A DNA stretch of 64,000 nt from a virus. The notes beneath the pieces are model-generated. The model did not search any database. It was not told the origin of the DNA and saw only the letters and a list, made by a program, of their open reading frames with translations. Position numbers and translations under genes: made by a program. How positions within the stretch are numbered: position 1 is the stretch's first letter; every line of letters begins with the position of its first letter. Below, one piece after another: positions 1 through 64,000 of the stretch. The stretch lies in the IMG/VR virus record IMGVR_UViG_3300045988_132703. The stretch is one strand, 5' to 3'.

Positions 1-80
1 ATTTTTTTTTGTATCAAAAGTTAGTTGAGACTAATCCGCCCGGGCAAGTTAATCATGCCTAACTCAAGGTAAAATTAAAA

Positions 81-99
81 CCGCCCATCTCTGGGCGGC
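81..99 (-). terminator. Rho-independent terminator after the 105..251 gene
   Basis: Hairpin CCGCCCA/TGGGCGG. On the minus strand it is followed by TTTTAATTTT. Confidence 0.6.
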
Positions 100-104
100 T
101 AGCT

Positions 105-251
105 CTAATCTCTGTTGATTTGGGCGCGGGTTTCGTTTTTCTGCGCCTTGCGGTCATATGCGGTTTTCTTCTTAAAACGAGCAGGGCGTACACCCACAAA
201 GGTCTGACGCCGTGCGGCTCGCTCTTTTTTCTGTCGATTCTTTTCAAGCAT
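105..251 (-). CDS. small, very basic early protein (48 aa)
   Basis: ATG at 251 is preceded by AGAGGTGA. The protein MLEKNRQKKERAARRQ... is Lys/Arg-rich. It stops at TAG 105-107, directly in front of the terminator hairpin. Confidence 0.6.
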   Translation of the reverse strand: MLEKNRQKKERAARRQTFVGVRPARFKKKTAYDRKAQKNETRAQINRD

Positions 252-423
252 GATAATCACCTCTGATATGTACATCATAGACGGACAGCGTTTCCAACGG
301 GTGGCGATTCTGCACAATCTTGGTCGCGCTTGCTCCATCGGAAGCCCACGCACTTTCAATCAGCAATTCATTGTCCTTATTGTAGTAGACAACATCATAG
401 CAATTCAGTTCCTTAACACTCAT
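244..423 (-). CDS. hypothetical early protein (59 aa)
   Basis: This uses an internal ATG of the 244..483 track ORF, preceded by AGAGAGGTAA (MSVKELNCYDVVYY...). Its TGA stop overlaps the next start (ATGCTTGA). Confidence 0.6.
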   Translation of the reverse strand: MSVKELNCYDVVYYNKDNELLIESAWASDGASATKIVQNRHPLETLSVYDVHIRGDYHA

Positions 424-454
424 GGGGTTTACCTCTCTTTCATTTTCTATATAT

Positions 455-483
455 ATTATAGCATAGATTTTTGCGTTTGTCAA
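455..483 (-). promoter_or_regulatory. early promoter, TTGACA-17-TATAAT
   Basis: On the minus strand, TTGACA (483-478) is separated by a 17-nt spacer from TATAAT (460-455). The conserved leader ATATATAGAAAATGAAAGAGAGGT follows. Confidence 0.75.
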
Positions 484-782
484 GATTCAAAGAACAAAAA
501 AGTTAAAAGAAGATATAAAGGATAGAGGACAATCTGAAGTGCCGCAATCAAAATTGTTTTGAGTGCGAAAAGAGGGACGCGCAAGCCGCACTTTAAGCCA
601 TCTAAAACATCTTTACTTGTGATTTTATCACGATGATGAATTACACAATGCGCAATCTGAAGAAACCGCGCGAAATTTCCGAGGACATCGCCCATGAAGA
701 AATGAGAGGTAAAATCCCATTTCTTATCGCAGAATTTACAAGTGTAGACAACATGAGAATAATTCAAACCATCGTAAATCAT
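480..782 (-). CDS. hypothetical early protein (100 aa), Cys/His-containing
   Basis: Track ORF with RBS GAAAGGTA upstream of the ATG at 782. It contains CKFCDKKW...HCVIHH. Confidence 0.5.
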   Translation of the reverse strand: MIYDGLNYSHVVYTCKFCDKKWDFTSHFFMGDVLGNFARFLQIAHCVIHHRDKITSKDVLDGLKCGLRVPLFALKTILIAALQIVLYPLYLLLTFLFFES

Positions 783-817
783 TTTTAATACCTTTCTTTC
801 TCTCTTGATTTGTATAT

Positions 818-846
818 ATTATATCATAAGATATATAATTTGTCAA
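818..846 (-). promoter_or_regulatory. early promoter, TTGACA-17-TATAAT
   Basis: The plus strand shows ATTATA 818-823 and TGTCAA 841-846. The conserved leader AATCAAGAGAGAAAGAAAGG follows on the minus strand. Confidence 0.75.
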
Positions 847-921
847 TACCATAAATCGGACTTTCAAAGCGCCCGGGCGCACGAGTTAGCTATGTTTAAC
901 TTTAAATCAAAAAAAGAGAGG

Positions 922-1122
922 TTAATAACCTCTCAATTCCATCCGCACAATGCGGTCTGCCACACAGCGGGCAAGGGACTTTTTATTCCAGTCCCTGCTC
1001 TTGAGCAGATAAGCAATATTCCCAGGGTCAGATGCTCAGAAGCCACGCTGGACACCTTCAGCGATGATGCCCGCTTTCGTGAGCTTCATCAGGCGGTCAT
1101 ATTCGATTTGGAACATATTCAT
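922..1122 (-). CDS. small early ORF with one in-frame TGA (28 aa, or 66 aa if read through)
   Basis: ATG at 1122 follows AAGAGGTAA (MNMFQIEYDRLMKLTKAGIIAEGVQRGF). TGA lies at 1036-1038. The same frame continues for 37 codons to TAA at 922-924, inside the terminator hairpin GAGAGGTTATTAACCTCTC. Confidence 0.35.
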
Positions 1123-1158
1123 GGTAGTTACCTCTTTCTTTCTCTTGATTCTGTATAT

Positions 1159-1186
1159 ATTATACCACAGATTTTTATTTTGTCAA
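1159..1186 (-). promoter_or_regulatory. early promoter
   Basis: The plus strand shows ATTATA 1159-1164 and TGTCAA 1181-1186 with a 16-nt spacer. The same leader block appears as at 781-823. Confidence 0.7.
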
Positions 1187-1252
1187 TACTTTTTATGGGA
1201 CTTCTTGGCGCCCGGGCGAAGATTGTTAAATAAATAACTTTTGATTTTCCTC

Positions 1253-1280
1253 TTGACAAAATAGATTTATATGATATAAT
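1253..1280 (+). promoter_or_regulatory. rightward promoter for the 1317..1901 gene
   Basis: TTGACA 1253-1258 and TATAAT 1275-1280 are separated by a 16-nt spacer. Confidence 0.7.
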
Positions 1281-1316
1281 ATAATCAAGATAAGAAATGG
1301 AGAGAGGCAAATAAAA

Positions 1317-1901
1317 ATGGAAGATTACATGATTTATGAAGTATGTGATGATATTCTTTATATTCCGCGAGGAATTCAGACATGGCTTGCAAATCGTCCC
1401 ATGGAAAAGAAAATTTTTGAAGAATGGTTAGTTCAAAAAAAGAAACGCTATTATGTCCATTATATCGCGCTTAGTTCTTTTGGGACAAGAAAATATGGAC
1501 AAAGAACGATGCATATTAAGAAAAGAAATACTTCTTTTCACGCAGATGGAAACAGTGATGCCGATAAAGTCCGCCGAGAGCTAAAAATTGGTGGTGGTTA
1601 CGCTTATGTTATGGTCTTTGAAGGCGGTTTTAAAGTTGGTTTGACTAATGATTTAAAGCATCGCCGCAATCAGCTTAACGCTACTCACGACCATCATTAT
1701 GAAATTGCTTGGAGTTCTTCTTTTTCTACCTATGAAGCCGCCGCAATGATGGAATGTGATTTGCATTACTACTATAAAAAGTTGTATCCTAACAACTTCA
1801 TTCCTAATGACCATTTTAACATTGACGGTTTTGACGCTAGGCGCGATGTAAGAAAACTTAACAAAATGGCGGAAGAGTGTGAAGCACGTTATGCCGCTTG
1901 A
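1317..1901 (+). CDS. T5orf172 / GIY-YIG-superfamily-like nuclease domain protein (194 aa), free-standing
   Basis: It has the motif GGYAYVMVFEGGFKVGLTNDLKHRRNQL. It is the only plus-strand gene inside the minus-strand early block, with its own promoter, RBS GGAGAGAGG and terminator. Confidence 0.55.
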   Translation: MEDYMIYEVCDDILYIPRGIQTWLANRPMEKKIFEEWLVQKKKRYYVHYIALSSFGTRKYGQRTMHIKKRNTSFHADGNSDADKVRRELKIGGGYAYVMVFEGGFKVGLTNDLKHRRNQLNATHDHHYEIAWSSSFSTYEAAAMMECDLHYYYKKLYPNNFIPNDHFNIDGFDARRDVRKLNKMAEECEARYAA

Positions 1902-1922
1902 GGGCTTATGCCCTCTTTTTTA
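1900..1922 (+). terminator. Rho-independent terminator
   Basis: Hairpin GAGGGC-TTAT-GCCCTC is followed by TTTTTTAT. Confidence 0.7.
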
Positions 1923-1983
1923 TCTTAACTTATTAGTTGTAACTAACCGCCCGGTTAAGTTAGTTAAGACTAACCTGATAGAT

Positions 1984-2008
1984 AAAATAAAAGCCGCATA
2001 AAGCGGCT
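1984..2008 (-). terminator. Rho-independent terminator (minus strand)
   Basis: Hairpin AGCCGC-TTTAT-GCGGCT is followed by TTTTATTTT on the minus strand. Confidence 0.65.
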
Positions 2009-2013
2009 CAAAA

Positions 2014-2247
2014 TTATTTGTATTTAAATTGGACATTAGACGAATTGACATAAGGGGTTGTGTAACTTTCATAATGCCCACCATAAGGGTCAAGATGAAC
2101 ATAAACTCCTGTGTCATGAAGTTCATCCAAAGTCTCTTTGAGCGTGTCAATCAAATCGTGGATCTTTGCTTTTCTTGCTCGTTCTTCACGAGACTTAATG
2201 ATAGCGTCAATATCTTCCTGAGTCAAAGTCATAACATCAATATTCAT
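2014..2247 (-). CDS. hypothetical early protein (77 aa)
   Basis: Track ORF with RBS AAAGGAAG upstream. Confidence 0.6.
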   Translation of the reverse strand: MNIDVMTLTQEDIDAIIKSREERARKAKIHDLIDTLKETLDELHDTGVYVHLDPYGGHYESYTTPYVNSSNVQFKYK

Positions 2248-2251
2248 TTAA

Positions 2252-2578
2252 TTACTTCCTTTCTATCAACCACGAGGTAACGACCATCGGTGTTTCAGTT
2301 TTAAACCCAATTATCATACAGGCGACTTGCTTTTTATTATATGATACTCGAATACCAACTGAAATGATTTCGTTTTCCTCTAACTTTACTTCATAAATTG
2401 TAGCGCGTTTCATTTTTGTAGATGAGATTTTATTTAGGTCAATATTGCGCTCCTCTACTCTGTCTAAAAAATGTCCAGTCCTTGCTAATCTTTCAAAGTC
2501 TACTGTGTCAAGTTTTTCCTGAGCTAACTTAATCAGCGGCTTTCGCTTGGACAGCTGATAGCCGTTATATACCACCAT
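2252..2578 (-). CDS. hypothetical early protein (108 aa)
   Basis: Track ORF with RBS AAAGGAG upstream. Confidence 0.6.
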   Translation of the reverse strand: MVVYNGYQLSKRKPLIKLAQEKLDTVDFERLARTGHFLDRVEERNIDLNKISSTKMKRATIYEVKLEENEIISVGIRVSYNKKQVACMIIGFKTETPMVVTSWLIERK

Positions 2579-2612
2579 TTTCTTTTGCTCCTTTCTCTCT
2601 TGGTGTATCTAT

Positions 2613-2641
2613 ATTATATATCATTGCGCGAGAAATGTCAA
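2613..2641 (-). promoter_or_regulatory. early promoter
   Basis: The plus strand shows ATTATA 2613-2618 and TGTCAA 2636-2641 with a 17-nt spacer. Confidence 0.7.
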
Positions 2642-2782
2642 GAGGAAATTTGAAAGTTAATTATTTAACAAAGTTTGCCCGGGCAGTTAATCCTAACTAA
2701 CTTATACGGCAATAAAAAAAGAGGGTATAAGCCCTCTTAATATCTATAAAATAAAGGAACGATAATAACTTTCTTAGCCATT

Positions 2783-3022
2783 TTACATAACCTCCACATA
2801 AAAAGCACTATAAGTACCGCGCTCACTATCGCAGTTGTAATACTCAAAAGCATTTACCAGCGAATCAAAAGAAGAATAACCAGCATAATAGTTTGCGTCA
2901 CTCTTGTAATTCACAAGAATACCCCAGCGTAACGGGTCTTGGAAACGCGGCACAATCCAAAACTCTTTGCCTTCGTTGAACAGTTTACGAGCAGTGCGCT
3001 TATTGATTCTCTTGACAGTCAT
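2783..3022 (-). CDS. hypothetical early protein (79 aa)
   Basis: This uses an internal ATG of the 2783..3091 track ORF, preceded by AAGAAAGAGGTAAACAAA (MTVKRINKRTARKLF...). The upstream part of the track ORF covers the promoter. Confidence 0.6.
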   Translation of the reverse strand: MTVKRINKRTARKLFNEGKEFWIVPRFQDPLRWGILVNYKSDANYYAGYSSFDSLVNAFEYYNCDSERGTYSAFYVEVM

Positions 3023-3058
3023 TTTGTTTACCTCTTTCTTATCTCTTATCTTGTATAT

Positions 3059-3087
3059 AGTATAGCATAGATAATTCAGAATGTCAA
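3059..3087 (-). promoter_or_regulatory. early promoter (TTGACA-17-TATACT)
   Basis: The plus strand shows AGTATA 3059-3064 and TGTCAA 3082-3087. Confidence 0.65.
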
Positions 3088-3158
3088 GCATTATTTTCTT
3101 AAAGACCGTTTTATTGGACTGCGCCCGGGCCAGTTAGCTACAACTAATTTTTAAATTT

Positions 3159-3329
3159 TTATTCAAACGCTGTTCTTTCTTCATCCTCACAGATGAAATC
3201 GTCATCTTCATCCCAGAACAATACGAAATCGTCACAATCAGTAAGTGGATTTTCAATCCCGCATTCTCCGTTTTTGTAGTACGGACAGTCCCAACCATTA
3301 GCAGGACAATAAATTTTTCCTTTTCTCAT
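3159..3329 (-). CDS. hypothetical Cys-rich acidic early protein (56 aa)
   Basis: This ORF is below the track size cut-off. ATG at 3329 follows AAAGGTGA. The protein is MRKGKIYCPANGWDCPYYKNGECGIENPLTDCDDF..., ending at TAA 3159-3161. Confidence 0.5.
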   Translation of the reverse strand: MRKGKIYCPANGWDCPYYKNGECGIENPLTDCDDFVLFWDEDDDFICEDEERTAFE

Positions 3330-3341
3330 AGTTATCACCTT

Positions 3342-3581
3342 TTAGCAATCGTAGGTAAAACAGCCTGCATAGGGATCAAAGCCTTCATCGCTGTCAATAT
3401 CGTCAGGCTCGTCAGGCTCATCGTCTTCATCAGGCTCATAAGCAAGAAAGAAGATTCTTGCACCCTTATGCTGAGCTGCAAGATCACGGGCTTCTTCATA
3501 ACTCGTACACGGCACACCTGCATATTCCCCGTTATTCTTAACGACAGCCCACAAAGCGGAATTGAAATCGAAATCTCTCAT
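3342..3581 (-). CDS. hypothetical early protein with acidic tail (79 aa)
   Basis: Track ORF with RBS AGAAGG upstream. It contains a DEDDEPDEPDDIDSDE stretch. Confidence 0.6.
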   Translation of the reverse strand: MRDFDFNSALWAVVKNNGEYAGVPCTSYEEARDLAAQHKGARIFFLAYEPDEDDEPDEPDDIDSDEGFDPYAGCFTYDC

Positions 3582-3614
3582 AATTGGAACCTTCTTTCTT
3601 TTGATTGTGTATAT

Positions 3615-3643
3615 ATTATATCACGCATAGCTTAATTTGTCAA
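3615..3643 (-). promoter_or_regulatory. early promoter
   Basis: The plus strand shows ATTATA 3615-3620 and TGTCAA 3638-3643 with a 17-nt spacer. Confidence 0.7.
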
Positions 3644-3710
3644 TAGGTGTTTTGAAAGTTATTTATTTAACAAGTTCGCCCGGACAGTTAAACGTAACTA
3701 ACTGATAGGC

Positions 3711-4055
3711 AAAAAGAAACCGCATCGGATTTGATTCGTAAACCCCTGCAGTGGTTTAACATTTATCCGATACGGACAAGTATGGTGCTTGTTTGGCGGC
3801 GCATTCGCCCATCAATAGCGCAATAAGTAGATGCTAAGTGAATCCAGTATAATACATTCTAAATACCTTCTAAATTACAATAAAATTTTAGGCTCAGTCG
3901 CTAAGTAAATCCCGTATAATATTTCATAGGGCCTCCCACCGCAACCGATTATTACGGCTTCGTAATTTAATTATACACAATATGTTAAAGCGTTTAATCT
4001 TCGGGCGCCACCCCTACGTCCATATCATAGGCATTTCCTTTCTTTCTCTCTTGCT
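3711..4055 (-). ncRNA. candidate non-coding early transcript of about 345 nt
   Basis: It is bounded by the promoter at 4064-4092 and a long terminator hairpin (CCGTATCGGAT...ATCCGATGCGG plus TTTCTTTTT on the minus strand, 3711-3775). The only start behind the leader gives MPMIWT and then TAG. There is an internal direct repeat GCTAAGT(G/A)AATCC(A/C)GTATAATA at 3834-3854 and 3900-3920. Confidence 0.3.
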
Positions 4056-4063
4056 GTGTATAT

Positions 4064-4092
4064 ATAATACCATAGAATTATGGGATTGTCAA
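4064..4092 (-). promoter_or_regulatory. early promoter (TTGACA-17-TATTAT)
   Basis: The plus strand shows ATAATA 4064-4069 and TGTCAA 4087-4092. Confidence 0.65.
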
Positions 4093-4175
4093 TAAGAAAT
4101 TTGAATTTTATAGTCCGATTTATGGGATTTAATTTGCGCCCGGGCAGAGTTAGATAGTACTAACTACCTAACTTT

Positions 4176-4319
4176 TTAAGTATTATTTTCGTGCATGATT
4201 TTTTCAAGACGAGCCGCAGCTTCTTGAGCAATGCGGATGGATTCTTCTTTGCTCGGTATCACGAACTGTGGACGGTAGCCATACTTGTGAACCTGATTTA
4301 CATTGTAATACTTAGTCAT
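4176..4319 (-). CDS. hypothetical early protein (47 aa)
   Basis: This ORF is below the track cut-off. It starts at ATG 4319 (MTKYYNVNQVHKYGYRPQFVIPSKEESIRIAQEAAARLEKIMHENNT) and ends at TAA 4176-4178. Confidence 0.45.
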   Translation of the reverse strand: MTKYYNVNQVHKYGYRPQFVIPSKEESIRIAQEAAARLEKIMHENNT

Positions 4320-4362
4320 ATCTGTTTACCTCTCTTTTGTTTATCTCTCTTTCAGTGTCTAT

Positions 4363-4391
4363 ATTATAGCATAGTGCAAGCGATTTGTCAA
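4363..4391 (-). promoter_or_regulatory. early promoter
   Basis: The plus strand shows ATTATA 4363-4368 and TGTCAA 4386-4391 with a 17-nt spacer. Confidence 0.7.
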
Positions 4392-4503
4392 TCCCATTTA
4401 TGGTACTTTTAACTTGTTATTTATTTCACAATGTTTTGCCCGGGCGAATACTTGTTAAAAATTTAGCAAACTCGCCCAATAAAAAAGAGTGGATAGAATC
4501 CAC

Positions 4504-4677
4504 TCAATCTTTTGTGTATTCGTGAACAGATTCCTGTCCAATCAATTCATAGCTGATGGTATAAGAATCATCGTTGCCGCCCTCATATCGCGCGGACTTG
4601 ACAGCGGCATTAAAACCGAAAATATGAGCAAGGACAACAGCAATCAACAGAACCATAGTATAAAGAATCTTTTTCAT
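4504..4677 (-). CDS. small membrane or secreted early protein (57 aa)
   Basis: This uses an internal ATG of the 4504..4827 track ORF, preceded by AAAAGGAGTG. The N-terminus MKKILYTMVLLIAVVLAHIFGF is hydrophobic. Confidence 0.55.
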   Translation of the reverse strand: MKKILYTMVLLIAVVLAHIFGFNAAVKSARYEGGNDDSYTISYELIGQESVHEYTKD

Positions 4678-4696
4678 TTTGATACACTCCTTTTGA

Positions 4697-4861
4697 TTAG
4701 AAAAGAATCTTGCCGCAGAAGGCTTCGAGTGCGATAAAGTCATCGCCTGCGAACAGGACTTCATCACCGCGGCGGATAGTAACATAGCAGTCCATGGCAC
4801 GCTCCACATCATAGCCCATCTCGTCAAGAGCCATCAGTATTTTATTGATTTTGTTCTTCAT
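4697..4861 (-). CDS. hypothetical early protein (54 aa), paralog of 6536..6715
   Basis: ATG at 4861 follows AAAGAGGTAAACAAAAA (MKNKINKILMALDEMGYDVERAMD...). It shares INK-(I/M)-LMALDEMG-(Y/F) with the 6536..6715 product. Confidence 0.55.
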   Translation of the reverse strand: MKNKINKILMALDEMGYDVERAMDCYVTIRRGDEVLFAGDDFIALEAFCGKILF

Positions 4862-4893
4862 TTTTGTTTACCTCTTTCTTTGTTTCTGTATAT

Positions 4894-4921
4894 ATTATAC
4901 CATATATATTTTATTTGTCAA
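4894..4921 (-). promoter_or_regulatory. early promoter
   Basis: The plus strand shows ATTATA 4894-4899 and TGTCAA 4916-4921 with a 16-nt spacer. Confidence 0.7.
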
Positions 4922-5014
4922 TACCTATTTTAGGAAAGTCCTAATTATGGGACTGTAAAGTCGCCCGGGAATTCAAGTTAATTGAAACTAACTAAAAAAT
5001 AAAGGGCTGATTTC

Positions 5015-5194
5015 TCAGTTCTCTTTATTACTTAATAACCAATCAACATAATCTTTACTGACTTCGCCCTGTTTCGGCAACATTCTACCAAAAGGGTCAG
5101 TATAAACATGATTGACTTTATATTTTCCTGTTTCTGTGCGCTCAACGCTCAAAATTTTGTCGCCGATTGCGCGGTAATACTTTTCTTTTTCCAT
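5015..5194 (-). CDS. hypothetical early protein (59 aa)
   Basis: ATG at 5194 lies 6 nt after AAGAGGTG. The track ORF start at 5203 is a GTG inside that RBS. Confidence 0.55.
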   Translation of the reverse strand: MEKEKYYRAIGDKILSVERTETGKYKVNHVYTDPFGRMLPKQGEVSKDYVDWLLSNKEN

Positions 5195-5206
5195 TTGATT
5201 CACCTC

Positions 5207-5395
5207 TTAAAAATCACGGTCATCAAACATAGGCTGGTCAGCCATAAAATAATGATAGCCAGCCAAAACTTTCGGACTAGAATCTTTCGGATAGTAGTCA
5301 TGCGTGGCTTGATTGAGTTTATCACATTCTTCTTGCGAACCACCATAACGATACAAGAAAGTATTGCCATCTTTTTCCATGTAAATGCACTTCAT
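5207..5395 (-). CDS. hypothetical early protein (62 aa)
   Basis: Track ORF with RBS AAAGAGGTAA upstream. Confidence 0.6.
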   Translation of the reverse strand: MKCIYMEKDGNTFLYRYGGSQEECDKLNQATHDYYPKDSSPKVLAGYHYFMADQPMFDDRDF

Positions 5396-5428
5396 ATTTA
5401 TTACCTCTTTCTTTCTTTCTGTATCTAA

Positions 5429-5457
5429 ATTATATCATACATTTCGGGATATGTCAA
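5429..5457 (-). promoter_or_regulatory. early promoter
   Basis: The plus strand shows ATTATA 5429-5434 and TGTCAA 5452-5457 with a 17-nt spacer. Confidence 0.7.
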
Positions 5458-5529
5458 TAGTAATCAGCCCAATTTATAGGACTTTCTAAATTTTTTAATT
5501 AGTTGAAACTAACTTTACCCGGGCATTTT

Positions 5530-6050
5530 AGGAGTCAATAAAATTATAAGCTGGCCGCGTACAAATAATAGGAAAATTTTTTTAATTAAAAACCACACAA
5601 AATAGGAAAACTAAATTTAATTTTAGGATTTGCTATTGATAAAATTAAAATTAAATTACATAATTTTAGGATTTTTTATTGTATATATGTATATATAAAT
5701 ATATATAATTTATATTAAATGATAGTTAGTTTCAGGATTTTATTTTAATTCTTTTTCTATTGATTAAAATAAAATCAATATAATTTTAGGATAATTTATA
5801 TACATATATATAAATATATACATATATCCAATATAATATATCATTTCGGGAAAACTAATTCCAAAAGTAAAAATCAAATTTTTTAGAATTCAAATTTTAT
5901 TTGATTGCGCCCGGCGGATACCTTGTATAGTTTTAGGATTTTATTATTAGATTTTGCTATTGATTTACAAATGAATCAAAATAAAATCGAGCAACCCTAT
6001 TTCGGGAAACTCGATTTTTTAATTTGAGTATGATTTTGGATGAATCAAAA
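5530..6050. repeat. non-coding, extremely AT-rich repeat region (candidate replication origin)
   Basis: No ORF is present. There are at least 7 copies of TTTTAGGAT-like boxes (near 5525, 5621, 5664, 5731, 5784, 5881 and 5931), two copies of TTGCTATTGAT, two (TA)-rich blocks TATATATGTATATATAAATATATATA / TATACATATATATAAATATATACATATAT, and two copies of ATTTCGGGAAA. Confidence 0.5.
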
Positions 6051-6233
6051 TTAAATCATCCATTTCAAATTCATATAAATCCAATGGGGTATTTCAGCTT
6101 TGCTCATGTTTTTCAACGCAACCTCGTCAAACATTAAACCGCCTTCAACCTCAAAAGCCTTGACACCGTTTTTATTCAGAAGCTCTGCAAATGCTTTGTT
6201 ATCAAACAGACTGTTGGTGTTGTACATTTTCAT
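6051..6233 (-). CDS. hypothetical early protein (60 aa)
   Basis: Track ORF with RBS GAGGAAG/ATGAGGTA upstream. Confidence 0.55.
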   Translation of the reverse strand: MKMYNTNSLFDNKAFAELLNKNGVKAFEVEGGLMFDEVALKNMSKAEIPHWIYMNLKWMI

Positions 6234-6282
6234 AGTAGATACCTCATTCTTCCTCGGTGGTTTTATCTCTTTCAGTGTCTAT

Positions 6283-6311
6283 ATTATACCATGGTGCAAG
6301 CCGGATGTCAA
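6283..6311 (-). promoter_or_regulatory. early promoter
   Basis: The plus strand shows ATTATA 6283-6288 and TGTCAA 6306-6311 with a 17-nt spacer. Confidence 0.7.
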
Positions 6312-6360
6312 TGTTTGGTAGTACTATAAAACGGATTTCTAAATAAAATCATAGTATTCT

Positions 6361-6520
6361 AGTTAGTTATGACTAACTGTGAGTTAGTATAATTGGTTAG
6401 TTATAACTAACCGAACTATGACGCTATTGAGTTAGCTATGACTAACTCTTGCCTGGGTGAACTAGTTAGACATGACTAACTTGCCCGGGCAAACATAGTT
6501 AGCTATGCCTAACCCGGCGG
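6361..6520. promoter_or_regulatory. array of about 6 inverted-repeat boxes AGTTAG-N6-CTAACT with CCCGGG-type palindromes (candidate protein-binding array)
   Basis: The boxes are AGTTAGTTATGACTAACT, GGTTAGTTATAACTAACC, AGTTAGCTATGACTAACT, AGTTAGACATGACTAACT and AGTTAGCTATGCCTAACC, plus one half box. GCCTGGGTG, GCCCGGGC and CCCGGCGG are interspersed. There is no ORF. Confidence 0.6.
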
Positions 6521-6535
6521 AAAAGAAAGAGCGGA

Positions 6536-6715
6536 TTAGTGCTCATTACTAACCCACTTCAAGAGTCCTTCATAAGGCTGGACTGATTTGAAATCGCCTG
6601 TCAGAATCAAATTTTCATTTTCATCAAAGATTTGGACAAATTCATCCATAACTCTCTCTACGATAAAACCCATTTCATCGAGAGCCATCAGCATTTTATT
6701 GATTTCATTCATCAT
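6536..6715 (-). CDS. hypothetical early protein (59 aa), paralog of 4697..4861
   Basis: This ORF is below the track cut-off. ATG at 6715 follows AAAGAGGTAACTAAA (MMNEINKMLMALDEMGFIVERVMD...). It ends at TAA 6536-6538. Confidence 0.55.
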   Translation of the reverse strand: MMNEINKMLMALDEMGFIVERVMDEFVQIFDENENLILTGDFKSVQPYEGLLKWVSNEH

Positions 6716-6806
6716 TTTAGTTACCTCTTTCTATTGGTTGATTAGTTGATTGATACACAAGGATTAGGGCGGCCCACCCCGAAGGGTGGGCTTTTCAGCC
6801 CCTCTC

Positions 6807-7277
6807 TCACTTGGAGAGGTTCCGCAGGGAACTCTCGGTGCAGAATGTTGCTTTCTGGAATTTTACCTGATAAGCGATTCCATCAGCTTCGATGTCGCCC
6901 GCTTCGGTGAACGGAACATTATCTTTCGTCCAAGTCTGTCCGAAGTACTCGGTCATGAGCATTTCGAAGATTTCGCCCTTGTTGTACTTGCTGGTCTTAA
7001 CCATCTCATTGAACTGATCTTCTGAACAAACCGCAATCAGCTTGCCGGCAGTCTTGAGCATTTCCTTCTGTGCCTTGTTGGGGCTAAACCGGACAGAGTA
7101 ACCGCCGCCATTCTTGCTGGAGGCGCGGTCAAGGGTCAGTGCATAGGGCAGAACGCTAGAATCAGTGATAACAGCATAAACAACGCCGCGATCCGTAAAG
7201 CCAAAAATGTAGTTGTGAGTGAATGCCAGTGCGTTGTAGCGGTCAGTCATAGTCTTGAGCATGGTCAGGTTGGTCAT
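6807..7277 (-). CDS. hypothetical early protein (156 aa), possibly nuclease-like
   Basis: Track ORF with RBS AAAGAGGT upstream. The segment AGDIEADGIAYQVKFQK loosely resembles a PD-(D/E)xK core, which is weak evidence. A GC hairpin GCCCACCC-TTCG-GGGTGGGC lies downstream at 6773-6792. Confidence 0.5.
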   Translation of the reverse strand: MTNLTMLKTMTDRYNALAFTHNYIFGFTDRGVVYAVITDSSVLPYALTLDRASSKNGGGYSVRFSPNKAQKEMLKTAGKLIAVCSEDQFNEMVKTSKYNKGEIFEMLMTEYFGQTWTKDNVPFTEAGDIEADGIAYQVKFQKATFCTESSLRNLSK

Positions 7278-7326
7278 AGTGAATACCTCTTTCCGGGGTT
7301 GCGCCCCTCTTTGTTTCTATGCCTTT

Positions 7327-7355
7327 ATTATACACTTATCCGGTTTATTTGTCAA
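7327..7355 (-). promoter_or_regulatory. leftmost-module promoter (first early promoter)
   Basis: The plus strand shows ATTATA 7327-7332 and TGTCAA 7350-7355 with a 17-nt spacer. Confidence 0.7.
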
Positions 7356-7430
7356 TGCTTTTTTGCAATTTTTTTTTCGTTAAAATGCACAACGTTTTAT
7401 ATAATTTTTTGTGCATTCTGCCATATAAAC

Positions 7431-7560
7431 AGAGCGACTGATCCGAGCGCCACTTGTACGCGGTACACGGTCAAGTGCACGCCGACCGCGGACAATATGG
7501 GGTGTACGCCGACCGCGCACACTTGACCGCGACCGGGGTGTGTATTCAGGACGCGAACAG
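7431..7560. repeat. GC-rich non-coding island with imperfect direct repeats
   Basis: The repeats are GTGCACGCCGACCGCGG (7475-7491), GTGTACGCCGACCGCGC (7502-7518), CACTTGTACGCGGTAC (7451-) and CACTTGACCGCGACC (7519-). The composition contrasts sharply with the AT-rich flanks. It sits in the divergent control region between modules 1 and 2. Confidence 0.5.
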
Positions 7561-7593
7561 ATTGACAAATTTTTAACAGGCCGGGCCTAGTTA

Positions 7594-7684
7594 TCACTGT
7601 ATAGAAATTACTCAAATTAAAATTCCAAATTTTACCATTTTCACTGTACAGAAATTACTCAAATTAAAATTCCAATTTTTACCA
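7594..7684. repeat. two tandem 44-bp direct repeats
   Basis: TCACTGTA(T/C)AGAAATTACTCAAATTAAAATTCCAA(A/T)TTTTACCA occurs at 7594-7637 and 7641-7684, just upstream of the rightward promoter. Confidence 0.8.
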
Positions 7685-7726
7685 AATTTAAACTCAAATC
7701 CTTGAGTTCCACTCCTACTCATCTAC

Positions 7727-7755
7727 TTGACTTCTCCCTCTAACTCTGGTATAAT
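7727..7755 (+). promoter_or_regulatory. rightward promoter of the structural module
   Basis: TTGACT 7727-7732, a 17-nt spacer, and the extended -10 TGGTATAAT ending at 7755. Confidence 0.7.
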
Positions 7756-7885
7756 TTAATTAGAAAAGTTAGATGAAAAGATATTCATTTTACTTGTTAA
7801 TTTTTTAACAATTATCTTCTCATTATTATTCAAGGAGAAACAATAATTTGATTTGGTTTCGCCAACTCAAATTGCTTAACAACCA

Positions 7886-9049
7886 ATGTTAGATTTTGAT
7901 ATTTACTCAGATACAGACCGCGCCACCGCAGTCAAAGATGAATTATCCAAACTTACTAAACCACCCACTCAATCTCAACTTGAAACAATGGCCAATTATA
8001 TTCTTTTTGGTAAAGATTCTAATGGGCAAAATGCAGTTGACCGTGGTGAAGTTCAAATTCAAACTAAATATTCATCTTATCGCAAAAAGAAAGAAGAGTC
8101 TCTCGATGAGCTTACCGAGTCTCCTACTTTCAATGAAGCTGAACTCAAACCCATTCATCGTTCAGTTTATAAAAATCCTAAACCAGAGCTTGATCGTTCG
8201 CTTCCCGAACTCCAGCCTCTTCTCACTACCATTGCGCAATATGAATCGTAGTTAGAAGATTTAGAAAAGCTCCCGCAAACAAAAGACGTCAAAGACCGTA
8301 TCTATAATTTGAAACATTTAGTCATTTCACTTAAAAAAGAGCAATATTCACTTTAGGAAATTGTGCGCCCGCCGCTTCAATTAATGAGTTATAACCGTCC
8401 TGCGCCAGAACCTTTCGTAGACAATCTCTGCGAGAATATTGGTCCTCTCGGCTTAAAAATTGGCAATCTAACTCGATTTACTAATCCAAAAGAAGATCAT
8501 AATCAATCTCAACTTTCAGATTTTTATGATCCCACGCGCAAAGGAATTAATCTCGAAGACCCTACTCATATTTATTTTCTCATCGAGGCTTATGAGTCTC
8601 TTTATGAGAGGGGGCTAGATAATCCGTATATTAATGCTAAGTACCTAATTGAAACATTGGACTGGTATATAGATTAGGTTCCATTTGACCAGAATCGTCT
8701 GGATATTATTGCGCTCAAAAAACGCCATTGCCCCAATAGCCAAATTCGTAAATATCTTAATGAGAAATATGGATTTAATTATAGCGAAAACTATATTAGT
8801 ACAATTTACACTAAAGAAATTTGTAAAAAGATTGCGGCGCAAGTTAGTTTGCATAAAGAGAAATGGGAAAGACGTTTCGAGCCAGGAGTTTGGAAAAAGT
8901 GTTCTTGCTGCGGCGAATGGAAATTAAAAGATGCCCGCGAATTTGTAAGACGAAAAAATTCAGAAGATGGATTTACTTCTCGTTGTAAAATGTGTGATAG
9001 AAAGAAGAAATTAGCCAAGAAAATAGAAGAAAATAAACCAATAAAATAA
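7886..9049 (+). CDS. hypothetical DNA-binding-like protein with C-terminal zinc ribbon (387 aa with 3 TAG read as sense)
   Basis: Track ORFs 7886..8251, 8363..8677 and 8849..9049 are in one frame, separated only by TAG. The C-terminus has CSCCGEWK...CKMCDRKK. There is no obvious SD before the ATG at 7886. Confidence 0.55.
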
Positions 9050-9062
9050 AATAAAATTAATG

Positions 9063-9187
9063 ATCGTCGCGCAATCAAAAGCAAAACAAATGTACAAATG
9101 GTTGAAATTAGTCCATTTCAACTAGAATATCAAATTTCTGCCAATTTGAGCTTAATTTTGCTTTTGATTGCGCGACGATTTTTTTTG
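9063..9187 (+). terminator. long perfect inverted repeat plus T8 (terminator or structured element)
   Basis: A 24-bp perfect stem pairs ATCGTCGCGCAATCAAAAGCAAAA (9063-9086) with 9156-9179. The loop is 69 nt and contains its own hairpin. T8 follows. Confidence 0.65.
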
Positions 9188-9204
9188 TATAGGAAGGATT
9201 TAAA

Positions 9205-9375
9205 ATGAAATGTAATTTTAAAAAGAAAATTCAAGAAAAGAAAGTTCGTCCCGATTTTATGACAGCTTTTAATCGAGCTTTTGTAGATGGAGATTTTAAA
9301 GATTTAATTGCGCCGGAAGCAATGAATAAATCTTTACTCCAACTTTTGAAAGATTAGAGTTCTCTTTGCGAGTGA
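9205..9375 (+). CDS. small hypothetical protein (56 aa if TAG 9355-9357 is sense, 50 aa if stop)
   Basis: RBS AGGAAGGA, then ATG at 9205 (MKCNFKKKIQEKKVRPDF...). Confidence 0.45.
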
Positions 9376-9403
9376 GACTTAGTCAATAAGGAGGGATTTT
9401 ATT

Positions 9404-10357
9404 TTGAAAAAAATTAAATTCAAAATGAGAGCTTGCCCTTGCTGCGGGAATATGCTTGGCGCAAGTTCCTATCCAGAAACTAAATCTCCATTTTTCCCCG
9501 ATGGTCATTTAACTATTTGCGGCAATTGTTTAGATGAACAATTAGTTGATGTAAATGGTGAATGGGCTACAATGGATTATATTTGTGAATGGGCAGATGT
9601 TCCATTTATTCCAGAGCAGTTCACGAAAGTATGGGATTCTTGCCCAGAACATACCGCGTCCTAGTATTTAAAACTGTTTGGACAAGCTGAATATTCAAGA
9701 CTCCATTGGGCAACTTATCAAGAGAGATGGAAGAAAGCAATTGAAGATGGACAAGATAAATTACTTCATCCTTTATTTAATCAAGAAGAACTTGACCGTT
9801 TGCGAAAATCTTGGGGTAGCACCTATTCTGATGAAGAATTATATCAATTAGAAGATTTGTACACCGGTATGAAAAATAGCTTTGGTATTTCTGATCCAAC
9901 CAGAGAAGATAATGCTAAGAAGATGTGTAAAATTTCTAAAGAAATAGATAGGTGTATCGCCAATGGCGGAGCAGGACTAGATAAGCTAGTAAACTCTTAC
10001 TCTAAACTCCAAGATATAGGTGAATTTTCTTCAGAAAATGCAAAAGACTTTAATAACTTTGGTTCTATTTCTGAATTAGCCTTATACTTAGAAAAAACCG
10101 GCTGGAAGAAAAAATTCCATAATGATGAAACTCATGACGTTGTAGATAATACAATGAAAAACATTCAATCTTATAATAGAAGATTATATCAAAGTGAATC
10201 TACTATTGGTGATTAGATTGATGATGTCTTAGCGGCCAAAGCAAGAATGGATGCAATCGAAGATAAGATTTTAGATTCAGAAATGGATTAGTTTGACGTC
10301 AATGCTCTTAAATTAGATGATGAAGATTCTACGGAAGAATTTTCACCAAATATATGA
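9404..10357 (+). CDS. zinc-ribbon protein immediately upstream of terL, possible small terminase subunit (317 aa with 3 TAG as sense)
   Basis: RBS AAGGAGGG lies 10 nt before TTG 9404. Track ORFs 9404..9664 and 9800..10216 are in frame. It has CPCCGN...CGNC. The function is assigned only from position. Confidence 0.4.
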
Positions 10358-10365
10358 GGTAAAAT

Positions 10366-13300
10366 ATGGGTAAATTTAAACCGGAATTTAATATTCCAAA
10401 GAACGTTAAACTAACGGAAGAATATGTAGAATAGAATAGAAAAGAAGTAATAGGGATGATGGAGCATTTTCTTAATTATCCAGATGTGTTTTTAGATATG
10501 ATTACTCCTTCTTATTCTAATTTCTAGTTATATTTTTACTAGAGGATTTTTCTTAGGGCGGCAATTAGATATAGATACCTTTATGTTGTTGCGCCCAGAG
10601 CGTTCTCTAAATCGTTTTTATCAATTTTAGCGGGATTTCTTAGATGTATGTTCTTGCCAGGTAGTAAATTCTTTATCGTGGCCCCAGGCAAGTCTCAGGG
10701 CGCAAAAATCGCAAAAGAAAAACTTGATGAAATTTTTTAGAAATTCCCACTACTTAAAAATGAATATTTGAAATACAATTGTAGTCAAGATTACGTAACT
10801 GTGGTATTTAAAAACGGTAGCGTATTTGACGTCGTTGGTGCACTCGATAGCACCCGAGGCGGAAGAAGGAACGGTTCCCCTAGAAAAATCAAAATTTTTT
10901 GATTTCATAACTTCTTTTAGAAGACCAGAAAAAAGAATTTGCTGATAATTTAAAAACTGCCGTTCTAAAATCGCGGAATTAAGCGGGAACGCTAAAGTTT
11001 TATATTCTAAAACCATGCCAACCCGAACCGAAGGCTTTATAGCCAGGGGCAACGCATAGGGAATGAAATAATTTCCCCACGAGGCCGCGACATCTAAAAA
11101 GATGAAAAGATATGCTGAACTTATAGGAAACTATAAGAACTATAAGATAAAAAACTTATAGGATAACAATTTGGGTATTATTGACGAAGTGCGTAAAGTC
11201 ATGGATTGCGCACTAAAAATTTCCTTAATTGCTGGAAACTCTCTTTGAGACAATCAGCAGCCAAGCCGCGAAAGTGGAAGGTTCAACGACTAGCTCCTAT
11301 TGAGCGTAGTGTCAAGTGACACGAAACAGGAAACGTTTTTATAACGATGATATAGTCTAATCTTATGGGCGACCATAAGCAGCGAAAGCGGGATAGGATT
11401 AACGACCCTATTTGAATATTTTGGACCATGACGGTACTATGTTAACCGAGGTAGTTCTCCCTTAGAACTTAAAATAGGGGGCTTAATAGAGTAATCTATT
11501 ATGAAAAAGATGGTGAACGCAAGAAAAAGCGGTGTGGCGAAAGCTGCTAACGGTGAAATCGAAAGACAATACCGTGCCAAATCATATAATGAAAGGTGTA
11601 GAGACTAATTGTAGGGTAGATTTTATCACTACTCGAAGCGCCATCCAACTATTTTCCTATTTTTTTTATATTCCACTTATATATAAGACACTTATTACAT
11701 GAGGTGAATTATATGTGGAAAATTTTTGAATATGATGGTAAAGAAACTAATTATGAAGTAAGTGACGACGGATAGGTAAGAAATAGAACAACTAAAAGAG
11801 TATTGAAATAGCAGACCTCAAAAGATAATTATAAAACAGTTTCTTTATCAATAAATAAAAAACAAAAAAACATGAGAGTGCATAGACTTGTAGCATTAAC
11901 TTATATCGAAAATCCTGATAATAAAAATATTGTTAATCATATAGACGGGAATAGATAGAATAATCTAGTGTCTAATCTTGAATGGGTAACATATTCTGAA
12001 AATACACAGCACGCCATACGAATTGGTCTTATGTTACCTACTAGAGAAAAACAAGTAGATCAGTTTGATATGAATGGAAATAAAATTGCTACATATAAAA
12101 GCATAACTGATGCGGCAAATATAACAAATACTAGTCCTAATAAAATCAGTGACTGTTGTAATTTAAAAAGAAATTCTACGAATTTATTTTAGTGGAGATT
12201 TCATTCTGATGGGTATTAGAGTCTTCCAAAATCAGAAATTCCAAAAACTACTAGAAAGAGAGTAGCCAGATGTGATAAAGATGGAAATATTCTGCAAATT
12301 TATGATAGTTTACATTAGGCCGCAAAAGATGTAAATGGAACGCAAAGTGCAATAACTCATGTATTAAAAGGAGATAAATAGACAATAACTCATAAGGGTT
12401 ATTATTGGAAATTAGTTGAAGAGATAGTCCAATAAAGCTAATGAACGTCGATAGACGCGACATCTAGGGAGACATAGACCCAACAGAACCAAACTAGTAG
12501 TAGATATTCAAAAGAGTATCATTATGCAGAAATGCATAATCCAAAACTTCGTGAATTGCTGGAAAATCTAGAACAGACAATCAGCAGCCAAGCCGCAGAA
12601 GTGGAAGGTTCAACGACTATCCCTATGGGAGTAGATTCAAGCGAATCGAAGTGCGAAGCCCTTAACTCAAAAAGAGAAAGGTGAAGATATAGTCTAATCT
12701 TACGTGGGAACGTAAGCTGCGAAAGCGGAGTAAAATTAGCGACTTTACTCGAATGTTTAATGATATTACTAGTGCCGGAAATAAAGGCTCATACGCATAT
12801 GACCGACTTATAGAACTTTTAGTCCAGTCTATAGTCGCGCCAGATACATCTTTTGTATTCGGATGTGATTATCGAGTCCCGGTTATGCATGGACTTTTAA
12901 ATAAGAAGTTTATTTAGGAGTTAAAATTAAGCGGAACATACCGTGAAGACTCATTCGCACGCGAATATTTGTCCATTAACCCTCAATCCTAGTGGACACT
13001 AAACCTATTTAATTGCTGGAAAATCTCTTTTGAGACAATCAGCAGCCAAGCAATCTAAACATAGATTGAAGGTTCAACGACTATCCAATATGGAGTAGAT
13101 TATAAGCTTATGATAATCGAAAAGGTAGGGTATCTTATAATTTATAAGATATATGATATAGTCTAATCTATATAGTAATATATAGCAGTCTAATAAACGA
13201 TATCTGCTTTGCGCGCAGATATGAATAAAAATGATGGACCGGAGGGTCCTCTGAATCTTGGATAGACTATGACAAATTATCAAAATATAGAACTATAGTT

Positions 13301-14320
13301 AATCCAGAAAAAACTTCTAAACTTCAAGCTGGAGACAAGAGTTACTACTATATATCTGTAGACGTAGCTCGTAAAGGCGTGAATACTTCTGTTTAGATAT
13401 TTAAAGTGCTTCCTCAAGAAACTCGTTTCCTCAAGAAACTTGTGAATTCTTTAACATTCCATGATATGCACTTCTAGCTTCAAGCAATAGAGCTTAAAAA
13501 GTTATATCAACGCTATCATCCAAAAGAAATGTGTATTGATGGAACAGGGTTAATAACTAGCCCCTTTAGTTAGAAATGACTATCGAATAACTCTTTTAAT
13601 TGCTGGAAACCTTTATAAGGCAATCAGCAGCGAAGCTCTATATAGAGAACGTTCAACGACTAGTCGAAAGACGTAGGCTCAAGTGAGTCGAAATGGAGAG
13701 CATCCAAAAGGATGAAGATATAGTCTAATCTTATAAGCAATTATAAGCTGCGATTTATTCGCGGGGTAGGCTTAACGAACCTATCTGAATGTAATGTAGG
13801 AGTTGGCTTGATGGATTTCATGGTTATTGATTAGCTTGGTGAGGATGGCGTTATGTATCCTGCGCTAAGTTGCATTAATGACGAAGATTATAAAAAATAT
13901 TCTGGACCTAAAGTAATTTATTTATTAAAAGCTAACGCAACTGAAAATAGTTTAATTCACTCAAACTGTTATACTCAAATTGCGAATGGTTCAGTTAGAT
14001 TCTTAATTTCAGAATAGGAAGCTAAAGTTAAACTTTTAAGTACAAAGAAAGGGCAAAAAATGAAACCAGCTGAACGTTTGGTCCGTCTTGCTCCGCATAT
14101 TGAGACAACTCGTTTGTTTGAAGAAATTTGTAACTTAAAAGTTAAGAATACTGGAACTAATACCGTAGTTGAACAGATTAGCTCTAAAATCAATAAGGAC
14201 CGTTTTTCTGCTTTTGAATATGCGCTTTGGCGTATTAAAGCTGATGAAGATGAATACTTCCGTAAAAAACGTTATAAGAATAGAAGTTTAAGTAAATTTA
14301 TGCTCTTTACGAAGAAATAA
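10366..14320 (+). CDS. terL: terminase large subunit, 7 exons / 6 group I introns (545 aa)
   Basis: Exons are 10366..10875, 11174..11194, 11424..11462, 12468..12507, 12763..12976, 13261..13550 and 13797..14320, summing to 1638 nt in frame. The spliced product reads ...APRAFSKSF...STRGGRRNG|GIIDEVR|DHDGTMLTEVVLP|GDIDPTEPNQQQIY|ITSAGNKG...FAREYLS|M IDYD...YYISVDVARKG...CIDGTGL|GVGLMDF...KDRFSAFEYAL. These are the ATPase and RNaseH-like nuclease motifs. About 12 TAG codons are read as sense. RBS is GAGG. Confidence 0.85.
10876..11173 (+). mobile_element. group I intron terL-A (family V)
   Basis: It follows exon AACGGT. AACGGU can pair with GCCGTT (about 10964) with a U.G at the splice site. It ends in G before GGTATTATT. 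Its 3' half (GCAACGCATAGGGA...CCACGAGGCC...AAAAAGATGAAAAGATATGCTGAACTTATAGG...TAGGATAACAATTTG) is nearly the same as the intron at 60150-60378. Confidence 0.7.
11195..11423 (+). mobile_element. group I intron terL-B (family I, T4 td-like core)
   Basis: P1 is GTGCGT|...GCGCAC with a U.G at the splice site. Core blocks are AATTGCTGGAAA, CAATCAGCAGCCAAGC, GGTTCAACGACTA, GATATAGTCTAATC and TTAACGACC...TTGAATATTTTG, with a terminal G before GACCATGAC. Confidence 0.8.
11463..12467 (+). mobile_element. group I intron terL-C carrying an HNH homing endonuclease gene
   Basis: It follows exon CTCCCT (UCCCU can pair with GGGGG at 11476-11480). Its 5' half has GCTAACGGTGAAATC...AATACCGTGCC, as in the family IV introns of the polymerase gene. 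It ends ...CGACATCTAG before GGAGACATAGAC. The 3' boundary is inferred from frame continuity. Confidence 0.65.
11713..12435 (+). CDS. intron-encoded HNH homing endonuclease (240 aa, 7 TAG as sense)
   Basis: RBS GAGGTGA, then ATG at 11713. The protein is MWKIFEYDGKETNYEVSDDG(Q)VRN...HRLVALTYIENPDNKNIVNHIDGNR(Q)NNLVSNLEWVTYSENTQHA..., an HNH core. It has repeated ...ATYKSITDAA... / ...LQIYDSLH(Q)AAKD... modules typical of NUMOD/IENR-type DNA-binding repeats. It ends at TAA 12433-12435. Confidence 0.75.
12508..12762 (+). mobile_element. group I intron terL-D (family I)
   Basis: P1 is GATAT|TCAAAAGA GTATC with a U.G. The same core blocks as terL-B are present. It ends CGAATGTTTAATG. Splicing joins ATA T|AT ATT to give QQQIY-ITSAG. 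Confidence 0.8.
12977..13260 (+). mobile_element. group I intron terL-E (family I)
   Basis: P1 is GTCCAT|...GTGGAC with a U.G. The core blocks are AATTGCTGGAAA, CAATCAGCAGCCAAGC, GGTTCAACGACTA and GATATAGTCTAATC. It ends CTGAATCTTG. Confidence 0.75.
13551..13796 (+). mobile_element. group I intron terL-F (family I)
   Basis: It follows exon ...ACAGGGT (GGGU pairs with GCCC). The core is AATTGCTGGAAA, CAATCAGCAGCGAAGC, CGTTCAACGACTA, GATATAGTCTAATC and TTAACGAACCTATCTGAATGTAATG. Splicing gives GGG T|TA GGA, i.e. DGTGL-GVGLMDF. Confidence 0.8.
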
Positions 14321-14336
14321 AAGGAGGTCTATATAA

Positions 14337-15896
14337 ATGTAGGATATTAGCACTAAATTTGATATAGCTGAAAAATTTAAAGCTAAGAATTACGACCTCG
14401 CTCATTTTAACAAAATTGTAAAACAAGTCTCTAAAACTCAAGAACGTCCTTATCCTAGATGGGGAGATATTGGCGGACTTCCAAGAATCCAAGCACATGG
14501 TTACAAATATACAATAGAAGATGTAACTAATGCTCTTGATAACTTGAGTCTCGTTGAAATGAGAAGAATTAGTCGTTATTTTTATAATACTAGTACTTCT
14601 TATAGACGTTAGATTGACCATTTCGCACAATTGTATAAGTATTATTACGTCGTTGATTTTAAGCGCGCGGCGTAGACAAAAAAGAAAAATACTTTGCTCA
14701 AGATTTATAATGAGACTCTTGATTTTCTTGACTCAATTAATATCCGCGATATATTTGGTTATATCACTTAGAAAGTATTAATTGACGGTACATTTTTTGG
14801 GTACATAAATAAGTTTGATGATAATAAAATTACAATTACTTAGTTGAATCCTAATTACTGTCGTTCAAGAGATACAAGTGCTTATGGGACAGCTTGTGTG
14901 GAATTTAATGTCCAATATTTCACGCGCTATCAAGATAAAGCTGATTTGGAAAAGACTTTAAAGAATTTCCCAGCTGGTGTACGTTCTTATTGGAATGCTT
15001 ATCATGCAGGCAAGGTAATTTCTCCTTGGGTGCGTTTGGCAACAGAATCTTCTTGCGCTTTCTTTATGGATAATAAGTGTATTCCGCCAATTTATAGTAG
15101 CATTATTGATATTATGAATTTTGGTGACTACAAGAACATTGAGAAAAAACGTGATTCGTCAGAATTGGAAAAATTACTTGTCTAGCAATTTAAACTTGAT
15201 GAAGATGGCGATTTGGATGTCTTGATGGAAGAAATGGCTGGTATGCATGAAGCCGTTTCTCAAATGATGAATAGTCATGATAATATTGATGTTTTAACGA
15301 CCATTGCAGATAATGTCGATTTAAAAGATACTCAATCTAATACTAATCGTTCTGGTGAAACTAATCTTCAAAAAATGCTACTTCCAAAATATGAAAATGC
15401 TGGACTTAGTTCTGAAATTTTCTATGCTACTGGTGGCACAACTTTAGAGTATTCCGTAAATAATGCTACTTCCTTTATGAGTCAATTGATAGACAAATAT
15501 TCAACTTGGCTCTCAATGTTGTGTTATAGTCAATTCAACTATGGTAAGATTATTCCAATAGTAACCATTCTGCCAATCACTTGGTACAATCAATCAAAAA
15601 TGGCTGATATGTATATCAAGAACTCTCAGTATGGCTTCTCTTGGATTCTTCCATATGTTGCTAGTGGTAAAAAGCAATCGACACTTCTTGACAATGCTTA
15701 TATTGAGCAAGAAGTTTTGAATCTTTCTGAGGTTATGCGCCCATTGAGTTCTTCTTTTACTTAGACAGATGAAGGAAACGGTAATGGTAATAAGACTTCT
15801 ACTCAGAAGAAGCCTGCTGGTACACCAGGACGCCCTGAAAAGCCAATAGAAGAAAAGAGCGATAAGACAATAGCAAACATAAATGCTCAATAGTAA
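14337..15896 (+). CDS. portal protein (519 aa, 8 TAG as sense)
   Basis: RBS AAGGAGG, then ATG at 14337. Track ORFs 14844..15185 and 15213..15764 are in frame with it. The only in-frame stops are TAG until TAA 15894-15896. The assignment rests on position after terL and on size. Confidence 0.7.
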
Positions 15897-15913
15897 TAGG
15901 CGAGGAAGTCCTT

Positions 15914-17350
15914 ATGGAAAAGAAAATCCCTACTACATTCGTTGGTGAGATTGCTGAGGAACTTACACAAGTTTCTCCCGAAATATCTAAAACACGATTA
16001 AGAATTTTCTATAAAGGATTTAATCGTAACTAGGGATATATTACTGACGAATTTGCTGAAAAGTTATTAAGTTCTCTACCTTATACTCCCGTAGTTGGCA
16101 TATTTAATGATTTGGTCAAAGATTTTGGCGGCCACAATCAAGACCGAAATGTTGCTAAAATGTATGGTGTGGTGCCGCAAGACCCACACTTTGCTTGGGA
16201 AGACCATTTAGATTCAGATGGTGTAACGAGAACTTATGCTTGCACGGATGTGTATTTGTATACTGGGCGCTATGACGCTGCGAAATTGATTCCTGGTAAA
16301 CAGCAATCAATGGAGTTAGATACAAAAACAATTCGTGGTGATTGGCAAGTTATAAACGAATACGGTCAAGAGGGTTTTGTTTATACCGATGCGCGATTTA
16401 TTGGTTTAAGCGTGCTTGGAGATGATAAAACTCCTTGTTTTGAAGGCTCCGCATTCTACGAACTTGTTAGTCAATTTAATGATTTTATGGCCGCTAAAAC
16501 TTCAAATGGAGGAAATGATATGGCATTAGAAATTACTAAGCCTGTCGATGGTTCTGATCAAATAGAATCAGAGATTGATGCAGCTACTTCTGCAACTCCT
16601 GCGGAATCATCTGGTCCATCTACTGAGCAAACCGAAGACACAACAGATTCTACTCCTTCTAATGAATCTGCGGCCGAGACAGCTGATGAAACTCCTGATG
16701 GAGACTCTTCTACTGACGATAAGAAAGATGAAGAGTCTGCCGATGACAAAAAGGATGAAGAAAAGCCGGCTGACTCTGAATCTAACCCGGACGAGGACAA
16801 GAAAGAAGAGGACAAGCCCACTGATTCTGCTTGTAAAGATAAGAAAGCAGATGCTGAAAAAGAAGAGAACAAATCTGCCGATTCTGTTTGCGGAAATAAG
16901 AAAACAGATGCTGAAGCTCAAGAGAAAAAAGAAGAGAACAAATCTGCCGATTCTGAATTAACTCCTTCAAATTTTGAAAATCTCAATAACAAAATTTTAG
17001 AGCTAAATCAGCAATTAGCTACTTATGAAGCAGAAGCAAATAAATTCAAAAATTTGTATACTGCTCTCAAAGCAGATTACGATGTTTTAGTTGCAGAGAA
17101 GAACAAAGAGTTAGCCGCGCAGAAAGACGCGAAACTCCAAGAGTACACTAGTTACATTAGTGATGCTGTAAAGCAAGATTTTGAGTCTCGCTTGGATTCT
17201 TACTCTACTGTTGATGATTTAGAGAAAGACCTTCTTTTTGCGGCTAAGCCTTCTTTATTTGCTAAGCACGATGATTTCGCTCCTACTTCAACTTATGAGG
17301 TTGATGAAGATGAAATCACTGCACTCATTAAAAAGAGTATGAAACATTAA
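15914..17350 (+). CDS. scaffolding-like protein with an acidic low-complexity linker and a C-terminal coiled coil (478 aa, 1 TAG)
   Basis: ATG at 15914 is in frame with track ORF 16112..17350. The middle part is rich in D/E/K/S/T (DDKKDEE... repeats). The C-terminus is heptad-like (LNQQLATYEAEANKFKNLYTALKADYDVLVAEKNKELAAQ). It lies between portal and capsid genes. Confidence 0.55.
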
Positions 17351-17370
17351 TTTTACCGGAGGTAAAAGCT

Positions 17371-17922
17371 ATGGCTATTCAAAGACTAGCCCATATTGGA
17401 TACGGCGTTATCGAGCGTAACCGTGTTAATGCCGAGAATATGGAATCTGCTTGCGAGTTGGATGCTACTAAGTTCCCCGATGGTGCAGAGGTTGGCCGTA
17501 TTGTCGGCGTTCGTAAGGATTTGGGCAAGGTTGTTCTTGCTACCGACCCTCTCGCAGTTAAGGGCGTTCTTAACAACTCTGAGAAGATTTATGATCAATT
17601 CCATCAGGGATTGAATCAATACAAAGTTAAGGGTGGCAAGATGGCTGCTGTTCTTTTAGTTGAACAGGGCAATACTTTCACTACTAATACTATTTGCTAT
17701 GACACTGGAGAGTTTGCAAATGACGAAGCAGTAAAGAAAGCATTTAAGAGTTTGGCTACAACTCCTCTTGCTTGCGTTCCTTCTACTGTTGCCGGTTATG
17801 AGGGTATTCTTCAGTTGACTAAGAAAACTGAAGGCGCTCCTTTTACTGCTGTTGAGTATAAGGTTATGCCTGATATGTTTAACTATGGCGTTAAAGTTAT
17901 GAAAAACGCCGTAGCAATGTGA
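17371..17922 (+). CDS. head protein (decoration or second capsid component), 183 aa, no TAG
   Basis: RBS GGAGGT. It lies directly upstream of the capsid gene, has no amber codons, and stops at TGA. Confidence 0.5.
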   Translation: MAIQRLAHIGYGVIERNRVNAENMESACELDATKFPDGAEVGRIVGVRKDLGKVVLATDPLAVKGVLNNSEKIYDQFHQGLNQYKVKGGKMAAVLLVEQGNTFTTNTICYDTGEFANDEAVKKAFKSLATTPLACVPSTVAGYEGILQLTKKTEGAPFTAVEYKVMPDMFNYGVKVMKNAVAM

Positions 17923-17944
17923 TTTCAAGGGGAGGTATTAAACA

Positions 17945-19075
17945 ATGGCTTTTAATAAGAAAAATGCTTTGACCCTTGGTATTAAGGCTGCTTTACGTCA
18001 AGGTTATACTGATGGCACTTCTAATTTCTCTTGTGAGAATGTTAATGATGCTTTCCGCGACCAAGTTAAAGAGTTGGTTGGCGATTATTCTTTGTTCCGC
18101 CGCAATAAACTCGACTTTTTTGAGTTGATTGAGGAAATTTACGCAGAGGTTCTTCCTCAAAAGGTTCTTCAGAACTACGGCGTTCTTGCTGAGGTTCAGA
18201 CTGTTGGACATGGTCAGAAGATTACCTTTAAGAAGAAATTGGGTCGCGCTCGTGGTAAGTCTTTCGTAACTCGCGTTGGCTTGGGCGGCGTATTTGAGAC
18301 TTTCCGTTTGGATAGCACTGAGTTCACTATTGAGACTGAGGCTATCGGCGGAGCTACTGCTATTGACTTTGAGCGCTTCTTGGCTGGTCAAGAGGATCTT
18401 GCCGAGCAAGTTGATATTTTGATGGAAGGCATGGACGAGGAAATCTACGTCATGCTTGCTAAAGCTATCAATAACTCTGCTAAGTCTGTTGGCGTTCAGT
18501 CTACCGATGGCTCTACTTTTGCTAAGTATGATGCTAAGGGCGAGTTGGTTCCTAATCGTGACATGACTAACGGTAATAAGACCTTTGTCGAGGTTTCTAA
18601 GTTCGACCAAGTTAGCTTTGATCAATTGATCAATACTGTTCGTTACTATGGCAATCCTATTATCGTTTGCACTCATGAGTTTGCTGATAAGATTCCTTGC
18701 AACTATCTTGCAGTAAATGATACTGCTACTGGCGCAAAGGGACTTCGTATCAGCGAGCAAGATGTTGCTGATATGCGCACTTATGGCGTATTGAAGATGT
18801 ATAAGGGATGCCCAATTGTTGTTCTTCCTCAGAGCTTTGAGGATGAGACCAACCAACGCGTCGTTATGAATCCTGCTTATTGCTACATTATCCCTGGTGA
18901 TGGCAATAAGTTGGCTCGTATCGTCTTTGAGGGTGGCCCTGTTGCTAATACTTATGAGCAGAAAGATCGTTCTATGGAGTTCTCAATGTATCAAAAAGTT
19001 GGCATTGCTATTCTCCATTATAATAACTGGGGCTTGTATCACGACTCTGAATTGGACACCGATTCTGTGGTTTGA
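17945..19075 (+). CDS. major capsid protein (376 aa, no TAG)
   Basis: RBS GGGGAGG. The call rests on position after the scaffold gene, size, absence of amber codons and a strong terminator downstream. It is made by synteny, not by a recognised motif. Confidence 0.65.
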   Translation: MAFNKKNALTLGIKAALRQGYTDGTSNFSCENVNDAFRDQVKELVGDYSLFRRNKLDFFELIEEIYAEVLPQKVLQNYGVLAEVQTVGHGQKITFKKKLGRARGKSFVTRVGLGGVFETFRLDSTEFTIETEAIGGATAIDFERFLAGQEDLAEQVDILMEGMDEEIYVMLAKAINNSAKSVGVQSTDGSTFAKYDAKGELVPNRDMTNGNKTFVEVSKFDQVSFDQLINTVRYYGNPIIVCTHEFADKIPCNYLAVNDTATGAKGLRISEQDVADMRTYGVLKMYKGCPIVVLPQSFEDETNQRVVMNPAYCYIIPGDGNKLARIVFEGGPVANTYEQKDRSMEFSMYQKVGIAILHYNNWGLYHDSELDTDSVV

Positions 19076-19085
19076 TAACTAATAG

Positions 19086-19120
19086 AGGGGTGAGATAAGA
19101 TTCTCACCCCTTATTATTTT
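19086..19120 (+). terminator. Rho-independent terminator after the capsid gene
   Basis: Hairpin GGGGTGAGA-TAAGATT-CTCACCCC is followed by TTATTATTTT. Confidence 0.7.
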
Positions 19121-19143
19121 ATTGAGTAAGGAGTAATTTTATT

Positions 19144-19623
19144 ATGGATAATAAGAAAGTTTATATTAAGAATATCAGCAATCATACTATTATTGTTGTT
19201 GAGCCTTCTATTAGATTGCGCGCTCAGCTTCGCCCTATGGCTCATTTCCCTGTTAAGGCAGAGGATTTTGACATTCTTGCTAATGACGATGGTTTTATTC
19301 ACCTCGTCCGCGCAAAGAAGCTACAGGTTGAAGATGTTGAAGCTGGACTTGAAACTGGTTTAATTGACCAAGAGGAAGTTAAGCAGGATAAAGATGGCAA
19401 CCTTGTCCAAGAGCATACCGAAGATTACATTGCAATTCGTAAGTTGCTCGAAAAGGGAACTGATCTTGAAGTCAAAGAATTGCTTAATGCTTCTTCAAAA
19501 GAGCGCAAAGAAATGATTGCTCAAATTGCAATGGACTGCAAAGATATTTCTTATAACAAGACCAAGTTAGTTTCTAATGCAAGCGGCATTGATATTGAAA
19601 AGGCAAGATCTTTGGAGAGATAA
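19144..19623 (+). CDS. hypothetical head-associated protein (159 aa)
   Basis: Track ORF with RBS AAGGAG. Confidence 0.55.
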   Translation: MDNKKVYIKNISNHTIIVVEPSIRLRAQLRPMAHFPVKAEDFDILANDDGFIHLVRAKKLQVEDVEAGLETGLIDQEEVKQDKDGNLVQEHTEDYIAIRKLLEKGTDLEVKELLNASSKERKEMIAQIAMDCKDISYNKTKLVSNASGIDIEKARSLER

Positions 19624-19626
19624 TCT

Positions 19627-20070
19627 ATGACAGACTACGAGGATGTTTTTCAAGCATTTACAGCCAAAATTACCGATCGTGACCGTGCGATTATGGATGA
19701 TGATGTAAATGAACAGGATATGATTGATTTATTAAATGCGGCTATTCCCAAGTTTAGACTTCCTCATGTTAGTCTATCTAAAGATGATGACACAGAGACT
19801 TTTGATGCCGACTTGGGACAAGATGAAATTCAAATTCTTGCTAACTTAATGAAGCGTGAATGGTATCAGCGTTTCATCTATGATACAGATGTCATTGAAC
19901 AAAAGTACGCAGAAAATGATTTTGAATTTCACTCTCAAGCCAATCACCTAAAAGCACAAGTTAGTGGAATGACTGAGCTTTTAGATAAAGAAATCAAAAA
20001 AATGATTAGTGATTACAGCCGCACTCCTAATCATAAAGTTTTTGATTATTCACGACTTGCGGGGAAATAA
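19627..20070 (+). CDS. putative head-tail connector/adaptor (147 aa)
   Basis: Track ORF with RBS GGAGAG. The call rests on position only. Confidence 0.45.
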   Translation: MTDYEDVFQAFTAKITDRDRAIMDDDVNEQDMIDLLNAAIPKFRLPHVSLSKDDDTETFDADLGQDEIQILANLMKREWYQRFIYDTDVIEQKYAENDFEFHSQANHLKAQVSGMTELLDKEIKKMISDYSRTPNHKVFDYSRLAGK

Positions 20071-20071
20071 A

Positions 20072-20341
20072 ATGAATAGATAGAGTAAAAGGACTGCTGA
20101 GTATAGAGAGTATTTAAAAGGCAAGTATTACGGAATGCTCCGTGACTACGAAAAAGGCTGGGATTATGAGAAGTTACTCAATCAACTCGAAACCGAGATT
20201 CTCGGTACTTTTAATGAATTTGATGGAGAACTTTTAAACAGTCTTTATTCTAAAACTTGTTCATTAAGATTTTTGAGATATAAGTATTTTCGTGAAAACG
20301 TAATGCTCTGTATGAAGCTAGTGGATAAGATTTTTGTATAA
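20072..20341 (+). CDS. hypothetical protein (89 aa, 1 TAG)
   Basis: ATG at 20072 is in frame with track ORF 20135..20341 (MNR(Q)SKRTAEYREYLKGKYYG...). Confidence 0.5.
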
Positions 20342-21549
20342 TGCCTTATCTTGATCAGTATAAGGCAAGGGTTTTAGCTTTTGGTCAAACTGATTAGGAA
20401 GTAATTGAGAATAAGTCTGCAAGAGATTTTGAAGCGCTAAAGAAAAAGAGTCCAGATAGGTGCGAATTTACCTATAAAGGTAAAACCTATATAGGAGTCC
20501 TTTCCTCTGGTGCGCGAAGCGCTGCACAGACAGAAAGTAAAATTATTTTCTATTTGAGAGCGGCCAAAGATATTCCTTTGCCAGAAGGTGCCGTTATTAC
20601 AACTCATGATAGAGGATTCGATAAGACTCGTTATTGGATCGTGATGAATCAAGAGGTTCATCCTTATTATGGATATTTCAAGTATAAGATGCTTGAATTA
20701 GACTATATATTAAAATATATAGGCACAGATGGTAAGGAACATTCAATTCCTTGCTATATCAACGGCACTGGCACATTTGATATAAAAGAATATTTTAAAT
20801 TCTCTAATAAGAATTTAGTCCAAAAACCAAATCGCGCACTTAATACAGTTTGGGCAACAACAGACGATATTGATACTAATTGTCGTTTTATTATTGGCAA
20901 AGAAACTTGGCGATATGTAGATGATGATAGAATTAGTATTCCTGGTATTTCCTATGCTACTTTAAATCGAGTTGGCATTGATGAAAGTCAAGATTCTGTT
21001 AAAGAACAAGTTGCGGGAACCTCTCGTTTGGATTCAATTTCTATCATTACTAATTATGGCGCTGGGCTAGATGGAGAAGAAATCTCTATTAATGACGAGT
21101 TCGAGGATTTGGCTTTCTACCTTATCAAAGATGGTCAGATCGTAAAATCTAGCTTCTCTTATGAGATTAGTGATGGTTTCGCTAATTATAATGAAGATAC
21201 AAACAAATTTGAATTACTAGGTAATGATGGCAGTATTACTGTAACAGACAATATTACTGGTTATTCTTAGAAATTTGATTTTGTTATTGATTAGATTAGA
21301 GAGTATTTCTATATTATTGGTAATAGTGTTATTGATGTTTTTGGAACTAATTATTATACCATTAATAGTGATTACACTAATATAACTTTTGAATTTGACA
21401 AAGATAAAGTTGCAGTTGTAAAAACTAAAGATGGTAAAATCAAAGTGGTCGCGCGGAGTAATCTTGGAGACACTCAAATTAAATTTAAGTCAGGAGATAA
21501 GGAAATTGGCACTCTTGATTTGAAGATTAAAACCGCCTGGAGGAAATAA
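20341..21549 (+). CDS. structural protein with C-terminal Ig-like segment (402 aa, 3 TAG)
   Basis: The TAATG overlap gives a start at 20341. It is in frame with track ORF 20554..21270 and continues through 2 TAG codons to TAA 21547-21549. The C-terminal ...VAVVKTKDGKIKVVARSNLGDTQIKFKSGDKEIGTLDLKIK resembles bacterial Ig-like (Big_2-type) repeats. Confidence 0.5.
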
Positions 21550-21551
21550 TT

Positions 21552-22034
21552 ATGTCTGCATATTTATTTGAAGACCTTGGGCGTGCGCTCAATAAGATTG
21601 CACAAAAGTTAAGTAAAAACGAAGATTTGTGTCGTCTATTGACTGATATGAGCGAAACACCTCTCGACAAGAGTAAGGATTATGATATTACCAATCCCTT
21701 GCTTGAAAAAAACATTAGAATTAAACCTAAAGTTAATCCTAATGAATGTACCGAGGCTTTTGTTGTAGTGTCAATTCCAAATTTTGAGCCAGGTGATAAT
21801 GTTGATTTTAATGACGCAACAGTTGCTATTGACGTTATTTGTCCAATAGATAAATGGTTAATAGATGACATTTGCCCGCGCCCATATAAAATAATGAGTC
21901 AAATCTATGAGGAACTTCAAGGCTCAAGAGTTACTGGTATTGGTACTTTGTAGTTCATTGGAGAGTAGCAAAACGTAGTTTATGAAGATGTTACAGATAA
22001 CCAAATGGTGTTTATGGTGACAGCTAATGGCTAA
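21552..22034 (+). CDS. hypothetical head-tail joining protein (160 aa, 2 TAG)
   Basis: RBS GGAGGA. Track ORF 21552..21953 is extended through TAG to TAA 22032-22034. Confidence 0.5.
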
Positions 22035-22773
22035 TTATTCTAAATCAGATTTGCTCTCTAAAGCTCCTCTTGATTTTCATGGATTAGCCATTTATAAACC
22101 TACTCTTGATGAAATCCAATAGATAGGATTTGATAATTATAATCGTTACACCGCGCGCATAACACTTTCGATTTTAGATATAGCTAAATTCCTAGAAGAA
22201 TAGAGAATAGGTGGAGATGTTCCCTCTCCACTTCATTTTACTATTGACACTTGTAACGGGAATCCAATTGCTTTTTTGGAGTTACAAATTGCTTTTTTTA
22301 CTTATTTAAGGAAGCCGATAGAAATATCGGGAGATACTATTGTTATAATTGACGAATAGCCCGATAAGAATTTTGTTCTTGATGAATCAAATTTCAATGA
22401 GTTCCAAGAAGTAATTTTAATGATTAATAAAATGTATGATGTTGAGGAAGAGCGAGAAATTATTTCGCCCAATGAAAAACTCAAGCAGAAGTTTATTAAA
22501 GCAAGATTGAAATTACGCGAAGCGAAGAAAAGAGAGCGAGAAAAAAATTCTCAAAAAGGGGACGGAATTACTTTGCCAGACATTATTTCATCCCTTTGTG
22601 CTTATGGCATTGGTTATACGATGCTTAATGTCTGGGATTTAACAATTTATTAGCTTTACGATTAGTTTGAAAAAGTAACTGGCAAAGATAGGTATGATAA
22701 AGATTATGCCGCAATCTTAGCAGGTGCTGACGCTAAAAAGATAAAGTTAAAGAATTGGATGACTAATCCTTAA
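22027..22773 (+). CDS. hypothetical protein (248 aa, 5 TAG)
   Basis: ATG at 22027 overlaps the previous stop and is in frame with track ORF 22420..22653. It ends at TAA 22771-22773. Confidence 0.5.
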
Positions 22774-22786
22774 AGGAGGAAATTAA

Positions 22787-23599
22787 ATGGCTAGTATTCT
22801 TGATATGTACGGTATTAAGGAAGTTGCTGACGTAACATTTTACCGTATTGATGGAAACAACAAGTACACCCCAGTCCTTTATCTTGATACTTTGAAAGTA
22901 TCTACTATTGAAGAGACTGCTTCTAGTACTGATGCTACTGGTGGTAAAGGTAACGCTAAATTGATTACCTGGGACTATGGTAAGGAAATCACCATCACTC
23001 TTGAAGACGCTTTGTTCTCTATGGAGTCTATGGCTCTTATGCATGGCGCTGCTTCTTTGCCTGGTGTTGATAAGAAAGGTGAAATTACTGGTTTAAAGGA
23101 CGGCTAGAAGTTTATGCTTCGTACCGCTCGTTGCTTGGGTACCAGTACTGAAGGTACCGATCTTGCAACTCGTGTAGCTTTGCCTGCTGGCATTGATGAA
23201 AAAACTAACGTTACCTATTATGGTCCTCAAGGTGAGAAAATTGCCACTGGTGCTTTTAAAGAAGGCGAATGGTATATTGCTCAATGGAAGGTAAAGGCTG
23301 GAGATAGCGCAAAGACCATCGAGATTAGTGCTTCTAACTTCCCTGGCACTTATCGTATTGTTGGTACTACTTACGCTCGTGATTACTCAACCGGTACTGA
23401 CAAGTTCTTTGAGTTTGAAGTTCCGATGGCTAAGATGGACCCTGCTCAGACAATCACCATGCAAGCCGAGGGCGATCCTTCTACTTTCTCTATGACTATG
23501 AAAGTTCTTCGTCCTTCTGATGGTGTTATGATGCGTTTGACTGCTTATCCTGATGTTGATGTTAGCGCAGCAGGCGAGCTTGCTAATGGGGAAGGTTAA
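22787..23599 (+). CDS. major tail (tube) protein (270 aa, 1 TAG)
   Basis: RBS AAAGGAGGA. Track ORFs 22787..23107 and 23114..23599 are in frame across one TAG. A terminator follows. The call rests on position upstream of the tape measure gene. Confidence 0.55.
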
Positions 23600-23617
23600 T
23601 TAATATTTAATCATTCA

Positions 23618-23650
23618 AGCCTATTCCGAGCCGGGATAGGCTTTTTCTTT
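23618..23650 (+). terminator. Rho-independent terminator
   Basis: Hairpin AGCCTATTCCG-AGC-CGGGATAGGCT is followed by TTTTCTTTT. Confidence 0.7.
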
Positions 23651-23671
23651 TAAGAGTAAGGAGTAATAATT

Positions 23672-24469
23672 ATGGATAATAATTATGGAATAAAAGATTT
23701 GTATAAAGGTTATTTGTTGGCAGGAACAAAAACTACTGTTAATGGTCAAGTATATGAAGAGAATGAAATTATCCTTGAATTTGATAATATTCAGTAGATA
23801 GCTTTTGGAGAGGATATTTAGTCTATTTCAGCGCGCGGTGGCTGTTAGAATCCAGTCTTAATTAACTGGGAAACCGCGCGTAATATGTATGGTGCAATTA
23901 ATATGGGGCGTGTTTCTCCAAATGGTTTTGCGATGATTGCACGTTCAAATATTAATTCGGTAGAGGAAGGCACTAAATCTCTTCCTTATTCTCAAGAAGT
24001 ATATATTGATTCTGATGGGATTTTTACTTTCGATCATTCGCCTAATACATCTTATCCACTTAAGGTATGGGCGCTTTCAAAAGGCAAAAAGACGAGAGAA
24101 ATTGTGGACTATATAATGTAGGATGATACTCTAATTTTAGAAGATACAGATATAGACGTACTTGTTACCTATTGGTATGATGTAGATATTGATTATTAGA
24201 CAGTGAATGTAGGTGCCAAGGACTTTAATGGGTATCTCAAGTTTGTCGGTAAGTTTTATTATACCGATGAGAATACGAGCAATCGTAAAACGGGGATTAT
24301 TGAAATTCCTAAATTATTAATTCAAAGTAATTTTAATTTGAATTTTGGAAGGAATACCAGCCCATTAATATCGGTTCTACAATTCGCGGTTATTCCTGAT
24401 GGCTCTCGTTACAAGAGAAAGTCCATTTAGGTAACTTATCTTGACGATGATATAGATGCGGATATATGA
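23672..24469 (+). CDS. tail protein (second tube-like or assembly protein; 265 aa, 6 TAG)
   Basis: RBS AAGGAG. Track ORFs 23885..24121 and 24203..24430 are in frame with the ATG at 23672. It stops at TGA 24467-24469. Confidence 0.45.
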
Positions 24470-24475
24470 TATTAA

Positions 24476-24505
24476 AGACTGGTAAGCATTTACCAGTCTT
24501 TTTTA
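24476..24505 (+). terminator. Rho-independent terminator
   Basis: Hairpin AGACTGGTA-AGCAT-TACCAGTCT is followed by TTTTTTAT. Confidence 0.7.
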
Positions 24506-24520
24506 TTTGAGGTGAAAGTG

Positions 24521-27500
24521 ATGGCTACAAAAGGCAATATTAATTTATAGCTAAACATAAATACCCAGTTTACTAATGTAAAATCTGCGGTTGACGCTTT
24601 TCAAAAATAGCTGTCTAATATAAAGATAGATACTAATTTTAGCAATAGTAAAGGATTAGCAGATAATTTCTCTAAATAGGCCGATTAGATTAGAATTAAG
24701 TTACAAGAAATTAATGATTTTGATTTTAATACTGATTCTTCTAAAAATTATGCTGCTTTATTACAAGACGTCAGAACTTAGTATGCGCAATTATCTGCGG
24801 CTGTTAATGATTATAAAGTTTCACTTGGAAAAGAAAAAAGTGAAGTTCAAGATAAATTAAAAACAGAATAGGAAAATCTCCAAGCTTTAAAAGAAAAAAG
24901 TAAAACTGAGAAAGAGTACATTGATGGGTTTCGGGATTATCATAAAGTTTTAGCAGAAGCAAAAGCATAGAATCGAGAATTAACTGACGATGAAAAATTA
25001 TTAGTTGCGACTTATAGTTCTGAAACTAAAACTATGAAGCAGCTAAAAGAAGAACATAAAAATACTAATCAAGCCAAAAGGGATTCTTAGGCTGAAATTA
25101 AAAAATTATAGGCGGCAGATAAATCTTATACTGCTTTATTAAAAACTGAAAAAGAAGTTCAATCTCAAGTTAAAACTGCGATTGATACTACCACTAAAGC
25201 AAGAGAAGATGAATATACCGCTGCGCGAAACCAAGAAGCTATAAATAAAGCTAATGCAGCATAGTCTCAACAACAAGTAAAAAACAATTAGAAAATAGCA
25301 GAGTCTGCAAAAAAGGCTGCAGATGAGGCTGCAAGAATTTAGCAAGAATGGAATATCACTTCCGAAACTTTTTCTTCTAACTTCGAAGCCGCGGCAACCA
25401 GTTCGAATAAATTAACTTCAGCTCTTGAAAGTCAAATTACAAAATGGACTTCTTTAGGTTTTATAGTCCATACTACTATAAATGCAATTCGAGATATTGT
25501 TCAAACATATCAAGAACTTGATGATAATTTAAGCGCAATTTCTGCTGTTAGCGGGATTGCAACAGAATCACTTTGGGGCAATATGCCACAAATGATTGAT
25601 AATGCTAATTCATTAGCATTATCTGTTGATGATTTAACTAATGGCATGTTATTATTCTACCAGCAAGGTTTAAGCACAGAAGAAACTGAAATTCGTCTTA
25701 ATGCTGCTGGTAAGATGGCTGCGATTTCTTAGCAAGATTTAGCTACAGCCGTTGATCAATTAACTTCTACCATGAATGCTTTTGGTATGGAAGGCGACGA
25801 TGCAGCTAGTGTTGTTGATGTTTTTGCCAACATGGCTGGTAGAACTGCAACTGACGTTGAAGAACTTGCAACAGCTATGGCTCGTACCGCTTCTATCGCA
25901 AAGAACGCTGGCATGAGTTTTGAACAAACGACTGCTTTCATTGCCACAATGGAAGAAACTACTCGTTTGAGTGCTGAAACAATCGGTAACTCCATGAAGA
26001 GCATTATTGCTCGATTCCAAAAATTAAAGACTGATCCTGATTCTTTATTGGAAGATGGGGTTAATGCAAACGATGTCGAAAAAGCATTAAAGAAAGCAGA
26101 TGTTGCACTTCGTGATACAGAAGGTAATTTCCGTAATATCGGTGACGTTATTATGGAATTGTCTGCTAAGTGGGATACATTAGATACTAACACTTAGAAG
26201 TACATTGCGACGATGGCAGCTGGCACTCAATAGTCTTCAAACTTTATCGCATTAGTTAGTAACAATCAATCAAATATTGATAACCTTGCTTATGCTATGG
26301 ACGCTGCTGGAGCAGCAGAAGAACAATTTGCAGCAGTTAGTACAAATATTAGTTCTGCATTAACTCGATTAGATAATAATTGGATTAAATTAAAGACTTC
26401 TTTTAACGATGGAAGAAACATTATCGTAGATGTTATTAATGATTTAAGTTCTTTAGTTGGTTTTGTAGCTGATTTAGGTCCAGCTTTTACAACTGCAACA
26501 GCAGCTATTGGCCTCGCGGCAATCAAAATGGCTTTGTTTACTACTAAAAGCGCAAGACAAGTCTCAATTCAAGAATTAAAAAATACTATTACTAAATCAG
26601 GAATGGACTTAGATAAACAAGATAAGTTAATGACAGATTTAGTTAGCGCCGCGAAAGAGAAACAAACTAAAAGAGTTATTGAACTTAGAATTGCTACTGA
26701 AAAATTATCTGATGCAGAGAAAAAGCAAATTGCAGATGCTTATGAATAGGCAACAGCAAATAACGCTTCTTTATTAACTTGGAAGAATTTAAAAGCGTCT
26801 ATTGGAGATGCTGCAAATCAATTATTTGCTTTTGTATCAACTCCTATAGGAGCCATTTCTGCCTTAGTTGCAGTTATTACTGCTATTACTTGGGCAATGG
26901 ATAAATTTGGTATTTCTGTTAAAGGAGCAAAAGAACAATTAGAAAATACTCGTTCTGAATGGCAATCTACTCAATCAGAACTAGAGAGTACATAGACTCA
27001 ATTAGATAGTATTGCTTAGAAGATTGATGAAATTAATAGTAAAGATGTTATTACTTTATCTGATGCTCAAGAACTTTCAAATTTAACTTTAGAAAATATA
27101 AAATTACAAGAGCAAGTTGATTTACTAAAACAAAAAGCTGATTTACAAAGAGATCAAACTATTAAAGAAGAAAAAGATTCTTTTGATGCTTATAAAAATA
27201 AAGAAAATATAAAGAATGCATTTTTAGGAACTAAAGATAGTTTAGACAGTAAAATTGCAGAATACAGTGGGATAAAAGATAAAGATTGGTCTGGCTAGTT
27301 TGATGAGAAACTTAATGAATGGTATCGAAATAAGTTAAAAGAAGAATTAGTTGCACGAGAAGAACTTGCTATTTAGACAATAAAAGATCTTGATGACAAA
27401 ATGACTGCAGAAGGAAAAGATTCTCTTACTCAAAGAGAACAAGAACTTTATGCAGAAGCTAAAGAATGGCGCGATAAAATTTAGAAAGAACTATCTCCAG

Positions 27501-30500
27501 AAACTTATGTTAGAAACGCTATTGCTGATACAGTTTTTGCAGATCCAGAAACTTTAGTTGCAGTTCAAAATGCAGGTAAAGAAATAATGGACAATCTTGC
27601 TAATGGGATGATAAGCGATAGTGAAGCATAGATTCAAATAGGAGACCTTTTAGGCGAATATCTTACTAATCCAGAATTGCTCAATAAAATTGGAGCAACA
27701 GAAGACGATGTACAGACAATGTCCGATGCATTAATTGAGTTAGCTTTAAACGAAGGTAATGCTCGAGATAATTTAGTTAGACTAAATTCATCTGTCCAAT
27801 AGTACGGTAATATTGCTAATAATTCTCGCCAGATTATAACTTGGAATAGTGAAGCGATTCAAAAATGGGGAGATGCTTTAGCAAGTTGGCAAATGAATGC
27901 CGACGAATTTGAAGGATCAATTTCTACTGCCCTTGGAAGTTTTGATTATATTAATGAAAATGGTTTCTCTGACGCTTCTAATGGTATAGCAATTGCTTTT
28001 ACTCCAATTTTAAATACCGATGATGGTCCAAAAGTCTTATCCAATAGCGAAATGAATAATTATTTGCAATAGATATATGCTAATGCAAATGGAGATGCCA
28101 ATAAACTATTGGAAGAAGACGCAAAAGGCGTCAAAATGGTCGTCAATAATCAGCTAGTTGAAGTTAAAAATATGCTAGCGGGTGCAGAAGGAGCTATTGT
28201 TGATGGAGTAAAAGAAACGGCTGAGGACTGTGCTGGAATGTCTGGAATGGCAGCAGAAGATATTAAAGCGCAATTTGGCGAAACTGGACGCTATGCAGAA
28301 GATTCTATGCACTAGGTTCAAGAAGCTTTTATTCGTGCCTAGGAAGCTCTTTCAGAAACTAATCCTTTCCTTGCAATGGCTCTATAGCTTATTATGCAAA
28401 TGTCTGGATTAGATTTTTCCTCTTTAGATGATGGATTAAACGATGCTGCTGATGCAGCAGATAATGCAACAAATGCAGTGTCTTCTTTAAAAACTTAGAT
28501 GTCAGAAGTTAGCAATGCGGCTTCTGATTTAAAAAATGCTGCAAGTGATCTTTCAGGAGTTGCAGATGCCTATAAAACATTAACTACTGCAATTAAAGAT
28601 TATAACGCTGATGGGAATATTACTCTTTCCAATCTTGAAAGTTTGCTTTCATTATCTCCAGAGTATCTTTCTTGTTTAGAGATGGAGAACGGTCAATTAT
28701 CTCTAAATACAGAAGGATTAAAAGGCATTGTTTTAATGCGAATCCAAGCTGCAAAAGCAGCTGCCTATCAATCAGCAATGGAGTAGATTCAAGCAATTAC
28801 AATGTCATCGTCTGCTACTGCTGCGAGTACAGCTGGTGAAGCAATTGCAGGAATGGAAGCTGCAACTTCAAATGCTGCAACGGCAATGTCTACAGCATCT
28901 AATACAGCAGCAACTTCAACTGGCACGATGGCTAATTTAGCTTAGTCTGGTTATACAGTAGCCGCGGGTTTTGACACTGCCGCATCTTCAGCTGCTAATT
29001 TTAATAATGTTTTAGCTAATAAATTAACTGAAGCAGGAACTGGTATTAAATATACAGCAGAAGATGTCGCAAGCATGATTGCTGGAGATATATCTGGGAT
29101 TACTGATGTTTTAGGGGATGCTGTTGGCGATGTAGTAACTGGTTTGCAAAGCCAACTCTCGATGCTTGACAATTTAGAGAATCAAGTCAATTCAATGGAT
29201 TTTGGTTCTTTTATTGGAAAGTATGGTGGTTCAAGCAAAGGTGGTTCTGGTGGTTCTGGCACTAAAGGTGCAACGGAAGCATCTAACGAATTAAAAAATG
29301 CACTTGAAGCGCAAAAGAAAGCTCTTTAGGAACAACAAAAAGAGCTTGAAAAATCTAAATCAGCAATTGAGGAATAGAAAAAAGCTCTTGAAGATCAAAA
29401 GAAAGCTCTTGAAGAAACTAACAAACAACTTCAAGAGAACTACAAACTTTATGTCGAGTTAATCAAGTCTCGCCTTAATGACGAAATCGACCGTCAGACC
29501 ACTCGCATCGAAGCCTTTTACGATGCAATCAAAGATACCATTCAATCCGAAATTGATTCTTTCAATGACCAACTCGATGCCCTTAAAAAGCAAGCTGATG
29601 AACTCAAATCTAAAGCCGACGAACTTCAAGATGCAGCAGACCAACAAGAGGATTCTCTCAACAAACTCTATGACGCTGCCCAAGCCTACTATGATGCTGC
29701 TCAAGATGGTCTCGATAATCAAATCGACTCTTACGATAAAGTAATTGACCGCAACAAAGAGCACATCGACCTCCTTAATGAGCAAAAAGACGCTATTCAA
29801 GACCAAATTGATGCACTTGATACTGCGGCTGATAGTGAATCAAAACTTCTTGCTCTTGAAAAAGCTCGTGATGCTTTAGCTAACGCTCGCAACCAAAAAA
29901 CCCGTATGGTTCTTACCAACGGTGGTTGGCGTTTACGTACTGATAAGTCCGAGATTTCTAATGCTCAATCTAATCTTGTATCTGCTCAGCGCGATTATTA
30001 GAAAGAAATTCTTGAACGCCAACAAAAGAAAATCGAGGAACAAACTGATGAAATCGAGAAACAGAACAATAATCTTGAAAATATTAAGTCTGACCTCGAA
30101 GACCAAAAAGACGCTCTCGATGATATTAAAGATCAATGGGATAAAGCTCAAGATGCTCTTGGCAAGACCACATCTGAACTTGAAGAATAGACTAATTTAA
30201 TTCGTCAATTCCAATATGGAAACGATGCAAGTCGTCAAGATCAACTTTCAAACTTTTCTGGACAAGTTTCAAATAATAATCAATAGCAACAAGCAGCGTC
30301 TGATGCAACTAACCGTGCAAATGAAGCATCTAATAAATATGACCAATAGAGTAATGAAGATGTCCAAGGTTCTATTGCTGAAGCTATTAAAAAACTCGAA
30401 GAACAGCAAAATCAAGCCGATGAAGCCTTAAAACAATATTTCGAGAATCAACTTTCAAATAATGCTGAAACTGCTCAAATTCAGCAAGAAATGAAAGATT

Positions 30501-31483
30501 TGATTAATCAAATGGTTAATGGCTAGATTGGTCAATTAGAGAATTTTGCATAGTTCTATGAAACAATTAATGGCGCGCTTGAACAAGCTAACACCAATGC
30601 AAGTCAAACGGCAGATTATATTAATAATATAAATGCTGCGATTGATCGCTATGATGAATGGTCTAATCGTTTAGATATGACCACTGATGAAATTAATCAG
30701 CGTCAAGCGATAATGAATGAAATCAATAATGCTACTCTTGGTTCTTTACTTGAAGGCGGTTCTACTTTTGGACAACTTCAAGGACAGTATGAGCAAATTG
30801 TTAGGAATAATGATGAAGCTGAAAGAATTCAAGATCAGATTGACGGACTTGATGAACAAGCTAATGTTATTCAAACATAGATTAATGCATTAAAAGAACA
30901 AGAAAATAAAATCTCTGAGCAAGAAAAAGAGTTAAGTAACGCTAATAGCAATAAAACTGCTAACGCTGCAAAAGCTGCTGGCAATACTGCTGCTTCTGGC
31001 GCAAAAGCTGCTGGCTCTGGTATTCGAACTAACGCAGATAAAAATACCGCTAGAATTATTGATGCCATTAATAGCAAAGATATTTCTGTTACAATTTAGG
31101 AAACATCTAAGGGTTCTGGTGGCGGTTCTGGAAAGTATCTAATGGCCAGGTATAATACTGGTGGCATGTTAGGGTTTTCTCATGGAGGAGTTGATGATGT
31201 TACAACTGTTGCGGCTGTGCATGGTTCTAAAAATCGTCCCGAACTTGTCCTCAACAATTCTCAATCAGCTGCTTTGTTCAAATACATAGACAGTATGACA
31301 AGGATTCCTACTTTATCTTCAGCAGGAAGTGCTCGAAATGCTCTTATGGGCTTCGGCACAACCAATAATACAAACAACAACGGAACTAATTTCACTAATT
31401 GTGAATTTAATGTTGAGAGTAATGCTGATAACTTAGACTCCTTGGTTCAAGACTTGAAACAAAGCGCTTCAATTAGGAGATAA
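24521..31483 (+). CDS. tail tape measure protein (2320 aa, dozens of TAG as sense)
   Basis: RBS GAGGTGA. Track ORFs 25772.., 26297.., 28109.., 28499.., 29075.., 30677.. and 31142..31483 all share the frame of the ATG at 24521, and there is no TAA or TGA in that frame. The core ...LSAISAVSG...MNAFGMEGDDAASVVDVFANMAGRTATDVEELATAMARTASIAKNAGMSFEQTTAFIATMEE... is the canonical tape-measure region. The flanks are long coiled coils and hydrophobic segments. Confidence 0.85.
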
Positions 31484-31488
31484 TATAT

Positions 31489-31527
31489 TAAAGCTTTACT
31501 CTAAATGGGTAAAGCTTTTATTTTTTT
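31489..31527 (+). terminator. Rho-independent terminator after the tape measure gene
   Basis: Hairpin TAAAGCTTTAC...GTAAAGCTTTA is followed by a T-run. Confidence 0.6.
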
Positions 31528-31541
31528 ATTGAGGTGGACAA

Positions 31542-34500
31542 ATGATTAGAGAACCATATAATGTAAGTCCATATAATGAAGCTAAGGATTTAAGTCAAAA
31601 TCCTTAGTTCTCTTTTACTTTTGGCGGCGACGCGCTTGTTGGTTACGATTATAAAATTTTAGATAATAGTAATAAAAATAATATTCTAAAAGATTGGAGT
31701 TCAGTTGCTTCGACTGTTACTGGAGAAAATATAAAATATTTGCCCACTATTGATTCTGGAGCAGTTGCTATACCAACAACTCAATTAGGACAAACTGTTA
31801 CTATATATAATGATGAAGATTATTATTTTGATTGCGCAAATATATTAAATTCTGATCTTTATACTAATAAAGGTTTGGTCTGGAAATTGCGTTTATTTGA
31901 AGATAATACTACTCCATCAAATATTATTCAATCCGGTGAAATCATAAATGTTTTGTCCTTACAAGATGACGAAGCCATTGTAAAAGGAACTATTACTGGT
32001 TTACTTGAAGAATCAGACTCTTATGTTTTTAAGAATAACCCCAACTATTCTCCAACTCTTTATCCTGACCCAAATGACGAAAGCCAAAATATAGAAGGAT
32101 ATATTCCAGATAGATGGACAAGAAATGTTTTAAAAATAGGACAAAATTCTTTTCCAATTAACGATTATGAGACTCATACGGAGCAATATTATAATACTCA
32201 AAAACCAGATACTTATTTTGTAGGAACAAAAGCAATAGGTAACGGTAATTCAGAAGTTTATTATACACCTGTCAAAAATTTAAGTTACTATACTTATAAT
32301 TATTCTTATGATGCGAGTAATAAGACTTATCAATGTATTGCCTCAAGTCACGCATCTGCTTCTACTCTTGTTAGAAGTAATATTTCTGGCATTGTTGAAA
32401 ATGCAATAGTAAAAGATTCTACTGGCGCGATTGTATCTATTTCAGACAAAGTTACCGGACGAGATTTATTTAATGCAACAAATAATAATAAATCTATTTC
32501 CTATTCTCTAGGCAGCACATCTATAGTTACTGAACAAGTTACAAATAATGGAGTATAGGATATTGTAAATGCCACTTATGACATTGTTTGGGGTTCAACA
32601 GGAGAAAATAAAAAGAATAGTAATTTATATAATTTTACTGTAAAGCAAGAAATAACTTCCTATGATTCCAACGGCGCGCCAATCGTTACAGAAAACATTC
32701 TTACTGGTACTCGTTCTTTACTCGGAATGAGCAATTTACTTTATATTGACGCAAAAACGGGTAGTTATCGTAATGGTTCTTCTTATCTCACAGAAGAAGA
32801 AATTGCGGCAATTTAGGGCAAAGCATTAGCAAGTACAACTATTGATTTACTTAACAGTTCAACTTATTCTACTTTAAGTGAAGAAGATATTGATTTTAAT
32901 AAAGATAACGAAACTACAATTTATACTGTAGAATTAGAAGATGAAAAAATTCAATATAATAAAACTACTTCTACTAATGAAATACTTACTCGTGAAAAAG
33001 CGAAAAAGAAAGGAATTATTGATAAAAATGCAGCTGATATTTTAATTATTTTAAGTTCAACAGATTCTTCTGTTGATTCATCAAATACTTTTTTTACCTA
33101 TGATGAAATTTCTAATATCAAAGATTCAGATTACGGATTATATACTTTGGGACGAGGATTGTCTGATGATAAATTAAGTTTAATTAGTCCTAAAGATTCA
33201 ATTAATCAAATTGGTGAATTAACTGGTAATTAGGTTCTTTATTTTACTGTCTTAAATAATTATTATGATAGTAATTATTACTATTTTACTAATTAGAAAT
33301 AGCCAGATATAAATTTTTAGATTAATGATGTCCCATATTACTCTTTTTTAGCTTATTCTGAATAGATTGCTGCGGGTAATAAACCTACCTCTTCTGAACA
33401 CGGATTATTAAATCATTTTACTTTTTAGAAGTCAAAAACTCAGATTTTACCTTTGTCAAATTCGTCTGTTGGTTCTGAAGACAATCCGCTAGTAACCTTG
33501 CAGAGATTTTTCCCTATTGTTTCTTCTCTTGCGGGAATGCCTTATAATTTTAAATATTACAAATTTAAAATTCAAGGTGGAACAATCAATGAAAAAGGTA
33601 CGGTTATTTATAATAGTGCTCCTCTTTATGAGTCGGGAAAAATCTTCTCTCGTAGTATTTTAATTGATTATAATAATTATGTCACCGATTATGATAGATA
33701 TAGAATAGAATTAATGTTAGCTACCTCTGAAAATGGTTTCTATTATTATTATACTTATTTATATCCTACAATTGATATGTTCCAAGACGATGAAAAAGAC
33801 GACCATTTTGCTTCTGTTTCTTACGATGAAGAAAAAGGAGCGGCAAAAATTTCTTGGACTAAAGATAACGCTTATCCTCCAGCATTAAAAGGAGTAGAAA
33901 TTACTGAATATGGTACTTATATCACCAATGGTAAAAAATTCCCATTAAAAGCATATAAGATTTCAAAAGATGGGTATATAACTTACTATCATAAAGGTAG
34001 TGAAATTTTAAATATTAATCCACTTCATGATTTTCAAATTAGTTTTACTATTGATAAGGTTTTAAAAGGACTAGACAAAATAACTATCGATCCTCTTATA
34101 GCTTTTAATAACACTCAAAATGCAACTGTCATTAGTCTTTCAGTAGAAGATAATATAATTGAATTAATGGAAGATAATGTTACAATCAAATCTTCTAAAA
34201 ATACAATTATTGAAACTGTTCAATCTTTTATTGATTGGGATGATGATGATACACACAAAAATCAAATTTTCCAATATCGTCTACCAGAAGCTACAAATAA
34301 AACAGAAGATGTTTTATTACCAACCAATGGTGTTCTCGCGCCAACAGAACAAAACTTATCTAAGTACTGTTTCCACTTTTATTTATTCCCCTGGTCTACA
34401 AAAGGCTCAAATGAAGCAAAAGCTTCTTATAAAATTACTCGTTTTTATAATGTAGACAGTTGTGCGACAAATGAACTAATCATGGAATCTGAAGATGAAT

Positions 34501-35852
34501 GGCGTTTAGGTTTCTATGGCGAAGGCGCAGGTAATAATGCGGATTTAAGCAATGGCAGTAATAATTTACCATCTGGCCCAACCAAAACTAATTTTGATAC
34601 TTCAAAGTACATTTCTGTTTCTTATCTCTTAAGCGGCGGACGTCCCACTTCCCAAATGTTAAATGGTTTAAGTAAAATTAATCTCTATGGCGAAGTTCTT
34701 TATTATGGAATTTTAGATATTAACCGCCGAGGCATAATTGCAAGTGAAGATAATTTTATTTTAAATTTTAATGATAGTAATGTTGGATTTTCTTCTTTAT
34801 CGCGCGAAGTATACGGTTATAGAATTTTCCGCAATGTTTATGAAAATGACAATGTAAATAGTAGAGATATAGCTCTTGATTTTATGCGCCAAATGGATAC
34901 TGTTTATGCTTCTATCTGTGGTGCAATTACACTAGATGATTCAAACCATAGTCCTCTTGGTAAATATGAAAATATTGTCGATACCGCAACTTATGTTCAA
35001 GGCTGGGATGAAAATGGAAATGCTATCGGATATATTCGTGGAGCAGATTTAAGAGCATTAGTAAATGATAGTTTCACCGATTTAAGACAGGCGATGGATG
35101 AATATTTTGCAGGAAAAGATTTAAGTTTTAATTTTAATACTGAGCCTTTTGATGAAATTTATAGCTTACTTGACGGCATTCAAACTCCTAACATGATTGC
35201 TAATGATATGATTGCGGACATTAATATTTTTAATTATACAATATCGGAAGAAGCTGGACAATATTATATCTATGATTATAACATTCCAAGTAATGGCTAT
35301 TTTAGATATTAGATTGTTCCTTTATTAAGAGATAAAACTTATAATGTTTTAATCGCCAAAACTAACAATAATGGTGAAACCATTATTTATATAGATGATG
35401 AACAATGGCATATGACTGACATAAAGAAACGTGCTGACGGTAGTTATGCTCCCGGCGATACTTGGAATTTCCTTTTAGGAGTCCAGAGTGCGCAATATAC
35501 TCAAAACTTTACAAAAACTCTTCAAACTGGTTTTGCCCCATATCCTAAAGTCATGACCAGTATGGCTAATTACAAGACAACTCAATTTACTGGTTATTTA
35601 GGTAAATTTAGTTTTAGAAATGGTGGCTCTAACGTATATGAAGATACCATCGATCGTATTGAAAAATGGAATGAATTTGCATATGCACGCAATCAAATTT
35701 TAGTCAAAGATCCAAAAGGTCACGTTTTCATTGCCGCAATTTCTGCAACCTCTGACATTAGCGATGCAGCAATTCCAGAAATGCCAACTCAAGTTACCTG
35801 CACCTTAACTCAAGTTGGAGATATTGATTCGTTTAAGGTATATTCTCTGTGA
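31542..35852 (+). CDS. giant tail-tip/distal tail protein (1436 aa if all TAG are sense)
   Basis: RBS GAGGTGG. Track ORFs 31740..32558, 33453..35312 and 35412..35852 share one frame. There are only TAG codons between them and no SD before 35412. It stops at TGA 35850-35852. Confidence 0.55.
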
Positions 35853-35861
35853 GGTGTTCAA

Positions 35862-37085
35862 ATGGAATATTTTAACTACACAGGGAAGGAGTATAGAGTA
35901 GCGGTTCAATCTGCTACTTTATATCCCGTTATAAAGGTTGAACTACTTGATTAGTTTGAAAATGCTTACGCCGAAATTTCAGAAGAAATTACAGATAATA
36001 GTGGCTCAATTCAGTCAACTTTATAGCAAGGAGTTCGTAATACAGTTTCTTTTTCTATTTTTGATCCAGCGGGAAAATTTATTCCAGATGCAAATAATAA
36101 TTTGTTTTGGGTTAGAAAAAAATTTAAATTATATGTCGGACTTGCGACTGAACAAAAAGCAATTTAGCTTAATGGTCAAACCACTGGAATTTCTGGAGAT
36201 ATATTTTGGTTTTCTAAAGGCGTTTACATCATTACTGATATAAGCGCGCAAAAAGATAGTTCTGGCAATCAGACAATTTCTTTTACTGGCGTTGACAAAT
36301 ATGGAGCTTTTACTAACGATACTGGTTATGGCGAAATGATTGGAACTTTTTCTTTTGATATAGGAATGTCAATCTCTTATGTCATTAAAAATGTTCTTAA
36401 ACAAGATATTGGTAATGGTCAAATGCTTGATCCTCTTGAACCAATTATTGATCCAGACCTTCAAGAATATAAACTTCAACTTGCTTTTAGTAAAGGTCCC
36501 GGCTCTTATATTGGAGACCTCTTAAATGATTTAGCTACTACTCTTCATGCTGATATTTATTATGACATGGATGGACATTTGAATGTCAAAAAGTCATTAA
36601 ATTTTGATGAATATAAAAATGTCCAAAATCAATGGGATTTTACAGAAGGAAGTGCAGAGTATATCTCTGCGCAAGTAAATTATTAGTTAAAAAATATTGC
36701 TAATTATATTTATGTAATTGGTGATAATCCTCTTGGGGGACAAATTCCTGTCGCAATAGCTGAAAACAATGACGCTCGCTCACCATTAAGTATCGCAAAA
36801 ATAGGACGTAAATCTCGTTATATCGAGAAAAGTACTATTTATTCTCAATAGGAAGCTGAAGATTATGCACAATATATTTTAAAAACCGCTTGTCTTTTAG
36901 GTAATCAAATTTCTTTTACTTGTACTTTAATTCCTAGTCTTGAACTTGATAATACTTTTTCTTTAACAGATTCTTACTATCAATATGATAGACAAGAATT
37001 TATTATTACTGCAATTACTTATCCTATTGGCGTTGGTACAATGTCTATCAGCGGCAGTAGCATAAAAGAATTACCGGAGAATTGA
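35862..37085 (+). CDS. tail-associated/baseplate hub-like protein (407 aa, 5 TAG)
   Basis: RBS GAGGTG. It is in frame with track ORF 36336..36686. Its position and the ...ISFTGVDKYGAF... region are reminiscent of siphophage tail-tip (Tal N-terminal) proteins. Confidence 0.5.
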
Positions 37086-37087
37086 TT

Positions 37088-37654
37088 ATGGCTTTAAATA
37101 AGTATGGAAGATAGATTATTGAAGTAATAGATTAGAGAATTGATTCCTATATAAAAGAATCAAAAATTACAGTCCGTTATATTGGGCAAATAAAAGAAGT
37201 TCTTGGAAATAATAGATATAGAGTATAGCTTGTTGGCTATGATACTATTTACACTTTTCCCGCACGCCCCTATGTTGATTCGATTGTAAATGATTATGTT
37301 TATATTGAAAGCAAAGCTGGAAATATTGATAATGGTATAATTATTGATAAATTAAATGGTAGTTATGGTTATATTTACAATGCCAATGGTTCAGTAGACC
37401 AAGATTTAAATAGTCAAGGCGCAATGTTAAAATCAGTTTATGACAGAGACAACAATGGTATCGTAGATAATGCAACTCGTGTTAATAATCATACAGTTCA
37501 ATCTGATGTTCCAGCCAACGCGCAATTTACAGATACTACCGATGCTTCCGGTATCCGTATGGCAAATGGGCAAACTGTTGAGCAAATTATTAATTCTATA
37601 AGCGCCGCTGTAGGCAACAGCGATTCTATTGACGAAGGCTTTTACTATAATTAA
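37088..37654 (+). CDS. tail fibre/spike-like protein (188 aa, 3 TAG)
   Basis: It is in frame with track ORF 37424..37654. It has the motif KSVYDRDNNGIVDNA, which recurs in phage tail fibre proteins. Confidence 0.5.
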
Positions 37655-37660
37655 AATTAA

Positions 37661-37692
37661 AATAAGGGTCAAATTTCTGATCCTTATTTTTT
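37661..37692 (+). terminator. Rho-independent terminator
   Basis: Hairpin AATAAGGGTCA...TGATCCTTATT is followed by a T-run. Confidence 0.6.
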
Positions 37693-37773
37693 TTAAATTT
37701 CATTGGCAAATTTTGCCAAAATTTTATAATTCTCAATTAGGCTTTTCGCTTTATAGATGAAGGGGTGAGATAG

Positions 37774-37995
37774 ATGAATGATAAATTTCTTGATGCAATG
37801 ATTGAGCAAAGTATTCAAATGATGACCGATGCTTGTCATGGAAAAACATTAAGCAAAGATGAAATGGCATTTATTATTGCTACACAAAAAGCAGAAGATA
37901 AAAGAAAACGTGCTCAAATACTACCAAATTTGATTAAAAATTCTCAAAATATTTTACCACTAATTAATTCATTATTTGGCGGTGGAGGTAATTAA
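37774..37995 (+). CDS. hypothetical small protein (73 aa)
   Basis: Track ORF with RBS GGGGTGAG. Confidence 0.5.
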   Translation: MNDKFLDAMIEQSIQMMTDACHGKTLSKDEMAFIIATQKAEDKRKRAQILPNLIKNSQNILPLINSLFGGGGN

Positions 37996-38486
37996 TGAAT
38001 AATCTTTATCAGAATATGCAAGGATAGCAATTTAATCCTGCGACAATATCTTCTATACCCTATAAACCTATTACTTTTGAAAAATTATCTAATGTAATTG
38101 GAATGACTTATAATTTATCTGCCATTGAAAATATGAACACTATTTCTCTTCCTCGCGGTGGAGAACAACAAATTTTCTTTGTTAATAACGACGATAGAAT
38201 TTATACGCGAGCTTTTGACAACAGCATTGGCATTATTGCCTATAAACAGGACTATGTTGAAAGACTTCAAAAAGAATTAAATGAAGCACAATCCCAATTA
38301 CACGAAATTTTTGAATCAGTTACTCAAAATGAACAAAGTAATGAAACTTCTCCTTTTGAAGAAAGACTTTCAAAAGTAGAGCAACAATTAAATGAACTAA
38401 TATCTAAACAGGAGGTTGTTTCTAATGAACATCCAGAATCTAATAAAGCTATGGCCGCAATATCAAAATTGGCTGAAACAAAATAA
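37995..38486 (+). CDS. hypothetical coiled-coil protein (163 aa, 1 TAG)
   Basis: The TAATG overlap gives the start. It is in frame with track ORF 38103..38486. Confidence 0.5.
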
Positions 38487-38739
38487 TATTACTCCTAATA
38501 ATATCCAATAGAAGATTCCAGAATTTGTTCAATAGGTACGACAAAATCCTGAAGATTCAAAGCGCTTAGATTCCTATTTGTCTAATCCAAATTTGACAAA
38601 AATTGCCAAATCATAGTTTAATTTAACTGATGATTAGATAAATAAAATTAAAGAAGTTGCAGGCGTAAATCAAACACCAGTAGGTTCTGGAAATTTAACT
38701 CCAGAACAATTAAATTTAATTAAAAAGTTTAGAAAGTAA
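38425..38739 (+). CDS. hypothetical protein (104 aa, 4 TAG)
   Basis: RBS GGAGG lies 9 nt before the ATG at 38425. The frame is open except for TAG until TAA 38737-38739. It overlaps the previous gene by 62 nt. Confidence 0.4.
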
Positions 38740-38795
38740 GTGCGCATTAACCGACTAAACTTTAAATAAATAAAATTTTTAAGGAGGATTCATTT

Positions 38796-39515
38796 ATGGA
38801 TTCTATTGGCTTAGGCGACATTCTTGCTGTTATGAACCAAAAAGATAATGACGGTTATGGTTGGGGTGGCTCTTGGTTTTGGGTTATTATCCTTTTCTTC
38901 TTCTTTGCTTTCTTTGGTCGCGGATTCGGTGGCTATGGAGATTCTGGTGCATTAACTCGCGCGGAACTTTATGACGGTTTAAACTATACTCAATTGCAGA
39001 ATGGCATTCGTGAAAATCAATCTACTATGCGCGAAGGCTTTTATGACAATGGTATGAACAATATGCAAGGTTTTAATGTAATCCAGAAAGACTTATGTCA
39101 AGGCTTTAACAGCGTAAATTCTAATATAAGTCAAGGATTTGATGCTGTATCAGCACAAATGGCTCAATTAGGCTATCAGCAATAGAGCTGCTGCTGTGAC
39201 ATTGAACGTTCTATTGATAATGTTCGCGCAGAAAATTATAAGAACACTTGCGAAATTACTAATGCTATTCATTGTGAAGGAGAGCAAACTCGCGCATTAA
39301 TTAATGCTAATACTATGCAAGAACTTCGCGATCGTTTAGCAGATCGTGATCGCGATTTGCTTACTGCTAACTTCCAGCTCAGCCAGCAAGCCCAGAGTGC
39401 TAACATTATTAGTACTCTCCGCCCATTCCCACAACCAGCTTATATTACTTGCTCTCCTTATGAAAGCGTATATGGTAATGGCTGTGCTCACGTGAATGCT
39501 GGTTGCGGCATCTAA
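38796..39515 (+). CDS. single-pass membrane protein with Cys-rich C-terminal part (239 aa, 1 TAG)
   Basis: RBS AAGGAGGA. Track ORFs 38796..39185 and 39315..39515 are in frame. The transmembrane segment is WFWVIILFFFFAFFG. The C-terminus has CCCD...C...C...CSPYESVYGNGCAHVNAGCGI. Confidence 0.55.
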
Positions 39516-39534
39516 TTATTAAAGGAGGAATAAC

Positions 39535-39945
39535 ATGGTAAATAGTTATACTAATACCAGTGTCGCTGTTGCTAGTAACGCAGCTATTCCTTTTGTTAAT
39601 AATAGATATGTAGTTGGTTGTGGAACCAGTCATACAGCTGGTTCTCCAACCGTTACTTTAAGGAAAACTGGATATTATTTAGTTAATTTCAGTGGTGTTT
39701 TAAGTGCAGCTAGTACTGGTTTAGTCTCAACTCAATTATATAATAATGGAGTTGCAATTCCTGGTGCGCTAAGCTCTATAACAATTGACACCGCTGGAAG
39801 TCTTAAAAATGTTTCTTTCTCAACAATAGTAAGAGTTCTAAATTCTTGTGCTTGCATAGACAATACAGCTAATCTGACAGTTGTTAATACTGGATTAGAA
39901 GCTACTTATTCTGATGCTGAAATTACTATCGTAAGATTGAATTAA
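39535..39945 (+). CDS. BclA-C-terminal / C1q-TNF-like jelly-roll domain protein (136 aa)
   Basis: RBS AAAGGAGGA. The pattern IPF-x-NN...G-x(4)-T-x(3)-TGYYLVNFSG...VRVL...LTVVNTG...ITIVRL resembles exosporium BclA C-terminal domains. This was recognised by eye only. Confidence 0.45.
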   Translation: MVNSYTNTSVAVASNAAIPFVNNRYVVGCGTSHTAGSPTVTLRKTGYYLVNFSGVLSAASTGLVSTQLYNNGVAIPGALSSITIDTAGSLKNVSFSTIVRVLNSCACIDNTANLTVVNTGLEATYSDAEITIVRLN

Positions 39946-39956
39946 GGAGTGTTACT

Positions 39957-40253
39957 ATGGAAATAGAAGCTCTGTTAAAAACAATGATGGATGAGCTAAA
40001 AGACGCATAGATGATGTATGATTATGCTTGTGGTTCTAAAAAATACGGCCATGATGACCTTATGACTTTTTATATCACTCGCGCAGAACAACGTTTAAAA
40101 ATGTTTGATGAAGATCATGCTATCATTCTTCGTGAAATAGGCAAGAAAGAAAAAGAAGGATATTTCGCAAAGGAAGGGAAATGGGATTATCTTTATGACT
40201 ATTACATGGATCAAAAATGCGATTTAGCTAATAAAGTCAAAAATTTTAAATAA
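39957..40253 (+). CDS. hypothetical protein (98 aa, 1 TAG)
   Basis: RBS AAGGAG. The ATG at 39957 is in frame with track ORF 40011..40253. Confidence 0.5.
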
Positions 40254-40261
40254 ATAAAAAA

Positions 40262-40291
40262 AGAGAGAGGACTCTTAATTGAGTCCTCTCT
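40262..40291. terminator. bidirectional terminator at the convergence of modules 2 and 3
   Basis: Hairpin AGAGAGAGGACTC-TTAATT-GAGTCCTCTCT is flanked by an A-run on the left and a T-run on the right. Confidence 0.75.
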
Positions 40292-40298
40292 TTTCGTT

Positions 40299-41045
40299 TT
40301 ATCCCCATTGAAACATTTCAACAGGTTTACAGTTCCTAGTTCCATAACGCCCAATACAAATTGCATCTGCTTCATCTTCAGTAACATTTATATCGAACCA
40401 ATCTCTTACATGAACCTAAGCACTTCGTTTTTTATCAGTCCTTGTTTTACCTTTAATTCCAACATCAGCGCGCCAGGTAGACGAAGACACAACTTTAAAA
40501 TCTACGCCCTACTCGCGCAAAGAAACTTGAAGAACTCCGAGCAATTCAGCCAAAGCTTTATAAACAGTAACCCCATTTACGGCCTCGCCATTAAAAACTG
40601 ATTTTCCTTCAATTTTCTATTGATACTAAATATCTTCAAGTAAAACAATATCTGGTTTATAATTAATAATTAAATTAGTTAGCCACTAACGAATTTCAAC
40701 TAATCTATCAACAGTGTCTTTTGATTTAGCTTTAAAAACACCATACCGCAATAAAGTTTCGTCGTCCCATAATGACCAACCACTTATTTTTGTAGCCTAA
40801 TCTAGCGCGAGAATACGTCTAGCTTCCGTTTTTTGAATAGGAGACATATCCATTTTTTTCAAAGGGTTGGAATTACATATTGGACACTAAAATTTATTTC
40901 TAATTTTTTTATATGGCGCAATAACTAAATGACCTTCTGGGCATTCAAACTCCATGTCTGTTGATAAATTAATATATTCTTCGCTTCTAACTTTCCAACC
41001 TTTCTCAGCTAGATCAGAACGAATCTAATCTAGTGTTATTTTCAT
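40299..41045 (-). CDS. ruvC: RuvC-like Holliday junction resolvase with N-terminal zinc-finger region (248 aa, 8 TAG as sense)
   Basis: It does not appear as one ORF in the track because of the TAG codons. ATG at 41045 gives MKITLD(Q)IRS...CPEGH...(Q)CPICN...RILALD(Q)ATKISGWSLWDD...IVLLEDI(Q)YQ(Q)K...EDEADAICIGRYG. The D...E...D catalytic layout matches phage RuvC-type resolvases. It ends at TAA 40299-40301. Confidence 0.7.
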
Positions 41046-41050
41046 TTTAA

Positions 41051-41827
41051 TTAGCGGCCTGATGAACCAAAGCCAGCTCCTCTATCAGTGGAATATTTTT
41101 CAAACTCTTCTTCAGAAATTTCTTGAGCCTGCATTTTAGGAGTTTGTTCAAGAATCATTTGTGCAATTCTGTCACCTTTTTTAATAACATAAGGTTCAGA
41201 ACCAGTATTCCAAACAATGACTCCGACCTCATTACGATAAGTGCAATCTACTGTACCTGGCGCATTTGCAACTCTAATGCCAGTTTTTAGACTCATACCA
41301 CTACGGGGGACTACGGAAATACGATAACCACCAGGAATAATCATTTTAACTCCAGTGTGAATAATCATTGTTTCACCGGGTTCAACAACTGCATCTTCAT
41401 TAGAATAAATATCTGCACCCGCGTCACCAATAGACTGATAAGCAGGAATAATTGCATCAGGAGTAACTTTACAAAATTTAACTGGAACCTTTTGGAAATA
41501 ACCATTAGTTTCCTTAATTTCTTTAAACATGGCTTGGCAGCGAGCCATAAATGAAAGAATCATTTCCTTTTTCTTGCCGGTACCAAAAACATTTTTTCGA
41601 GCCTGATCAACCCATTCATCAAATTGCTTATCATAATGATTAAATTCTTGAGGATTATTCGCGCGAGAATCAACAAGTACGCGAACAAAATCTTCACTAT
41701 TCATAATAGTTTCAATCAAAGAATTAATTTCAGTAATATCTCTACCGTCTTCAAAAGCTTGATCGGGAATCTGGACAAAATCATCAAAAAGTTTCAAAGG
41801 ATTGTCTTGTAAAAAATTCTCATTCAT
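41051..41827 (-). CDS. dut: dUTPase with N-terminal extension (about 258 aa)
   Basis: The C-terminal half has AYQSIGDAGADIYS...VVPRSGMSLK...GTVDCTYRNEVGVIVWN...GDRIAQMILE...RGAGFGSSGR, the classic trimeric dUTPase motifs. The ATG at 41827 is preferred over the TTG at 41839. Confidence 0.85.
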   Translation of the reverse strand: MNENFLQDNPLKLFDDFVQIPDQAFEDGRDITEINSLIETIMNSEDFVRVLVDSRANNPQEFNHYDKQFDEWVDQARKNVFGTGKKKEMILSFMARCQAMFKEIKETNGYFQKVPVKFCKVTPDAIIPAYQSIGDAGADIYSNEDAVVEPGETMIIHTGVKMIIPGGYRISVVPRSGMSLKTGIRVANAPGTVDCTYRNEVGVIVWNTGSEPYVIKKGDRIAQMILEQTPKMQAQEISEEEFEKYSTDRGAGFGSSGR

Positions 41828-41981
41828 AAGAGTTTTCAATCTCCTTTAGTTCTTGTAAAATTTTTCTTACTCCTTCTCGCCACATTGGCATATCAGGAGA
41901 ATATTCTCCATTTGCAATAGAAATATTTATCTTATTTTGAAGCTGTTTTAATTCAGCTTGTAAATCTTGAATAGTTTTCAT
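41820..41981 (-). CDS. small hypothetical protein (53 aa)
   Basis: This ORF is below the track cut-off. ATG at 41981 overlaps the upstream TGA (ATGA). The protein is MKTIQDLQAELKQLQNKINISIANGEYSPDMPMWREGVRKILQELKEIENSYE. Confidence 0.4.
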   Translation of the reverse strand: MKTIQDLQAELKQLQNKINISIANGEYSPDMPMWREGVRKILQELKEIENSYE

Positions 41982-43054
41982 AATCTAGGTCTCCATTTAC
42001 CACTATCTCGAACTTGGCGAACATTTAAATTAGCCAATATATACAAATTACGGTCAGCTTGGATTGTTTGATTTATCAATTTGCATCGCTCTTTGCCAGC
42101 AATATGATAAACTTCATCCATAACTGTTTTATTAGAAGTAGGATTCAATTTATAAGTAAGAATATTTGAAAAAGCTCTCATTAAAATCTCATAAACAGTT
42201 GCTGCACCATCCCAATCATCTGGTTTTAAATCCACTTTTATAGGAATTTTTACATTGCGCGAGGCGCCATAAAAATAAATATTTAATGCAGCAATAAGAG
42301 CTTTTCGACTAGTAGGTTTCTCATTTAAAGGCACATGATAACCACAGTAGCAATTAAAACAATCTATATATTTCATTAATTTAGTAATAGGTATCCCATC
42401 ATTATGAACTAAAAATAACGCCTATCTACTATCAGTTATTGCTTTACTATTGGAAGAATAATAAACAAATAAATCTAAATCTTTTATCTAGCTGCTGTGT
42501 AAAAATAATAATTCATTTCCTCTTGAAGTAAAATAGTCAAATATTTCTTTTGCATAAGAGCTATTATAAAAATTATAATCATATAAAATGATTTTTTGAT
42601 TAGAATAATTTAGTTTAGTATAATCAATTAATAACTCATTTCCATTTGTTATTCTTAATAAAATAAAATCTTCGCTTAAAATTTTCTTAACTATCTAATT
42701 TTTAGTTCTAGTGGTAAATACATTTTCGTGAGTTTTTACAAAAGTAGAATAAAATGTCCTATCAGGAGGACTATGTTCAACTTCTTCTGGAAGTTTTACA
42801 TAATTACCAGTAAAGCCTCTACCTACCCATTGTAAATTACTTTGCAATAAAAAAGAAGAAGGAAAGTCCTTCTAAGAAAGACTTTCCCTAGAAAGATAAA
42901 GTATATCATATTTTTCACTATCTTCAAAAGATAGGACAAATTCTACTATATCTCCTCTTTTTTTATGATAATAGGACAATTTCATCAATTCAAGAGATGG
43001 ACAAAACTTCGCAGGATTTAAAAGAATATCCTAATCAAATATTCCAATATACAT
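41978..43054 (-). CDS. hypothetical protein (358 aa, 5 TAG as sense)
   Basis: ATG at 43054 overlaps the polymerase stop (TAATG). It is in frame with track ORF 41978..42376, with only TAG in between. Confidence 0.5.
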
Positions 43055-46000
43055 TAGTCTGTCCTCTCTGTTCTTAAAGTTAAATGTCCTGTTGAATAAT
43101 CAATATCTGAAATCAACGTAATTGGTTTATAGGGTGAAGTTTTATATGCTTTAGGAATTGCACTATCTCCACGACGAATACACTGAATAATAAGTTTATT
43201 TCCTCTTGTAAACCATGATTTTTCAGTAACCGTTTTTTTACCAGTTACTTCGTCTTTAATAAAAGACTGTTTATCATATTTTACAAATTGAGGTTTATAA
43301 ATTTTAACTTTTACAACTCCATACTGAGTTAATAGAGTTACAATGTTTTTCAGTTTATTTTTTTCAATTACTGTTCCTGCAATATTATGCAATTTATAAA
43401 TTGGAATTTCTTTTCCCTCTTTTGAAGTAAATATCGTTTCTGGAACTGGATCTTCTGGAAGATTAAAGAAATTATCAATTTCCCTTTCTTCAAAATCTAC
43501 TCCATCAAGTTCATGCGCACCATCATAATAACCAACGCTGTCCATTTCCCATTTAGGAATGAAACCAGAACAATATTTATTCCAAATCTCGTCAATGATT
43601 GCTTTATTTAAACTCTCTAAAACTTTAGGCTTTTTCAACCACGGACGAATTTTATCCATGTAAGCCTTATATATTTTTTCCATACGAGTTTGTTCAATCA
43701 TTGCTCCACTCTCTCCAAACTTAACTAAGTCTGGATTAAAATGTGCATTGAAAAATTCAAGAGAATAATCGTCAAGCAAATAATAAAGACCAGATTTACA
43801 ATTCTTTTTTAAGAATTTATTAAAATTATAAACTGCTGCAACATCTTGGTATTTATCTGGAATAATACCATACTTAATCAAAGTTGGCATATTAGCGAGA
43901 GTTAATTTATTTTTCGTTTCTGCAATACTTTCAATATAATTACGAAGAAGACTTTCGCGCGGGATAGAAGAAATTTTATCAAATGCTCCACATTTAATTA
44001 AATTAATAACTTGAAGTTTTGTACTTTTAACTTTCTTCAAGAAATCTTCAAAAGAATTATATGGCCGATTATCAATAATTTCATTTGCATAATCTGCACT
44101 AACTCTTGTGATACCTTTTAATCCATAAATAATTTTATGGTGCGCAACATCTGGAACAAAAGTATAATTTGAAGCATTAATGTCTGGAAGTTCAACATCG
44201 ACACCAAAATTCTTCATCTTGCCAATGGCAGAGCTAATTTTACCATATTGAACAGTTTTTGAAGATTTCTTTTTAGTATCTTCTTCATCTTCTAATTCAT
44301 CTTCAATATCATTGCCTAAAGTATAATCTTCATCTTTTGGATTATCTTCAAGACCACCACTATCAACAATTAAACAAGCCGTATCCCAATAAATTGGGTC
44401 ATAAAAATATGCCAAATTTAATTCTTGAATTGCTACTGTTGAATAAGCTATGGTATGAATAATACTAACTTGCCAAACATAATTTCTTATGCCATTTAAA
44501 ATGTTTTGGTCTGGACTATACCATCATCTTTAAGAAAAGATGTCCTTATTATAGTCTCTGAACGTCTATCTCAATTTAATATATTTTCTATAAAAAATAT
44601 ACTATTGGATATTTCGCTGCGTTTGATTATCCAATCTTAAACGATTTTACCTTACCGTTCCCATTACTGAACGCCGCAAATTAATTACTTAATTTGTTTG
44701 GTTGTTTAAGCTCTAAGGAGTTCCCCGCAATTTAAAGGATTTTCGATATACATCACTGTATAAAGTCGCTTAATTTTAACGAATAACCCATCTGCTTTTC
44801 GGCTTGAGACCAAATCCAATCAATAATGTCTTTAGAAGTTCCTAATTCTTTTCCCCGTTGATACAAATTTTCTTTTAAAGATGCAATTTCTTTAAATTTC
44901 TTTTTAGCAACAGTTTTACGGACTTTATTTGCTTCATCAACATTATAATTTGTAAATGGTAACATAACCGCGCGCATAAGAGATTCTTGGCTGTCCAATA
45001 CACCACCAAATTCCTTCATAAACTCATAAAGTTTATCTTTTTCTTCAGTAGTAGCATTAAGATTATAAATATCTCTTTTTAATTTTTCTGGATGCTCTTG
45101 GTATTCAACAAATTCCTCAACAGGAGTTTTTTGTCCTTTTTCTGGCATTAATCGCATCAAACTATTTGACTGCGCAAGAGTAAGCAAATTTTTTGGTTTA
45201 ATCTGTTTCGCTGTTTGCAATCCAACAGGAGTATCAAATTGGAACAAACTAATAATTTTATTGTCGCCAACAAGCTTCCACATTTCCGGATTATCGTAGT
45301 CAATAACATCTGGATTTAGATATTTCATATAAGTAGCTTTTAAAGAACCTTGCCACTCCATTAAACCATCATTAAGAAGTAATTCCATTGTGGTACGGAT
45401 TCTATCCAAACCATCAATAGTTAAGAACCTTTATACCCTCGGTTTCCCGATATTTATTAGGGGAGTAGACTATCTCTTCATCCTATTGCTAGGAGTCTCG
45501 CACTTCGATTTAAAGGGATTTCACCTACCAGAGTTTCACTGGCCCTACTTCTATTGACATTTATAAAGCTGTCTAAAGAATAGTCGTTACACCTTCTAGA
45601 TTAATCTAGCTTGGCACGGTATTACCATATTATTTAACTTAGGCTTTTACCGTTAGCCGCAAAGCGACACCCTTAAATAAGGTTCACGAGATTATAATAT
45701 ATTATTACTAATATATCAGACATTTGATATATTTAGAAATTTTAGCATATCTTGAGTTTTTCTTTCTAGAGTAATTTCTGAGTTAGTTGAAAGTAAATAC
45801 TAAACAATATTTTTAGTTCTAATATACTAATCATCCATAAATATATACCTTTATCGTACTTAATATGACCCGCGTACTCTTCATCATGTAATTCCCATTG
45901 GCTACATTTTACTCCTTTAGGACTCTTCATCGTCGCGCCAAGTTCTGTAAATTTATCGTTTGTTAAGATAATACCAGAAGCATGAACTCCACGGCGACTA

Positions 46001-48512
46001 ATCAATCCCTCAATGTTTTTTGCAACATTCCAAATATCTTCATGTTTGCCCATTTCTGCAATAAATTGCGGAATAGGCTGATACCCCTTTTCTTCGTCTC
46101 CGTAATAACATTGCTGTAAACTTCTAACAAAACCGCGGTCAATAGGAATTAAAGAACTAAGAAAACTTCCTAATTCTGGTTCGTATCCTAAACCACGTGC
46201 AGCAGTTTGCAATGCTGCTTTTGAAGTTTCAGTGCCAAAAGTTGCGACACTCGTTAATTCTCCGCCAATGGACTCAAAGTAACGACGAACTGCTTCAATA
46301 AATCTTTCACGCTTGGATGCCTGAGAATCAATATCGACCTTTAATTACCCTCGGTTTCCCGATATTTATTAGGGGAATAGACTATCTCTTCATCCTATTT
46401 CTAGGAGTCCTGCGCTTCGAACGGTGATTAAATCTGCTCTACTACTTAGTCGTTACACCACATCTATCCTATAATCTTTACAATGTCCATATTTTCTTAA
46501 AGAAGATATGCTACAGTCAAAATATTCTTTAGCATATTCTGCGGCAGCTTTCTTATTGTCGAAGATTTTTATAATAGAGTTAGTTGAAATTTGAACTAAT
46601 GCACATTTTATCTAATTGCGTGCTGGTCCCATTGTAGAATAAGAATCATATAAATTATATTTTCTATCACACCATTCAAGATTTTCTAATTTATTATTGC
46701 TTCTATTCTTATCTTTATGATTTACCTCTGGTAAATTATCTGGATTAGGAATAAAAGCTTCTGCAACAAGTCTGTGAACAGCGTAATGTTTTGCTATATT
46801 ATTTTCACATAAAGAAATATATTGATAACCAGCCATATTTGTCCAAGCAGACATTTCTTTAGGCTTTTTATATTTATATGAAATAACTCTTCCATCATCG
46901 GTTATCCCATAATCTTCGTGATTTTTAATTCTTTTTTCCATTAATTTTCACCTCTAATCAAGAAGTAAAAATTTATCAACTTTCCTCTAAGAAAAATAGA
47001 TACGGCACGGTATTATCTTTTCGGATTTCCACCGTTAGCCATTTTAAATGACACGCGATAATCAATCGCTTCACAGGATTTTCTATTATGATATTACTAT
47101 CATAAGCGGACTATGATATAAGTTAATCCGCGAGTTCTGCACGTCCTCTTGAACAAAATCTCCAATAAGGAAGTGCAGTTGGACTTTTCAATGGATCGCG
47201 CTGAATAATGTCCATCAAATATGCGCTTAACATTGAACCTACTGAACCACGCCAAGGACCGACTAAAGAGTCACCATCTGTCCAAGCAATATCAATAACT
47301 TTACGAACGGTGATAAAATAAGCACTTAAACGCTCTTGAATTTTTTCGGATACAATCCACATTTCTTGAAGTTCTTCTTCAAGTCTATCAAGATGAATTT
47401 TGTCTAAACAATCTAATTCAAGCCCTTTTTGAATAATACTATAAAGAAAGAATTTATCTTCTTCATATTCACTATTCAAATACTTATTTAAATATTCTCG
47501 TTCGCCAATGATTTTTTGTGGCTCACAGTGGATTAAATGCCAATCAAGAGGAATACGAGGAACAATTTGCTTATATGCCAAATCATATTCTTCAATCATT
47601 GAACAAACTTTATTACTATTTTCAAAAATTTGAGTAATAAAATCGTCATCAAAATAATTAAGTTTCTCTCGAATTTCCTCTGCACTCATCATATAAGTGT
47701 AAGCGTAGAAATCATCAGTCTCTCTATCTCCATCGCCAGAATTAAGAAAACTCTTATGAATTTCTCTATCCTCTTGACGTAAATAGTGGCTATCAGTCGT
47801 AACTGTGATATTAAAATGATTCTTTTTTGCAAACTGCGCAGCTAAAGTATTAAAAGTAACTTGTTCTTTACTCAGCCCAGGCTGAATTTCAATAAAGAAA
47901 TTTTCTTTACCAAAAATTTGTTCACACCAATGGCAAAAATTTAATGCTTTTTCATACTGTTGATTTAAAATCAAATAATCGAAAAAACTACCTAAGCAAG
48001 CTGTTTGTGCAACCACATGTCCAGAATTATTTCCGATAATTTCTTCAATGTCTGAATAATAAGTTGGAACACGTTCCATAAATTGATAAAAACTTCTATT
48101 CCAAGCTCTTGAAGATAATTCTCGAAGTTGTTTATTTCCTATTTTATCTTTTGCTAATAAAATAAAGTGCCAAAATTTATCTTCACCTTTAATAAAGTTT
48201 TTTGCACTTAAATTATCACGGCAAAGATAAATCTCATTTCCTAATACAAGTTTAAAATTTTTAACTTGATTAGCCCATTTATCATTTGGTTCTGTCTCTA
48301 AAATCTTTTTCGCCTTTGATTTTAAAGATTTCATGTATTTTAAAGCTTTGATATAACCGGAAACACTCTCGTGGTCAGTGATTGCTACACCCGTTAAACC
48401 CAATTCCAAAGCATAATCAATTAATTTATCTTCTTTGATAATACAATCGAGCATACGAATGTTAGACCCACTAAGAATAATGGGTATGATTATGTCCACT
48501 AAAATATCCCAT
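43054..48512 (-). CDS. dnaE: DNA polymerase III alpha subunit (DnaE-type, PHP N-terminus), 4 exons / 3 group I introns plus a frame change near the start
   Basis: Exons on the minus strand are 47126..48499 (or from ATG 48512 with a 10-nt gap), 45853..46338, 44779..45427 and 43054..44492, summing to 3948 nt in frame from 48499. Motifs include HNHTHYS / NIRMLDC...AITDHESVSG (PHP), ...RFCSRGRAELAD|VDIDSQ..., HIKYD|FLTIDGL and ...HTIAYSTVAIQELNLAYFY. Confidence 0.8.
44493..44778 (-). mobile_element. group I intron pol-a (family II)
   Basis: The minus strand has AAATTGCGGGGAACTCCTTAGAGC, GCGGCGTTCAGTAATGGGAACGGTAAGG, CAAACGCAGCGAAAT, GTTCAGAGACTATAA and GGTATAGTCCAGACC, ending ...TTTTAAATG. P1 is UCGU/GCGA. 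Boundaries are good to within a few nt. Confidence 0.7.
45428..45852 (-). mobile_element. group I intron pol-e (family IV, ORF-less)
   Basis: The minus strand has GCGGCTAACGGTAAAAGCC, GGTAATACCGTGCCAAGC, GTAACGACTA, AGATAGTCTACTCCCC and CGGGAAACCGAGGGTATAAAGG. Splicing joins ...KYD to FLTIDGLDRI. Confidence 0.75.
46339..47125 (-). mobile_element. group I intron pol-f (family IV) carrying an HNH endonuclease gene
   Basis: P1 is GCGGAT|TAACTT...GTCCGC with a U.G. Core blocks are GGCTAACGGTGGAAATCC, AATACCGTGCC, GTAACGACTA, AGATAGTCTATTCCCC and CGGGAAACCGAGGGTAATTAAAG. Confidence 0.8.
46453..46941 (-). CDS. intron-encoded HNH homing endonuclease (162 aa, 1 TAG)
   Basis: RBS GAGGTGAAAA. Track ORF 46612..46941 (…HRLVAEAFIPNPDNLPEVNHKDKNRSNNKLENLEWC...) continues through a TAG to TAA 46453-46455. 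Confidence 0.75.
48464..48473 (-). other. 10-nt coding gap (candidate translational bypass or +1 frameshift site) in the polymerase gene
   Basis: The minus strand reads ...CAT ACC CAT TAT TCT TAG TGG G TCT AAC ATT CGT ATG CTC GAT. The take-off UCU is followed by TAG. An identical UCU 10 nt downstream is in the frame that continues as NIRMLDC... Confidence 0.45.
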
Positions 48513-48584
48513 TATTTCTTAGAATCACCTCTCTTTCTAATGCTTTCAATAAAGTAATTTGATATTATTTCCATTTCTATAAAT

Positions 48585-48613
48585 ATTATATCACATTTTT
48601 GCGCAGAAATCAA
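48585..48613 (-). promoter_or_regulatory. middle-class promoter (TTGATT-17-TATAAT-ATTTATAGAA)
   Basis: The plus strand shows ATTATA 48585-48590 and AATCAA 48608-48613, with the conserved TTCTATAAATATTATA block. Confidence 0.6.
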
Positions 48614-50671
48614 AACATTGCCCTACCATTTTCAAGCTCATAATCTTCTATGATAACTTGAGGAGTATAATTACCCATAAATTGATTTAAATTCATTTTA
48701 CCATAAACGGTAATTGCACCAATAGAATAAGACTGAACTTTTTGTGCAAAATCGGCATCTTTAAATTTAACAAAAGCAATCCCATCTTTTTCAATTTTAA
48801 CGGAATCTTTATTTTTGCCCATGATAAACACATCATTTTGGGTAAAAAGAATTTTATTGACAATAACTTTAGGTTCTTCAACACCTTTGCCATAAACATT
48901 TTTTATGGCGTCCAAATCAACACAAATAGATTCAATATCGCCGCAGAAATTTCCATCAAATTCAAAATCTACAAGATAGCTGTTTTCACCCAAATTGATA
49001 TTAGCCAATTTCTTATTACAGTATTTAATAAATTTATTCAAATTCTTTTCTGCAATCCCAATACCTGCCGCGCTTTCATGTCCTTCAGCATATTCGACCA
49101 ATCCACTCTTAGTACAAAAATCCTTAAAATTTGCAAGAGGACTATTTGAATTAACCCTAAAAGAACCTTTAAATACATTATCATCTGCTAAGCGAATTAC
49201 AATAGCAGGACGGTTATACATTTGACAAAGCTTCATCGCAATTAAGCCAGTTAAATTAGGATTGACATATCTTGATTCGTCGTCATCAAGGGCAACTAAA
49301 AGAACTTTGTTTTCATCTAAACATTCTTTTTCAATTTTCCCACAAAGAAATTGGACACTTTGGTCAATCATTTTATTTTGATGATTACGTGCATTAGTGG
49401 CGATTCGTGCGGCTTTATCTGCAATGACTTCTGTATCGCCAGGCTTTGCCCCACGTTTGGTAGATGGTTCAGTATCATTCGGACCGCTAATAAATGCTTT
49501 AAATAAAGTTTCTTTTTCTTCCATTGTCCCTACACGAATTACCGCATTAACGAGTGGCGCGATGAAAAAAGAAACATCTGTAGGAGTAATATCATCAATA
49601 TTTCCTATCGAGAAAGATTGTTTTAAAGCAAATCGAGTCAAACCATAATTCTTTAAATTTGTTAAACCTTGACTGATAATATATCTTGTCTCAAGATTTC
49701 TTAAATCCATCATGTCACCAACGATACCCATTGCTGCGAGATCAAGGAAATTGTCAGCGTAATTATAACCATATTTTATATCAAAATATTTAATAAATTT
49801 ATAGACAACTCCAGCACCAGATAAATCTCGGTTAGGATATTTCCCTAATTGATTATTAATAACAATCGCATTTTCGCTTTCTGCTTCACACAAGTGATGG
49901 TCAAGAATAAGAATATCAAAACCTTGTTCTTTTAATATTTTATGTTCTTCATATTGATTAGAACCTGCATCTGGAATAACAATTAACTTCGCTTCATGAG
50001 GAACTTTATCTAACTCAACACCATGCTATTTCCCAGAGTGCATAGACCAAAGAATTTGAATATTCGGTTTAATCAATTTTAAATAATTATAAAGAATAGC
50101 AGAAGATGTAACTCCATCCTGATCAGACATTACTACCCCGACTTTTGTCGTATTTATTCAGCAATTGCTGAAATTTATTATACTTTCTATTTAAATAAAA
50201 AGTATAAATTTTAAGGGATTAGACTATACAATCTCTTTCGAGTCGGTATTATAGTCGTTGAACGTTTCTCTTATTTATTACTAGACTTAGAGACTTCGCT
50301 GCGTTTGATTACCCAATCTTCAATGTTTTTACCTTACCGTTCCCGTTACTGAACGCCAATATAAAATTTCTTATATATCTTGGTAATTGAAGTTCTAAGG
50401 GACTCCCCGCAATTTAACCGATTTAACGTGGACTCAGACTTTTAGGTTAATCCACTACGTCATAAATAATTGAATTAGCATCTAAATGCTTCTTTAAAAG
50501 TTCCGCGCCAGCATCTATATTCTTCAAAAGAAGTGGCGAATAGAGAACTTCTTTCGAAGGTTTCAAATATTGAATCATTTCATCGTGATTCAATCCTCTT
50601 GCACGCAATAAAGTTTCGACATAAGATTCATTTGGCAAATGATTAATTTTACTATTTAATACATATTTCAT
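48610..50671 (-). CDS. recJ: RecJ-like DHH-family single-strand exonuclease, 2 exons / 1 intron (579 aa, 1 TAG)
   Basis: Exons are 50450..50671 and 48610..50127. The junction is ...IIYDVVD|SDQDGVTSSAIL (DHH motif I/II region). Other motifs are ...LILDHH... and ...GHESAAGI... Confidence 0.7.
50128..50449 (-). mobile_element. group I intron recJ-b (family II)
   Basis: P1 is GTGGAT|TAACCTAAAAGTCTGAGTCCAC. Core blocks are AAATTGCGGGGAGTCCC, GGCGTTCAGTAACGGGAACGGTAAGG, CAAACGCAGCGAAG, CGTTCAACGACTATAATACC and GTATAGTCTAATCCC. It ends ...GTAGTAATG. Confidence 0.8.
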
Positions 50672-51735
50672 TTAACAAAAACTCTCCTATTGAATAGTTT
50701 TTCAAATATCTCTACTCCACTATCAAAAGGAGCAGCTTTATATTCCAAAATTCCATCTGTATCAAAAATAAAAGAAAAATTAGCATAGTTCTTATATTTT
50801 TGGCACATAGAATAAAGTTTATTAAAATATACTTTTTGAGATATTTTATCATGATTCATACGGTCATAAGCCACAATTATATCAGTAACACCTAATTTAA
50901 CTAATTGCTTTACTAAAAATTTATTAAACTTATCACCGCAAGTTGCGACAACGCAATTATTATCTCCATACCAACCATCAGCAATTAAAGAACTTTTTTC
51001 ACCTTCAGCTAAAATTGCTAAATGATTCTTTTGGATAGCTTGTTTATTAAAATTTAATCCATAAAGATTATACATTAAAGGATGAGTATAAAATTTTCCT
51101 TGAATATATGCCGGCATATATTTACCACCATGATCAATTTTATATTCATCCAAATTTCTAACTCTAATCCCAATTAAATCTCCATCAATATTGTAATGAG
51201 GAATAATAATTTGATTATTAGCTTCAGAAAAAAGTATATGATATTTTTTCATACTCTTTATTGTAATTCCATCATTTATCCATTCGATAGGATAGAGTTC
51301 ATGAAAACAAGCAAGAACTTTACTATCATATATTTTATAAACAGGTTCTACATTGCCATTTACATATCGGTCACTAATGCTTTTATAAGAATCCGCGCTT
51401 TCAACTTTTTCAAAAAATACATCGGAATATTTACTAATAACATTAAAAACTGATGCGAAATCATTTGGCAAATTGCGTAGTTCAAGCATCTTTTTAACTA
51501 ACTCATAAATATCAAAGCTACCGCAATGAGTATAACAATGAAATAAATGAGTGTTAAAATAATAATATAATTTTTTACTACCGTCCTCTTGCTCAAGATT
51601 ATGGCAGATAGTTGGTAAAATCAGACAACCATTTGAAGTATTTTCTTCATAATTCAAATCTGGAATAAAATGTTGGATGATTTTTATTATATCATCTGGT
51701 TCAAGTTCCTCTTTTATTTTATCATAATCAATCAT
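50668..51735 (-). CDS. dnaG: DNA primase (CHC2 zinc finger + Toprim), 355 aa
   Basis: It has ICHNLEQEDGSKKLYYYFNTHLFHCYTHCGSFDIYELV (CHC2-type zinc finger) and LAILAEGEKSSLIADGW...DRMNHD (Toprim-like). ATGA overlaps occur at both ends. Confidence 0.7.
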   Translation of the reverse strand: MIDYDKIKEELEPDDIIKIIQHFIPDLNYEENTSNGCLILPTICHNLEQEDGSKKLYYYFNTHLFHCYTHCGSFDIYELVKKMLELRNLPNDFASVFNVISKYSDVFFEKVESADSYKSISDRYVNGNVEPVYKIYDSKVLACFHELYPIEWINDGITIKSMKKYHILFSEANNQIIIPHYNIDGDLIGIRVRNLDEYKIDHGGKYMPAYIQGKFYTHPLMYNLYGLNFNKQAIQKNHLAILAEGEKSSLIADGWYGDNNCVVATCGDKFNKFLVKQLVKLGVTDIIVAYDRMNHDKISQKVYFNKLYSMCQKYKNYANFSFIFDTDGILEYKAAPFDSGVEIFEKLFNRRVFVK

Positions 51736-53758
51736 AATAAACGAGAACTCACTTTCTTAATTTTAGGTTTCTTTTGAAAATCTATTTCGTTTTCAATATA
51801 AGTTGAACTTTCTGCGGAAGTAATAGTTAAAGGGCTGTTAAAAGGAGGCAATTCTTCTTTTGGCTCTTTAAAATCTTCTCTTGTTGCAACCACTTCTTCA
51901 TTCACTTCCATATTTTCGTTTTCTTGCTCTTCATTGCCTAAACCAATTTCAGGAGTTAATTCAGTTTCATTAGATTCTTCTACTGAATTTTTAAGTTTTT
52001 CAGTATTAACAAAATAATCAGTTTTAAATTTAATTTCTTTAAAATCTTTTATTTCTTCATAATCACCAGTCGTGATAAGAATATCTTTTTCGCGGCAAGT
52101 ACCCAAATCAAGTATTGTCCAAATTTTTACTTGATTATACCTACTACGACGATTCTTATAAACATCAATAACATGAGTAGGCATTGGCAAACCAAGAGAT
52201 TCAATTAATGGAGAAATAGTTGCTTTCTCTTCATCACTAATTCTAACCATGATACAACCAACATCAGCTTTATCTGCCACGGCTTTTGAAGAACGAATAA
52301 AACTTTGATCACGCACTCCTCGACCATTTTTAAAATCGCCACTTAACTGAGTTGAACTTGACATAAAAATATGAAGTTCAGTAGCTAAATCTTTTAAAGC
52401 AGTTGATAGCAAGAAAAGTTGAACCGTTTAATCCAATGTTTCCATTGGCACTGACTATCTCTTAACTGTATTAAAACAGCTATACCCATTTCGATTAGCG
52501 TATCAATAGTTAATCTACTTCCTCTTGACAAGGAATAGTCGATACAGGATTTTATTCCCACGGGATTGCCCACAACTTTGCTTGTTTGGGTTTCCCCGTT
52601 AGCCATTTACATGACCCCGCTGATTAACGGAAAAGGTATATAAGAGGACATTCGTTTACACATATCCTCGCGCAGATTATTTGATTTAAATTCAGTCAAA
52701 AGTCCTGGACTTGAAAAAATATAATCATAAAAAACATACTCTATCTAATCAACTTGCTTATGATTTCTTACACAAGCTTCAATTTGATTAATAGACGGGT
52801 CTGGAATTTTATCCAAAATAAAATTATCGTTAAAACATTCAATTACATCAAGTGCTTCATCAATAATTTTTTCTTCGAGAAAATTACATTCCGCATTTAA
52901 AATTTTATCTTCATTAACACCAGATACATTTGCCAATAGCATTGTTTGGACTTCATCTCTATCCAACTCTGTTGTAATAAATAAAATTTTATTATTTAAT
53001 CCAGTATCAACCCAACATTCTTTATGCCAATCGTAATATTTAGGGATTGCTAATCTACAAGCATCTCCTACCGCAAGACGTGTTTTGCCTACGCCACTTC
53101 CTGCACTTCGAATATAATATTTACCTAATCTTGCGCCAGATACAACTGTATTATAAATAGAACCAGATAAAGGTTGCCCAATTTCTGGTTTCTTTTTTAA
53201 AGATTGTACTAACTCGCGCAAACCAACAGAAGCACCGGCGGAAGTATTCAAATCACTGGTATTATATTCTTTTTCTACTATTGATAAACGTTTTTTAACT
53301 TCATCAAAAATTGTAGAAATATCCGCCTGCTCAAAACGTTCTTGAGTTTCTTTGTAATTTGCAGCTAAAGGATTATCGCAATAAAAATAACTTATATCGA
53401 AGCCGCTCTTTTTAAGAGAACGGAGCAAAGAGTATTTTTTTAAACGATTATAATAATAATCAAAAGTATCTAGATTACTTAATCCTTCGCAGTCTTTAAT
53501 ATATTCAAGTCCATTGCGCTTTTCATATTCACTTTTTATTTCTTGGCGCTCTTGAAAGAAATTATCTAAATCGACAACACTAATCGTTCTCGCGCCAGAA
53601 GCATAAAAATTCTGAATTGCTTGATAAATATACCTATTCAACAAATCATCAAAATCTGTAAAATTTATATCGTATCTATCTGCTTGAGAAAGGATTGTCG
53701 TGTTTTTCATTAAGCATCCAATAACTTGCATCATTGAATTCTTATCAGACAATGGCAT
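51732..53758 (-). CDS. dnaB: DnaB-like replicative helicase, 2 exons / 1 intron (1 TAG)
   Basis: Exons are 52664..53758 and 51732..52424. Walker A is SAGSGVGKTRLAV. TAG at 52742-52744 is read through (…KQVD(Q)IEYVFYDYIF...). The junction is NLRED|VQLFLLSTALKDLATELHIFMSSSTQLSG. Confidence 0.7.
52425..52663 (-). mobile_element. group I intron dnaB-g (family III, T4 td-like)
   Basis: P1 is GAGGAT|...GTCCTC with a U.G. Core blocks are GGCTAACGGGGAAACCC, GGCAATCCCGTGGGAAT, GTATCGACTATTCC and AGATAGTCAGTGCC. The P9 hairpin is CCAATGGAAACATTGG, and the intron ends ATTAAACG. Confidence 0.8.
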
Positions 53759-53762
53759 TTAA

Positions 53763-54551
53763 TCACTCCAAATCTTTATAAAGTTCTGGGTTCGAAAAAC
53801 TTAAATCCCATCCATGAATACTTGCAATTCGTTGCTTCTTTTCATCTTCTGTTTCTACTTTCTTTTCTTTTGAAAAATCAATATCTACAATTTTAGAACC
53901 CATTTTAAAAGTAGCTGGGTTTATTTTTTGAGACGACTTTTCTATTGATTTAAAATATTCATTGGCATCTTCATAAATATATGGAACAATACCAATACCG
54001 CCATTAGCTTTTTCAATACTTTTATTTTTTACAATATACCAATAATTAAGAGCATTGTAAATGTCTTCATTGGTAAGTCCTTGCTTTATAAAAGTTATTC
54101 TTTGACGTTCTATTTTTTGGAAATCATATTTGCCAAAAGCAACTTTTAAAACACTATAAAGTTTATCAATCCATTGATCGTCTGCGCTAAAGTATTTTTC
54201 GTAACACTCTTTGTGCGCCCAACGAGTACCTACTCCAACCAAACAAGCATCATCAGTGTCTAAATCAATCATTTTATTACAGTATAAGCATTTTTTTGTT
54301 TTTGCCTTTTGCTCTGTAACAGTTCTACCATTTTTTTCAGCTTCTTCTTTTATCTTTTTAGCTGTTTTTAAACGATTAAATTCAGTAACTGGCATCCAAT
54401 TATATTGCTCGCCACAGTGTTGATGCGCATAACGGCGTGGATTTAGTTCTGTGCTGCCAAGCTCTTTAAGAGGACGTCCGTAAGGCTCAGTATTTCTATC
54501 AATAGGAAGTTCACAATAACAGCATTTTACAGGAGCTAATTTTCTTGCCAT
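53763..54551 (-). CDS. zinc-finger protein, possible replication initiation/helicase-loading factor (262 aa)
   Basis: Track ORF with two CxxC...HxxC-like clusters (CCYCE...HQHC and CLYCN...HKEC). The functional guess rests on position upstream of the helicase only. Confidence 0.4.
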   Translation of the reverse strand: MARKLAPVKCCYCELPIDRNTEPYGRPLKELGSTELNPRRYAHQHCGEQYNWMPVTEFNRLKTAKKIKEEAEKNGRTVTEQKAKTKKCLYCNKMIDLDTDDACLVGVGTRWAHKECYEKYFSADDQWIDKLYSVLKVAFGKYDFQKIERQRITFIKQGLTNEDIYNALNYWYIVKNKSIEKANGGIGIVPYIYEDANEYFKSIEKSSQKINPATFKMGSKIVDIDFSKEKKVETEDEKKQRIASIHGWDLSFSNPELYKDLE

Positions 54552-54583
54552 AATTTATTCCTCTCATATTTTCTTCTATAAAT

Positions 54584-54612
54584 ATTATATCATAACTAAA
54601 AACTTTTGTCAA
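54584..54612 (-). promoter_or_regulatory. middle-class promoter
   Basis: On the minus strand, TTGACA (54612-54607) is separated by 17 nt from TATAAT (54589-54584), followed by ATTTATAGAAG. Confidence 0.7.
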
Positions 54613-54613
54613 T

Positions 54614-54641
54614 AAAAAAGGAGAGAACTTGCGTTCTCCCC
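54614..54641 (-). terminator. Rho-independent terminator
   Basis: On the minus strand, GGGGAGAAC-GCAA-GTTCTCTCC is followed by TTTTTT, abutting the -35 of the next promoter. Confidence 0.7.
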
Positions 54642-54651
54642 AGTAATCTAT

Positions 54652-55635
54652 TTATAGAGTTTTATATAAATCTTCCAAATCAGAAACAGTAAGCTCAAGT
54701 GCATCCTGTTGTGCCGGAGTAGTTTGAGAAAGAAGAACTTGGGAACCAAAATTCTTCTCAATAATATGATTCATCTCACCAACGGTGGTATCTGAATCGT
54801 TCTTTTCAAGAATTTTAATCCAAATGTCTTTTGCTTCTGCCATCACTTCATCAAAAGGACGAACTTCAGATTGATAGAAGTTATCTCCTTTTTCAACAGT
54901 TCCCTCAGAGCCAACTTGCTTATCAATAGCATCATTAACGGCATCAACTAATTCTTGATAACCAAATTTTGCTTTGTCAGGAATATAGCGGAAACGAGAA
55001 CCGGCTTGCATATGTTTATTGCCTTTAAAGTACATATAGCGAGTACCAATTTCATCTTCCGCACTGCTATATTCAATGCCAATATAGATAATAAAATCGA
55101 CTAATTTATTTACGATGTTTGCGGCGATAGATGGACAAGCAGGGATAATTCGAGGATATTCTTCTCCATTCTCCTTAATAGTTTTTTCTTGCGCGTGGCT
55201 GATAAAAATAATACCATAACCCATCATTGCAATGTCGCGGAAAATTTTAGAAAACTCTTTCTTGAGTTTTGTCCAACCACCGCCATAAGGAATATCGCCA
55301 ATAGATTGAACTCCATTAGTACTGCAAATATATTGTTCACAAAGATCATAAGCAATATCTACGGTATCTATTGAAACAAAATCAAATTTCTCTTTTACTT
55401 TATCATTGGCCAACTGCTTTACCGCAAGTTTAAAATCTTTCCAAGAAGTAATATTAATTTTATAAATATTATTCAAGCCATTAGTACCTGGCTCAAAAGA
55501 AAAAATCAAAGACTTCGGGAAAGAAGCTACAAGACTAGTCTTTCCAATTTTAGGAAGGCCATAAGCTAAAATATATTTGCCTTTAAGGTCTCTTGAAATT
55601 TTAGTAGGTTCCAAATTTAATAAATCAATAGCCAT
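54652..55635 (-). CDS. AAA/RecA-like ATPase (Sak4-type), 327 aa
   Basis: Walker A is GLPKIGKTSLVAS, and the Walker B-like segment is DFVSIDTVD. Confidence 0.6.
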   Translation of the reverse strand: MAIDLLNLEPTKISRDLKGKYILAYGLPKIGKTSLVASFPKSLIFSFEPGTNGLNNIYKINITSWKDFKLAVKQLANDKVKEKFDFVSIDTVDIAYDLCEQYICSTNGVQSIGDIPYGGGWTKLKKEFSKIFRDIAMMGYGIIFISHAQEKTIKENGEEYPRIIPACPSIAANIVNKLVDFIIYIGIEYSSAEDEIGTRYMYFKGNKHMQAGSRFRYIPDKAKFGYQELVDAVNDAIDKQVGSEGTVEKGDNFYQSEVRPFDEVMAEAKDIWIKILEKNDSDTTVGEMNHIIEKNFGSQVLLSQTTPAQQDALELTVSDLEDLYKTL

Positions 55636-55672
55636 GTTATTTACTCCATATATTATATCTCAACTTTCATTT

Positions 55673-55702
55673 TAAAATAAAAAGGAGTGGATTGCTCCAC
55701 TC
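55673..55702 (-). terminator. Rho-independent terminator
   Basis: On the minus strand, GGAGTGGAGCAATCCACTCC is followed by TTTTTATTTT. Confidence 0.7.
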
Positions 55703-55713
55703 CCTAAAATTTC

Positions 55714-56601
55714 TTAGAAACCGCGGCTTAAACGATTTGCGTTAGCTTTAGGAGCAGCAGTTTGAGTATTCTTTAAACGCTCTTCAGTTACGCGCTTCTT
55801 TTCATTTAGTGCCGGAGCAACTTCGTCGATGTTATAAGCATTATCTTCGTCATACGGTGCGGAACCAGCAGTTACAATGAACTCGTGAATGTTACGAGTG
55901 CGAACTTTAGTAGGAGCTTCACCGAAAGCAGTTACATCAGCACTAGTAACTTCAACAGTTTCAGAACCATAACGAATCTTACCGCTCAATTTAACGGTGT
56001 TCTCTGGCTCCCAATTCTGCTCAATATAAGAAACAGCTTGAGGATTCTCAACAATATAACGAATCTTATCGGGAGTACCGTTATACTGAATTACAAGACC
56101 ATCAACCAACATACGACCAGTGGTCTCTTCATTCTTAACTTCATCTGCGACATTGGCAATGACAATTTCCTGCTCAAAAGATGCATCCTCTTCCTCTGCC
56201 GCAACGCCAGAACGCTTAGAGAAAAAAGAACCATTAATTACAGTAGTGGAAACAATAGTACCATCGCGTCCAAGGAAATTATTTTCCTGAAGACGACAAT
56301 TGCACTCATAAGAATCTGCCTTAGTCGGATCACCAGTTGCTGCAACAGAAATACCCTTAGTCATCAAATCTTTTGCATTCTGATATGCAGGATTAGGTTT
56401 GCCAGCATTGGTTTTCTCAAATGCGAAAACACGAACTGGAATAACTTCAGTTTCCTCAATATCGCTTACCATTTGATTGACAAGGAAAGTAACATCACCG
56501 CTGATATAATGGCGGCCGTCCTTTGAACTGTCACGCTCCTGCAAATTAATTTCATTGAGTCTGCCGAGAATATGTACATTATTATATGCTTGCTTCAACA
56601 T
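55714..56601 (-). CDS. putative single-stranded DNA-binding protein (295 aa)
   Basis: Track ORF in the replication module, with strong expression signals and an acidic/aromatic-poor C-terminal tail. The assignment is tentative. Confidence 0.35.
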   Translation of the reverse strand: MLKQAYNNVHILGRLNEINLQERDSSKDGRHYISGDVTFLVNQMVSDIEETEVIPVRVFAFEKTNAGKPNPAYQNAKDLMTKGISVAATGDPTKADSYECNCRLQENNFLGRDGTIVSTTVINGSFFSKRSGVAAEEEDASFEQEIVIANVADEVKNEETTGRMLVDGLVIQYNGTPDKIRYIVENPQAVSYIEQNWEPENTVKLSGKIRYGSETVEVTSADVTAFGEAPTKVRTRNIHEFIVTAGSAPYDEDNAYNIDEVAPALNEKKRVTEERLKNTQTAAPKANANRLSRGF

Positions 56602-56636
56602 AAAACTTTCTCCAAATATTTTCTTTTTATAATTAT

Positions 56637-56665
56637 ATTATATTACAATATTATATTAAAGTCAA
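56637..56665 (-). promoter_or_regulatory. promoter TTGACT-17-TATAAT
   Basis: The plus strand shows ATTATA 56637-56642 and AGTCAA 56660-56665. Confidence 0.6.
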
Positions 56666-56673
56666 AATTTTAT

Positions 56674-56700
56674 AAAAGAAAAGGGGAGTAAAACTCCCCT
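56674..56700 (-). terminator. Rho-independent terminator
   Basis: On the minus strand, AGGGGAGTTTTACTCCCCT is followed by TTTCTTTT. Confidence 0.7.
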
Positions 56701-56722
56701 AAATTATATTTTGGTGTATCTA

Positions 56723-57046
56723 TTACTCAGCGCTCTTTGCAGCCTTAGCAGCAGCCTTAGCAGCTTTCTCAGCAGCCTTACGCTCGGCTTCCTCAGCCTC
56801 AGCCTTCTCAGGATCGAAAGCCATGCCCTCGTCAGTCAAAGCAATATACTTAACAGTGGTCTTCTTACCCTCAACCTCGATAACATCCTCGGTACGAACG
56901 GCATAGCCCTTACGAACAAGACCATTGACAGAACCAGTAACAGCAGAAACGGTAATGCCGAGCTTCTCAGCAATCTCGCCAGCAGTCAAATTAACATCAT
57001 GATTGTCGTGAAGAAAATGAAATACATTCTTAGAATTCTCAGTCAT
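56723..57046 (-). CDS. winged-helix DNA-binding protein with Ala/Lys/Glu-rich tail (107 aa)
   Basis: It has LTAGEIAEKLGITVSAVTGSVNGLVRKGYAV (HTH-like). The C-terminal tail is AEAEEAERKAAEKAAKAAAKAAKSAE. Confidence 0.55.
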   Translation of the reverse strand: MTENSKNVFHFLHDNHDVNLTAGEIAEKLGITVSAVTGSVNGLVRKGYAVRTEDVIEVEGKKTTVKYIALTDEGMAFDPEKAEAEEAERKAAEKAAKAAAKAAKSAE

Positions 57047-57124
57047 AATAGAATTACTCCTTAAACTTAAATACTTTTTAATTTATAAACATTTTAGAAA
57101 ACCTTTTCTTGATTTTCTATAAAT

Positions 57125-57153
57125 ATTATAGCATAAACATTATTGAAAGTCAA
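57125..57153 (-). promoter_or_regulatory. middle-class promoter (proximal of two tandem copies)
   Basis: TTGACT-17-TATAAT-ATTTATAGAAAA on the minus strand. Confidence 0.65.
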
Positions 57154-57234
57154 TTATTTAATAGCTTTTATTTTCAAAATTTAATTTTGAATAAATTTAA
57201 TATTTAATTTTCTATCTCTTAACTTTCTATAAAT

Positions 57235-57263
57235 ATTATAGCACATCGCGCGGTAAAAATCAA
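57235..57263 (-). promoter_or_regulatory. middle-class promoter (distal copy)
   Basis: TTGATT-17-TATAAT-ATTTATAGAAAG on the minus strand. The -35 overlaps the upstream stop codon. Confidence 0.55.
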
Positions 57264-57583
57264 GTAACTGATTTGTCAAGTTCCTCAATAAATTTTGTGA
57301 CTAGAGGAATTGTTAAATCAACTTTTTCCTTTTGAGTATTAAGGACGCGCAGACGATGTTCCATAATCATTTTTAATTGTTTTTCATTATAATCAGAAAT
57401 ATCATCATTGATAAGTTTATCCATCAAACTTTTATATTCTTCTATTGTATTACGAATCGTTTCTTTTGGACTATCTTTCAAGCCAGTATCTTTTGCGCTC
57501 TCAAGAAAGTTTTCTAAGTCTCGAATAGTAGTTTCAATAGACATAGTTAAAAGACCAAAGTTGTCTTTAATACACTATTTCAT
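57260..57583 (-). CDS. hypothetical protein (107 aa; TAG at codon 3)
   Basis: RBS AGAGGTG lies 6 nt before the ATG at 57583. ATG AAA TAG ... is in frame with track ORF 57260..57544. If TAG is a stop, the start would be 57544, which has no SD. Confidence 0.5.
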
Positions 57584-57614
57584 CGGAAACACCTCTGTTT
57601 GATTTTCTATAATT

Positions 57615-57643
57615 AGTATAACATACAAAACAAAAAAAGTCAA
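57615..57643 (-). promoter_or_regulatory. promoter TTGACT-17-TATACT with its -35 inside the terminator stem
   Basis: The plus strand shows AGTATA 57615-57620 and AGTCAA 57638-57643. Confidence 0.55.
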
Positions 57644-57662
57644 GGTAATGACACCTTGACTT
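57632..57662 (-). terminator. Rho-independent terminator after the topoisomerase A gene
   Basis: On the minus strand, AAGTCAAGG-TGTCATTA-CCTTGACTT is followed by TTTTTT. Confidence 0.7.
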
Positions 57663-57668
57663 AAATAT

Positions 57669-60588
57669 TTATTCGACAATTAATCCGGTTACATATTGCC
57701 CATCTTTAAGATTAATAGATTTTACGCCAACCGTTGCACGACTAGTAGTAGGAATTTCATTCAAAGAAATTTTTATAATTGCTCCTGTACTAGCAACAGA
57801 AACAGTTTTTGAATCTTCGCGCACGGGTGCAAAGCCAGCTAATTTATCCCCATCATTTAGCTTATGAATAATTGCTCCTTTTGCTGCGCGGGAAGTAACT
57901 GAAAATTCATCTAAATCAGTCTTTTTAACTTGTCCTGCTTCAGTTACGGAGATAAGCTCCTTAGCATCTTTTCTAATGACACAAGCGTCACAAACTTCAT
58001 CACCAGGGCGCAGAGTAATTCCACGGACACCGATAGTATTTCTACCTTGAGTATTAATTTCAGTTAATGGGAAAATAACGACATAGCCGTTTTTGGTAGT
58101 GATCGCGAGATTATCTTTATTATTCACAATCATTACTCTTTTAATAAAATCACCATCAGTTAATTTAATCGCAGAAACGCCTTTAATACGCTTAATATTA
58201 TATTCTCTTAAAAGAGTCTTTTTAACAGTTCCCTTTTGAGTAACAAAAAGGACTTCTTCTCCTTGAGATTTATCTGTATCGCTGACAATATAAGTAATTG
58301 TCTCGTCAGGCGCGAGTTCAAGGATTGTACTAATTGGAGTTCTGCAATCAAGAGTGAGATTACTTAGTGCAAGATTGTATACTTTACCAAGAGAACTAAA
58401 AAGTAAAAGATTATTTAGATTAGAATCTTTTACCGTTTGAATAATTTGCTCATTATTGCCTAACTTAACTTTCATACCTCTGCCGCGACGTGCAGTGATA
58501 AGAGTAGTATCTTCATAAGCGTAAAGAGTATTTAAATTAGTTAAATGAACAACCATTTGTTTCTTTTCTATTGGCTCATCGGTCTCTTCATTAATGGTTA
58601 AATTCATAATTTGAGTGCGACGTTCGTCACCAAACTTTGATGCAACATCCTGCCAACCTTTAATTAATTGTTTATCAAATTCTTCTTCATTATCAAGAAT
58701 ATATCTTAATCCATCAATTTTTGCAGTAAGTTCTTCAGCTTCTTTTTCAAATTTCTCAACTTCCATGTGCGCTAAGCGAGAAAGTTTAATATCAAGAATT
58801 GCTTTAGCTTGAATTTCATCAAGTAAAAAGTTAGATTGCAAATTTTTATTTGCCTCTGCCGTTGAAGAAGATTTTTTGATTACTTCAATAACTTCTTCGA
58901 TTCGTGCAAGCGCAATTAAAATGCCTTCAACAATATGAAGTCTTGCTTCTGCTTTTGCTAAATCATATTCATAACCACGACGATAAACTACTTTCTCATG
59001 GTCAATATGAGCTTGAAGCAATTCTCTCCATCCAAATACTCTTGGGAAACGGCCATTATCAAGCATCGTCATATTAATGCTAAAATGATGCTGTAAAGAT
59101 GTTTCTTTATAAAGAATCTGAAGCACTTTAGAAACATTGGCTTTTTTAGTAAGATAAATTTTAATATTAGGAGTAGAACCTGTCAAATCATTATAGCGCT
59201 CAATACCAGGACAAAGTCCTTCATTTAAAATTCTATCAAGCTCTCCACGAATTGTTCCAGTATAAACGCTATAAGGGATTTCTTTAACAATTAAACAATT
59301 TTCACTCTCGTCATACTCAATAACAGAGCGGAGTTTGCAAGCTTTACCAACACCATTCTTAATACTTTCTTTTACTTCGTCAGCATTAAGTAAAATTGCT
59401 CCAGTGGCGAAATCTGGCGCGCAATAAATTTCATCAAAATCGCAGTCTGGATTTTGAAGCAAAGTAATTAAAGCGTTATTTACATCTTTAATATTAAATT
59501 GAGGACAACTAGAGCTTGCGGCGACCATGCCGCTCCACCATTTCGGGTGGCACTGACTATCTTTTACTTTCTATAAATAGAAAGGACACCATTTCAGACT
59601 GTGTACCAATAACAGCCTTACTCCCCCGATTCGGGGATAGTCGATACAGGATTTATTTTAATATGTCTATATCTTCGACCGCAATATATATCATTAAAAT
59701 ATTTCCCACGGGATTGCCTTCTAATTGTAAAATGCTATTCCAATTCCAAAACTTTAATTTTTAAATTAAATTTGGCATTACAATCGTTCAGGTTTCCCCG
59801 TTAGCCACATTAAGTGACCCCGCTGGTAAGCGGTAAAGTGTTACACAGGCAATTCTTAATTACCAATTCCACTAGTGCCATTGACAATATTAAAATAGCC
59901 CTTTCCAGTTAAAACGGCAGGATATTGTTCTGTGTCATCGTAATTATCTCGCCATTCTTTAATGGTATTTTTTTCAATATCTTTGAATAGATATTCAGCG
60001 AGAGGGGACAAACGTGCAGAAGTATAACGAGGAGCAGACCAGTTTCCGCTTTCTGCGAGAGTACCGTAAGCGCCATCTACTTCAACCAAAGGATAGCGCA
60101 TAGAGAATGGTTGCCCCGCACGCATAATAACTCCAACACAAGATGAGTCCAAAATGTTATCCTAAAAGCTTTTTATCTTTTAGTTCTTACAATTTCTTGT
60201 AAGTTCAGCATATCTTTTTAGCTCGCGCTATCGGGGCCTCGTGGAGAGATTATATCTTTTCACTCTCTATGCGTTGCGGCTGGCTATATTAAATATAGCC
60301 TTCACCTCTGATTAGCTTGACTTAAAGTTTTAGCCTTCCAGATTTTTTCCCCAATTTAACCACGGCAATTCAATCTTTACCGTGGATATACATTCTCATT
60401 GCTGAGCCTACTGCTTTCAAAGTCTTTTTAAAAGGCTTATCAGCAGTAAATTTATCTGTTTTCATACAGTAGAAAATTTGCCGAGCGGACGGTTTCAAAA
60501 AATCTCGCGCATCCACGAGAGCGCGAGACTGCAAAACCGCACCAGAATATTGAGCAAAACTTTCTTCAATAATCGGTGTTAGTTCCAT
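57669..60588 (-). CDS. type IIA topoisomerase subunit A (GyrA/ParC-like), 3 exons / 2 introns (784 aa)
   Basis: Exons are 60379..60588, 59862..60149 and 57669..59525. The spliced product reads ...SRALVDARDFLKPSARQIFY...MRMYIHG|DSSCVGVIMRAGQPFSMRYPLVEVDGAYG...APRYTSARL...NGTSGIG|VAASSSCPQFN... The C-terminal part has repeated beta-pinwheel-like blades. Confidence 0.8.
59526..59861 (-). mobile_element. group I intron topoA-h (family III)
   Basis: The minus strand has TGGCTAACGGGGAAACC, GGCAATCCCGTGGGAAAT, GTATCGACTATCCCC and AGATAGTCAGTGCC, with a P9 hairpin CCACCCGAAATGGTGG. The 3' boundary was set by analogy and by frame. Confidence 0.7.
60150..60378 (-). mobile_element. group I intron topoA-j (family V)
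   Basis: P1 is CCACGGT|AAAGATTGAATT GCCGTGG with a U.G. The 3' half GCAACGCATAGAGA...CCACGAGGCC...AAAAAGATATGCTGAACTTACAAG...TAGGATAACATTTTG matches terL-A. Confidence 0.8.
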
Positions 60589-60589
60589 A

Positions 60590-63500
60590 TTACTCCTTTA
60601 TTTCTGAAAAGTCAATTTTACTAAATACAAAATCTTTACGAGGTTGAACATCCTCGCCCATCAAATCATAAAGCATTTGAATAGAATCATCATCTGAGAC
60701 AAGAATATCCATTCGTTGATTCTCAGGATTAAACATAGATTCTTTTGCTTTTGCTGCACTCAATGCGCCCAAGCCTTTTTCACGACTAACATCGCCTTTA
60801 ATTTGCGCTCGAGCTTTGTTAAACTCTTCATCGCTGTAAAAATAAGTGTGTTTCTTACCATTTGTAACAATGTAAAGAGGAGAGCGTAACCAGCATAGTC
60901 TATGCTCTTGAATGAACTCAGGAGCAAGATATTGTAGTGCAGACATAATAAGCAAACCAATATGATAACCATCGGACATTTATACCCTAGCTTTCGCTAT
61001 ATTTCAAGGGATTAGACTATACAATCTCAGTAGAGTCAGTATTATAGTCGTTGAACGTTTTTCCTTTTAAGGAAACTTCGCTGCGCTTGATTACCCAATC
61101 TTCAATGATATTACTGTACCGTTCCCGTTACTGAACGCCACCAAAATAATTACTTACTTGGTTTAGTTATTGAAGCTCTAAGGGACTTCCCGCAATTTAA
61201 CTGATTTAGTGCGGACTCAACTTTTGGTTAATCCGCATCCGAACAAATAGCAATTCGTCCATAACGTAGTTTAGAAGAATTGTATTTTCCGGGGATAATA
61301 TTCATCGCACTTAGGAGCAATTTAATTTCTTCATTTTCAAAAATTTTATCCTCGCTATTGGATAGGCAATTAATAATTTTCGCGTAATCCATTATTTCTA
61401 ATGGTGCTGACTATCTTTTAATAGAAAATTCTATTACAGCCATTTCGAACTATGTATCAATAATAGTCCTACGAGCCGATTAAGGCATCTAGTCGATACA
61501 GGTATTTTATTCCCACGGGATTGCCTTGCCTGCATAGGTTTAGGTTTCCCCGTTAGCCGCAATGAGCGACCCCACTGATAAGTGGCAAAGCTGTATTAGG
61601 GCAATTTTGTTTACCCCTAATGGCCAAAATTCCGTAATGCTTTTCATCTCGCGCAATGGCCATAGCTGCCGCAGCAGAATTTCCTTCTACAATTAAGAGA
61701 GTTGAATCTTGCCCAAGATATTCTGCATCAGACAATTTATCAGAAGAAAAAACTTTTCTCTTTTGATTCTTCTCAATATCTTTAGTTGCATTTAGAACAG
61801 CTGTTCTTGCTTTTTCTGCTGCTTTTTCTGCTTTTTCTTCCTTGGTAAGAAAATCTTCAATTTTCTTTTCTTCATTGGGATATTGTAAGCAGAACTTCTC
61901 AAATCCTTCGCTAAAAGCTTTACTTGCAAGACTGCGCAATTCTGGATTGTTAATCTTCGTTTTTGTTTGATTAGCGAAAGAAGGATTAACAACTTTACAA
62001 CTAACTGCATAAACCAAACCAGTTCGTGCAAGCTCGCCAGTTAAACTTTTAATTTTCTTTTGAAGAGTTTTAGTAATTGAAGTTTTTAGACCAGTGATAG
62101 GAGTACCACCTTCAGCATTAGCAACACCATTTGTGAAACAATAAAAATGTTCATTGCGCGCTTTCGTCCAAACACAAGCAATTTCAACTGAATTTGTTCC
62201 ATCGCTTAAAAAGTAAGAAATCGGATTTTCATGAACTTTATTTGCAGCTTTTTGCATAACCAAATCCATAAGACCATTTTCACTTTTATAGGTAATACTT
62301 TGTGCTGGAGAGACAGTTTCATCTCGAAGTTCAAAAGTCAATCCTTTGGTTAGAAAACTTAAATTTTCACAAGTCTTACATAAATGCTCAAATTTAATTT
62401 CAATAGGCTCAAGATTAAAGACTTGCGCATCTGGCTTATATTTTACAAAAGTACCGTTGGGCAAATTTTTATCATTATTCACTTCGGTATAATCAATCAT
62501 ATTTCCGCGTTCAAAACAAATTGAAGCTACTCGATTATCACGAACTGACACAACTGAAAATTCTTCAGATGAAAGGCAAGTAGCTTTCGCTCCAATCTTA
62601 AATATTCAACAAGAGTCGTTAATTCCTGCCCGCGACTTTACTCGCTGCTCATAGTTTCCTATGAGAATAGACTATATCTTTTTCAATCCCATTTCGACTC
62701 ACTTGAGTCTACTCTACTAATTATCTCTTGATAATTTATACCTAATAATTTATTCCAATCTGGACATTTATTTTCAAGAAGATATTTTTCGATAGTCGTT
62801 GAACTTTCATCTATAATATAACCAAATTCTCTCATTTTGTTAATTCTAAAAAGTATTGCTTGGCGTAGCGCTTCGTCTGCGCCGTATTTTCCAATTGAAA
62901 AACTTTTTTGTTTTTGCAATTTTCTTTTGTCATTATATCTGGTATCATTTTCAAAAGTAGACCAGCGAACCCGGATTCTTGGAGTTCCTCTAGCCCCTTT
63001 TTCTATGCTAATGCCATTAAAATTAAAAGAATTTGATTTAATTGGTTTAGAGTTCTTTTTATTTTCAGAACAGGTAACTAATCTTAAATTGGACTTTTGA
63101 TTATTTAATCCATTGCCATCTATGTGATCAACTATGATTTTAGGATTGGTTACTTTCATAATATAACGATGTGCTTTTCCATAAGTATCATGCTGAGCAT
63201 AATCAGTTCTTGAATTATGCAATTCTTTTGGTACCAAATACCAACCACTCTTAGGAAAAGTTTCATAATCCTCATCGTCTAAAAGAATCTCTTTTCCGCA
63301 TTTCATTAAAAATTTTTTCATCTATAACCTCTTTATAGGGTTATATTATAGATGCTTAGCTGCGTTAGGTTATCCAATCTTTAACGATTTTACTATACCG
63401 TTCCCGTTACTGAACGCCATTTAATTATTACTAATTAAATTTAGTTGTTAAAGCTCTAAGGAATTTCCCGCAATTAAAGATTTTTTAGAACAGCTATGAA

Positions 63501-63843
63501 GTCAACCGTTCAAACCAACTGCAAACTGATAATCTTTTGATGTAAATTTACCGCCAGTATGCGCATGAGAATAAATAGCTTCAAGAACATTTTCGCCATT
63601 TTCTCTTGTTCCAAAAGGAACTCCACGCCCATAATCTCTTACAGAAATGTAATTATCAGGATAAAGTACAATTTCAATTTTATTACCAAATCCCATAATA
63701 AATTCGTCAATTGAATTAGAAATAATTTCTTGGATGCCGTTGTACACGCCTTCCATATCGTTGGAACCAAGATACATCGGGATTCTCATACGAACAGCTT
63801 CCTTAAATTGAAGCGTTTCGATAGAGTTTATATCATAACTCAT
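60590..63843 (-). CDS. type IIA topoisomerase subunit B (GyrB/ParE-like), 4 exons / 3 introns (619 aa)
   Basis: Exons are 63505..63843, 61613..62596, 61231..61380 and 60590..60976, summing to 1860 nt. The spliced product reads ...AVRMRIPMYLGS...HTGGKF...AVGLNG|IGAKATCLSS...LLIVEGNSAAAAMAIARDEKHYGILAIRG|KIINCLS...ENEEIKLLLSAM...LRYGRIAICSDAD|SDGYHIGLL... Confidence 0.8.
60977..61230 (-). mobile_element. group I intron topoB-c (family II)
   Basis: P1 is GCGGAT|TAACCAAAAGTTGAGTCCGC. It is nearly identical in its core blocks to recJ-b. It ends ...GGGTATAAATG. Confidence 0.8.
61381..61612 (-). mobile_element. group I intron topoB-i (family III)
   Basis: It follows ATTAGGGGT. Core blocks are GCGGCTAACGGGGAAACC, GGCAATCCCGTGGGAAT, GTATCGACTAGATGCC and AGATAGTCAGCACC, with a P9 hairpin CCATTAGAAATAATGG. 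It ends ATTACGCG, and splicing gives RG|KIINCLS. Confidence 0.7.
62597..63504 (-). mobile_element. group I intron topoB-d (family II) carrying an HNH-AP2 endonuclease gene
   Basis: P1 is GAACGGT|...GCTGTTC with a U.G. The 5' half has TTAATTGCGGGAAATTCCTTAGAGC, GGCGTTCAGTAACGGGAACGGTATAG and CTAACGCAGCTAAGC. The 3' half has GGAATTAACGACTCT and GATATAGTCTATTCTC. It ends ...TATTTAAG. Confidence 0.75.
62683..63321 (-). CDS. intron-encoded HNH endonuclease with AP2-like DNA-binding region (212 aa)
   Basis: The track ORF has [40 protein letters not shown] (HNH) and [19 protein letters not shown]... (AP2-like). Confidence 0.75.
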   Translation of the reverse strand: [212 protein letters not shown]

Positions 63844-63864
63844 TTTATCACTCCTTTTACATAT

Positions 63865-63893
63865 ATTATATCACATAATAGAAAAGAAGTCAA
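63865..63893 (-). promoter_or_regulatory. promoter TTGACT-17-TATAAT for the topoisomerase operon
   Basis: The plus strand shows ATTATA 63865-63870 and AGTCAA 63888-63893. The -35 lies inside the 3' arm of the hairpin at 63885-63913. Confidence 0.65.
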
Positions 63894-63913
63894 GAAATAA
63901 TATCTTGACTTCT
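63885..63913 (-). terminator. terminator-like hairpin overlapping the promoter
   Basis: On the minus strand, AGAAGTCAAGA-TATTATT-TCTTGACTTCT is followed by TTTCT. Confidence 0.5.
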
Positions 63914-64000
63914 GAAAGTAGTTATTTTCTTTTTAATTCTTTAAAAATTAAATTATTTGGAAGAAAATTTCTACAAATGTAGATGCTCCCAAATGACGCA

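What the first reader, a model, noticed from the sequence alone, without database searches (positions are those of the whole stretch)
47120..47135. Unrelated genes share the same short 5' exon sequence at intron insertion points
Introns in three different genes are inserted after nearly the same hexamer and start the same way. These are GCGGAT|TAACTT...GTCCGC in PolIII alpha (47126), GCGGAT|TAACCAAAAGTTGAGTCCGC in topo-B (61231) and GTGGAT|TAACCTAAAAGTCTGAGTCCAC in recJ (50450). The two family V introns both follow (A/C)ACGGT, in terL at 10875 and in topo-A at 60379. Topo-B intron d also follows AACGGT. Target recognition therefore seems limited to the 5-7 nt that pair with the internal guide sequence. 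This pattern is expected from spread by reverse splicing into ectopic sites, and not from homing-endonuclease-driven homing, which needs long specific targets. Thirteen of the 16 introns have no endonuclease ORF.
Basis: inference. Interest (0 to 1): 0.65.

Follow-up and report, generated by a model that had tools for sequence, protein, structure and literature searches.

The report
Shared splice-site hexamers of phage introns
Sixteen self-splicing group I introns in an uncultured gut phage do sit after a few recurring six-base exon sequences, but comparison with intron-free sister phages suggests this reflects base-pairing needs and DNA-level homing that carries a few exon bases along, not proven RNA-level reverse splicing.

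Summary
All quoted junctions are exact, checked against intron-free alleles in sister phage contigs. The window has 16 group I introns in six essential genes, and only three carry an endonuclease ORF.

Each shared hexamer is the exon strand of the P1 helix and pairs with the intron's guide sequence. The sharing exceeds random expectation (P=0.003). Most of it comes from 11 of 16 introns following Gly GGT or Asp GAT codons inside catalytic motifs (P=5e-8). It is not enriched within intron families. PolIIIα intron 1 belongs to a different family from the topo-B and recJ introns.

The reverse-splicing inference is weakened:
- Close intron-free alleles lack the hexamer at most sites (GCTGAT, GTCGAT, GAAGAT).
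- Intron-bearing alleles carry a cluster of linked changes from -15 to +6 (12-15% against 1.85% background), including bases outside P1. That is a co-conversion signature.
- At least five of the 13 ORF-less introns have endonuclease-bearing versions at the same site in relatives.
- The hexamers are not depleted elsewhere in the window.

Only two paralogous pairs (recJ/topo-B c and terL-1/topo-A 1) look like true ectopic moves guided or constrained by the guide sequence. Their route is unresolved.

The parts
47126..47131 (-). PolIIIα (DnaE-like) 5' exon strand of P1, GCGGAT (Ala-Asp of the catalytic AD|VDID motif). This is the site named in the finding.
46339..47125 (-). Intron polA-1 (787 nt, family F5). 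Guide sequence GTCCGC at 47106-47111. HNH endonuclease ORF at about 46456-46941, which contains one TAG.
60977..61230 (-). Intron topoB-c (254 nt, family F1). Follows GCGGAT (61231-61236) in the Toprim DAD|SDG motif. Guide GTCCGC at 61211-61216.
50128..50449 (-). Intron recJ-1 (322 nt, family F1, 82% identical to topoB-c). Follows GTGGAT (50450-50455) in the DHH motif VVD|SDQDG. Guide GTCCAC at 50428-50433.
52425..52663 (-). Intron hel-1 in the DnaB-like helicase (239 nt, family F2). Follows GAGGAT (52664-52669). Guide GTCCTC at 52644-52649.
10876..11173 (+). Follows GAACGGT (10869-10875). Guide GCCGTTC at 10959-10965.
60150..60378 (-). Intron topoA-1 (229 nt, family F3). Follows CCACGGT (60379-60385) in the HG|D motif. 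Guide GCCGTGG at 60360-60366.
62597..63504 (-). Follows GAACGGT (63505-63511). Guide GCTGTTC at 63488-63494. HNH/AP2 endonuclease ORF at 62686-63321.
61381..61612 (-). Intron topoB-b (232 nt, family F2). Follows AGGGGT. Guide GCCCT.
59526..59861 (-). Intron topoA-2 (336 nt, family F2). Follows ATTGGT. P1 is GGU|AAUU paired with AAUUGCC.
45428..45852 (-). Intron polA-2 (425 nt, family F5). Follows TACGAT. P1 is weak (GAU|A paired with UGUC).
44469..44778 (-). Intron polA-3 (310 nt, family F1). Follows ATTCGT. Guide GCGA.
11195..11423 (+). Intron terL-2 (229 nt, family F4). Follows GTGCGT. Guide GCGCAC.
11463..12437 (+). Intron terL-3 (975 nt, family F5) with an I-HmuI-like HNH/NUMOD ORF (about 11713-12432, with several TAG codons). 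Follows CTCCCT.
12508..12762 (+). Intron terL-4 (255 nt, family F4). Follows AGATAT. Guide GTATC.
12977..13233 (+). Intron terL-5 (257 nt, family F4). Follows GTCCAT. Guide GTGGAC.
13551..13796 (+). Intron terL-6 (246 nt, family F4). Follows CAGGGT. Guide GCCC.

Best explanation
The recurring hexamers are the exon halves of the P1 helices of 16 group I introns from five sequence families. They recur for three layered reasons.

(a) Shown. Every intron must follow a U that forms a U·G wobble with its guide sequence. In this 34% G+C genome the introns sit almost only on G-rich, U-ending Gly (GGT) and Asp (GAT) codons of catalytic motifs: Toprim DxD, RecJ DxDxDG, the PolIIIα acidic triad, GyrA HGD and the terminase ATPase. 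Unrelated introns therefore converge on GGAU/GUCC-type and CGGU/GCCG-type P1 helices.

(b) Inferred. Two pairs of true paralogues (recJ-1 with topoB-c, terL-1 with topoA-1) descend from ectopic moves to sites that fit the inherited guide sequence, followed by compensatory guide changes.

(c) Inferred from population data. Within this phage population the introns move between alleles of the same gene at the DNA level. This is endonuclease-driven homing or recombination, in cis or in trans, and it carries about 2-15 nt of donor 5' exon with the intron. The P1-matching hexamer is therefore part of the mobile unit rather than a pre-existing property of the empty site.
For: - P1 and guide pairing were assigned for 15 of 16 introns and fold as predicted.
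- 11 of 16 introns follow GGT or GAT, against 10.6% of U-ending sites (P=5e-8). G+C at -6..-2 is 3.1 of 5, against 1.6.
- Families come from all-against-all blastn. Sharing of at least 5/6 bases occurs in 2 of 19 within-family pairs and 9 of 101 between-family pairs.
- Presence/absence polymorphism is seen among contigs 92-97% identical.
- Empty alleles read GCTGAT/GCCGAT (Pol), GTCGAT/GTTGAT (recJ), GAAGAT (helicase), GCTGAT (topo-B c), AATGGT (topo-B a), AGAGGT (topo-B b), TTCAT (polA-3), GGAC (terL-6) and TATGAC (polA-2).
- Fixed differences between the window and empty alleles are 12% at -15..-7, 15% at -6..-1 and 11% at +1..+6, against 1.85% background (Fisher p from 2e-4 to 4e-7).
- Intron-bearing relatives share the window's 5' flank haplotype. 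Sites fully diagnostic of intron presence within ±400 nt are only -9, -7, -4 (polA-1) and -2, +2 (polA-3).
- The window's intron-linked haplotypes match native exon sequence of diverged intron-free relatives: recJ GTGGAT in L010 and helicase CGCGAGGAT in L012.
- Endonuclease-bearing versions of the ORF-less introns polA-3, topoA-1, topoA-2, terL-1 and terL-5 occur in relatives, including one decaying GIY-YIG gene.
- PMC2504315 describes the same signature (asymmetric 5' exon co-conversion, C instead of U at empty sites) and states that reverse splicing gives no co-conversion.
Against: - No experiment shows homing here.
- recJ-1, hel-1, topoB-a, topoB-b and polA-2 were found in no other contig, so their donors are unknown. 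Four of these five have neither an ORF nor a known ORF-bearing version.
- The fully linked tracts are very short (9 nt or less). Some linked changes (-4 in four introns, -2 in polA-3) improve P1, so post-insertion selection rather than co-conversion could explain those.
- For topoA-1 and terL-1 the target already exists in empty alleles, which is what guide-directed insertion predicts.
- The route of the two ectopic moves cannot be read from sequence.
Confidence: 0.55

Rival explanations
1. ORF-less introns spread to new genes by reverse splicing into any transcript carrying the 5-7 nt complementary to the guide sequence. Reverse transcription and recombination then fix the insertion, and this is the main cause of the shared hexamers.
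For: - Two paralogous pairs in unrelated genes share their target and covary with the guide.
- For recJ-1/topoB-c the ±6 nt flanks match 10/12, against P=4e-4 for random inter-gene pairs.
- For family F3 the target pre-exists in empty alleles.
- Perfect targets GTGGAT and GAGGAT exist unoccupied in diverged relatives.
- Thirteen of 16 introns lack an ORF in the window.
- Reverse splicing needs only 4-6 nt (PMC3984707).
Against: - Co-conversion-like flank changes include non-pairing positions.
- Empty close alleles are mismatched to the guide at 8-9 of 11 sites.
- Sharing is not enriched within families, and polA-1 and topoB-c are from different families.
- GYGGAT is not depleted: 31 found against 33 expected, with 4 unoccupied copies in the host genes themselves.
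- recJ-1 is only 82-83% identical to topoB-c, so no recent jump occurred.
- Endonuclease-bearing versions exist for 5 or more introns.
- No reverse transcriptase was looked for or seen.
- The pathway has no direct experimental support in any system (PMC3984707).
Confidence: 0.2
2. Ectopic DNA-level transposition. An intron copy was pasted into a look-alike site (GAT-NNN-GAT, encoding DxD) by illegitimate or relaxed-specificity endonuclease break repair. A few donor exon bases came with it, and this directly made the flanks alike.
For: - The recJ intron-bearing allele differs from all 15 empty alleles by GTC/GTT to GTG and by TGC (Cys) to TCT (Ser). This yields GTGGAT|TCTGAT, 11/12 identical to the topo-B c flanks GCGGAT|TCTGAT of L015/L020.
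- All three focal sites encode D|xD.
- PMC3984707 lists relaxed endonuclease specificity as an alternative route to ectopic integration.
Against: - Position -5 kept the recipient base, and the guide changed instead (GUCCAC).
- The +2 change also creates a second P10 pair (UC/GA), so selection could explain it.
- No endonuclease is associated with the F1 introns at these two sites.
- The similarity does not extend beyond ±6 nt.
Confidence: 0.15
3. Coincidence plus codon composition only. There is no shared history behind any of the hexamer matches.
For: With the last three bases fixed, the number of 5/6 matches is not significant (P about 0.1, and 0.19 for exact matches).
Against: recJ-1/topoB-c and terL-1/topoA-1 are clear sequence paralogues that align from or near the splice sites. 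Their guides covary with the exon. The 12-mer similarity has P=4e-4.
Confidence: 0.1

Closest known systems
Bacillus cereus-group nrdE/nrdF/recA group I introns (Tourasse & Kolstø 2008, PMC2504315)
   Same: Both show presence/absence polymorphism among near-identical genomes, asymmetric 5'-exon co-conversion next to the intron, empty sites with C instead of U at -1, exon motifs matching the guide only in intron-bearing alleles, and ORF-less and ORF-bearing versions of one intron.
   Different: Here the host is an uncultured gut phage with 16 introns in six genes within 64 kb. The linked tracts are much shorter (15 nt or less, against up to 145 bp). TAG is read as Gln.
Phage T4 td / nrdB / nrdD introns with I-TevI, I-TevII and I-TevIII (homing, co-conversion, trans-homing; PMC2988022, PMC2790892 for reviews; details from established knowledge)
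   Same: Both have group I introns in conserved catalytic regions of essential phage genes, an intron starting with an in-frame stop, endonuclease gain and loss, and homing with flanking-marker conversion.
   Different: T4 has three introns, each in its own gene. No shared target hexamers across genes have been stressed there.
Related nuclear rDNA group I introns at heterologous sites (Bhattacharya et al. 2005, PMC1299323; Roman & Woodson, cited in PMC3984707)
   Same: Closely related introns sit at different sites whose short 5' flank matches the guide sequence. This is the classical circumstantial argument for reverse splicing.
   Different: Those targets are rRNA. Here the targets are protein-coding, and population data show flank conversion that the reverse-splicing model does not predict.
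SPO1/SP82 DNA-polymerase introns with HNH nickases I-HmuI and I-HmuII, and Bastillevirinae introns (PMC11878797)
   Same: The intron ORFs are of the HNH + NUMOD type (the terL-3 ORF hits PF22083, I-HmuI_NUMOD-like). The phages infect Firmicutes, and genes can carry several introns.
   Different: The host genes differ (DnaE-like polymerase, topoisomerase II, RecJ, helicase, terminase) and intron density is far higher. Nicking activity was not tested.
Recoded intron endonuclease in Agate phages (Borges et al. preprint 10.1101/2021.08.26.457843)
   Same: Endonuclease ORFs inside introns of early genes carry recoded stop codons, which should delay their translation until late infection.
   Different: The recoded codon here is TAG (Gln), not TGA (Trp). 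It is seen for HNH, GIY-YIG and LAGLIDADG ORFs in this lineage.

Membership tests
Group I self-splicing intron (Rfam RF00028) | Match to the covariance model of the catalytic core | tested here: met
   Four introns score above the gathering threshold (73-98 bits). Eight more score 21-44 bits in the whole-window scan. The remaining four score 15-29 bits in local scans. Every sub-threshold intron is a sequence paralogue of a better-scoring one.
Group I self-splicing intron (Rfam RF00028) | 5' exon ends in U paired with G of an internal guide sequence (P1); intron ends in G | tested here: met
   All 16 follow U and end in G. The guide was found within the first 17 nt of the intron in 14, at nt 84 in terL-1 and at nt 132 in polA-2 (weak, 3-4 bp).
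Group I self-splicing intron (Rfam RF00028) | Precise removal restores an uninterrupted conserved ORF | tested here: met
   Uninterrupted alleles of all six genes exist in sister contigs and match the spliced window sequence codon for codon.
Group I self-splicing intron (Rfam RF00028) | Guanosine-dependent self-splicing in vitro or in vivo | not testable with these tools
Spread by reverse splicing (RNA-level transposition) | Related introns at non-homologous sites whose 4-6 nt 5' flank matches the guide | tested here: met
   recJ-1/topoB-c (82% identical) follow GTGGAT/GCGGAT. terL-1/topoA-1 follow GAACGGT/CCACGGT. The guides covary.
Spread by reverse splicing (RNA-level transposition) | No conversion of flanking exon sequence | tested here: not met
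   Fixed differences from -15 to +6 are in 6- to 9-fold excess, including non-pairing positions (-7, -9, -10 to -13).
Spread by reverse splicing (RNA-level transposition) | Unoccupied sites already carry the guide complement | tested here: inconclusive
   Not in close relatives at 8-9 of 11 sites. Yes for topoA-1, topoA-2 and the terL-1 core. Yes in diverged relatives for recJ and helicase.
Spread by reverse splicing (RNA-level transposition) | A reverse transcriptase available to copy the recombinant RNA | not tested
   The window's ORFs were not screened for reverse transcriptase domains.
Endonuclease-mediated intron homing | Homing endonuclease gene in the intron (or acting in trans) | tested here: met
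   Three HNH ORFs lie in the window. Relatives carry LAGLIDADG (polA-3, topoA-1), GIY-YIG (topoA-2, terL-1) and HNH (terL-5) versions at the same sites. Eight introns have none known.
Endonuclease-mediated intron homing | Presence/absence polymorphism at the same site among close relatives, with co-converted flanks | tested here: met
Endonuclease-mediated intron homing | Site-specific cleavage of the empty allele | not testable with these tools
   This needs enzyme assays.

The most novel reading that the evidence does not exclude
The ORF-less introns of this phage lineage (especially families F1 and F3) do transpose between unrelated genes at the RNA level. A GUCC-type or GCCG-type guide sequence would direct them into U-ending Gly and Asp codons of catalytic motifs. 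The flank changes would then be later tuning of P1 and P10. That would make this intron-rich, polymorphic gut-phage population the first natural system outside rDNA in which group I reverse-splicing transposition could be shown.
Probability: 0.2. Interest if true: 0.7.

Novelty: new member of a known kind. Interest (0 to 1): 0.4.

Why it matters
How group I introns reach new genes is still an open question. Reverse splicing has only circumstantial support, and that comes from rDNA (PMC3984707). This phage population offers many natural 'before and after' alleles for 16 introns. They show that the guide-matching hexamer travels with the intron, or is tuned after arrival, rather than simply marking a ready-made target. 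This is a caution against reading mechanism from intron-bearing sequences alone. The population is also a workable system for testing guide-exon compatibility, the endonuclease gain and loss cycle, and the timing of endonuclease expression by stop-codon recoding.

Tried and rejected
- Close annotated relatives: none in the phage collection. There are only matches of about 58 nt or about 70% identity to intron cores in Staphylococcus, Enterocloster, Lak and SPβ-type phages, and these do not cover P1. They could not be used to compare targets.
GYGGAT occurs 31 times against 33.3 expected. MACGGT is over-represented (43 against 19.9), partly because intron cores contain it.
- Enrichment of shared hexamers within intron families: not found.
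- Search for donor alleles of the recJ and helicase introns in metagenomes: 8 more loci, all intron-free at these sites.
- A clean P1 for polA-2: only a 3-4 bp helix across a 125-nt insertion was found.
- Reading polA-1 as a paralogue of topoB-c and recJ-1: rejected. It groups with polA-2 and terL-3 and has a different P2.
- P10 as the explanation for the shared 3' TCYGAT: only 2 firm pairs (UC/GA), so this is left open.
Full report
**What the window is.**
- The window is AT-rich (34.5% G+C) and has no close relative among deposited phages. Only short intron-core matches were found.
- Its DnaE-like polymerase is 38% identical to those of Enterocloster and SPβ-type phages.
- Sister contigs of 176-180 kb occur in IMG/VR and in human-gut assemblies.
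- Late genes on the + strand carry in-frame TAG codons. These alternate with CAA/CAG between alleles, so TAG is read as Gln. No tRNA gene lies in the window.

**The observation.**
- On the minus strand the three quoted junctions read CTCGCGGAT|TAACTT…GTCCGC (47126), GATGCGGAT|TAACC…GTCCGC (61231) and GTAGTGGAT|TAACC…GTCCAC (50450).
- terL-1, topoA-1 and the first topo-B intron follow AACGGT, CACGGT and AACGGT.
- I mapped all 16 introns: terL ×6, PolIIIα ×3, RecJ ×1, DnaB-like helicase ×1, topo-II A ×2 and topo-II B ×3.
- The boundaries are fixed by uninterrupted alleles of every gene in sister contigs 92-97% identical to the window.
- All 16 follow U and end in G. Twelve match RF00028 in the whole-window scan and the other four in local scans.
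- Only three contain an ORF, all HNH.

**What the hexamers are.**
- Each hexamer is the exon strand of P1. Within the first 17 nt of the intron (nt 84 in terL-1, nt 132 in polA-2) lies a guide sequence whose first G pairs with the terminal U and whose following bases pair with -2 to -7. Minimum-energy folds give the same hairpins.
- Guide and exon covary: GUCCGC with GCGGAU, GUCCAC with GUGGAU, GUCCUC with GAGGAU, GCCGUUC with GAACGGU, and GCCGUGG with CCACGGU.
- The common 'TAA' start of the three focal introns is an in-frame stop codon at the first intron codon. topoB-a starts with TGA in the same position.

**Is the sharing more than chance?**
- Eleven intron pairs share at least 5/6 bases, against 3.2 expected for random U-ending sites of the same genes (P=0.003). 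The excess disappears (P about 0.1) once the last three bases are held fixed.
- The real non-randomness is that 11 of 16 introns follow GGT or GAT (10.6% expected; P=5e-8) and that -6..-2 is twice as G+C-rich as background.
- The codons involved are Gly and Asp residues of catalytic motifs: Toprim DAD|SDG and RG|K, GyrB-like LNG|I, GyrA-like HG|D and IG|V, RecJ VVD|SDQDG, PolIIIα AD|VDID, KYD|FL and GYS|F, and terminase RRNG|GIIDEV|R.

**Families.**
- All-against-all blastn gives five families:
  - F1: recJ-1, topoB-c, polA-3, topoB-a
  - F2: topoA-2, topoB-b, hel-1
  - F3: terL-1, topoA-1
  - F4: terL-2, -4, -5, -6
  - F5: polA-1, polA-2, terL-3
- Sharing of at least 5/6 bases occurs in 2 of 19 within-family pairs and 9 of 101 between-family pairs.
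- polA-1 (F5) shares GCGGAT/GUCCGC with topoB-c (F1) although their P2 regions differ. topoB-a (F1) shares AACGGT with F3. hel-1 (F2) uses GAGGAT/GUCCUC. This cross-family sharing cannot come from one intron lineage copying itself.
- Only recJ-1/topoB-c (82% identical, alignable from nt 1) and terL-1/topoA-1 (79% over the 3' half) look like descendants of ectopic moves. For the first pair the ±6 nt flanks match 10/12, with P=4e-4 for random inter-gene pairs.

**The empty sites.**
- In 14 or more close intron-free alleles the hexamer is usually absent:

| Site | Empty alleles | Window |
|---|---|---|
| PolIIIα | GCTGAT / GCCGAT | GCGGAT |
| recJ | GTCGAT / GTTGAT, then TGC (Cys) | GTGGAT, then TCT (Ser) |
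| helicase | GAAGAT | GAGGAT |
| topo-B c | GCTGAT | GCGGAT |
| topo-B a | AATGGT | AACGGT |
| topo-B b | AGAGGT | AGGGGT |
| polA-3 | TTCAT | TTCGT |
| polA-2 | TATGAC | TACGAT |
| terL-6 | GGAC | GGGT |

- Against the window's guides, these empty alleles have a P1 mismatch at 8-9 of 11 sites. Only topoA-1, topoA-2 and the terL-1 core pre-exist.
- Fixed differences between the window and the empty alleles reach 12% (-15..-7), 15% (-6..-1) and 11% (+1..+6). Background is 1.85% and +7..+15 is 1% (Fisher p from 2e-4 to 4e-7).
- Several changes lie outside any pairing: -7 and -9 in polA-1, -7 in hel-1, -10 and -13 in topoB-b, and -12, -11 and -7 in topoA-2.
- Relatives that do carry an intron share the window's 5' flank. 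Within ±400 nt the only sites fully diagnostic of intron presence are -9, -7, -4 (polA-1; 4 against 12 alleles) and -2, +2 (polA-3; 5 against 10).
- The window's intron-linked states equal the native exon sequence of diverged intron-free relatives: recJ GTGGAT in L010 and helicase CGCGAGGAT in L012. This is what import from a diverged donor would give.
- The pattern is the asymmetric 5'-exon co-conversion described for Bacillus nrdE/nrdF introns. That paper states co-conversion accompanies endonuclease homing and is absent with reverse splicing (PMC2504315).

**Endonucleases.**
- The ORF-less state is not a stable property of these introns. Sister genomes carry, at the same sites and with the same flanks:
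  - polA-3 with a LAGLIDADG gene
  - topoA-1 with a LAGLIDADG gene
  - topoA-2 with a GIY-YIG gene (truncated in one contig)
  - terL-1 with a GIY-YIG gene
  - terL-5 with an HNH gene
- Other introns sit 6 nt from topoB-c and 15 nt from polA-2 in relatives.
- So '13 of 16 lack an ORF' does not argue against homing.

**Depletion test.**
- GYGGAT occurs 31 times in the window against 33.3 expected. MACGGT occurs 43 times against 19.9.
- Within the six spliced host mRNAs, 3 of 7 GYGGAT and 3 of 8 MACGGT sites are occupied, and 4-5 of each remain empty.
- The hexamer is favoured but is neither sufficient nor avoided.

**Mechanism, with what is shown and what is inferred.**
- Shown:
  - P1 pairing defines every 5' splice site.
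  - Insertion sites are G-rich Gly and Asp codons in catalytic motifs.
  - The introns are polymorphic in the population.
  - Intron presence is tightly linked to a short 5' exon haplotype that improves P1.
  - Endonuclease-bearing and endonuclease-free versions coexist.
- Inferred:
  - Allelic spread is DNA-level homing or recombination with short co-conversion, and selection keeps the intron together with its P1 strand.
  - Two older ectopic moves landed on sites fitting the inherited guide.
  - Cross-family identity is convergence on the few strong, U-ending P1 substrates that conserved Gly and Asp codons offer in an AT-rich genome.
- Whether the ectopic moves used reverse splicing or illegitimate break repair cannot be decided. 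The intron-linked Cys-to-Ser change in RecJ makes its flanks 11/12 identical to topo-B c alleles. It fits either donor-flank carry-over or P10 tuning.

**Comparison and novelty.**
- Everything fits known group I intron biology: T4, SPO1 and B. cereus-type homing, and the endonuclease gain and loss cycle. The reverse-splicing argument is the one long used for rDNA introns (PMC1299323, PMC3984707).
- What is unusual is the density: 16 introns in 64 kb, six of them within 660 nt of terL coding sequence, together with the richness of matched empty alleles.
- I rate it a new member of a known kind, with moderate interest.

Noticed in passing
window 9500-14320 (+), e.g. TAG at 10525-10527 and 10738-10740; L029/L031/L032 terL: Late genes use in-frame TAG. 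TAG alternates with CAA/CAG at the same codon between sister terL alleles, so TAG is read as Gln (code 15-like). No suppressor tRNA gene lies in the window.
   Followed up: partly
window 11174-11194, 11424-11462, 12438-12507 (+): terL is cut into seven exons by six introns within 660 nt of coding sequence. This leaves micro-exons of 21, 39 and 70 nt, an unusually high intron density for a phage gene.
   Followed up: partly
window 11713-12432 (+), 46456-46941 (-); L004 13787-, L020 8076-, L018 9089-, L003 4219-, L013 8158-, L026 4832-: Intron-encoded HNH, GIY-YIG and LAGLIDADG ORFs contain in-frame TAG even when the intron sits in early, standard-code replication genes. This would delay endonuclease translation until TAG suppression is active. 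The same idea was proposed for a TGA-recoded Agate phage intron (bioRxiv 10.1101/2021.08.26.457843).
   Followed up: partly
window 50026-50028 (-) in recJ exon 2; also helicase about 52700-52800 (-): A few in-frame TAG codons also occur in replication genes on the minus strand (recJ 'GKqHG', helicase 'VDqIEY'). Recoding is therefore not strictly confined to late genes.
   Followed up: no
L013/L016-L019 about 8007-9046; L003/L011 about 4035-5239; L004/L005/L008 about 12588-12907: Sister phages carry different introns 6 nt downstream of the topoB-c site (after TCAGAT, with a GIY-YIG ORF) and about 15 nt upstream of the polA-2 site. The same catalytic motifs are hit repeatedly by different introns. 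The alleles with the +6 intron carry GCGGAT with no intron after it.
   Followed up: partly
window 50125-50127 (-); L001-L041 recJ alleles: The intron-bearing RecJ allele has Ser (TCT) where all 15 intron-free close alleles have Cys (TGC/TGT), at the x position of the DxDxDG motif. This is an amino-acid change linked to intron presence.
   Followed up: partly
L020 9421-9753: The GIY-YIG gene in the topoA-2 intron is truncated to 111 codons in one relative, full length (237 aa) in another (L018) and absent in the window. These are three stages of endonuclease decay at one site.
   Followed up: partly
window 12415-12437 (+): The terL-3 HNH ORF runs into the 3' strand of P7 (…GAGATAGTCC…) and the intron ends 10 nt later, so coding sequence and ribozyme core overlap.
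   Followed up: no
window-wide: MACGGT is about twice as frequent as expected (43 against 19.9). Many copies lie inside intron cores (…TAACGGGAACGGT…, GGCTAACGGT…), so raw hexamer counts in this genome are inflated by the introns themselves.
   Followed up: partly
window introns recJ-1, hel-1, topoB-a, topoB-b, polA-2: These five introns were found in none of about 15 sister contigs, including the closest one (about 97.5% identical). The window's phage is the most intron-laden member sampled.
   Followed up: yes

What the first reader, a model, noticed from the sequence alone, without database searches (positions are those of the whole stretch)
48462..48512. Candidate translational bypass (or +1 shift) at TCT-TAG...TCT at the start of the PolIII alpha gene
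The SD-preceded ATG at 48512 opens a frame encoding MGYFSGHNHTHYS, which contains the HxH...YS signature of PHP motif I. That frame then hits TAG and, two codons later, TAA. The rest of the polymerase (NIRMLDCIIKEDKLIDYALELGLTGVAITDHES...) is in the +1 frame. The sequence is UCU UAG UGG G UCU AAC. It has identical Ser codons 10 nt apart, a stop codon right after the first, and the second in the continuing frame. This is the take-off codon / stop / matched landing codon layout of T4 gene 60 hopping, on a much shorter gap. Skipping the 10 nt gives ...HTHYS-NIRMLDC..., a very good PHP N-terminus. Because the stalling codon is TAG, efficient amber suppression would instead produce a 16-residue dead-end peptide ending at the TAA. 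Polymerase synthesis could therefore be coupled inversely to the recoding state. That last point is speculation.
Basis: partly seen in the sequence, partly recalled or inferred. Interest (0 to 1): 0.8.

Follow-up and report, generated by a model that had tools for sequence, protein, structure and literature searches.

The report
Ribosome hop in phage polymerase gene
The start of this phage's replicative DNA polymerase gene is broken by a stop codon and 10 extra bases that ribosomes most likely skip, and comparison with hundreds of related phages shows this is one case of a widespread, apparently undescribed family of such short skips, each paired with an RNA hairpin.

Summary
On the minus strand, ATG 48512 opens MGYFSGHNHTHYS, followed by TAG. 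The polymerase continues in the +1 frame, and identical TCT codons lie 10 nt apart.

Uninterrupted homologs read HNHTHYSNIRMLDC, exactly the sequence produced by skipping the 10 nt. TCT-TAG-N4-TCT is conserved in lineages down to 59% protein identity. Two strains that are 97-99% identical lack the insert.

Among about 260 related loci I found about 23 junction variants within the same 15 codons, with gaps of 4-12 nt. In every one a stop codon follows the take-off codon. In 19 of 23 the triplet before the resume codon matches the take-off codon in its first two bases. Gap lengths fall in all three classes mod 3, so one frameshift mechanism cannot explain them; a hop can.

The leader codons are under protein-level selection.

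New here: interrupted alleles carry a hairpin pairing the start-codon region with the take-off region (mean -20.5 vs -12.9 kcal/mol, p about 1e-12).

The phage is TAG-recoded in its late genes.

Most likely this is programmed short-gap translational bypassing. Nothing has been tested experimentally.

The parts
48585..48613 (-). Promoter-like site: TTGATT, 17-nt spacer, TATAAT with an upstream TG. It lies directly upstream of the polymerase leader.
   Evidence: 10 of 12 consensus matches. The site is conserved in the strain alignment.
48525..48533 (-). Shine-Dalgarno sequence GAGAGGTGA, 12 nt upstream of the ATG.
   Evidence: Read from the sequence. GGTGA is invariant in all interrupted and uninterrupted alleles.
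48508..48522 (-). 5' arm of the hairpin, CUAAG-A-AAUAAUGGG. It contains the AUG start codon.
   Evidence: Folds. Pair counts. The 7 nt CTAAGAA are absent from uninterrupted alleles L002 and L006.
48474..48512 (-). Leader coding segment of 13 codons, MGYFSGHNHTHYS. It carries the HxH and the T-x-Y-S of PHP motif I.
   Evidence: It matches the N-termini of continuous homologs. Synonymous versus nonsynonymous differences favour frame 0.
48471..48484 (-). 3' arm of the hairpin, CCCAUUAUU-CUUAG. It spans the Thr, His and Tyr codons, the take-off Ser codon and the UAG.
   Evidence: The synonymous sites of ACC CAT TAT TCT are nearly invariant in interrupted lineages (one TAC, compensated, in L350) but variable in uninterrupted ones.
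48474..48476 (-). Take-off codon TCT (Ser13).
   Evidence: Conserved in all type-A relatives.
48471..48473 (-). TAG stop codon in the A site at take-off.
   Evidence: A stop codon directly follows the take-off codon in all of the roughly 23 junction variants.
48464..48473 (-). Coding gap of 10 nt, TAGTGGGTCT, which is not decoded. The landing codon is its last three bases.
   Evidence: Absent from alleles L002 and L006, which are 97-99% identical at protein level, and from continuous homologs.
48464..48466 (-). Landing codon TCT. It is TCC in L010, L012 and L065.
   Evidence: It is the first UCN triplet met when scanning 3' from the take-off codon.
48462..48464 (-). Second frame-0 stop, TAA. 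It would end any amber read-through product at 16 residues.
   Evidence: It is not essential: it is lost in relatives whose landing codon is TCC.
47126..48463 (-). Remainder of exon 1, from the resume codon AAC. It reads NIRMLDC...AELAD and holds the PHP domain and the first part of the pol3 alpha domain.
46339..47125 (-). Intervening sequence 1, containing an HNH endonuclease ORF at 46612-46947. It is absent from intron-less relatives such as P0001.
   Evidence: for the junction and for HNH_3. Rfam did not detect it as a group I intron.
45769..46338 (-). Exon 2 region, matching DNA_pol3_alpha profile positions 104-257. Its 3' end was not mapped to the nucleotide.
45446..45736 (-). Intervening sequence 2, a group I intron core below the Rfam gathering score.
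   Evidence: 38.2 bits, E = 3e-7.
44756..45430 (-). Exon 3 region holding the finger domain. Boundaries are approximate.
44496..44788 (-). Intervening sequence 3, a group I intron core below the Rfam gathering score.
   Evidence: 42.9 bits, E = 1e-8.
43054..44523 (-). Exon 4 region holding HHH_6 and the C-terminal part. The 5' boundary is approximate.

Best explanation
This is programmed translational bypassing, a short ribosome hop.

Proposed mechanism:
1. Ribosomes start at AUG 48512 and translate 13 codons, MGYFSGHNHTHYS.
2. With peptidyl-tRNA(Ser) on UCU (48476-48474) and UAG in the A site, a fraction of ribosomes neither terminate nor decode UAG.
3. The peptidyl-tRNA unpairs, the mRNA slides 10 nt, and the tRNA re-pairs with the next UCU (48466-48464).
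4. Decoding resumes at AAC. The product is ...HNHTHYS-NIRMLDC..., a complete PHP motif I fused to the rest of Pol III alpha.

What is shown:
- the sequence layout;
- the identity of the skip product to continuous homologs;
- conservation of the layout while the gap varies in length and sequence;
- protein-level selection on the leader;
- the specific association of a hairpin with interrupted alleles.

What is inferred:
- that the hop occurs at all, and with what efficiency;
- that the hairpin drives or rectifies the forward slide. The idea is that the 5' arm (SD-proximal spacer, AUG and GG) re-forms with the 3' arm (Thr-His-Tyr-Ser codons and UAG) behind the ribosome, as proposed for mRNA pairing at the ribosome exit in T4 gene 60;
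- that the hairpin also sequesters the AUG and keeps initiation low.

The likely purpose is to gate or throttle polymerase synthesis through competition among termination, the hop and, in this TAG-recoded phage, suppression at the stop codon. A selfish or protective origin for the inserts is not excluded.
For: (1) Continuous homologs read M[SG]YF[SN]xHNHTHYSNIRMLDC, which is the exact 10-nt-skip product.

(2) Two strains at 97-99% protein identity (L002, L006) lack the 10 nt. Seven others carry it.

(3) TCT-TAG-gap-TCT/TCC is kept in lineages at 59-83% identity. The gap itself varies: TGGG, CGAA, TGTG, CG, TG.

(4) About 23 junction variants occur at four or more codon positions of the same motif in about 260 loci. 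All have a stop right after the take-off codon. In 19 of 23 the landing triplet has the same first two bases as the take-off codon (binomial p <= 3e-15; 11 of 13 conservative groups, p <= 2e-9). The exceptions are near-cognate: AAY to AGC and CAU to AAU.

(5) Gaps are 4, 5, 6, 7, 8, 10, 11 and 12 nt, covering all classes mod 3. Within the homologous TCT-TAG/TAA group they are 6, 7, 8, 10 and 11 nt. One mechanism, a hop, fits all of them. Frameshifting would need +1, -1 and read-through variants without slippery sites.

(6) Synonymous to nonsynonymous differences in leader codons are 48:32, 39:8, 25:0 and 15:4 in frame 0. In shifted frames almost all differences are nonsynonymous.

(7) The other seven PHP metal-ligand positions are invariant in the family (D3, H28, E74, H96, C153, D221, H223), so the leader's HxH is needed to complete the site.

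(8) The Pfam PHP model scores the skip product at 87.9 bits, the +1 product at 85.0 and the GTG-start product at 80.1.

(9) The gene is otherwise intact across its three introns.

(10) Hairpin: mean MFE is -20.5 kcal/mol for interrupted versus -12.9 for uninterrupted 5' regions (32 vs 149 sequences, p = 7e-13). The median number of pairs between the start window and the take-off window is 15 versus 6 (p = 7e-10). At least 12 different stem sequences are seen. There is one compensatory AU-to-GC change and three changes to G-U within type A.

(11) Precedents exist. Hopping from a stop-stalled ribosome to a matching codon is known in E. coli (PMC6815119). Bypass of 10-nt inserts is reported for the phiHau3 terminase (PMC10732093).
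Against: - No protein, ribosome-profiling or reporter data exist. All relatives are uncultivated, and no GenBank phage isolate carries an interruption.
- Unprogrammed hops over stop codons are inefficient in E. coli, roughly 1% or less (from my own knowledge).
- No take-off stem-loop can form inside a 10-nt gap, and there is no gene-60-like nascent peptide.
- For this particular site a +1 shift would add only Ser-Gly-Ser and costs only 2.9 bits against the PHP model.
- Four junction variants land on imperfect matches.
- Matched triplets could in principle be relics of an insertion mechanism that duplicates 3 bp.
- Within-type covariation of the hairpin is weak because few distinct sequences are available.
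- The interrupted sequences are phylogenetically related, so the p-values overstate independence.
- The geometry by which the hairpin would act is conjecture.
Confidence: 0.7

Rival explanations
1. A +1 ribosomal frameshift occurs at UCU-UAG. The ribosome stalls at the amber codon, the reading frame moves one base, and AGU GGG UCU are decoded. The product is ...HYS-SGS-NIRMLDC, with three extra residues inside PHP motif I.
For: The +1 frame through the gap is open. A stop in the A site is a classic +1 stimulator. Two relatives (L351, L373) carry a true prfB-type CUU UGA C site in the same motif. The PHP model penalises the SGS insertion by only 2.9 bits.
Against: tRNA(Ser) cannot re-pair well on CUU, and no SD-like stimulator lies 3 nt upstream. 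The would-be inserted residues vary non-conservatively among relatives (SGS, SES, SVS). Homologous TCT-TAG inserts of 6, 8 and 11 nt, and a TCT-TAA insert of 7 nt, cannot all be rescued by a +1 shift. No continuous homolog has extra residues at this position. The conserved matching landing codon has no role in this model.
Confidence: 0.12
2. There is no recoding. The 13-codon ORF is a regulatory leader that terminates at TAG. The polymerase is made separately from GTG 48499 or ATG 48454 (MLDC) by independent initiation or by termination-reinitiation, and it lacks the HxH of PHP motif I.
For: Gene callers annotate exactly these starts (P0001-P0026). The hairpin that sequesters the AUG resembles a translational-control element. 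An ATG lies 17 nt after the TAG.
Against: The leader encodes the family's motif I and is under protein-level selection in every interrupted lineage. All other PHP metal ligands are invariant, which implies an active site that needs HxH. No SD precedes GTG 48499, and that frame evolves non-synonymously. In the YPGSLHNH clade the position of the MLDC methionine is Leu encoded by CTN or TTR, often not a start codon. In several variants the gap splits H|NH itself.
Confidence: 0.1
3. The 10 nt are removed or corrected before translation by RNA-level excision or editing, or by transcriptional realignment between the 3-nt repeats.
For: The insert is flanked by direct TCT repeats and sits at the base of a strong hairpin that could be a processing signal.
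Against: No known bacterial or phage mechanism excises 4-12 nt from mRNA. There are no homopolymer runs for transcriptional slippage. The invariable stop codon right after the take-off codon has no role in such a model.
Confidence: 0.04
4. The site is a sequencing or assembly artefact, or a decaying pseudogene.
For: The data are all metagenomic, and no raw reads were inspected.
Against: An identical insert is found in many independent assemblies and pipelines. It is conserved across lineages with 59% protein identity whose downstream ORFs are intact and carry all domains. Co-varying features are also present: the stop, the matching codon and the hairpin.
Confidence: 0.02

Closest known systems
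Phage T4 gene 60 translational bypass (50-nt coding gap)
   Same: Matched take-off and landing codons. UAG lies immediately 3' of the take-off codon. A single polypeptide comes from two ORFs in a phage DNA-metabolism gene. Upstream mRNA pairing is proposed to favour forward movement. Insert-free alleles exist in relatives. The host gene is invaded by homing-endonuclease elements.
   Different: The gap is 10 nt, not 50. There is no stem-loop formed by gap nucleotides, no gene-60-type nascent-peptide signal and no MobA cassette. The event occurs at codon 13 with a very short nascent chain. The hairpin here pairs the start-codon region with the take-off region. The inserts are polyphyletic and sit at several codon positions.
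Streptomyces phage phiHau3 terminase, two 10-nt inserts proposed and partly shown to be bypassed (PMC10732093)
   Same: Short inserts (10 nt; 7 nt in a prophage) that are absent from homologs. They would add residues to a conserved junction if frameshifted. Flanking RNA structures bring the landing codon close. A regulatory rationale links the event to the availability of a decoding factor.
   Different: The trigger there is the rare sense codon UUA (bldA tRNA); here it is a stop codon. The gene is a terminase, not a polymerase. The site is internal, not N-terminal. Only three genes are known, against many lineages and about 23 junction variants here.
prfB (RF2) +1 programmed frameshift, CUU UGA C
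   Same: Stop-codon-dependent recoding whose efficiency depends on release-factor activity. Relatives L351 and L373 use exactly CUU UGA C within the same polymerase motif.
   Different: The window site has no slippery CUU U and no upstream SD-like stimulator at 3 nt. The displacement is 10 nt to a non-overlapping codon.
Low-level 'stop-hopping' in E. coli (Weiss et al. 1987; Herr et al. 2004, both from my own knowledge; PMC6815119)
   Same: A peptidyl-tRNA on a ribosome stalled at a stop codon slides to a nearby codon that matches its anticodon. Near-cognate landing can suffice.
   Different: Those events are unprogrammed, rare, and occur in artificial or over-expressed contexts. Here the layout is conserved, selected, and accompanied by a dedicated hairpin.
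Magnusiomyces capitatus mitochondrial 'byp' elements
   Same: Many independent short non-coding inserts in essential genes are bypassed by matched-codon hopping (cited).
   Different: Those are eukaryotic mitochondrial, 27-55 nt long, and are mobile GC-rich elements scattered through many genes. They have no N-terminal clustering and no start-codon hairpin.

Membership tests
Programmed translational bypassing (T4 gene 60 paradigm) | Take-off and landing codons are cognate for the same peptidyl-tRNA | tested here: met
   The take-off is UCU (48476-48474) and the landing is UCU (48466-48464), or UCC in L010, L012 and L065. The first two bases match in 19 of 23 related junction variants.
Programmed translational bypassing (T4 gene 60 paradigm) | A stop or slow-to-decode codon lies immediately 3' of the take-off codon | tested here: met
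   UAG is at 48473-48471. A stop follows the take-off codon in every interrupted relative.
Programmed translational bypassing (T4 gene 60 paradigm) | Removing the gap restores the sequence of uninterrupted homologs, with no extra residues | tested here: met
   HNHTHYS|NIRMLDC equals the sequence in P0032, P0038, P0052, P0081, P0084, L002 and L006.
Programmed translational bypassing (T4 gene 60 paradigm) | A take-off stem-loop formed by the take-off codon and gap nucleotides | tested here: not met
   The gap is only 10 nt. A local ACCCAUUA/UAGUGGGU hairpin is predicted in the window. It cannot form in L174 (gap CGAA) or L178 (gap CG), so it is not conserved.
Programmed translational bypassing (T4 gene 60 paradigm) | Upstream mRNA structure or pairing at the ribosome exit that promotes forward movement (5' stem-loop) | tested here: inconclusive
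   A strong hairpin specific to interrupted alleles pairs the start region with the take-off region. Whether it promotes bypass is inferred, not tested.
Programmed translational bypassing (T4 gene 60 paradigm) | A nascent-peptide signal in the exit tunnel | not testable with these tools
   The nascent chain is only 13 residues and is the conserved PHP motif I. It has no similarity to the gene 60 signal.
Programmed translational bypassing (T4 gene 60 paradigm) | An SD-like sequence in the gap 5' of the landing site | tested here: inconclusive
   Many gaps are G-rich (UAGUGGG, UAGGGU, UAGGGAG, UGAGG) but others are not (UAGCG, UAACU, UAGUUUAUU).
Programmed translational bypassing (T4 gene 60 paradigm) | A trans-gap polypeptide demonstrated experimentally | not testable with these tools
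   There are no cultured relatives carrying the insert and no proteomic data.
prfB-type +1 programmed frameshift | A slippery P-site codon that allows +1 re-pairing (CUU U), plus an SD-like element about 3 nt upstream | tested here: not met
   The window has UAU UCU UAG U with no upstream SD-like element. Only distant relatives L351 and L373 have CUU UGA C.
Bacterial/phage DNA polymerase III alpha (DnaE/YorL-like) with PHP domain | PHP, pol3 alpha, finger and HhH domains in order, with conserved PHP metal ligands | tested here: met
   Pfam hits run across the four exons with contiguous profile coordinates. The PHP match starts at profile position 3 only when the leader is joined. Ligand columns are invariant.
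Stop-codon (TAG) recoded phage | Many in-frame TAGs in long late-gene ORFs, with early genes free of them | tested here: met
   ORF coverage rises from 66% to 89% when TAG is read as sense. A 2335-codon ORF has 40 in-frame TAGs. The replication ORFs from 43 to 63 kb have none, or at most one that probably lies upstream of the true start.
Stop-codon (TAG) recoded phage | A phage-encoded suppressor tRNA | tested here: not met
   ARAGORN finds no tRNA gene in the 64-kb window. The rest of the roughly 175-180 kb genome was not examined.

The most novel reading that the evidence does not exclude
Many uncultivated Firmicutes-associated gut and rumen phages make their replicative polymerase only through a programmed ribosome hop of 4-12 nt (in two lineages a prfB-like +1 shift) placed in the first 8-18 codons. 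The hop is triggered by a stop codon and assisted by a hairpin that pairs the start-codon region with the take-off site. This would be a polyphyletic, previously undescribed class of natural translational bypass. It would work as a release-factor or decoding-state sensor. In TAG-recoded phages such as this one, it would switch polymerase synthesis off once amber suppression sets in.
Probability: 0.45. Interest if true: 0.9.

Novelty: new variant of a known kind. Interest (0 to 1): 0.85.

Why it matters
Natural programmed bypassing is known from very few systems: T4 gene 60 and its homologs, yeast mitochondrial byps, and the candidate phiHau3 terminase. If these polymerase sites are real, they add dozens of independent natural examples.

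- **A natural mutational series.** The gaps are short, vary in length, use all three stop codons, and include both cognate and near-cognate landings. This lets the rules of take-off, sliding and landing be tested directly.
- **A testable stimulator.** The sites point to a simple element, a hairpin joining the start region to the take-off codon.
- **Annotation.** Gene callers currently truncate these polymerases and drop two active-site histidines.
- **Phage biology.** Replicative polymerase output appears to be deliberately gated at a stop codon. Close uninterrupted relatives seem to use non-AUG start codons instead. In TAG-recoded phages this links replication to the state of the code switch.

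Tried and rejected
- **GenBank phages.** Near and distant DNA searches and tblastn returned only relatives at 43% identity or less, all continuous at the N-terminus. No cultured phage carries an interruption, so no annotation or experimental data can be borrowed.
- **14-mer scan.** Only 4 of the fetched loci were true sites, so the scan was of little use.
- **Local take-off hairpin.** ACCCAUUA/UAGUGGGU is predicted in the window but was rejected as a general element because relatives with other gap sequences cannot form it.
- **Link to TAG recoding.** Interrupted and uninterrupted loci in the YPGSLHNH clade show TAG recoding at about the same rate. My hand count from the coverage columns is roughly 8 of 21 versus 23 of 59. 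Recoding is therefore not the general cause.
- **Within-type covariation.** The test of the hairpin gave 93.6% of cells paired and one compensatory change, but shuffles reach that score in 76 of 500 trials. The support for the hairpin comes from cross-type comparison.
- **Long 5' leader.** The roughly 40-nt leader segment present in the window and absent in L002 is not needed, because L013 carries the insert without it.
- **A quadruplet-decoding suppressor** reading UAGU would fit the 10-nt gaps but not the 5-, 8- or 11-nt gaps.
- **Literature.** Five full-text searches found no description of bypass or frameshift in phage Pol III alpha or PHP genes. The library covers open-access papers only.


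Full report
**Observation**

The gene lies on the minus strand.
- A GAGAGGTGA Shine-Dalgarno sequence (48533-48525) precedes ATG 48512-48510.
- The ATG opens MGYFSGHNHTHYS, ending with TCT (48476-48474). TAG (48473-48471), TGG, GTC and TAA (48464-48462) follow.
- The long polymerase ORF is in the +1 frame, open from GTG 48499.
- A second TCT (48466-48464) sits 10 nt after the first, directly before AAC ATT CGT ATG CTC GAT TGT, which encodes NIRMLDC.
- A promoter-like TTGATT-17-TGnTATAAT lies just upstream at 48613-48585.

The bare motif (codon, stop, N4, same codon) occurs 206 times in the window. The case therefore rests on context and comparison, not on the motif.

**The gene is otherwise intact**

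The polymerase is split by three intervening sequences.
- Exon 1 ends at 47126 and exon 2 starts at 46338. This was fixed by comparison with intron-less relatives. The 787-nt insert carries an HNH endonuclease ORF.
- Two further inserts give sub-threshold group I intron hits at 45446-45736 and 44496-44788.
- The four exon pieces carry PHP, pol3-alpha (profile positions 19-103, then 104-257), finger and HhH domains in the correct order.

This is a working gene, not a pseudogene.

**Homologs**

A protein search found 2588 relatives. Their N-termini fall into two groups.
- Continuous genes read M[SG]YF[SN]xHNHTHYSNIRMLDC, for example P0032, P0038, P0052, P0081 and P0084. This is exactly what skipping the 10 nt produces.
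- The other group consists of calls that begin MDIIIPIILSGSNIRMLDC or MLDC. These are gene-caller readings of the interrupted form.

The DNA of 13 close viral contigs confirms this.
- Seven strains at about 99% protein identity carry the same insert.
- Four contigs from a lineage at 59% identity also carry it. Two of them (L010 and L012) have landing codon TCC, which also removes the second TAA.
- Two strains at 97-99% identity (L002, L006) lack the 10 nt and read CAT TAT AGT AAT.

More lineages came from contig look-ups:
- L298 (83% identity) and L175 (73%) have TCT TAG TGGG TCT.
- L174 (62%) has TCT TAG CGAA TCT.
- L178 (58%) has TCT TAG CG TCT.

The two Ser codons and the stop are kept while the gap changes in sequence and in length. 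The would-be +1 peptide changes non-conservatively (SGS, SES, SVS).

**A family-wide phenomenon**

I scanned IMG/VR with two protein alignments and GTDB genomes with one. This gave about 260 loci (181 distinct 5' regions in the analysis). Roughly one in five to one in six has an interruption within the 15 codons that encode (Y/F)xxxHNH[TS]x[YF]SN[IL]R.

There are about 23 junction variants at four or more codon positions. The number in brackets is the hop distance in nt, measured from the first base of the take-off codon to the first base of the landing codon. This equals the number of undecoded bases.

| Take-off residue | Junctions (take-off, stop, spacer, landing) |
|---|---|
| Ser | TCT TAG TGGG/TGTG/CGAA TCT (10); TCT TAG CG/TG TCT (8); TCT TAG CG TCA (8); TCT TAG CGAAA TCT (11); TCT TAG TCA (6); TCT TAA C TCT (7) |
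| Thr | ACG/ACT TA ACT (5); ACT TGA A ACC (7) |
| Asn | AAT TA AAC (5); AAC TAG GGTTG AAC (11); AAC TAG GGTG AAC (10) or AGC (10); AAT TAG GG AGC (8); AAT T AGC (4); AAC TGA GG AAC (8) |
| His | CAT TAG TG/TT CAA (8); CAT TAG TTNATT CAT (12); CAT TG AAT (5) |

Three regularities hold across these variants.
- A stop codon directly follows the last codon that matches the family consensus in every case.
- Deleting the gap restores the consensus with no extra residues in every case.
- In 19 of 23 the triplet before the resume codon shares its first two bases with the take-off codon (12 are identical). The binomial p is at most 3e-15. With a conservative 13 independent groups it is at most 2e-9. 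The exceptions are near-cognate: tRNA-Asn on AGC and tRNA-His on AAU.

Gap lengths fall in all three classes mod 3, even within the clearly homologous TCT-TAG/TAA group (6, 7, 8, 10, 11). Frameshifting would need +1, -1 and read-through versions without slippery sites. A peptidyl-tRNA hop to the next matching triplet explains all of them. The landing codon is the first cognate triplet met when scanning 3' from take-off.

Two further lineages (L351, L373) have CTT TGA C at the Leu-Leu-Asp of the same motif. This is the prfB +1 site. It suggests that stop-codon-gated recoding early in this gene is itself under selection.

**The leader is translated and needed**

Pairwise codon differences in the leader segments give these synonymous to nonsynonymous counts in frame 0: 48:32, 39:8, 25:0 and 15:4 for four junction groups. 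In the shifted frames almost all differences are nonsynonymous.

The other PHP metal-ligand columns are invariant across the family. The leader's HxH therefore completes an apparently active site.

Pfam's PHP model scores the three possible N-termini as follows:
- skip product, 87.9 bits, with the match starting at profile position 3;
- +1 product, 85.0 bits;
- GTG-start protein, 80.1 bits, with the match starting at profile position 7.

**A hairpin specific to interrupted alleles**

In the window, CUAAG-A-AAUAAUGGG (48522-48508, containing the AUG) pairs with CCCAUUAUU-CUUAG (48484-48471). The second arm covers the Thr, His and Tyr codons, the take-off Ser codon and the UAG. The stem has 14 base pairs.

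Evidence within the type-A lineages:
- The stem is kept. Changes are A to G giving G-U in three sequences, CUAAG to UUGAG giving two G-U pairs, and one compensatory A-U to G-C in L350. Overall 93.6% of cells are paired, against 36-69% for slid controls.
- ACC CAT TAT TCT is almost invariant at synonymous sites in interrupted lineages. The single exception is TAC in L350, which is the compensated pair.
- Uninterrupted relatives vary at those sites: ACA, ACG, ACT; CAC; TAC; AGT, AGC.

Other junction variants build the same architecture from different sequences. Examples are AUGAAGACU/AGUCUUCAU, AUGAAAACUAC/GUAGUUUaCAU, AUGAAUAAUCG/CGAUUAUUC and UGAAUAGUCG/CGACUAUUC. There are at least 12 distinct stems. 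The AUG usually pairs with a CAU His codon or with the take-off codon itself. The SD-proximal spacer often pairs with the gap and the landing codon.

Quantitatively:
- 100-nt 5' regions fold to a mean of -20.5 kcal/mol in interrupted alleles and -12.9 in uninterrupted ones (32 vs 149 distinct sequences; Mann-Whitney p = 7e-13).
- The median number of pairs between the start-codon window and the take-off window is 15 versus 6 (p = 7e-10).
- The two prfB-like loci lack the hairpin.

These sequences are phylogenetically related, so the p-values are optimistic. The multiplicity of unrelated stems is the stronger argument.

**Mechanism**

The following is inference.
1. After initiation the ribosome melts the hairpin.
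2. When UCU is in the P site and UAG in the A site, the 5' arm is 31-46 nt behind and free. The CCC of the 3' arm is at the mouth of the mRNA exit.
3. Re-zipping of the helix through the E-site and P-site codons would favour unpairing of the peptidyl-tRNA and forward sliding of the mRNA. It would stop once the helix is complete, about 10-11 nt later.
4. The tRNA re-pairs at the first cognate triplet.

This parallels the proposal that pairing of mRNA as it exits the ribosome drives forward bypassing in T4 gene 60. The 5' stem-loop of gene 60 is itself poorly conserved. The hairpin must also lower initiation by sequestering the AUG.

Hopping from stop-stalled ribosomes to a matching codon is documented at low level in E. 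coli. Bypass of 10-nt inserts has mass-spectrometric support for the phiHau3 terminase.

**Relation to TAG recoding**

The window comes from a TAG-recoded phage.
- Stop-to-stop ORF coverage rises from 66% to 89% when TAG is read as sense.
- Plus-strand late genes are full of in-frame TAGs, for example 40 in the ORF at 24476-31483.
- The minus-strand replication ORFs from 43 to 63 kb have none, or at most one in the stop-to-stop ORF, probably upstream of the true start.
- No tRNA gene is present in the window.

The TAG at the take-off site is therefore the only amber codon a ribosome meets in this gene. Suppression would yield the 16-residue dead-end peptide.

It is not the general reason for the inserts. 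In the YPGSLHNH clade my count is about 8 of 21 interrupted loci and about 23 of 59 uninterrupted loci with TAG recoding. TAA and TGA are also used as the gating stop.

**What it is for**

This remains open. Three ideas fit the data.
- **Throttling or sensing.** Expression would depend on the competition between termination and the hop. This is supported by the prfB-like variants. It is also supported by the closest uninterrupted alleles, which appear to start at ACG, AUA or CUG behind a good SD.
- **Protection of a conserved DNA target from homing endonucleases.** This has been argued for T4 gene 60 and MobA. It is suggestive here because the gene is riddled with introns and endonuclease genes, but it was not tested.
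- **Origin by templated mutation in a quasi-palindrome.**

**Novelty**

Five full-text searches found no description of bypass or frameshifting in phage Pol III alpha or PHP genes. The closest known systems are T4 gene 60, the phiHau3 terminase, prfB and the mitochondrial byps.

I classify this as a new variant of a known kind. It has short, stop-gated, N-terminal hops with a start-to-take-off hairpin, and it is polyphyletic across many uncultivated phages. Their relatives sit in Firmicutes-type MAG bins.

**Verdict**

My estimates are:

| Explanation | Probability |
|---|---|
| Bypass | about 0.7 |
| +1 frameshift | about 0.12 |
| Separate initiation with a regulatory leader | about 0.1 |
| RNA-level removal | about 0.04 |
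| Artefact or pseudogene | about 0.02 |

Nothing has been shown at the protein level.

Noticed in passing
window 7800-41100, mainly the + strand (e.g. 24476-31483, 31533-35852): Late or structural genes contain many in-frame TAG codons: 40 in a 2335-codon ORF and 10 in a 1439-codon ORF. ORF coverage rises from 66% to 89% if TAG is read as sense. No tRNA gene is present in the window. The phage uses a TAG-reassigned code for its late genes.
   Followed up: partly
window 40299-41084 and 41978-43099, minus strand: Two ORFs directly downstream of the polymerase, on the same strand as the TAG-free replication genes, carry 9 and 5 in-frame TAGs. The boundary between standard-code and recoded genes therefore lies right after the polymerase gene and does not coincide with the strand switch.
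   Followed up: no
L002 and L006 (near position 1440-1500), L177 (about 330-400), L299 (about 330-400): The closest uninterrupted alleles have no ATG at the position of the window's start codon. They have ACG (L002, L006), ATA (L177) or CTG (L299), each 4-5 nt after a good GGTGAT or GAGTGAT SD. In L177 and L299 in-frame stops leave no canonical start upstream of the motif. Polymerase translation seems to be handicapped either by a near-cognate start or by ATG plus hairpin plus hop.
   Followed up: partly
L351 (about 1480-1510) and L373 (about 1480-1510): Two distant relatives in Lachnospiraceae and Clostridium MAG bins have CTT TGA C, the exact prfB/RF2 +1 frameshift heptamer, at the Leu-Leu-Asp of the same PHP motif. 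They lack the hairpin.
   Followed up: partly
window 43054-47125, minus strand: The polymerase gene carries three intervening sequences. One has an HNH endonuclease ORF (46612-46947). Two are group I intron cores below the Rfam gathering score. Relatives differ in which introns they carry; some have GIY-YIG or HNH genes after exon 1.
   Followed up: partly
window 11185-13747, + strand: Four group I introns above the Rfam gathering score (73-98 bits) are clustered within 2.6 kb in a late, TAG-recoded gene region.
   Followed up: no
window 48531-48566, minus strand (5' UTR): A leader segment of about 40 nt (UAAUAUCAAAUUACUUUAUUGAAAGCAUUAGAAAGAGA) is present in most strains and enlarged in L001. 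It is absent in L002, L006 and L013. Its presence is independent of the 10-nt insert, and its function is unknown.
   Followed up: partly
L109, L135, L148 (near position 9950-10000) and L153: In-frame variants occur: CAT TAG TTN ATT CAT (12 nt) and TCT TAG TCA (6 nt). L109, L135 and L148 show no sign of TAG recoding; L153 was not resolved. In L148 the codon after TAG is TTG, so termination followed by reinitiation giving (M)IHNH... is an alternative to a hop for this variant.
   Followed up: no
L305 (MAG bin labelled Methanobrevibacter; near position 1440-1500): A TCT TAG TGTG TCT insert, almost identical to the window's, sits in a polymerase of the distant YPGSLHNH clade (about 42% identity). 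This suggests either convergence or lateral transfer of the insert-bearing 5' segment.
   Followed up: no
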